Assembly: GCF_035084215.1 (NCBI RefSeq)
Contig: NC_090365.1
Location: 1,922,001-1,986,000, forward strand
DNA length: 64,000 bases
DNA from: Heptranchias perlo
Lineage: Eukaryota
Reading direction: 5' to 3'
Shown: piece after piece, positions 1 through 64,000 of the stretch
How the letters are laid out: each line of letters starts with the position of its first letter
Position numbering within the stretch: position 1 is the first letter of the stretch
The notes under the pieces: model-generated
Database searches by the model: none
Told to the model about the DNA's origin: nothing
What the model saw: only the letters and a program-made list of their open reading frames with translations
Translations under genes and position numbers: made by a program

Positions 1-361
1 GGGAGTGGGAAAATAACAAGAAGTTGGGGAAGAGACCGACCCTGGTACCTCTGGCAGCTGAGTACAGGGGGCACTGGTGCCAGCCTAGCCCAGGACTTGG
101 ACCCCGCCCTCTGAGGCTCTTGGCATTGCAGCAAGGAGACGGGGGAAAAAAAAGGGGGGGGGCCAGAGTGCGAGAGAAATTCCCCCTCCCGACAGTCCGA
201 CGGGTAAAAGGAGGCAAAAGAATCAGAGAAAATAAACACTGGAAGTTCAAGGATGGGGACGAGTGTAAGAGACGAGGGTGTCGGGGGATAAGGGGCTGAA
301 ACAGAAGGTTTGAAGCCCACAGTCTAAATTTTGAAATCAGTAGGGTGGGGACAGAAAATAA

Positions 362-486
362 GGGGGCAATTTTAACCCAACTCGCCCGTCGGAAAACTGA
401 CGAGCTCGGGGTCAACGCGTTTAAAACCAGTGTTCAGCCCAATCCCAAGGGTTTCCAGACGGGCGAATTAGGTTAAAATTACTCCC
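362..486. mobile_element. Short MITE-like element with ~36-bp imperfect terminal inverted repeats
   Basis: 362-397 GGGGGCAATTTTAACCCAACTCGCCCGTCGGAAAAC matches the reverse complement of 451-486 at 30/36 positions; ~53-bp spacer; no coding capacity. Confidence 0.6.
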
Positions 487-1090
487 ACAACAGTCTGATT
501 TTTGACCGTGAGGTTCCCTTCTGCTAATGGTCCATTATTACCAGTATCTGTTCCCTGGACACCTATTTTAGTCCCTCGGGATGGGTGGTGTCAGCGATTG
601 TCCAGAACGGATTCATAGCTTTAGTGATCCAGCCCCACTATTCTCACCCCACACACCCCCTCACCACCGTCCCAAAATAAATCTCAAGGTTTTCAGACAG
701 TATCAGGTCTGAGTCAGGTGACTGACAGACACAGAGTTGGACCCCATTGTAACAGGGATCGCGAGACACAGCGTCCGGTAAAAAGAGCGAGAGGATCAGA
801 CAGACACACAGAGAGGAACAGGCACAGAAACAGAGAAGGGAAGGGCTATATATAAACCAATGATCCGAGGAAGACACACAGCAGTCATTGGGGAGACAGC
901 CTAGGCATCCTGTGCACCAACCCCGAGATGATTCACACTGCCCGTCAAGTGTTCAGTGCACACCGCGTGCGTTACAGTTTGATTGAAAAATATCCCCCTT
1001 TCTTGTGCAAGCAGCTGCTCCTTCGGTCGATCCCAATGCCCCCCCCCCCCCCACCGCCGAGGGGCACATCGCCCACCGCCTCGCTCGCCA

Positions 1091-1375
<285 letters not shown>

Positions 1376-1414
1376 TTATTCCATCTCCTCCCCCGGATGA
1401 ATTCTCATCCTCAA

Positions 1415-1887
1415 AAAGAACGAACGTGCATTTCTACAGTGCATTCACTCCCTCAGGACATCCCAAAACACTTTACAGTCAATGAAGTATTTTTTGAAAT
1501 GTAGTCACTGTAGTAACGTAGGGAAACACGGCAGCTAATTTTGCGCACAGCAAGATCCCACAAACAGCAATGAGGTAATGACCAGATAATCTGTTTATAG
1601 TGATGTTGGTTGAGGGATAAATATTGGCCCCAGGACACCGAGGAGAACTCCCCTGCTCTTCTTTGAAATAGTGGCCATGGGATCTTTTACATCCACCTGA
1701 GGGGGCAGACGGGGCCTCGGTTTAACGTCTCATCCGAAAGACGGCACCTCAGACAGTGCAGCACTCCCTCAGTACTGACGCTGGAGTGTCGGCCTAGATA
1801 CTGTGCTCAAGTCTCTGGAGTGGGACTTCAACACACAAACTTCTAACCCAGGAGGCAAGAGTGCTACCACTGAGCCATGGCTGATAC
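1415..1887 (-). mobile_element. tRNA-derived SINE (DeuSINE/SacSINE1-like), near full length
   Basis: tRNA-like head with A/B boxes at the right end, conserved body (GGGATCTTGCTGTGCGCAAA) and L2-like tail; the same family recurs >15 times in the window. Confidence 0.85.
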
Positions 1888-1957
1888 TAGAATCATCTAT
1901 CTATAATATATTAAATATCTTAATATGTATGCACTTCCTCAACTACCCCCCCCAATC

Positions 1958-2127
1958 AATTCCTATATCCATATTTACAATGGAAACTGCCTATGTAAAC
2001 ACGTCACAGTGTAATTCCGCCCTCCCACCAGGGGAGGTGCTGCAGCGCCACCACTGAGCAGAGGGTGTAATTACAACCTGACCAGTTTACGTAGGCAGGT
2101 TCAATTATAAATGTGGACACAGGAATT
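1958..2127. repeat. Palindromic dispersed repeat, copy 1 (CTCF-like core)
   Basis: Arms TCCATATTTACAATGGAAACTGCCTATGTAAAC and GTTTACGTAGGCAGGTTCAATTATAAATGTGGA are imperfect inverted repeats; homologous to 38071-38247 and 57125-57275. Confidence 0.7.
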
Positions 2128-2369
2128 TATCACTGAAATATAAAAAGACAAGGACAAAGCGTGTAACTTTAAAGTGAACTGTGTCTGTGAACCCTTGTCC
2201 AATTACGCCCGCACCCTCGAACCCCACCGCTCTGGGTCTCGACTCCCCCAGTATAATACCACAGATCAACTACTGTAGCGAAGGATTTCAGGATCGCAGA
2301 ATGAAAAACCCGTAGCAAGCAGATTTACAGAACCGCCCCCATCCCCCATCGGCACGGATCACCCTTTAC

Positions 2370-2486
2370 CTTTCCGCAAAAACGGAACATGGTCGTCCTC
2401 GATCGGGCGGTAGTACGTGTCCCCGTTAAAGTACGTCACCTCTAAAGGATGCAGCTGCAACAGGCCCAGCTTATGAAGCCTCTTCT
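2370..2486 (-). CDS. QPCTL: QPCTL exon 6 (EKRLHKLGLL...IEDDHVPFLRK)
   Basis: Conserved QC motif IEDDHVPFL; acceptor ctctctAG (2488-2487); donor G|GTAAAG (2369); 117 nt, phase 1-1. Confidence 0.95.
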
Positions 2487-2837
2487 CTAGAGAGAAAGAG
2501 ACCAGTGTTAGTGGGCACTCACCCTCGTACGCCCTCCCCCGCCCGCAGACCCACACCGCCTCCCACCCTCTCCACGAGCTGAAACCGTGTCCCCCTAACT
2601 CGTCAAAGTGACTATTCTTCATTCTGAAGGCCGGCTGATATTCGGCCCTCTCCCTAATCCAGAGGCCAATCGATACACCCATTGTTTTGGTGCGTGCGTG
2701 AGGGGAGGGCAGGATACGGTTCGACTGACGCTCTTCCTGGTTAACCAGACTGCCAGCACTCGCTGCCTGGGCTCACACAGGATGAACAGCCACTGGAGTG
2801 AGAAAGTGGAGCTCGGAGCCCATCACATGGGACCCCA

Positions 2838-3772
2838 TGAAGGGCCAGGGCCCACGGGGGGGGGGGGGGGGGGGGGCACGAAGGGCCAGGGCCCACAGGA
2901 CGGGGGGAGGGGGGGGGGGGCACGAAGGGCCAGGGCCCACAGGACGGGGGGAGGGGGGGGGCACGAAGGGCCAGGGCCCACAGGACGGGGGGAGGGGGGG
3001 GGCACGAAGGGCCAGGGCCCACAGGACGGGGGGAGCACGAAGGGCCAGGGCCCACAGGACGGGGGGAGCACGAAGGGCCAGGGCCCACAGGACGGGGGGA
3101 GCACGAAGGGCCAGGGCCCACAGGACGGGGGGAGGGGGGGGGCACGAAGGGCCAGGGCCCACAGGACGGGGGGAGGGGGGGGGCACGAAGGGCCAGGGCC
3201 CACAGGACGGGGGGAGGGGGGGGGGCACGAAGGGCCAGGGCCCACAGGACGGGGGGAGGGGGGGGGGCACGAAGGGCCAGGGCCCACAGGACGGGGGGAG
3301 GGGGGGGGCACGAAGGGCCAGGGCCCACAGGACGGGGGGAGGGGGGGGGCACGAAGGGCCAGGGCCCACAGGACGGGGGGAGGGGGGGGGCACGAAGGGC
3401 CAGGGCCCACAGGACGGGGGGAGGGGGGGGCACGAAGGGCCAGGGCCCACAGGACGGGGGGAGGGGGGGGGCACGAAGGGCCAGGGCCCACAGGACGGGG
3501 GGAGGGGGGGGGGGCACGAAGGGCCAGGGCCCACAGGACGGGGGGAGGGGGGGGGGCACGAAGGGCCAGGGCCCACAGGACGGGGGGAGGGGGGGGGGGC
3601 ACGAAGGGCCAGGGCCCACAGGACGGGGGGAGGGGGGGGGGGGCACGAAGGGCCAGGGCCCACAGGACGGGGGGAGGGGGGGGGGGCACGAAGGGCCAGG
3701 GCCCACAGGACGGGGGGAGGGGGGGGGGCACGAAGGGCCAGGGCCCACAGGACGGGGGGAGGGGCACGAAGG
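2838..3772 (+). repeat. G-rich minisatellite, ~31-45-bp unit CACGAAGGGCCAGGGCCCACAGGACG6AG(n), in QPCTL intron 5
   Basis: Over 20 tandem copies with variable poly-G length; explains the long low-complexity ORFs at 2608-4075. Confidence 0.95.
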
Positions 3773-3834
3773 CGAATGATTGAGAAGAAATTTCAGCCCA
3801 CTTCTAGTGCTCAGATTTATAGAGAGATCCTCAC

Positions 3835-3934
3835 CGATCCCGACCATCCGACTGAACCAGCGGGCTGTGTTCTTGAAGTGGTTCAGGAACAGCGGCTTTG
3901 CTGCACCCAGAAGGTCCAGGAGCACAAACAAGTC
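3835..3934 (-). CDS. QPCTL: QPCTL exon 5 (DLFVLLDLLGA...WFSRMVGI)
   Basis: Motif LFVLLDLLG; acceptor tttcAG (3936-3935); donor G|GTGAGG (3834); 100 nt, phase 0-1. Confidence 0.95.
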
Positions 3935-4144
3935 CTGAAACAGACAGAAAGACTGATCAAGAATTAAACAGGGACCCCCCCCCCCTCCCCCGCCAATGAA
4001 GGTGCAAATATCATTACAGCAAGATCCATCCCCACAGAGAGGTGGAGGAGAAGGCCACTCAACACGAGGGTCCAATAGTGACTATTGTGCAACTCGGTCA
4101 GGGATTGGTGCTGGGAATGGAACACAATCCACATCAGACACCCT

Positions 4145-4548
4145 CTGTCCCATCAAACATCAAACACTCCCAGGGCAGGTACAGCACGGGTTAGAAACAG
4201 AGTAAAGCTCCCTCTACACTGTCCCATCAAACACTCCCAGGGCAGGTACAGGGTTAGATACAGAGTAAAGCTCCCTCTACACTGTCCCATCAAACACTCC
4301 CAGGGCAGGTACAGGGTTAGATACAGAGTAAAGCTCCCTCTACACTGTCCCATCAAACACTCCCAGGGCAGGTACAGGGTTAGATACAGAGTAAAGCTCC
4401 CTCTACACTGTCCCATCAAACACTCCCAGGGCAGGTACAGCACGGGTTAGAAACAGAGTAAAGCTCCCTCTACACTGTCCCATCAAACACTCCCAGGGCA
4501 GGTACAGGGTTAGAAACAGAGTAAAGCTCCCTCTACACTGTCCCAAAC
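4145..4548 (+). repeat. ~60-bp tandem repeat (ACACTCCCAGGGCAGGTACAGGGTTAGATACAGAGTAAAGCTCCCTCTACACTGTCCCATCAA)
   Basis: About 6 near-identical tandem copies in QPCTL intron 4. Confidence 0.95.
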
Positions 4549-4740
4549 AGCATTAATGCTAACTCGGCTCAGACTGGGGAGAAGACTGTGAGCTGTTGGG
4601 TCTGTATTGCTTAGTTGCACTGACTGGGGAGAAGTTTATGGGAGGGGACTCCCCATTCACCTTCAAACTCATGAGCTTCACCGTAAATGCTCTTTGATGT
4701 CAAGCCCTCGGCAACTCAGTTATTTTCCGAGTCATACAGG

Positions 4741-6230
<1,490 letters not shown>

Positions 6231-6459
6231 CGACTGACAAACGTAAAAAAATTTAAGATTGGAAAAAAAGACAGACAATTGCTGGGAATGAAAACCATGG
6301 AGAAACTGTGTTAATCGGAGATCAAACTCACAGCTCGAGTCCTTCCACCCTGGACCCTTCCAGATTTCCACTGGGTGGGGGGAGAGATCTGGGGAACATT
6401 CTCCCCAAAAAGCAGAGGCTAGGTCAAATGAAAATTTAAAAAACACAGAGATTGAAGAG

Positions 6460-7461
<1,002 letters not shown>

Positions 7462-7807
7462 TCACATCAGAGCCCAAACCCTGTCATCACCCAACATGTA
7501 TAATTTTACTTCTTACGGTAAACTCGATTTAGTAGTTTAGCCTGAACCACCCAAGAATTTGCATCAATATAGCCCCTTTAACATAGGAAACTGTCCCTAA
7601 CACAGCCCGTCACCAGTGTGGAGATATCACTATACAGCAGTGGCTTTTTGTGAAAAGAATATTGGGAAGTGACCTGAATTGCAAGAACTCCTTCAGCTCC
7701 ACTTTGACTCGAGACCTGAGCTTGGGTCCATCATGAGCTCCTTTGAGAAGTGAGGGGGGTTGATGCTGAAACAGGAACAAGAGGAAACATTTGAGCCGCA
7801 AACCCAC

Positions 7808-7954
7808 CTGCCGGACAACCTCGATGCCCTCTGACCCCGGGTATCGCTCGATCAGCATTGGCATCAGGAACACATTCCACAGGCGATGGAAGTCGATGAG
7901 TGAGGTGAGCTGCCTCACCTGACTCGACAAGAAACTCTTCGGTTTGTGCTCGCG
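7808..7954 (-). CDS. QPCTL: QPCTL exon 2 (REHKPK...LMPMLIERYPGSEGIEVVRQ)
   Basis: Motif L.P.LIERYPGS.G...VRQ; acceptor caacAG (7956-7955); donor CAG|GTGGGT (7807); 147 nt. Confidence 0.95.
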
Positions 7955-8724
7955 CTGTTGGGAAAAAGATTTCAGAACACAACAGAGTCTAATTTTCATT
8001 CAACCTGAACATGTTGGAAATGAGACAGGAGGAGGGACTTTCACTGAAACCAAGATCGACCTAACCCCCAGCATCCCTCCTCCGGCAACCCGGAAATATT
8101 TAATTTAAAAAAAAGTTTGGATAATTCCCCCGATGACTGACCTGTGCCCAATCCACACAGACCAGAAGTTCCCAGTTTGATTCCCAGTCCGTCCCGAGTT
8201 AGTTCCATAGAAATTACAACATGGAGGCTGGATGATCAGCCCAATCAATTGGTGTTTATCCTCCACATGAGCTGTAGCCTTAATCCCATGTACCTGCTCT
8301 GGTCCCTTGTCCCATTTTTCTTCATCTACCTGTCTAACCCATCCTTCATTGTTGACATGGGATCTGCTTCAATCACTAACTCTGGTAGCACATTCCACGG
8401 CCCCACAACCCTCTTTGTAAAAAAAAACATTTCTCCTGCTCTCTGCCCTTACATTTAATCTGATATCTATCTCCACTTGTTCCAGACCCTTAAAAAAAAT
8501 CACTGGGATCAGTCTATTTCTATCTACTGTCCCATCCCGTCATAATTTTAAACACCTCTATCAAGACGCCCCTTAATCTCCTGTTCTAACAAAAAAAAAC
8601 AATTTTTAAAAGTCTTTCTTTGTATTTCCTCATTCGAGTGAATTGGTGCTGTACCCCCTCTAAACATCCTTCCTATAATGTGGAATCCAATATTGTTCAG
8701 TACTTCAACCGTGCACAAATTGGC

Positions 8725-9090
8725 ACATAATCCAGGCTGACACTCCCAGTGCAGTACTGCACTCTTTTTCAGACGAGATGTTAAACTGAGGCCCCGTCTT
8801 CCCTCTCAGGTAGGCATAAAAGATCCCACAGCCGCTATTTCAAAGAAGGAGTAGGGGAGTTCTCCCCGGTGTTCTGCCTGATATTTATCGCTCAACCAAC
8901 ATCATTAAAGAATACAGAGTTTCTGGTCATTATCATATTGCTGTTTGTGGGATCTTGCTGTGCAGAAATTGGCTGCCGCATTTCCTACATTACAACAGTG
9001 ACTACACTTCAAAAAAAGTACTTCATTGGCTGTAAAGCACTTTGGGACGTCCTGAAAGGCACTGTTTTAATGTAAATTCATTCTTTCTTT
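8725..9090 (+). mobile_element. DeuSINE-like SINE, partial
   Basis: Same body and tail as the other copies. Confidence 0.8.
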
Positions 9091-9735
9091 GAGCTCATGC
9101 GAAGGTTTTAATATAGATTCACCATTACATCTCAACTTTTATATTCTACACCTCTTGCCATAAAACCCAGTATTCCATTAGTGTTTTTAATGGATTTACC
9201 CACTTGGACGTTCTGCTTTTAATATCTTGTGAACCCCCAAATCTCTCCACATCTCCCAACCTTCCCCCATTCAAACTATAATGACTACTTTCATTTAAAA
9301 AAAAACACAAAACCTGCCATCTCACATTTTTTGCTCAATTCTAGCAATTTGAGTGAAATTACTAAAATTTAACAAACTTAAAAAAAAACCCCAAACCCTG
9401 CATCACTAGGCTACAAGCGGCGAATAATACAAAAAAAACTGAGCGGAAAGGAATTAACCCACAATCAGGATTGGACACGGAACCCAGAGTTAAATGGAGA
9501 ATCCCAGGGTCACTCGGTGTAATTAACAGTAGAACTTACACCAGATGTTACAACGGAACTGTAACACCCTCTTAAAACAAAAACAGATCTGAATTCACAA
9601 ACTAAATTTGTAAAAACTATTAGAATTGAGTTTAAGATTAAATATAAAGGGAGGGGACTTTGTATCGGCCGAGGTCGGAGCCACATTGTTGCAGTTTGAA
9701 TGTCACAATGTGTTTTTTTGGTGGGAGCCGCGTAC

Positions 9736-9921
9736 CTTTTGCTGGATCCAATCCGCCTGCATTTCCTCGCTGTGTTCGGCCGTGGAATAAAGCCCCCAAA
9801 TAATGTAGAGGACCGTGAGGGCGAAGGAGGCGAAGAGCAAGGCCGCTCCCCAGGGGATCCCAGCCAGAGGGGAGCGCTTGTCGGAGCGGGAGGCGCGGGC
9901 ATTCCTGGCTGATTTAGACAT
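9736..9921 (-). CDS. QPCTL: QPCTL exon 1 (basic cytosolic tail plus transmembrane signal anchor)
   Basis: ATG at 9921; MSKSARNARASRSDKR followed by hydrophobic WGAALLFASFALTVLYIIWGL (type II anchor typical of Golgi isoQC rather than secreted QPCT); donor AAG|GTACGC (9735). Spliced CDS is 1146 nt = 381 aa. Confidence 0.88.
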
Positions 9922-10322
9922 GACCGGTGACCGGGGAAAGAGACAAGGCTCTCAGTGGATCTGTTAAACCCTATTTTTTTAAAAAAAACAAAATTGCACA
10001 TTTATATTCCCCCCCCCCAAAAAAAAAACAAAATTAAAAGAGTTCAAACGTGACTCAGTTCCCACTGGTCAGTTTGTGTGCCGCAGGGCGATTCCCTGCT
10101 CCTCCGGGCAGTTTATTAAATCCTTGTCTCTCTTCCTCTGAACCCACTTTATACAATCAGTTTAAAAAAGGAGACGCAGAATGATGACATGAGACTGTGG
10201 GCGTTCTCTATTCTTAAAAAGGCACCTTCTCTTCACTCGGATGTTCCTGACTGACAGCCACTGCGGTAAAGAAAGGCTGAAAAATAAGTGCATCAAATAT
10301 TATCTGAATCACTTTGCCCATC

Positions 10323-10660
10323 AAAGAAGGACTTGCATTTATATAGCGCCCTCAGGACGTCCCAATGCGATGTGCAGTCCTTTGCTTAGGATACCCGGCA
10401 GCCAATGTGCTCACAGCCACTCCCACAAACAGCAGTGGATAATGACTGGATAATCTGTTTTTAGTGATGTTGATTGAGGGATAAATATTGGCCAGGATAC
10501 TGGGGAGAACTCTTCTTTGAATAGTGCCCTGGGATGTTTTATGTCCACCTGAGAGGGCAGACGGGGCCTCGGTTTAACGTTTCATGCAAAAGTCGGCACC
10601 TCCGACAATGCAGCACTCCCTCAGTACTGCACCGAAGTGTCAGTCTAGATTATATGTTCA
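10323..10660 (-). mobile_element. DeuSINE-like SINE, partial
   Basis: Tail CTTGCATTTATATAGCGCC and conserved body on the minus strand. Confidence 0.8.
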
Positions 10661-11659
10661 TTAATGCCCAGGGGAAATGTGCCAACCTCTGACCAACTTG
10701 TACAGTAGTGATGTTATTATGTCATTAATGATGTGAGCTCTTGATCGCTGGAAAGCTGGTTCAGATCACTGTGGCACCGAGTACATATTATGGGCTTCGT
10801 AGTGACATAAGCAGATGGAGGATAATCGGGAGACGGGGTGAGGGTGGGTGGGTCCTTTAAGTTAAAGGGGAGGGACAAAATAAAACGCCTCCGCCAAGTG
10901 AGTAATAGAAAGTTCTGTTTCTCCTTTAATTTGAAATCTGACCAATCAGCAACACAGTGATTGATGAGCCATTCAACACAGGAAATATTCCAATCAGGAA
11001 CAACAAATAAAAACCAGGATTAAATTAAATTTGTGTCCCGTCCAAAAAATTACAACAAATGGAGTTGAGATTCTGCGATACTCAGTATCTGTACGTACTA
11101 TATTTACATACTCATGAGTTACTATACAATGTATTTGGGCGGGAAAGTGGAGTTGAGGTCGAAGATCAGCCATGATCTGATTGAATGGTCGAGCAGGCTC
11201 GAGGGACCGAATGGCCTCCTCCTGCTCCTATTTCTTATGTGATGCACTCTACCTCCAGATTAAGTGAATTTTAATTCCATGTTCTCTGCTCCCTGGATGG
11301 TGTTGCCTCTTGCTGGGGTACAATTCCAAATGGTGCTTGCCCACCCTCTGCTAACTTCTGTCCAAGAGGCCATTCTTCATGTGTGAGCCTAGGTGGTGTC
11401 AACCATGGGGGGCATCACTGTCAAACCCAATGCCTGTGACTACAAACATATACTTGGTGAGCAGCAATCATGAGCAGGAACCTGTCTGATTACCCCTCTT
11501 CCCCCCATTCCCACCAGCCCAGGGGCAAATTGTAGCACCTCTATCACCAACTCAGTTGAGCTAACTCAGCAGCAACAGGAGGGGAAGGGGCAGGGGGAGG
11601 GGAGAGGCAGACCTGGGACCCTCTGGTCTGTAGTGCACCAGGCTGTGGTGGGAATTGGG

Positions 11660-12597
11660 AGGCCAGTAAATGGGAGAAAGGAGAGGGCACCAGTAAATGG
11701 GGGAATTAGAGGAGGGCACCAGTAAATGGGGGAATTAGGGGAGGGCACCAGTAAATGGGGGAATTAGAGGAGGGCACCAGTAAATGGGGGAATTAGGGGA
11801 GGGCACCAGTAAATGGGGGAATTAGGGGAGGGCACCAGTAAATGGGGGAATTAGGGGAGGGCACCAGTAAATGGGGGAATTAGGGGAGGGCACCAGTAAA
11901 TGGAGGAATTAGAGGAGGGCACCAGTAAATGGGGGAATTAGGGGAGGGCATCAGTAAATGGGGGAATTAGAGGAGGGCACCAGTAAATGGGGGAATTGGG
12001 GAATGCACCTGGGAATTGGGGGAGGGCACCTGTAAATGGGGGAATTGGGGGAGGGTACCTGTAATTGGGGGAATTGGGGGAGTGCACCTGTAAATGGGGG
12101 AATTGGGGGAGGGTACCTGTAATTGGGGGAGGGTACCTGTAAATGGGGGAGTGCACCAGTAAATGGGGGAATTGGGGAATGCACCTGGGAATTGGGGGAG
12201 TGCACCTGTAAATGGGGGAATTGGGGGAGTGCACCAGTAAATGGGGGAATTGGGGGAGTGCACCAGTAAATGGGGGAATTAGAGGAGGGCACCTGTAATT
12301 GGAGGAGTGCACCTGTAAATGGGGGAATTGGGGGAGTGCACCAGTAAATGGGGGAATTAGAGGAGGGCACCTGTAATTGGAGGAGTGCACCTGTAAATGG
12401 GGGAATTGGGGGAGTGCACCAGTAAATGGGGGAATTAGATGAGGGCACCTGTAATTGGAGGAGTGCACCTGTAAATGGGGGAATTGGGGGAGGGTACCTG
12501 TAATTGGGGGAGGGTACCTGTAAATGGGGGAATTGGGGGAGGGTACCTGTAATTGGGGGAGTGCACCTGTAAATGGGGGAATTGGGGGAGTGCACCA
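11660..12597 (+). repeat. G-rich minisatellite, ~29-bp unit GGGCACCAGTAAATGGGGGAATTAGGGGA and variants
   Basis: Homogeneous 29-mers from 11685 to 11990, then mixed longer and shorter variants. Confidence 0.95.
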
Positions 12598-12604
12598 TGA
12601 AATG

Positions 12605-12995
12605 GCCTCTTTTCTCGAGAAAAGAGATGACTGAGACGTGATCTGATCACCTTTAAAATTATAGACTAGGTATAGAGACGTTCCCAATTGTGGAGGTGTC
12701 CAAATCTATTGGCCATAAATCCACGATTAATAAATCCAATAAGGAATTCAGGAGAAACGTACTTACCCAGAGAGCAGATAGAATGTGGAACTCGCTATCA
12801 CAAGGAATGGTTGAGGCGAATAGCACAGATGCATTTAAGGGGAAGCTGGATAAACACATGAGGGAGAAAGGAATAGAAGGATATGCTGATAGGGTGAGAT
12901 GAATTAGGGAGGGAGGATGCTTGTCTGGAGCATAAACACCGGCATAGACCAGTTGGGCCGAATGGCCTGTTTCTGTGCCATAAATTCATTGTAAT
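12605..12995 (+). mobile_element. CR1 LINE 3' fragment
   Basis: EFRRN..TQR..RMWNSL...FKGKLDKHMREKGIEGY; 3' end GGGCCGAATGGCCTGTTTCTGTG. Confidence 0.85.
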
Positions 12996-13369
12996 TCCTG
13001 AGGTGCGATGCCCAGAGATGAATGCAGTGTCTCCAGATGGAGTCTAACCAGAGCTCTCTACAGCTGTAACATAACTTCTACCCTTTTGTATTCCAGCCCT
13101 ATTGAGAGCTCCAACCTGGCAGCTGGATCTGTAGGAAGAAAATTATTGAGACAACCAATTGATGAGTAATCATTTCACACCATTCTGTTTACTCCAGGAA
13201 GTTTAGAACAAGCCCCACACCACTGCAGTGTTATAGATTCCACCACAGAAGAGGTTATGTGAGCACTCCAGTGCCTCTAGTGTGCAGATGGTACTGAACC
13301 ATTGCAGTTTATTGCTCAGTTCCAACACAGATATCTCCATTGTTTTCCCACACAGATTTGCAAAGAATT

Positions 13370-13805
13370 AACTAGAATTTATGGCACAGAATCAGGCCAT
13401 TCGGCCCAACCGGTCGATGTCGGCGTTTATGCTCCAAACGAGCCTCCTCCCACTCTACTTCATCTCATCCTATCAACAACAACTTGCATTTATATAGCGC
13501 CTTTAACGTAGTAAAACGTCCCAAGGCGCTTCACAGGAGCGATTATCAAACAAAATTTGACACCGAGCCACATAAGGAGATATTAGGACAGGTGACCAAA
13601 AGCTTGGTGGAAGAGGTAGGTTTTAAGGAGCATCTTAAAGGAGGAGAGGGGTTTACAGAGGGAACTCCAGAGAGACCCTAGGCAGCTGAAGGGAATATCC
13701 TTCTATTCCTTTCTCCCTCATGTACCTATCCAGCTTCCTTTTAAATGCATCTGTTCTCTTCACCTCAACCCCTCCATTCTAACCACCCTCTGGATAAAGA
13801 AGCTT
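13370..13805 (-). mobile_element. CR1 3' fragment interrupted by a nested L2 3' fragment (~13475-13690)
   Basis: CR1 tail breaks at ...CCTATCA and resumes at ATATCCTTCTATTCC; the insert begins with an (ACA)n-CTTGCATTTATATAGCGCC L2 tail. Confidence 0.75.
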
Positions 13806-14109
13806 GTGATGGTTTCCCAATCCCTGCTGTCGCTGTGGACTCAGGTGGGATTTTCATAAAATTTGGATTCAGCAAGAAAAGCTCTTGAGCACCTGATTCA
13901 ACTTTACATTATTTGAGGCCAGCACGGGCAGGGAATTAATATGGGGGAGCGGTTCCCCCTCCACTCTGCAGAGTTCCTAACCTCAGCCTTGTGGCTGTAG
14001 GGAGGCGTTTCCCCATTGGGTTGAGGGGGAAAGTTGAAGGGTGGTTCAAAGCAGCTCAGTCAGGCCAGGGACGGTGGGGCCCAAAACTGGATGAAAAAAA
14101 AAATAATTA

Positions 14110-14620
14110 AACATTTGCAATTCTATAGCACCTTGAAATATCTCAAAACGCTTCACAAAATTACACTGAAGCACAGCGATTATTGTGTAGGCAAACATAG
14201 CAGCCATTCTGTCCACAGCAAGATCCCACAAACATCAATGAGACGAGCGGGGCAGTTAATCTGTTTTTGGTGATGTTGATTGGTTGAGGGAGGAATGTCG
14301 GCCAGGACACCGGGGAGAACTCCTCTGCTCTTCTTCCAATTTTTTGCGGCGGGATCGTTTACGTCCACCTGAGAGGGCAGACGGGCCCTCAGTTTGACAT
14401 CTCATCTGAAAGACAGCACCTCCGGCAGCGCAGCACTCCCTCAGTACTGGCACTGGGAGCGTCAGCCTGGGTTACGTGCTCAAGTCTCTGGAGTGGGACT
14501 TGAACCCACGACCTTCTGACTCAAGAGGCGAGAGTGCCTCAGATTAACATCTCTGACAGCACCTCTGGCAGTGCAGCACTCCCCCCTGTACTGCACCAGA
14601 GTGCCGGCCGAGAACATGGG
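14110..14620 (-). mobile_element. DeuSINE-like SINE plus a partial duplicate
   Basis: Conserved body and B-box GGTTCAAGTCCC on the minus strand. Confidence 0.8.
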
Positions 14621-16328
14621 TTTGAATTCTGGTCAAGTATCCTAAACAAAATACATTTACATCACTGTGAGAAACAAGTTTATTACCGGATATGCTAAAA
14701 AAAAACATATCGAGCCTATTCTGATATTGTGCCAAATGAGGGAAGCTGTGCTGAAATTTTCTAAACCAACAGATTATCCCAGTGTCGTTATAATGCCATG
14801 CCGTTGAGATGTGGTTTATAGTGAGTGACGGTGAGGTATTCGGTACATCTTCCTTTATCTGACACCCTGGGATGTACTGGATTGGAAACGCCCTCAGTTT
14901 AACCCTTGCTAGTTCAGTGGGTAAAAGTTTCCCACCCACCCCCTCTCCCCTCCCCCACAGTACGATCAGATTGACCACAAGGCCGCGAGGGCCGAGATGC
15001 CCCCATGTCCAGCGATGGGTAAACCAGGCAGTGGTTCCCCTCTCCCCTCCCGCTGGACAGTCGTGGGCTGGGAGAGCAATGTCCTCCAACTGAAGAACAG
15101 CCACTGGGCTAAGACAGCAAAGGGCAGTCCCCAATCCCCCCCCCCCCGCTGTGACCCTGTGCAAATCAGGAGTGGGGGGAGCATTTTTTTTTTAAAGGAA
15201 TGCCTTGGTCAAACATTCCATCAGATCCGAGCCGATGCCCGCTTATTTTCCCACTTGATTTTCTAACCACCCGACCTTTTAATAATTTGTTTTTTTGAAA
15301 AAAACAATCCGTTGAGCCCAACTGTCCTGAAATGGAGACCCCGTTAGGATTGCGAGCGATGTGATTTTAGTGAGTAAACGAGCGTTCGTCACGCTGGCTG
15401 CCATTTTATTTCAAATCGATTCTCGGCAATAAAAATAATCAGGTTGTTTGACGAGAAAGTAATTGTTATTGTGATTCTCCCCTCCTTCCACCCCCCTCCT
15501 GAAGGTGCTCACTTCCTGTTGGGGTCGGGTTTCAATTCTGCCCCCCCACCCCCGGAACCCCGAATCAGCCATTATTTGGCTCACAGCCGCTTCTGATGCC
15601 CCCTTTAGCCCAGTGCCTACTATCCAGCAGTGGCGAACGGCTAGCGATCGGGGACTGGGAACCCTGACTGAATTCCCCCACCTCTACCCCGCGCACCCCC
15701 CCACCCAAAGATGGGGTGCCGAGCCCAATTGAGGCACCCCAAGCCCAGACCGAGATCAGACCACGCAGCACAGGCCTGAGGCCTTCCTGCACAGTGTGGC
15801 TCGTGGTCAAAGGTCAACAAGTTTGCCAGCTGAGCCATGGGTGAGGGGTCACCGGGGTGGGGGTGGCAGAGGTGGTAATTTAGTTTCCAAACGCCCGAAT
15901 CGCAGCCCGTAACGATGCCCCCACCCCCCCATCGATAGCCGGGGTGGTGGGGGGGGGGAGTCGTTAAGGAAACAGCTTTGGAGATTCAGCGTTTGTCCCG
16001 GGCGGACAGGGAGGCAGATGAAAGAGGCTGCACTTCCAATGATCTTAAATAACGTTTCAATTATATTTGGATCACAGAGGGGAGAAAAAAAAACACAATC
16101 TTTTTCATGCTTTCAACAATGAACCTCACAGCCCCCTTCTCCCCACCAACCCGCTCCCACAAACAAAAAATTAAAATTAAATAGCTCGAGCACACAAGAA
16201 GCCAGAAAGTCCGATCACAGGGTCACAGGAGGAGGACTGGGAGGGAGGGCAAGAAAAAAATAAAAAAATAAAAAGCTTTCCTTGGAGGTGGGGGGGGGGG
16301 GCGTTGTTTTTTTTTTTATTTATTCGTT

Positions 16329-18221
16329 TCACCTCCCCTCCTCCTTCTTTAATGTGTCGCCGGGCTGCACCCAGTTATTGTCATGGAGTCCGATTCGGCA
16401 GCCCGGTGTGTCTCTGTCTTTTCGCCGGCAGCACATCCAGTAGGAGCGTCCATAAGGCAGGTCGTGGTGGTAAGGTTTGGGGTGCCAGCGGCAGAGGGAG
16501 ACGTCCCCCCTCTCGTAGCGCCTCTTGCACTGCTTGCAGGGGTCGTCCCGGTACTGGGGGTCCCGGTTCCACCGGGAGTCCGTGGCCCGGATGCCGTAGG
16601 CCTCGATGACGCACTTGAAGTGGTGGCAGGCGCACTTGAGGGCGGCCAGGGACCGGGTGGGGAGGTAGCCGAGGATTTTCACCGTCACGTGATCAGGCAG
16701 GAGCAGCAGGTACTGTCGGGGCTCCAGGAGACGCTGGATCTTGAAGCGGATTTCCAGGAAGTCGTGGGAGACGTGGCGGTAGAGGCAGTAGAGGGAGGCG
16801 TCCGGCTGGTCAGTCTCGGAGCTCAACAGGACTCCCTTCTCCTTGGCCTCCGGCCGGCCCGGGCTGGCCTTCCTCTCGGCCGGCTCGTCCCCCACACCGG
16901 GCTGCTCCTCGGGGCTCTGGGCCAGGGAGTGCAGGAAGAACAGCTGGCCGGGCGGAGGGTCCTCGCAGGAAGGGCACTTGGCGTCCTGGCTCGGGCCGCT
17001 GACCGTCACGCAGACCGTGTCCTCCTTGTCGGCTTGGGCGCCGTCGCGGCCGAAGAAGACGCACTGGTCCAGGCCGCCCGTCACCACCACCTCCACGTGG
17101 AAGCCGTTCAGGCAGTCACGGGACGCGCTCTTCTCTGACGGGGAGGCGCCGGCGCCTTCGGGCGGCCCGTCCCTCCGCGGCTCTTCAGCTGGGTGGGGCG
17201 GCGCCATCTCCACATCCGACCGGGAGCGGGTCACGCCGCCATTGCTGTTGCCGCTGCTGCTAGGTGGGAATTCGGAGGAGGAGGAGGAGGAGGAGGGGCT
17301 GACGATTTGGTACAGGTCGCACGTGATCTTCTCCAAGGCTCCGTGGTGAAGGGTGTGGTTGCAGCTCATGAAGATGCAGCCGGGCCCGGCGGCGGACGAG
17401 GCCTCGGCCGGCGAGCGGCCGTCCCCGCTGGCCACCCGGAAGGCGATGCGCACCTCGCCGGAGGAGCAGGCGGCGCAGTCCGGCCCGGGACCCTCGTACT
17501 CCGGCCCGGGACCCTCCCGCTGGGCGGACTCGATCTTGGCGACGGCCTCGGCCACCCGGCTGACGTCGCCGGCCTCCTCCCGCTCCTCGGGGGCCGCCGC
17601 CGCCACCACCATCGGCGGCGGCGGGGGCTCAGCCGCTTGCTCTGGCCCGGCCTGACCCCGCGGAGCCGCGCACGACCTCTGCTCCACCCGCGCCACCATC
17701 TCGGCCACAGAGACCGGGTCCACCTCGCGCGGCGTCTCCGAGCACACGGTCGCGGCCTCCTCCTCCTCCTCCTCCTCTGCCGCCGGTGGCGGCCGACGCG
17801 GCTCCTTGGCCCTCGCCGGGCAGCCCTTGGTCGGATCGTGTGATTTCCGCCGCCTTTTTGGCTTCGTCCCGTCCGTGCTCCAGTTACCCTTCACCTTCAC
17901 CGCGTTCGTCCGGCCGCCACCGCCACCGCCGTTGCCGCACTGGTGCGCCACGAAGAAGGCGATCTTCTCCTTGGTGTTGCCCGGCTTGATGACGTACCAG
18001 GTGTCCAGCATGACCCGCCCCTCCTCCCCTTGCCCGTCCCCCGGGGCGGAGGAGGAGGAGGGGGCCGGGGGCGTGTTCTCTGAGCACGAGGGCTCGCTCT
18101 CTTTGGGCCTGGCATCCCCCGCGGTCTTTTTGACGCTGATGCAGCACTGCTTGTTCTGGGAGTAGGTGCCGAAAGGCCTGGGGCACCAGAGTCTTATGCG
18201 GGAGAAAGTGTTCTGGTCCAT
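16329..18221 (-). CDS. FBXO46: F-box only protein 46, single coding exon, 630 aa
   Basis: N-terminal LWCPRPFGTYSQN and DTWYVIKPGNTKEKIAFFVAHQC; F-box LLLLPDHVTVKILGYLPTRSLAALKCAC; C-terminal DDPCKQCKRRYERGDVSLCRWHPKPYHHDLPYGRSYWMCC. The ORF-track start is a GTG; the true ATG is at 18221 (gcacaATGg); acceptor tttcgcAG at 18317-18316. Confidence 0.95.
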   Translation of the reverse strand: MDQNTFSRIRLWCPRPFGTYSQNKQCCISVKKTAGDARPKESEPSCSENTPPAPSSSSAPGDGQGEEGRVMLDTWYVIKPGNTKEKIAFFVAHQCGNGGGGGGRTNAVKVKGNWSTDGTKPKRRRKSHDPTKGCPARAKEPRRPPPAAEEEEEEEAATVCSETPREVDPVSVAEMVARVEQRSCAAPRGQAGPEQAAEPPPPPMVVAAAAPEEREEAGDVSRVAEAVAKIESAQREGPGPEYEGPGPDCAACSSGEVRIAFRVASGDGRSPAEASSAAGPGCIFMSCNHTLHHGALEKITCDLYQIVSPSSSSSSSEFPPSSSGNSNGGVTRSRSDVEMAPPHPAEEPRRDGPPEGAGASPSEKSASRDCLNGFHVEVVVTGGLDQCVFFGRDGAQADKEDTVCVTVSGPSQDAKCPSCEDPPPGQLFFLHSLAQSPEEQPGVGDEPAERKASPGRPEAKEKGVLLSSETDQPDASLYCLYRHVSHDFLEIRFKIQRLLEPRQYLLLLPDHVTVKILGYLPTRSLAALKCACHHFKCVIEAYGIRATDSRWNRDPQYRDDPCKQCKRRYERGDVSLCRWHPKPYHHDLPYGRSYWMCCRRKDRDTPGCRIGLHDNNWVQPGDTLKKEEGR

Positions 18222-18474
18222 TGTGCGGGCCCGCCAGGCCCCAGCGGTCACGGGCTCCACTCTCCCACTCCGGGGTCATTCAGTTCGAAGGATCCGCTTC
18301 CAGTTCTGACTCCGCCTGCGAAACCAGAGAGAGAGACTTTTAGTTCTGAGGAAGCATCTCACCTAAAATGTTAATCACCCCATTGCTCCTTCTTTGCCCC
18401 TATTTTGCCCCCCTCTCCTGAGCAAGTATGGAAATTATCAGGGCTGCTTTCCCTCCTCCTCTACCGCACTCGGA

Positions 18475-18885
18475 ACGAAAGTACTTGCATTTATATAGCG
18501 CCTTTCACGGCCTCAGGACATCCCAAAGCGCTTCACAGCCAATGAAGTACTTTTCGAAGTGCAGTCACTGTTGTAATGTAGGAAACGCGGCAGCCAATTT
18601 GCGCACAGCAAGATCCCACAAACAGCAATGTGATAATGACCAGATAATCTGTTTTTTTTTAAGGTGTTGGTTGAGGGATAAAGATTGGCCAGTTCATCGG
18701 GGAGAACTCTTCTTCGAAATAGTACCGCAGGACCTTTTACATCCAGAGGGGGGGCCTCCGGTTAATGTCTCATCCGAAAGACGGCACCTCTGACAGTGCG
18801 GCACTCCCTCAGTACCGCACTGGGAGTGTCGGCCTGGATGATGTGCTCGAGTCTCTGGAGTGGGACTTGAACCCACGACTTTCTG
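18475..18885 (-). mobile_element. DeuSINE-like SINE
   Basis: Conserved tail, body and B-box. Confidence 0.85.
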
Positions 18886-19329
18886 CGAGGGTTTGTCAGC
18901 TTTTCTGACTAAAGGCTGTGTCACCCAGGCAGGGCACAAGCTGCCTCTTTTCTTCTGAAAACCCACTAAGCTTTTGGCTATCCCTCCTAACCTCTCCCTC
19001 CTGGCTCAGTGTCCATTTTCCTCGTGCCTCTGTGAAATACTCTGGGACGCTCCCTTTGTTAAGAGGACTCATTAATCCTGGTACACGCTCTCCCTCCCCC
19101 CACCCCCCCCCCGCAAAGGCGTCGCACTTTGTTACAGATGGAAAATGATCTTTTAAAAAAAAAGGAAAGCCAGTTATTGACCTGGAAGCTGAAACGTTCC
19201 ATCGATTAGAGCTGCCGCGAGATTAAATCCCGAGCTGTGATTGCCTGGATTTGCAGTGTTAAGTAAGGCCCTGTTTGCAGCTGAACATCACAACCAGACC
19301 CTGCAAGCAAAGCCGCGAGAAGCTTGTAG

Positions 19330-19727
19330 CACTAGAAAAGAGAAGGGTGAGGGGTGACCTGATAGAGGTCTTCAAAATTATGAAGGGGTTTCGATGGGGT
19401 AGACGTAGAGAAGATGTTTCCACTTGTGGGGGAGACCAGAACTAGGGGCCATAAATATAAAAGTCATTAATAGGGAATTCAGGAGAAACTTCTTTACCCA
19501 GAGAGTGGTGAGAATGTGGAACTCGCTCCCACATGGAGTAGTTGAGGTGAATAGTGTGGATACATTTAAGGGGAAAGCTACGAAAGTACATGAGGGAGAA
19601 AGGAATAGAAGGATATGCTGATAGGGTGGGATGAAGTAGGGAGGGAGGAGGCTTGTGAGGAGCATAAACACCAGCACAGACCCGTGGGGCCGAATGGCCT
19701 GTTTCTGTGCTGTACATTCTATGTAAT
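19330..19727 (+). mobile_element. CR1 LINE 3' fragment
   Basis: LEKRR.RGDLIEVFKIMKG...FRRNFFTQRVVRMWNSLP; CR1 3' UTR. Confidence 0.85.
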
Positions 19728-20054
19728 GGATCAGCCGGTGTTTGAGTGCAGTGATACAGTTGGAATCGTAAGATGTTTGTACAAAACAACAACGCAGCTT
19801 ATGGCAGACGGGCTCTATCTCTCTGTCGGTTGAGCTCCTGAATTATATTGGTCTCGCTCTAGCAGAGTAGATGCTGGAGCCAGCCCTGCTTGTTTATGTT
19901 CAGGGTCTCCGTATCAGGTGTCAGTTGTGGCTCAGTGGATACCACTCCCACCTCTGAGTCAAGAAGGTCGTGGGTTCAGGTCCCACTCCAGAGACTTGAG
20001 CACCTAATCTAGGCCGACACTACAAAGTGATTTTAGCCGGACCAGGGATTTACT

Positions 20055-20476
20055 CCACACCCCTGTGCTCGCCAATCTACATTGGCTCCCAGTCGGGCAA
20101 CGCCTTCAATTTAAAATTCTCATCCTCCTGTTCAAATCTCTCCATGTCCTCGCCCCCTCCCTATCTCTGTAACCCCCTACAACCCTCCGAGATCTCTGAG
20201 CTCCTCCAATTCTGGCCTCTTGTGCATCCCCGATTTCCTTCACCCCACCATTGGCGGCCGTGCCTTCAGCTGCCTGGGCCCCACACTCCCTTCCTAAACC
20301 TCTCCTCCTTTAAGATGCTCCTTAAAACCTACCCCCTTGGCCAAGCTTTTGGTCACCTGTCCTAATATCTCCTTATGTGGCTCGGTGTCAAATTTTGTCT
20401 GATAATCGCTCCTGTGAAGCACCTTGGGACATTTTACTCCGTTAAAGGCGCTATATAAATGCAAGTTGTTGTTGTT
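20055..20476 (+). mobile_element. L2 LINE 3' fragment
   Basis: LHWLPV..R..FKIL-type ORF2 end; terminates GGCGCTATATAAATGCAAG(TTG)n. Confidence 0.8.
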
Positions 20477-21584
20477 AGATTTGTCCAGCTCTCTTATTTC
20501 CAATAAAAGCACCAAACAAAACAAGCAAATCCTGTACAAATAAGAATATTCAGACCTATTGGGCTATAAAGAGCTGGAGTTTTAACTCCAGGCTTGTGAG
20601 GTACTCAAAGTACAAAAAACCCCTCAGGAACTAACAAGAACTCTCAACACCAACATGCATTTTCTTTCATACGGCACCTTTAACATAATAAACGTCCCAA
20701 AGCGCCCCATAGAAGCGACAACTGGGCACTGGGCAGTGCTGGGTGAAAGGTTAGGGGTGGAGATGGAAGGTGAGGGCACAGTAGCATTGTGTTTATGGGG
20801 CTAGACTGGCAACCCTCGAGTCTCGAGTACAAACCCCACCGCGGCAAGTTGTGAAACTAGATTCTGGCACCAGGAAAAACAGGACCAAAGAAATCCAACT
20901 GGTTCACTAATGTCCGGTACAGGCATGATGGGCCAAATGGCCTCCTTCTGTGCTGTATGATTCTATGTCCTCCAAGGAGATGAACATGTGCACTGCCCCC
21001 TGCCTGGCCTGGCCCACACTTCTTTTGATGCCTTCTGACGTTGCCCTAGTAAGCCACGCAGCCATAAGAACAAGGTGAAGGTCCATCTTCATCTCCTCAG
21101 GGCAACTAGGGACGGGCAATAAATGCGGCCTTGCCACCGTCACCCACATTCCAAGAACAAGTGAAGAAAAAGAAGAGGCTTTTTGAAGGAGGTGGCAAGG
21201 CGGAGGGGTTTAGGGAGAGCGGGGAGAATGTTTCAGAGCGCGGGAAGGCGGGGGTGGCTCGAGGCTCTGATGCTGAAGGGGGAGTGGAGACCCACAGGAG
21301 GCCAGAGCTGGCAGAGAGGTCAGAGTGTGCTGGTGTGTAGCGGCGGAGGGGTTTTCGACGAGTTGAAGGGTCATGAAAGGTGGAAATTGGAGCTGGCGAA
21401 GTTGGGGGGGGGGGTCATCGAGCCCGTAGATGGGGATGGTGCAACTAAGGGCTTCAACATCGGGTGAACAGGCCAATGTGCTCCTCAGAGAGATTCATTT
21501 CATTGACTGATCAATTCGGCTTTTGATTCCAAGGACAATCTCAGACGCAAACCATCTTCCCAAAGGCCTGCTAATGTGTCGTCA

Positions 21585-22262
21585 CAACAACAACAACAGC
21601 TTGCATTTATATAGCGCCTTTAACGCAGTAAAACCTCCCAAGGTGCTTCACAGGAGCGATTATCAAACAAAATTTGACACCGAGCCAAAGAAGATATTAG
21701 GACAGGTGACCAAAAGCTTGGTCGAAGAGGTAGGTTTTAAGGAGCGTCTTAAAGGGGGAGAGAGAGGTAGAGAGGTTTAGGGAGGGAATTCCAGAGTTTA
21801 GAGCCCAGGCAGCTGAAGGCACGGCCGCCAATGGTGGAGCCAAGGAAATCCCGAAAGTGCAAGAGGCCAGAATTGGAGGAGCACAGAGCTCTCGGAGGGT
21901 TGTGGGGCTGGAGGAGGTTACAGAGATAGGGAGGGGGCGAAGGCCCTGGAGGGGATTTAAACACTAGGATGAGAATTTTAAAATCAAGGCATTGCCGGAC
22001 CGGAAGCCAATGTAGGTCAGCGAGCACAGGGGGTGATGGGTGAACGGGACTTGGTGCGAGTTAGGATACGGGCAGCAGAGTTTTGGATGAGGGCAAGTTT
22101 ACAAAGGGTGCAAGGTGGGAGGCCGGCCAGGACAGCATTGGAGTAGTCAAGTCTAGAAGTAACAAAGGCATGGATGAGGGCTCCAGCAGCAGATGAGCTG
22201 AGGCAGGGGCAGATGGGCGATGATACGGAGGTGGAAGTACACAATCACGCCCCAAGTACAAT
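21585..22262 (-). mobile_element. L2 LINE 3' fragment
   Basis: LIHAFVTSRLDYSNAVLAGLP...IQNSAARILT; LADLHWLPVRQ...GGRAFS..G.KLWNSLP. Confidence 0.88.
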
Positions 22263-22289
22263 TAATTGGAGTCGTAGCTGACACAAAGG

Positions 22290-23400
22290 AAGATGGTAGT
22301 GGTTGTTGGAGGCCAATCATCTCAGCCCCAGGACATCGTGTAGGAGTTCCTCAGGGCAGTGTCCTGGGCCCGACTAAGTTCAGCTGCTTCGTCAATGACC
22401 TTCCCTGCTGCATAAGGTCAGAAGTGGGGATGTTCGCTGACGATTGGAGCTGCACACCGTGCACTCACTATCCCTCAGATAATGAAGCAGTCTGAGCCCG
22501 CATGCAGCAAGACCTGGACAACATCCAGGCTTGGGCTGATAAGCGGCAAGTAACATTCATGCTACACAAGTGCCAGGCAATGACCATCTCTAACAAGAGA
22601 GAGTCTAACCACCTTCCCTTGACATTCAACGGCATTACCATCGCCGAATTCCCCACCATCAACATCCTGGGGGTCACCGTTGATCAGAAACTCAACTGGA
22701 CCAGCCATATAAATCCTACAAGAGCAGGTCAGAGGCTGGGTATTCTGCGGTGAGTGACTCACCTCCTGACTCCCCAAAGCCTTTCCACCATCTACATGCA
22801 CATCAGGAGAGTGATGGAATACTCTCCACTTACCTGGATGAGTGCAGCTCCAACAACATTCAAGAAGCTCGACACCATCCAGGACGCTTGATTGGCACCC
22901 CATCCACCACCCTAAACATTCACTCCCTTCACCACCGGCACACTGTGGCTGCAGTGTGTACCATCCACAGGATGCACTGCAGCAACTCGCCAAGGCTTCT
23001 TCGACAGCACCTCCCAAACCCGTGACCTCTACCACTTAGAAGGACAAGAGCAGCAGGCACATGGGAACAACACCACCTGCACATTCCCCTCCAAGTCCCG
23101 ACTTGGAAATATATCGCCGTTCCTTCATCGTCGCTGGGTCAAAATCCTGGAATTCCCTACCTAACAGCACTGTGGGAGAACCTTCATTACAACAGGGACT
23201 ACACTTCAAAAGGTGCTTCCTTGGCGCTTTGGGACGTCCTGAGGTCATGAAAGGCGCTGTATAAATGCAAGTCTTTCTTTACCTTCACCACACGGGCTGC
23301 AGCCATTCAAGAAGAAGGCAGCCCACCACCACCTTCTCAAGGGCAACTAGGGATGGGCAATAAATGCCAGCCTCGCCAGCGACACCCACATCCTGAGAAT
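22290..23400 (+). mobile_element. CR1-clade LINE fragment with RT motifs (GVPQGSVLGP, MFADD)
   Basis: RT motifs in ORF 22220-22495; QQDLDNIQAWA; frameshifted; short SINE tail inserted at ~23185-23280. Confidence 0.85.
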
Positions 23401-23654
23401 GTGTATATATATAAAAATTTGCCGAACCATTCATCTCAATGCAAAAAAAAATAAACAAGCTCTTAGATAATTACCAACTCTATCGAAATGTTAAAACATG
23501 TTAGCAGCAACTTGCCCTGAGCTCTCAGTTTAGGTTTACAGGTTCAAGCAAACTACAATAACACACCCGGTTCAGAGACCCACCCAACACATTAACCGGT
23601 GTTTCTCCATCTCTTGACAGATCTGCGTTGCAATTCGATCATTTTCTGCTTTTA

Positions 23655-23990
23655 TGTGGCAGCCAATTTGCGCACAGCAAGGTCCCACAAACAGCAATGA
23701 GATAACGACCAGATAATCTGTCTTAGTGGTATTGGCTGTGGGATAAATATTGGCCCAGGACACTGGGGAGAACGTCTTCGAAATATAGTGGCTGTGGGAT
23801 CTTTTACATCCACCTGAGAGGGCAGACGGGACCTTGGTTTAACACCTCATCTGCAAGACCTCCGACAGTGCAGCGCTCCCTCAGTACTGTACTGGAGTAT
23901 CGGCCTGGATTACGTGCTCAAGTCTCTGGAGTGGGACTTGATCCCACAATCTTCTGACTCAGAGGCGAGAGTGCTACCCACCAAGCCACG
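23655..23990 (-). mobile_element. DeuSINE-like SINE
   Basis: Conserved body and head. Confidence 0.8.
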
Positions 23991-24439
23991 ACCCCACGTA
24001 CCGTACCCCAGCAAGGGGCTACACCCTTTAGAAGAGGTGGAAAGAAGATTGGGTGTGAGGTGGACCACAGGACAGAGATAATTTAGATGCCAAGGGAAGG
24101 CCCGGTTTAGGCCTCCTCGATGGCTTTGCAGATTTTGTCTAGTGAGGAGCTGAGTCATACAGACCAGGAAGTTCCCAGGTTCGATCCCTGACCTGAGCTG
24201 AGTTTGCTGATCTCAGCCTGGGTCGGGGGGGCGGGGGTTTAACAGGAACTACAATTGGCTTTGGAGTCCCTGGGAGGATAATTGGTCAGCGGTCCTACTC
24301 CTGATTGCCATTGGAGAGTCCGGCTAGAAAGGCTTGTCGGAAAGTCGGGTGAGAACAAGGAGCAGCTCGGCTCCCATAACTGGTTGAACAGCTGCTCGCT
24401 GGATTGATCAGTTGCAAAAGGTCCGCTCCTTTAGGTGAG

Positions 24440-24537
24440 GAGAGGGGAGGGGGTGAGAGGGGAGGGGGTGGGAGGGGAGGGGGTGGGAGGGGAGGGGGTG
24501 GGAGGGGAGGGGGTGAGAGGGGAGGGGGTGGGAGGGC
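24440..24537 (+). repeat. G-rich ~20-bp tandem repeat (GGGAGGGGAGGGGGT-type)
   Basis: About 5 copies; G-quadruplex-prone. Confidence 0.85.
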
Positions 24538-25059
24538 AAAGCAGGGCAAATATAATCTCAAAACCAAGGAAAGGCTTGACGTGGGAATAGAAATGTTTTA
24601 AAACCCACTTTCTCCCTTTCCCTGGTCCATGGGGGGCCTGGGTGGGCGAAGGAGAAGTTGTTTTCTGGCCTCTGCCAATGTCACCCTGCCATCGGGTGGA
24701 GGTGGGTGAGAACGTGCCCCTGCTCCCGGATCCCCTATGCCCCGATTTCCCCCTTGCTGGTTGTGAGATGGGGGAGAGGGTGCAGTATCTGTACGGGCTC
24801 AATCTTCAGCTCTCTCTTTAATGGGAGCACTGAGATCCCACAGGGAGGAACCAGGAGGCTAAAAGTTACATATTATCCTCCCCTTCCCACCGTCCCCCCA
24901 CCACGTACTCACACATGATGAATGGCCACGGGGGAGAGGTGCCAGAGGGCATGGGGTTACCCAGGGAACTGAGTCCCAGCACAAGTCAGCACCAAGGGAA
25001 CTGAGTCCCAGCATGAAGCAATGCACCTGCATCCCAACCTAAGTCAGCTCCTGAAGCAA

Positions 25060-25820
25060 TGTACCCCAATAAGCATCAGGGCCTGGGTAACTGTACCCCA
25101 GCGTGGGTCAGGGTCTGGGTAACTGTACCCCAGCGTGGGTCAGGGCCTGGGTAACTGTACCCCAGCGTGGGTCAGGGCCTGGGTAACTGTACCCCAGCGT
25201 GGGTCAGGGCCTGGGTAACTGTACCCCAGCGTGGGTCAGGGCCTGGGTAACTGTACCCCAATAAGCATCAGGGCCTGGGTAACTGTACCCCAGCGTGGGT
25301 CAGGGCCTGGGTAACTGTACCCCAGCGTGGGTCAGGGCCTGGGTAACTGTACCCCAGCGTGGGTCAGGGCCTGGGTAACTGTACCATAGCGTGGGTCAGG
25401 GCCTGGGTAACTGTACCCCAGCCTGGGTCAGGGTCTGGGTAACTGTACCCCAGCGTGGGTCAGGGTCTGGGTAACTGTACCCCAGCGTGGGTCAGGGTCT
25501 GGGTAACTGTACCCCAGCGTGGGTCAGGGTCTGGGTAACTGTACCCCAGCGTGGGTCAGGGTCTGGGTAACTGTACCCCAGCCTGGGTCAGGGTCTGGGT
25601 AACTGTACCCCAGCCTGGGTCAGGGCCTGGGTAACTGTACCCCAGCGTGGGTCAGGGTCTGGGTAACTGTACCCCAGCGTGGGTCAGGGTCTGGGTAACT
25701 GTACCCCAACAAGCATCAGGGCCTGGGTAACTGTACCCCAGCCTGGGTCAGGGCCTGGGTAACTGTACCCCAGCGTGGGTCAGGGCCTGGGTAACTGTAC
25801 CCCAGCGTGGGTCAGGGTCT
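25060..25820 (+). repeat. 32-bp minisatellite GGGTAACTGTACCCCAGCGTGGGTCAGGG(C/T)CT
   Basis: About 23 copies; period of 32 checked (25085 to 25117). Confidence 0.95.
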
Positions 25821-47823: not shown

Positions 47824-49827
47824 ATGCAGCCAATCAGCCACAGCGACCACGTCCTGCAGCAGCTGTGCTCCCAGCTGGAATACGGCTTCCTGTGCGACTG
47901 CTCCATCGCCGTGGGCGACGTCTACTTCCGGGCCCACCGGGTAGTCCTGGCCGCCTGCAGCTCGTACTTCCACAAGCTCTTCGTCAACCAGCCGGCGGAG
48001 ACCTCGCAGCTCAGCCTCAGCTCCCAGGCTGTCAGCCCCGACCATTTCGACCTGATCCTGCAGCTGATGTACACCGGACGCCTGAAGTCATCCCCAGCCG
48101 ACCCCGAGCGGTTCAGAGCCTCGCTCAACTTCCTGAAGCTTTATAACGCCCCCCGGTTTTTCAGGACGGTGACGGTGGGAGAGTGGGAGAGCGAGGAGAG
48201 GGTCCCTGCCGCCTTGGGGTCTGAGGAAACCAACCAGCTGGTCTTTGGCGTCCAGCTCTGCCGGGAGAACGAGGCGGCCGGGGAGGCCCTGGAGCCGAGC
48301 CTTGGCCAAAATCACCCGGCCTCGGTCACCGTCAAGGCCGAAACCCCCGAGGACGCCGCGGAGTCACGGAGCTTCCTCTGCCGCCTCTGCGGCCTGGGAT
48401 TCGACGAGCACTGGCGTCTGAGGGACCACCTGCAGCTTCACGCGCAGCAGCCTTTCCGTTGCTTGCTCTGCGGCCTGGTCTTCGATGGCAGCCAGCAGCT
48501 GCAGGAGCACGTCTGCGGGTGCGGAGAGGGCTACGCGGATGGGGGGCACCGCCAGGAGGAGAAGGCGGAGAAACTGGCGGCTCACGAGGTCAAGCAAGAG
48601 GCGGAGCCGGCAGAGAGGGTGGGGGGCGACGACTGCCCGACCGGCCAAACCTGCGGGAAGGTGCGGGAAGGAGCCAGCAAGGACTTGGGCCCTGACCTGA
48701 AGAAGCCAAAGCTGGAGGAGGCGGAGGAGGAAGGGCCGCCTGTCCTGTTGCTCCGCGGCTGCGAGGCGGAGGATTGCGAGGCGGAGGATTACGAGCTGGA
48801 GGAGGGAGAGGTGAGGTTCCCTGGCGACGACGACCTGGTTCTGGAGAACGCCTCGGACGACGGCTCCTTCAGCAGCTCCGACAGCAGCCTGGAGGCTGAC
48901 AGCGCCTGCGAGGGGTCGGCGCGGACGGAGCCGAGTGAGGACGAGGGCGCCGGGGCGGTGGCGCTGCCGGACACCCGGCTAACCTGCCACGTCTGCGGCA
49001 TCGCCTTTAAGTCGGAGGAGCGCTACACCCGGCACGCGGCCCGGCACTCGGGGAAGGCGTACCGCTGCCGGGCGTGCGAGGGCTGCCGCCCCTCCGGGGA
49101 GTGGCCGGCGGGCGCCGCGGGCCAACACGCCACGAGCCAGCTGGGTGCCGCCCGGGGGGGGAGGGCGAACGGAGTGGCGACCCGCTCCTCGCTACGCGGC
49201 TCGCCCGGCGACTCCCGCAGGCAGAGGGCGCTCCGGGAGCAGGCGGAGGTGGTCAGCGGCGGGAGGGGGAGGGGGAGAGGGCGCAGCAAGCCCACCTGTG
49301 CCCCGCACTTTGCGCAGGGCGTGGAGAGGAAGCAGCACCGTGTCGCCGGGGCGAGGAAACGCAACGTGCCCCGTAAGCACTTCTGCAGCATCTGCGAGAA
49401 AGGCTTCATCCGGCGAGGGCACCTGACGGAGCACGTGGCCACCCACGGCAAGGGGAAGCAGTTCCCCTGCCAGACCTGCGGGCGGGAATTCCTGCGGCAG
49501 CGCGAGCTGCGGCTGCACCTGGCCATGCACACCGGCAAAGCCAGGTACGAGTGCCAGTTCTGCGGGCAGGGCAGCTACCGGAAGAACAACCACCTGCGCC
49601 ACGTGGCCTGCCACCTGACCGAGGGCCAGGCCATCTGCCAGGTGTGTTTTGAGATCTTACGCAACGAGGAGGAACTCACAAGGCACCTGGAGAGTCACCT
49701 TTACCCCTGCCGAGGGTGCGGGGAGAAATTCCGGTTGAAGAAGGAGATGGCGACGCACGCCGCCAGCTGCTGGATGAAGAAGCTGCTCGATACAGAACCA
49801 GCGGGTAGCCAAAGAGACGAGGATTGA
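47824..49827 (+). CDS. ZBTB1-like BTB/POZ zinc-finger protein, 667 aa (probably a paralogue rather than the ZBTB1 orthologue)
   Basis: Acceptor ttttccAG ends at 47801; ATG at 47824; BTB SHSDHVLQQL...GFLCDCSIAVGDVYFRAHRVVLAACSSYF...FDLILQLMY; ZBTB1-type C-terminal fingers FLRQRELRLH, CGQGSYRKNNHLRH, ICQVCFEI...HLYPC. Confidence 0.9.
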   Translation: MQPISHSDHVLQQLCSQLEYGFLCDCSIAVGDVYFRAHRVVLAACSSYFHKLFVNQPAETSQLSLSSQAVSPDHFDLILQLMYTGRLKSSPADPERFRASLNFLKLYNAPRFFRTVTVGEWESEERVPAALGSEETNQLVFGVQLCRENEAAGEALEPSLGQNHPASVTVKAETPEDAAESRSFLCRLCGLGFDEHWRLRDHLQLHAQQPFRCLLCGLVFDGSQQLQEHVCGCGEGYADGGHRQEEKAEKLAAHEVKQEAEPAERVGGDDCPTGQTCGKVREGASKDLGPDLKKPKLEEAEEEGPPVLLLRGCEAEDCEAEDYELEEGEVRFPGDDDLVLENASDDGSFSSSDSSLEADSACEGSARTEPSEDEGAGAVALPDTRLTCHVCGIAFKSEERYTRHAARHSGKAYRCRACEGCRPSGEWPAGAAGQHATSQLGAARGGRANGVATRSSLRGSPGDSRRQRALREQAEVVSGGRGRGRGRSKPTCAPHFAQGVERKQHRVAGARKRNVPRKHFCSICEKGFIRRGHLTEHVATHGKGKQFPCQTCGREFLRQRELRLHLAMHTGKARYECQFCGQGSYRKNNHLRHVACHLTEGQAICQVCFEILRNEEELTRHLESHLYPCRGCGEKFRLKKEMATHAASCWMKKLLDTEPAGSQRDED

Positions 49828-51084
49828 TTCCGAAAGGTTTATTTTTTTTTTCCCCACAGACAAGCCCTCTTTGTAATCCGGAATCTTCCGTTGCCACTTC
49901 CAGTGTGCAACTGAGCCAAACAGACCAGGCAGATCCCAGGTTCGATTTCCCGGTTTGTTGCTGAGTTAGCTGTTGGGGGGGGTGGGGGGGTGCTGTAGTT
50001 GACCATTGGGTTAGGGGAGGGCTAAATTCAGCCAGCGTTTCCATTCCCCATCACTGTGCATTGACTCCCGTCGGGGGCGGAGGGACAGGGAAGCTGGGTC
50101 AGACTCTGGGACGGGAGAGCCCAGAACCTCCTAGAGACGCCATTTACTGGAGACAACGGACCCAGACGGTGGAAGTGCCAGGGTGGAGCCGGAGGGCAGG
50201 CAGGACTACCCCCTTCTCCCTCCCCGTCTCGTGCCACGTCTGCAACCACCCCTTCAGGCAGAAGTACCTCCGGCAGGAGCAGACACGTCAGTACAGCAGC
50301 CCTTGTTTTTGCTGCCCTCTACAGTTCGTGATCCTGGTCCTCCTATCCCGGGTCTGGTCCAGTATTTTTTTTAACCCCAGTCTGCAAAAGCAGGAGTCAC
50401 TAAACCTTGAGCAGGATTGGAAACTCTCGGGTTGGAGGGGGGTGGTGGTGGTGGGAATTAGAAAATTAAAAGACGCAGTAGTCAAACCAGGACAGGGTTG
50501 AAACCCCCTCTTCCTACGTGCCCCATACACACTCGAACAAACTCACCCACACCCTCTGCCTAGACTTGCACACCATGGCCACTTGAGTGAGGTAGTGGAG
50601 AGCAGTCAGGACCCAGGGAACCCGTACCCCAGCAAGGAGTCAGCGCACTTCGGGGAAAGAGGGGGCAGAGTGCCACAGCTAGGGGTCATCTGATCTGGAT
50701 ACACGGTCATTTGCGTGGGACGCGGAGCTAATTATATCGAAACTCTGGCGTTGATTTGAAATCCAGCAGATTGGGTTTTGAAAAGAGTAATTTATAGAAT
50801 TGATTTTTGTAGTCTTGAATTCTGTTACTGTTAATCGGAGGGTTTTGCAGTCAATGTTCCTATAATTAAAAGAAAAATTCTTAACTATTGGTCGACATTC
50901 CTTTTGGTCCTTTTTATCTTTTTGAGCAAAGTATGTTGGGTGACCTCAGCAGGGAACGGCTTGGAGAAGCCAAATTGGGAATTGCTCAGCCCCGATTTTT
51001 TGATTCACCTCGTCGTCTTCTTTCAACTGTGACAATGTCCAGCACTACGCCCCTTCCCCTGGGTTTTAAAGACTGGCCGCACCC

Positions 51085-51505
51085 TAGTAATCCAGCTCCC
51101 TCACACTGATGGGCTTAATACTCCTTTCTGATACTGTACTCCCCGCATTAAGCAACTGTGGTTCTACTGATAATCCAACTCCTTGCACTGTCAGACTGTC
51201 TAACTCCTCCCAGACAGCGCCCTGTCTAACTGACTGAATCTTGACCGATGTTAATCCAGCGCTCTCTCACTGTTGGGCTCAGTACCTTCTTGTATGTAGA
51301 ACCCTAACTGTCTACTGATGTTAATCCACCTCCCTCGCACTGTCAATCAGTAACCCTTCCCCCCAGCCCCGTGTGTTACTGACTGTATCTCTACTGATGT
51401 TAATCCACCTCCCTCACACTGTCGCTCAGTAACCCCTCTCCCCCAGCACCCTGTGTTACTGATGCTAATCCACCTCCCTCATGCTGTCGGGTGCAGTAAA
51501 TCCTA
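51085..51505 (+). repeat. Degenerate tandem repeat with core ACTGATGTTAATCCACCTCCCTCACACTGTC
   Basis: About 6 diverged copies at 65-85-bp spacing. Confidence 0.7.
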
Positions 51506-53501
51506 ACCAGTTTCATCTGCTTGTATCACTTTTACTTGTACCAATTAGAATATCAGAAATAAAATAATTTTGTAACCAATCTTAGGGGTCTGGTTGGAGC
51601 TTTACTGCCCTCCCCCCTTGTTGACACCAAGGTGAGTTTGGAGAGCTTTGTCTCTGTATAGAACAGTAATAGACCCTGGTCCAAACTGTGTGCATTTTAT
51701 CGGTTACTGGTAGTGTCTGAAGAGGTTCTAGATCTGTAACGCGGAATGCACGTTGCAGCTAGTGTGACATAAGTGACAGTCGGGGAACGGGACCCGGCTG
51801 TGAGGATCTTTGTTGTAGTGTGGATCCTACTGTCTCACCCCGGGGCCGTCTGGGACACTGGGGCAGTTTTCATGCTGGTGAGATTTCGGGGGGTGAAACG
51901 ATCCATTGAACACGAGGCGTAAGTTTCACGAGTGCAAAAAGGAGCTGCATCTGACCCGGGGGGATGGTTTGACGTCCACACTTGAGGTGCCGAGTGGGCA
52001 GAAGCAGCAGCTGCCCAGCAATGACCGTCCTCACCTTGATGAGCACAAAAAATTGACCCCTCCCCCCAAATAAGTATTCCATAAAAATAAGTGAAGTTGG
52101 GATCTGTACACCAGGATTTACAGTACTTTGTAAGGTACCTGAGGGGAGGGGAATTGTCTGTCGACACTACAGATGAACCCACCTGGGCTACAGACACCAG
52201 CACGCCTGTCTGATTATGGTGCGTCTAGACGTGACGGGCAGCCAGAGGTGAATTGCAGAGCTGCTGCTTTGAAACTCTATAGTTTACGGACCAAAGGAAA
52301 GGCAAATTTAGGATCGATCTCACAAAAGTTCTTCATAAAATGGATTTATGAGTAGGGCAATGAAGACAACAATCATGGGAGTCATTGAAGAGAGTGCTGG
52401 ATGCTGAGATTGGGAGGGGAGTGACTGTTGATTGGGCTCAGTGGGATTCTTCACCGCCTCCTGTCTTGTGAGATGCTTAATGAGAGGCACCCTCCACCTC
52501 ATATAAACCTGCAGTTCATTTGGCCAACCCTGTTGGCTGCGATCTCATGTACATCGTATACTGGGTGGCACATACAGCAAACCCTGAGTCATACTGATCA
52601 AGGAGGCCCCGAGGATTGATCTCTGCTCTGTGCTGAGTTATCTCATCTGAACCAAGGCTCGATAGTGGAGTATATTCAAGACTGAGATCGATAGATTTTT
52701 GGACTCTAAGGGAATCAAAGGATACGGGGATCGGGCAGGAAATTGGAATTGAGGTCGAAGATCAGCCATGATCTGACTGAACGGCAGAGCAGGCTCGAGC
52801 AGTGTATAGCCTACTCTTGCTCCTGTTTCTTACGTTTAATGGGAACGGGGATTGAAACTTATTTGCAGCTTGTGAACAAAAAGCTCAGCCAGTGGTATTG
52901 TCCAATATCAACACACTGGGGTAAGGTACCAATTTACAGTTTCCATGAAAAAAATGGATGGAATCAAGAGGAGGCAATCGCAAAAACAGCATACAAATCC
53001 TTTGCAACGAAAATGGAATCCGATATGTTTGGTCATCGTAAGAGAGGCGGGAAACATTAAAACCAACATACCTCAATGGCCTCGGGTTAGGGAGAAAAAC
53101 ATCAGTCAACATTCATGCTCCCTTTCGCTTTCAAGTGACCCTCGCTGAAACGTGTGTAGAAGCCATCAGGTGGGGTCGGGATTGGGTGTGGCTGCAATAC
53201 CCCCCTCCCTTCCCAAATAGCCCAAAACACAAAGGCATCTCGGCTTACACAGGAAAAGGCAGGACATTCAGCCCCTCGAGCCTATTCAGTCATTCAATTA
53301 GGTTGTGGCTGATCTGTATCTGAATTCCAATCAACCTGCCTTGGTTCAGTAACCCTCGCCTTCAGAAAACGGCCACTCGGCTGAGGTATTGGAGGGGTCC
53401 CTCCCCCCAGTGAAACTGGAGCCCAGCGAGAGTCACCTCGGTCAGACCCCACAGTGCCAAATGGGCAAATTCCCAATTTACATCCGTACCAGAAGTCAAG
53501 T

Positions 53502-53507
53502 TTTATT
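53502..53507 (-). terminator. Candidate AATAAA polyadenylation signal of POLR1G
   Basis: TTTATT on the + strand, ~400 nt downstream of the POLR1G stop. Confidence 0.5.
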
Positions 53508-53910
53508 AAAAAATACATTTTTTTTTAAAAAGCAAATTCTTTTCGCTATGTGAACAGATGACGTTAGGACAGGCTCAGCAGTCTCTGAAAGGAGGTTCAC
53601 GTCGAGAATTCAGGGTCAATGAGACGCAGGGCTGGGCGCAGAACAGCGAGCTGGCGTATCAACAACAGAAATAAGGGTCTGTTTCAATGTGAAATCTTAT
53701 ACAGCGTCAGAAAATACACATTCAGACAAAAAGCCTTCGGAGAGGGAGACACATTCTCTCAAATATACATAGGAACATCTGACAGGGAAGCTGGTGTCAG
53801 CACAGCCCCATGTATTTCAATAGGATGCAACGATCAATAACCTTGAGCGTAAACCACTTGGGAGGTGTAATAGTTTCGAACAGTTTATGTCCCCGGGAGT
53901 TCCTGTCAGA

Positions 53911-54547
53911 TTAATACTTATCTTTTTTCTTCTTTTTCTTCTTGTGACCCAGGTCCATCTCACGGGGCGGGGTCCGTGGGATCTCTCCGGCCTCGCCTTT
54001 CCTCCTCTTCTTCCGCTTTCCATGTTCTGGGGTTGTTGCTCCTCTATCGGAGTGTTCGTCCTCCTCCTCCGGCTCTTTGCTCCTCTTTTTCTTCTTTTTC
54101 CGAACATCGCCCGGTGCTTCAGGGTCCGCGGTTTCTAGGAGAGCCTTGCAACCGTCGACCACCGTCTTTTCTTCCATCCTCTTCCTCCTCTTGGTGCCGG
54201 GGCCCCCCTCGTCGCCAGGCTCCGGCCGTTTCCTCGGCGACCGCCCAGGCGGGGCTGCGCCAAAAGGCCGGAACCTCAGCTTCAAGCCCTCCGGGATGCT
54301 GGGCGCCGGGCTAGCGGGGATGGAGTGAGGCTGGCCGCCGTCACTCGTGTCCTCCCAGCTCTCCCCGATGTTAATGCAGCCGGCAAACGGTGGGCAGCTG
54401 GCCGCTCGGCCTGCCGCCTCGGAGGGGAGGACGAGGCAGACGCCTCCTGTTCCGCTGTCTGTACCGAACACGTTGTAAAGTCTGTCTCTGCATGTCTTGG
54501 ACTTGAGCGTCTGAAAACCGACCAACGGGATCTTCCTTCCAGAGAAA
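53911..54547 (-). CDS. POLR1G: POLR1G (CD3EAP/PAF49/RPA34) exon 3
   Basis: FSGRKIPLVG...IPASPAPSIPEGLKLRFRPFG (RPA34.5 family motif) followed by a Lys-rich tail; acceptor catttcAG (54549-54548); phase 2. Confidence 0.9.
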
Positions 54548-54654
54548 CTGAAATGGAAAATTATTAAAAAGAGATCAAGCCCAGCCCAGTTAGGCCCAAG
54601 TGCAAATAGAACAACGTCCCATAATTGGCCTCTCGCAGCGAACCTTGCTGGGAT

Positions 54655-55050
54655 AAGAAAGGACTTGATTTATATCACACCTTTCACAATCTCAGGATGT
54701 CGCAAAGCTCTTTACAGCCAATGAAGTACTTTTTGAAGTGTAGTCACTGTTCTAATGTAAGAAATATGGCAGCCAATTTGCGCACAGCAAGGTCCCACAA
54801 ACAGCAATGAGATAATGACCAGATAATCTGTTTTAGTGATGTTGGTTACAGTTTAACTATTGGCCCAGGACACCAGGGAGACCTCCCCCGCTCTTCTTCC
54901 AAGTAGTAGCCGTGGGATCTTTTACGTCCACCTGAGGGGCAAACGGGGCCTCAGTACTGCACTGGGAGTGTCAGCCTGGATTATGTGCTCAGGTTTCTGG
55001 AGTGGGACTTGAACCCACAACCTCCTGATTCAGAGGCGAGAGTGCTGCCC
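54655..55050 (-). mobile_element. DeuSINE-like SINE
   Basis: Conserved tail, body and B-box. Confidence 0.85.
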
Positions 55051-55454
55051 AAAGAGTTCAACGTGCCTCAATTTTTTAGTCAACCCTTTCCCCATAAGTA
55101 GCCTTTCTTAGTGTCTGAGCCTGGGACAATATTTGACGGCGAGGGGCATCATAGCAAAGCCTGATAGAACTGGAGGTTTGCAGTACAGAGGAGGTCATTC
55201 AGCCCATCATTTCTGTGACAACTCTTTGCTAGAGTAATCCCTACTGCCCTGCTCTCACCCCATATCTTCCACTGCTTCAAATGTTTATTTGCTCTTCCCT
55301 TAAAAAATGCAGGGGTCTCTGCCTCAACTGTTCTGTGCAAAACATTCCAACAACCCCCTGCATAAAGATATTTCTTTTAACCTCTCTCCTCACTCAGTTA
55401 AATTGATGATAATTGTCCCCAACCAAAGGAAATGGCCTTCAACTACTCACCCTA

Positions 55455-55692
55455 TTCGTCTGTGGAATTTGCTGCCCCAGGAAGCTGTGGAAGCTACATC
55501 ATTAAATAAATTTAAAACAGAAATAGACAGTTTCCTAGAAGTAAAGGGAATTAGGGGTTACGGGGAGCGGGCAGGAAATTGGACATGAATTTAGATTTGA
55601 GGTTAGGATCAGATCAGCCATGATCTTATTGAATGGCGGAGCAGGCTCGAAGGGCTGATTGGCCTACTCCTGCTCCTATTTCTTATGTTCTT
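55455..55692 (+). mobile_element. CR1 LINE 3' fragment
   Basis: RLWNLLPQEAVEA.S...FKTEIDSFL..KGIRGYGE; CR1 3' UTR. Confidence 0.8.
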
Positions 55693-55880
55693 ATTAAACC
55701 CTTTATAATTTTCAAAATCTCTCTGCCTTGGACTCACCTGCCTGGTGTGGTACTGAGCAGGGCTAGGAGCACAACACAGAGTCCCAGAACCCCTGGGTTA
55801 GGGAGGGGGAATAAAAATCAGTCTGGGTCCCTGCTTTGAATCATTATGCAGTGACACCTGAGAAGCAAGACTGTGCGAAA

Positions 55881-55950
55881 CCCCCGAAAGCTTGTGGGAT
55901 TAAAAATAAAATCGTTGGACTATAACTTGGTGTTGTAAAATTGTTTACAA
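55881..55950 (+). mobile_element. 70-bp PLE 3' stub containing the 3' half of the hammerhead motif, with an 8-bp TSD
   Basis: CCGAAAGCTTGTG...AAATAAAATCGTTGGACTATAACTTGGTGTTGTAA homologous to the PLE ends; GTGCGAAA at 55873-55880 and 55951-55958. Confidence 0.7.
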
Positions 55951-56239
55951 GTGCGAAATGTTGAGAAGGGGTCAGGGTTAGACTCAGCGGTGATGACCCG
56001 CACAGTTGAATGACCTGTTCCAGTGCTCGCACGTAAGGTACCAGAAGGCTGCGTAGCAACCATTGACCTGTGCCTTGCACAAATCAATGCCGTCAGAAGA
56101 TGGGGGGAGGAGGTTGGAGATTAGGAGTACAGGAAACTTTGGCACTCCTAGAGAGGGAAGAGTCGTCTTTAGTTTTGAAAGCACAGTCTCCCACCCACAG
56201 GTGTAAATGTTCACCTCCCCAATCTCCCAGGACGCTCAC

Positions 56240-56387
56240 CTCTGGGGATCGAAGTCCGCAGGGGCTTTGATGAGCCAGAGCTCGGTGGAGGGGTCGTTTA
56301 CTTTCTCCAGCGTGAGATCGCGGGACGCTGAGCGCGGGCACGGCGTAAAATCCGGCGGGCACTCGAACTTCGTCATCTTACCAGGCC
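56240..56387 (-). CDS. POLR1G: POLR1G exon 2 (FECPPDF...TELWLIKAPADFDP)
   Basis: Family motifs F.CPP.F and TELWLI.APADF; acceptor ttttcAG (56389-56388); donor AG|GTGAGC (56239); 148 nt, phase 1-2. Confidence 0.92.
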
Positions 56388-56669
56388 CTGAAAACACAGG
56401 AGAGCAAAGCGGACTCACAACAAGTTCTTCATTGTCTTACAACTGCCCCAACCCACGGGTTGTATCCCTCCCGCCTAGAACCAGTGGCCAGGACACCGGG
56501 AGAACCCTTGGCTCTGCTTTGAACAGTGTCACAGGACCTTTAATGACCACAGCAGGTGGACACAGTCCTTCGGTTTAATGAAGGCCGGCACCTTGGTGCT
56601 GCACTGTATCAGCCTCCATTAGCCCCGGAGTGAGGTTTGAACCCAGAACCGTCCAAGTCAAACTAAACT

Positions 56670-57012
56670 CGCAGCAACTCGCCAAGGCTTCTTCGACAGC
56701 CCCTCCCAAACCCGCGACCTCTACCACCTAGAAGGACAAGGGCAGCAGGTACATGGGAACAACACCACCTGCACGTTCCCCTCCAAGTCACACACCATCC
56801 CGACTTGGAAATATATCGCTGTTCCTTCATCGTCGCTGGGTCAAAATCCTGGAACTCCCTTCCTAACAGCACTGTGGGAGAACCTTCACCACACGGACTG
56901 CAGCGGTTCAAGAAGGCGGCTCACCGCCACCTTCTCAAGGGCAATTAGGGATGGGCAATAAATGCTGGCCTCGCCAGCGACGCCCACATCCCATGAACGA
57001 ATAATAAAAAAA
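56670..57012 (+). mobile_element. CR1-clade LINE 3' end
   Basis: Nearly identical to 5178-5505. Confidence 0.85.
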
Positions 57013-57124
57013 ACACACCAAAGTTTAATGGCTTCTGATTTTTGCTGGACTCACTCGAACCAGCTTCACAGCAGCAAGATGGCTGAAGTCAGTGAAGTGC
57101 CAGTGCCACAAAGGCGGGAAAGCA

Positions 57125-57275
57125 CAATTACAGCGTGATGTTTACATAGGCAGTTTCCGTTATAAATGTGGATGTAGGAATTTTTAAGTGGAAATATAAA
57201 AATAAGGATATTAAAATGAGGACAGGATTATATCTGCCTGCCCTGGTCTAGTTATCCCCGGTTTCTAACCCCGTA
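57125..57275. repeat. Half copy of the palindromic dispersed repeat
   Basis: GTTTACATAGGCAGTTTCCGTTATAAATGTGGA...; its reverse complement aligns by eye with 37987-38130. Confidence 0.65.
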
Positions 57276-57864
57276 CTTCATTTGAACACCACACTTGGTC
57301 CTGACTTAATGGGGGTGAATTTTTGCTGGGGTTCTCCAGTTTTCCTGATGGAAGCAGGCAAATTAAAATCTCTTGTCACGCAAGTCCTGGTTTATTTCTC
57401 AATATTCTTTGTGGCCCCTCGAATTCCGTTAAATCAATCAGGAAACACATTCCAGAATGCACCGAAACAAAAATATACAGAAGACAACAAAAAATAATTT
57501 ATGATAAGCTCTTCCCAAGTTAAAACTAAAATGTGGAATTAAACAGGAAAATGGGCATGTGATTCCCGGCAAATATCAGCACACTCCCAGGAATACTGAG
57601 ACATTCCCAGGAACCCCCACCCACAAATACAACCTCCTGGGAAGCCCCTACTAATACGGAGTGTTTTATTCATTAGATTGTCTTTGAAGTTTGTGGGCTT
57701 AGAAAGGGCTGTTGTCTCATTGATGGGTAAATCCTAAACCAGAACCCCGAGATCTGGCAGCAGCGGCAGCTTGGAATATCTGGGAATTAGTGGGATCAGG
57801 GGGTGAAATCTTAACCGCAGTGCCCCAGGACCCAGGACAGTTTGGACATTCCTGATGTAGGATG

Positions 57865-58640
57865 TGTCTGTACCGGGGTGGGGGGGGGGGTCTGTCTGTA
57901 CCTGGGGGGGGGGGGGGAAATCTGTCTGTACCTGGGGGAGGGGGGAAATCTGTCTGTACCTGGGGGGGGGGGGGGAAATCTGTCTGTACCTGGGGGGGGG
58001 GGGGAAATCTGTCTGTACCTGGGGGGGGGGGGAAATCTGTCTGTACCTGGGGGAGGGGGGAAATCTGTCTGTACCTGGGGGGGGGGGGAAATCTGTCTGT
58101 ACCTGGGGGGGGAAATCTGTCTGTACCGGGGTGGGGGGGGGGGGGTCTGTCTGTACCTGGGGGGGGGGGGGGAATCTGTCTGTACCTGGGGGGGGGGGGA
58201 ATCTGTCTGTACCTGGGGGGGGGGGGAAATCTGTCTGTACCTGGGGGGGGGGGGGAAATCTGTCTGTACCTGGGGGAGGGGGGAAATCTGTCTGTACCTG
58301 GGGGAGGGGGGAAATCTGTCTGTACCAGGGGGGGGGGGGGGGGAGCTGTCTGAACCTTGGGGGAGGGGGTCGGTCTCTCTGTACCCGGGGATGAGGGGAG
58401 GGGTATGAGGTCTGTCTGTACCTGGGGGGGGGGGGGGCTGTCTGAACCTTGGGGGCGGGGGTCGGTCTCTCTGTACCCGGGGATGAGGGGGGGAGGGGGA
58501 TCTGTCTGTACCTGGGGGGGGGGGGAATCTGTCTGTACCTGGGGGGGGGGGGGGGCTGTCTGAACCTTGGGGGAGGGGGATCTATCTGTACCCGGGGATG
58601 AGGGGGGGGGGGGGGGGATGAGGTCTGTCTGTACCCGGGG
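57865..58640 (+). repeat. G-rich minisatellite AAATCTGTCTGTACCTG(n), ~27-33-bp unit, in POLR1G intron 1
   Basis: Over 20 copies with poly-G runs. Confidence 0.95.
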
Positions 58641-58674
58641 GAGGAGCCTCCTTCAGCTGAGCCCCGCCCCTCAC

Positions 58675-58783
58675 CTGCCGTCTCGCCGCTCCGCCCTCCT
58701 GTGCCCGGCGGTGTGTCGGGGGTTTCGGCCTCACTCTCCGCCTCACTGTCGGACACCTCCCACCGTTGCCTCGCCATCGCCAT
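58675..58783 (-). CDS. POLR1G: Probable POLR1G exon 1 (MAMARQRWEVSDSEAESEAETPD...)
   Basis: CpG-rich; ATGs at 58783 and 58777; strong donor CAG|GTGAGG (58674); phase 1 fits exon 2, giving 894 nt = 297 aa; this peptide has no recognisable homology. Confidence 0.7.

Positions 58784-64000: not shown

What the first reader, a model, noticed from the sequence alone, without database searches (positions are those of the whole stretch)
47824..49827. ZBTB1-like gene in a 19q13-type neighbourhood: candidate ohnologue lost from mammals
Seen: BTB domain and C-terminal fingers follow the distinctive ZBTB1 pattern (CGQGxxRKxxHxRH, ICQVCFxI, HLYxC), but the middle is very divergent. Known: human ZBTB1 is at 14q23, while QPCTL, FBXO46, NANOS2 and POLR1G are at 19q13.32; 14q2 and 19q13 are paralogous (FBXO34/FBXO46, SIX4/SIX5, FOS/FOSB, RTN1/RTN2). 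I recall no ZBTB1-like gene in that human region. Inference: a whole-genome-duplication sister of ZBTB1, a lymphocyte-development and translesion-synthesis factor, retained in cartilaginous fish.
Basis: partly seen in the sequence, partly recalled or inferred. Interest (0 to 1): 0.7.

Follow-up and report, generated by a model that had tools for sequence, protein, structure and literature searches.

The report
Shark sister gene of ZBTB1
This shark gene is an ancient duplicate of ZBTB1, a gene mice need to make T cells, and it is kept in sharks, rays and several early-branching bony fishes but was not found in land vertebrates.

Summary
The ORF is real: 47824-49827 (+), 667 aa, one coding exon, BTB plus eight fingers, with all three ZBTB1-type motifs. 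It has orthologues in 13 named sharks and rays. A profile search also found orthologues in reedfish, bichir, sturgeon, paddlefish, gar, one elopomorph teleost and (truncated) lungfish. Bichir and lungfish each carry a canonical ZBTB1 as well. Trees split the family into canonical ZBTB1 and this 'ZBTB1L' group (100/100). So the duplication most likely predates the shark/bony-fish split, and the QPCTL-FBXO46-nanos-POLR1G setting fits the 14q/19q13 paralogon. Still open: a canonical ZBTB1 in this genome is only inferred from one unnamed protein; the alternative root is not rejected (p 0.052, 0.066); absence from tetrapods is not proven. The CCHC finger that I recall as ZBTB1's ubiquitin-binding UBZ4 is lost in 10 of 10 elasmobranch copies. 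A translesion-synthesis role is therefore unlikely, and a BTB-zinc-finger transcription regulator is the best reading. No paper on the gene was found; databases label it 'ZBTB1-like' or 'ZBTB18-like'. It is an undescribed member of a familiar class, ohnologues lost on the way to mammals.

The parts
47824..49827 (+). Complete coding sequence of ZBTB1L, 667 aa, single coding exon
   Evidence: 58% identity over full length to the Heterodontus ZBTB1-like protein
47872..48144 (+). BTB/POZ domain (residues 17-107)
   Evidence: Pfam PF00651 E 8.8e-22; 87-91% identical in 9 of 9 elasmobranch orthologues over residues 5-108
48373..48522 (+). Two N-terminal fingers (residues 184-233). The second (CCHC) matches the first finger of ZBTB1; the first is an elasmobranch addition
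   Evidence: finger inventory; C213, C216, H229 and C233 invariant in 24 of 24 rows
48784..48849 (+). Acidic 22-residue motif (321-342) conserved in elasmobranch copies only; candidate partner-binding or activation patch (inference)
   Evidence: near-invariant in 9 of 10 elasmobranch rows, slightly changed in the tenth, absent from 8 canonical rows
48979..49047 (+). Central C2H2 finger (residues 386-408), at the position of the second ZBTB1 finger; intact here, not intact in the other nine elasmobranch copies
49285..49347 (+). Possible relic of the CCHC finger before the tail (residues 488-508): C491, F495 and H504 keep the spacing, first and last Cys are replaced
   Evidence: finger intact in 18 of 18 canonical and 5 of 5 ray-finned ZBTB1L rows, not intact in any of 10 elasmobranch rows. 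Its identity as UBZ4 is recalled, not from a call; the relic could be chance
49378..49770 (+). ZBTB1-type five-finger tail (residues 519-649), ending in Cys instead of His
   Evidence: a profile of the last three fingers scores canonical rows 100-144 bits, ray-finned ZBTB1L 69-74 and 11 named other ZBTB proteins 10-41
44237..44400 (+). Putative promoter and non-coding first exon: ZNF143-type, ETS-type and NRF1-type motifs in a CpG-rich patch, then a GTGAGT donor at 44401
   Evidence: The ZNF143- and NRF1-type motifs are rare in shuffles (0 and 1 of 100 reach the count), the ETS-type is not (43 of 100). Motif names are recalled; no transcript evidence
47774..47823 (+). Pyrimidine tract and splice acceptor (AG ends 47801), 22 nt before the ATG
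1091..9951 (-). Neighbour: QPCTL-type glutaminyl cyclase (exons seen at about 9703-9951, 7610-7999, 6910-7461, 1091-1225)
16329..18221 (-). Neighbour: FBXO46-like F-box gene, 630 aa
39748..40248 (+). Neighbour: nanos gene (NANOS2 by context only)
53911..58782 (-). Neighbour: POLR1G (RPA34); last exon confirmed, two upstream exons read by eye

Best explanation
A functional BTB-zinc-finger transcription-factor gene, 'ZBTB1L', the sister of ZBTB1 from an early-vertebrate whole-genome duplication. ZBTB1 stayed on the 14q-type chromosome and ZBTB1L on the 19q13-type one. Both were present in the jawed-vertebrate ancestor. ZBTB1L evolved faster and survives in elasmobranchs, non-teleost ray-finned fish and at least one elopomorph. 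It appears truncated in lungfish and is probably lost in tetrapods and most teleosts. Likely working (inferred from family knowledge): the BTB dimerises and recruits co-repressors, and the five-finger tail binds DNA sites related but not identical to those of ZBTB1. It is probably expressed broadly from a housekeeping-type promoter. Without the CCHC finger before the tail it probably does not do ZBTB1's ubiquitin-guided damage-tolerance job. Shown: ORF, domains, conservation, two clades, two species with both genes. Inferred: WGD origin, losses, all function.
For: 13 of the 14 best hits are named sharks and rays; the other has no species name. 76 of the next 105 rows are named bony vertebrates, ZBTB1 where a product is named. 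Four divergent relatives from the 50%-cluster search were named as sturgeon, reedfish, gar and Aldrovandia, with paddlefish, bichir and lungfish added. Polypterus senegalus and Protopterus annectens each have both genes. The 466-column tree of 34 rows separates 16 ZBTB1L from 18 canonical rows at 100/100, and both halves roughly follow the species tree. BTB trees rooted on other ZBTBs give ZBTB1L as a clade at 96/88 and, without the five longest rows, 95/88. AU tests reject joining the shark copies with P0203 (p 9e-5) and a duplication within ray-finned fish (p 0.003). Of 34 informative columns, 20 unite shark and bony ZBTB1L, 11 unite shark with canonical and 3 unite bony ZBTB1L with canonical. 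Lamb 2021 (PMC8040251, supplement) places PLEKHG3, SPTB, FOS and RTN1 (chr14) and PLEKHG2, SPTBN4, FOSB and RTN2 (chr19) in quads C and D of paralogon 3.
Against: The tree with shark ZBTB1L plus canonical ZBTB1 as one clade is not rejected on the BTB alone (p 0.052 and 0.066). Outgroup-free rooting with a non-reversible model was diffuse and gave the preferred root only 0.8%. No named cartilaginous-fish canonical ZBTB1 was listed; the only candidate, P0203, is unnamed. ZBTB2 and ZBTB25 were not available as outgroups. Raw identity to bony ZBTB1L (BTB 51-62%, ray-finned tail 47-52%) is no higher than to canonical ZBTB1. The synteny of bony-fish ZBTB1L was not seen. There are no expression data.
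Confidence: 0.82

Rival explanations
1. It is the true elasmobranch ZBTB1, moved to a GC-rich 19q13-type microchromosome and fast-evolving; the bony-fish 'like' genes are a separate older lineage.
For: No named cartilaginous canonical ZBTB1 in three searches; this root is not rejected; non-reversible rooting gave 7.3% to the ray-finned-L stem against 0.8% to the preferred branch.
Against: P0203 is a canonical-type protein that is sister to all 17 bony ZBTB1 rows (99/96), the place expected of a cartilaginous-fish ZBTB1. It scores 578 bits against coelacanth, below the 648-bit end's list, and shares only 10 five-residue words with the query, which explains its absence. This rival also needs about 1.0-1.3 changes per site on the bony ZBTB1 stem against roughly 0.3-0.5 afterwards. 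Both rooted BTB trees prefer the other root.
Confidence: 0.07
2. An old small-scale duplicate or retrocopy of ZBTB1 from before the jawed-vertebrate split that landed on the paralogous chromosome by chance or moved there later.
For: The coding region has no intron; nothing seen here shows the same neighbours in bony fish; ZBTB1, FBXO46 and QPCTL are not in the held part of Lamb's ohnologue tables.
Against: The location matches the quad C/D pairing, which a random insertion would seldom hit. A splice acceptor 22 nt before the ATG and an upstream donor suggest an intron-bearing gene. Canonical ZBTB1 also has nearly all its coding sequence in one exon (recalled).
Confidence: 0.08
3. Reciprocal retention: a true ohnologue, but elasmobranchs lost canonical ZBTB1 and use this copy in its place; P0203 would then be a holocephalan or cyclostome protein.
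For: P0203 has no species name; no named elasmobranch canonical ZBTB1 was listed.
Against: Both search cut-offs explain the gap. A 50% cluster can stand for many species. NCBI labels the shark genes '-like', not ZBTB1.
Confidence: 0.1

Closest known systems
ZBTB1 (BTB-ZF/POK factor; human 14q23 recalled; mouse scanT gene, PMC3260866)
   Same: BTB of the same subtype (50-57% identity), first CCHC finger, five-finger tail (53-57%), similar length. Recognition-helix residues, read by eye: first tail finger keeps +3 H and +6 E; second keeps -1 R, +2 R and +6 L.
   Different: Separate clade (100/100); middle 14-19% identical; pre-tail CCHC finger lost; His at the scanT position (C74); last finger ends in Cys; extra N-terminal finger and acidic motif; different neighbours.
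NCBI 'ZBTB1-like' / 'ZBTB18-like' / 'HIC1-like' models of sharks, rays, reedfish, sturgeon, paddlefish, gar and lungfish
   Same: These are its orthologues.
   Different: Automatic labels only, inconsistent between species; no paper found that treats them as one gene. Ray-finned copies keep the pre-tail CCHC finger and lack the N-terminal fingers and the acidic motif.
Ohnologues kept in sharks and early bony fish but lost in tetrapods, e.g. nanos1B (PMC5932020)
   Same: Same retention pattern: chondrichthyans plus basal bony lineages.
   Different: Different family; nanos1B is kept in teleosts, whereas ZBTB1L was found in only one teleost.
ZBTB2 and ZBTB25
   Same: Related BTB subtype (recalled; ZBTB2 clusters rank 11 and 13 in the Atlas).
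   Different: They lack the ZBTB1-type five-finger tail (recalled); the Atlas ranks three ZBTB1 clusters first.

Membership tests
BTB-ZF (ZBTB/POK) family | N-terminal BTB plus C-terminal C2H2 fingers | tested here: met
ZBTB1 subfamily | Best hits among named genes are ZBTB1; ZBTB1-type BTB and finger tail | tested here: met
ZBTB1 subfamily | Closer to ZBTB1 than to ZBTB2 or ZBTB25 in a tree | not tested
   no ZBTB2/25 sequences were returned; Atlas ranking only
ZBTB1 orthologue | Groups with canonical ZBTB1 to the exclusion of other copies | tested here: not met
   the alternative is disfavoured but not rejected (p 0.052, 0.066)
ZBTB1 orthologue | Lies beside ZBTB25 in a 14q23-type neighbourhood (recalled) | tested here: not met
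   no second BTB-ZF gene in the window (tblastn); neighbours are QPCTL, FBXO34/46, nanos and POLR1G
ZBTB1 orthologue | CCHC (UBZ4, recalled) finger before the tail | tested here: not met
   Pfam does not itself call that finger a UBZ
WGD ohnologue pair with ZBTB1 | Duplication predates the shark/bony-fish split | tested here: met
WGD ohnologue pair with ZBTB1 | The two copies lie on paralogous chromosome segments | tested here: inconclusive
   window neighbours fit 19q13 (human positions recalled); 14q/19q13 pairing in PMC8040251 supplement and PMC2211742; no synteny seen for bony ZBTB1L
WGD ohnologue pair with ZBTB1 | Both copies in one genome | tested here: met
   Polypterus senegalus (P0165, P0345 partial) and Protopterus annectens (P0027, P0353 truncated)
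WGD ohnologue pair with ZBTB1 | Canonical ZBTB1 in this genome | not testable with these tools
   no vertebrate genome collection on hand; P0203 is an unnamed candidate
WGD ohnologue pair with ZBTB1 | Single pre-duplication gene in invertebrate chordates; assignment to 1R or 2R | not testable with these tools
   no cyclostome or amphioxus member identified; Lamb and Simakov differ on pairing in this paralogon

The most novel reading that the evidence does not exclude
Elasmobranchs have split, or swapped, the jobs of ZBTB1. ZBTB1L, stripped of the ubiquitin-binding finger but with a strongly conserved BTB and a new acidic motif, acts as a lymphoid-development regulator alongside or instead of canonical ZBTB1. 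That would give a natural test of whether ZBTB1's T-cell role can be separated from its replication-stress role.
Probability: 0.12. Interest if true: 0.65.

Novelty: new member of a known kind. Interest (0 to 1): 0.4.

Why it matters
[quoted passage not shown] A second gene dating from the origin of jawed vertebrates, which has shed the presumed damage-sensing finger in sharks but kept it in gar and sturgeon, is a ready-made domain-swap series. It also corrects annotation: one gene is now labelled ZBTB1-like, ZBTB18-like or HIC1-like in different fishes. The class itself, ohnologues lost on the way to mammals, is common, and no function is shown, so the interest is moderate.

Tried and rejected
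Coelacanth ZBTB1 search: no cartilaginous fish in the 120 of 249 rows listed. I first read this as sharks lacking ZBTB1, then dropped that reading when P0203 scored below the list's end. PDB search gave only generic BTB and finger structures. Pfam did not mark the pre-tail finger as UBZ. Kim et al. 2014 is not held, and two searches led to no passage placing the UBZ4. The Atlas could not separate FBXO46 from FBXO34. Rows left out: 42 Logan-only rows were left out of all alignments and trees; four teleost-like representatives (P0204, P0213, P0220, P0230) and the partial bichir model P0345 were not in the trees. The lungfish model was cut to its first 300 residues, and its non-BTB part is partly misaligned. 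Contig lengths of the gar and reedfish hits could not be tied to chromosome names and are not used. No structure or complex prediction was run. Pseudogene or chance ORF: rejected.

Full report
Observation. The stretch 47824-49827 (+) is one ORF of 667 codons. Its third positions are 88% GC, and 0 of 500 Markov resamples give so long a frame. Pfam finds a BTB at 17-107 and C2H2 fingers; a pattern count gives eight fingers. A splice acceptor ends at 47801. About 3.4 kb upstream, a CpG-rich patch holds ZNF143-, ETS- and NRF1-type motifs and a GTGAGT donor (motif names recalled). This suggests a non-coding first exon and broad expression, but no transcript was seen. No second BTB-ZF gene lies in the window.

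Neighbourhood. POLR1G is confirmed by Pfam and by the human RPA34 chain. The glutaminyl cyclase gene matches QPCTL best in its last exon and QPCT best in a middle exon; its first exon looks like a membrane anchor, so I call it QPCTL. The F-box gene is FBXO46-like, tied with FBXO34 in the Atlas. The nanos paralogue was not identified. That these genes lie at human 19q13.32, and ZBTB1 at 14q23, is recalled. The 14q/19q13 pairing is in Lamb 2021: PLEKHG3, SPTB, FOS and RTN1 in quad C and PLEKHG2, SPTBN4, FOSB and RTN2 in quad D of paralogon 3. SIX4 and SIX5 map to 14q23.1 and 19q13.32. Lamb notes that Simakov et al. pair this group differently, so 1R versus 2R is open. The supplement is held cut, and ZBTB1 is not in the held part.

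Relatives. The first search gave 161 hits, 120 listed. After the query itself, 13 of the top 14 are named sharks and rays at 41-58% identity. Of the next 105, 76 are named bony vertebrates and 29 are unnamed. A coelacanth ZBTB1 search listed 120 of 249 hits and no cartilaginous fish. A mixed profile against 50%-cluster representatives listed 150 rows, 143 of them new; 9 of the 143 belong to the ZBTB1 family. Four resembled teleost ZBTB1. P0203 is a canonical-type protein 41-43% identical to coelacanth, platypus, gar, lungfish, bowfin and bichir ZBTB1 alike. The other four had elasmobranch copies as best hits. The last search named them as Acipenser oxyrinchus, Erpetoichthys, Lepisosteus and Aldrovandia, and added Polyodon, a partial Polypterus model and a 456-aa Protopterus model. 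The lungfish model has the diagnostic BTB and one finger, then an unrelated tail. Polypterus senegalus and Protopterus annectens also have canonical ZBTB1.

Trees. With 34 rows and 466 columns, 16 ZBTB1L and 18 canonical rows are separated at 100/100. Elasmobranch ZBTB1L is one group (95/99), bony ZBTB1L another (85/74), and P0203 is sister to all bony ZBTB1 (99/96). BTB trees rooted on 11 or 7 other named ZBTB proteins give ZBTB1L as a clade at 96/88 and 95/88. Joining shark ZBTB1L with P0203 is rejected (p 9e-5), as is a ray-finned-only duplication (p 0.003). Against my reading: shark ZBTB1L plus canonical ZBTB1 is not rejected (p 0.052 and 0.066), non-reversible rooting was diffuse and gave my root 0.8%, and ZBTB2/25 were missing as outgroups. 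Diagnostic columns run 20 to 11 to 3 in favour of the ZBTB1L grouping, without polarity. P0203 scores 578 bits against coelacanth, under one search's 648-bit end, and shares few words with the window protein, which explains why it was not listed. Its species could not be looked up, so a canonical ZBTB1 in sharks remains an inference.

Losses. No ZBTB1L row from a tetrapod, coelacanth, chimaera, cyclostome or clupeocephalan teleost was named. This is weak. The word filter missed P0203 twice, and the Aldrovandia protein was row 150 of 150, where 134 rows were long finger arrays, so more divergent copies could lie just below. Absence from mammals rests on this plus my recall of the human gene set.

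How it likely works. The BTB is 87-91% identical across nine elasmobranch orthologues, the tail 50-76% and the middle 39-56%, so the gene is under constraint, with the BTB as the core. ZBTB proteins recruit co-repressors through the BTB and bind DNA through the fingers (PMC13664490). Zbtb1's six C-terminal fingers may contact Lmo2 (PMC9582733). The first two tail fingers keep most recognition positions of ZBTB1 with one or two changes each (read by eye), so related sites are likely. The CCHC finger before the tail is intact in 18 of 18 canonical and 5 of 5 ray-finned rows and in none of 10 elasmobranch rows; the window protein keeps a possible relic at 488-508. I recall this finger as the UBZ4 needed for ZBTB1's damage role (Kim et al. 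2014, not held). If so, the shark gene is unlikely to act in translesion synthesis. A 22-residue acidic motif is near-invariant in elasmobranch copies only. The three batoid copies examined have lost the first two tail fingers, so the tail is still changing.

Literature. Searches for ZBTB1 with paralog and shark, cartilaginous (17), Callorhinchus (21), gar and genome duplication (54) and ZBTB1-like names (78) found no paper on this gene; most subscription papers are not covered. Seen as passages only: PMC8326903, PMC5131917, PMC3260866, PMC5932020, PMC6356670, PMC2211742, PMC6116012, PMC9081333, PMC9582733, PMC13664490. PMC8040251: abstract, passages and supplement rows. All other papers: search listing only. 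Supplementary Figure S1 of PMC5932020 (nanos2 synteny) could bear on the gar neighbourhood and was not seen.

Verdict. This is an undescribed early-vertebrate sister of ZBTB1, most likely a WGD ohnologue (0.82), a new member of a known kind. Interest 0.4.

Noticed in passing
window 6910-7461 and 1091-1225 (-): Two exons of the glutaminyl cyclase gene disagree on best hit (QPCT vs QPCTL), probably because human QPCTL has evolved fast.
   Followed up: partly
P0011, P0015, P0016 (Pristis, Leucoraja, Mobula): Batoid ZBTB1L copies have lost the zinc ligands of the first two tail fingers while keeping the last three.
   Followed up: partly
P0353 (Protopterus annectens): The lungfish ZBTB1L model ends in a non-homologous tail: a decaying gene or a mis-annotation.
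   Followed up: partly
P0343 (Aldrovandia affinis): The only teleost found with ZBTB1L, and the most divergent full copy.
   Followed up: partly
P0345 (Polypterus senegalus): The model labelled 'ZBTB1 protein, partial' is ZBTB1L with an unrelated N-terminal part, apparently a chimeric prediction.
   Followed up: partly
window 34688-34700 (-): A second exact ZNF143-type motif, 5 kb upstream of the nanos ORF, with no gene assigned.
   Followed up: no
window 30154-30681 (-) and 30645-31190 (+): Two near-identical, oppositely oriented fragments that look like the GIY-YIG end of a Penelope-like element (by eye).
   Followed up: no
window 5027-5455, 46008-46739, 56667-56948 (+), 22562-23035 (-): Repeated 3' fragments of a LINE-type element (by eye).
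   Followed up: no
window 2800-3790, 11540-12700, 33170-34120, 57720-58650: GC-rich minisatellite arrays that create long spurious ORFs in several frames.
   Followed up: no
window 53911-58782 (-): The POLR1G product seems much shorter than the 510-aa human chain; it lacks most of the long C-terminal tail.
   Followed up: no
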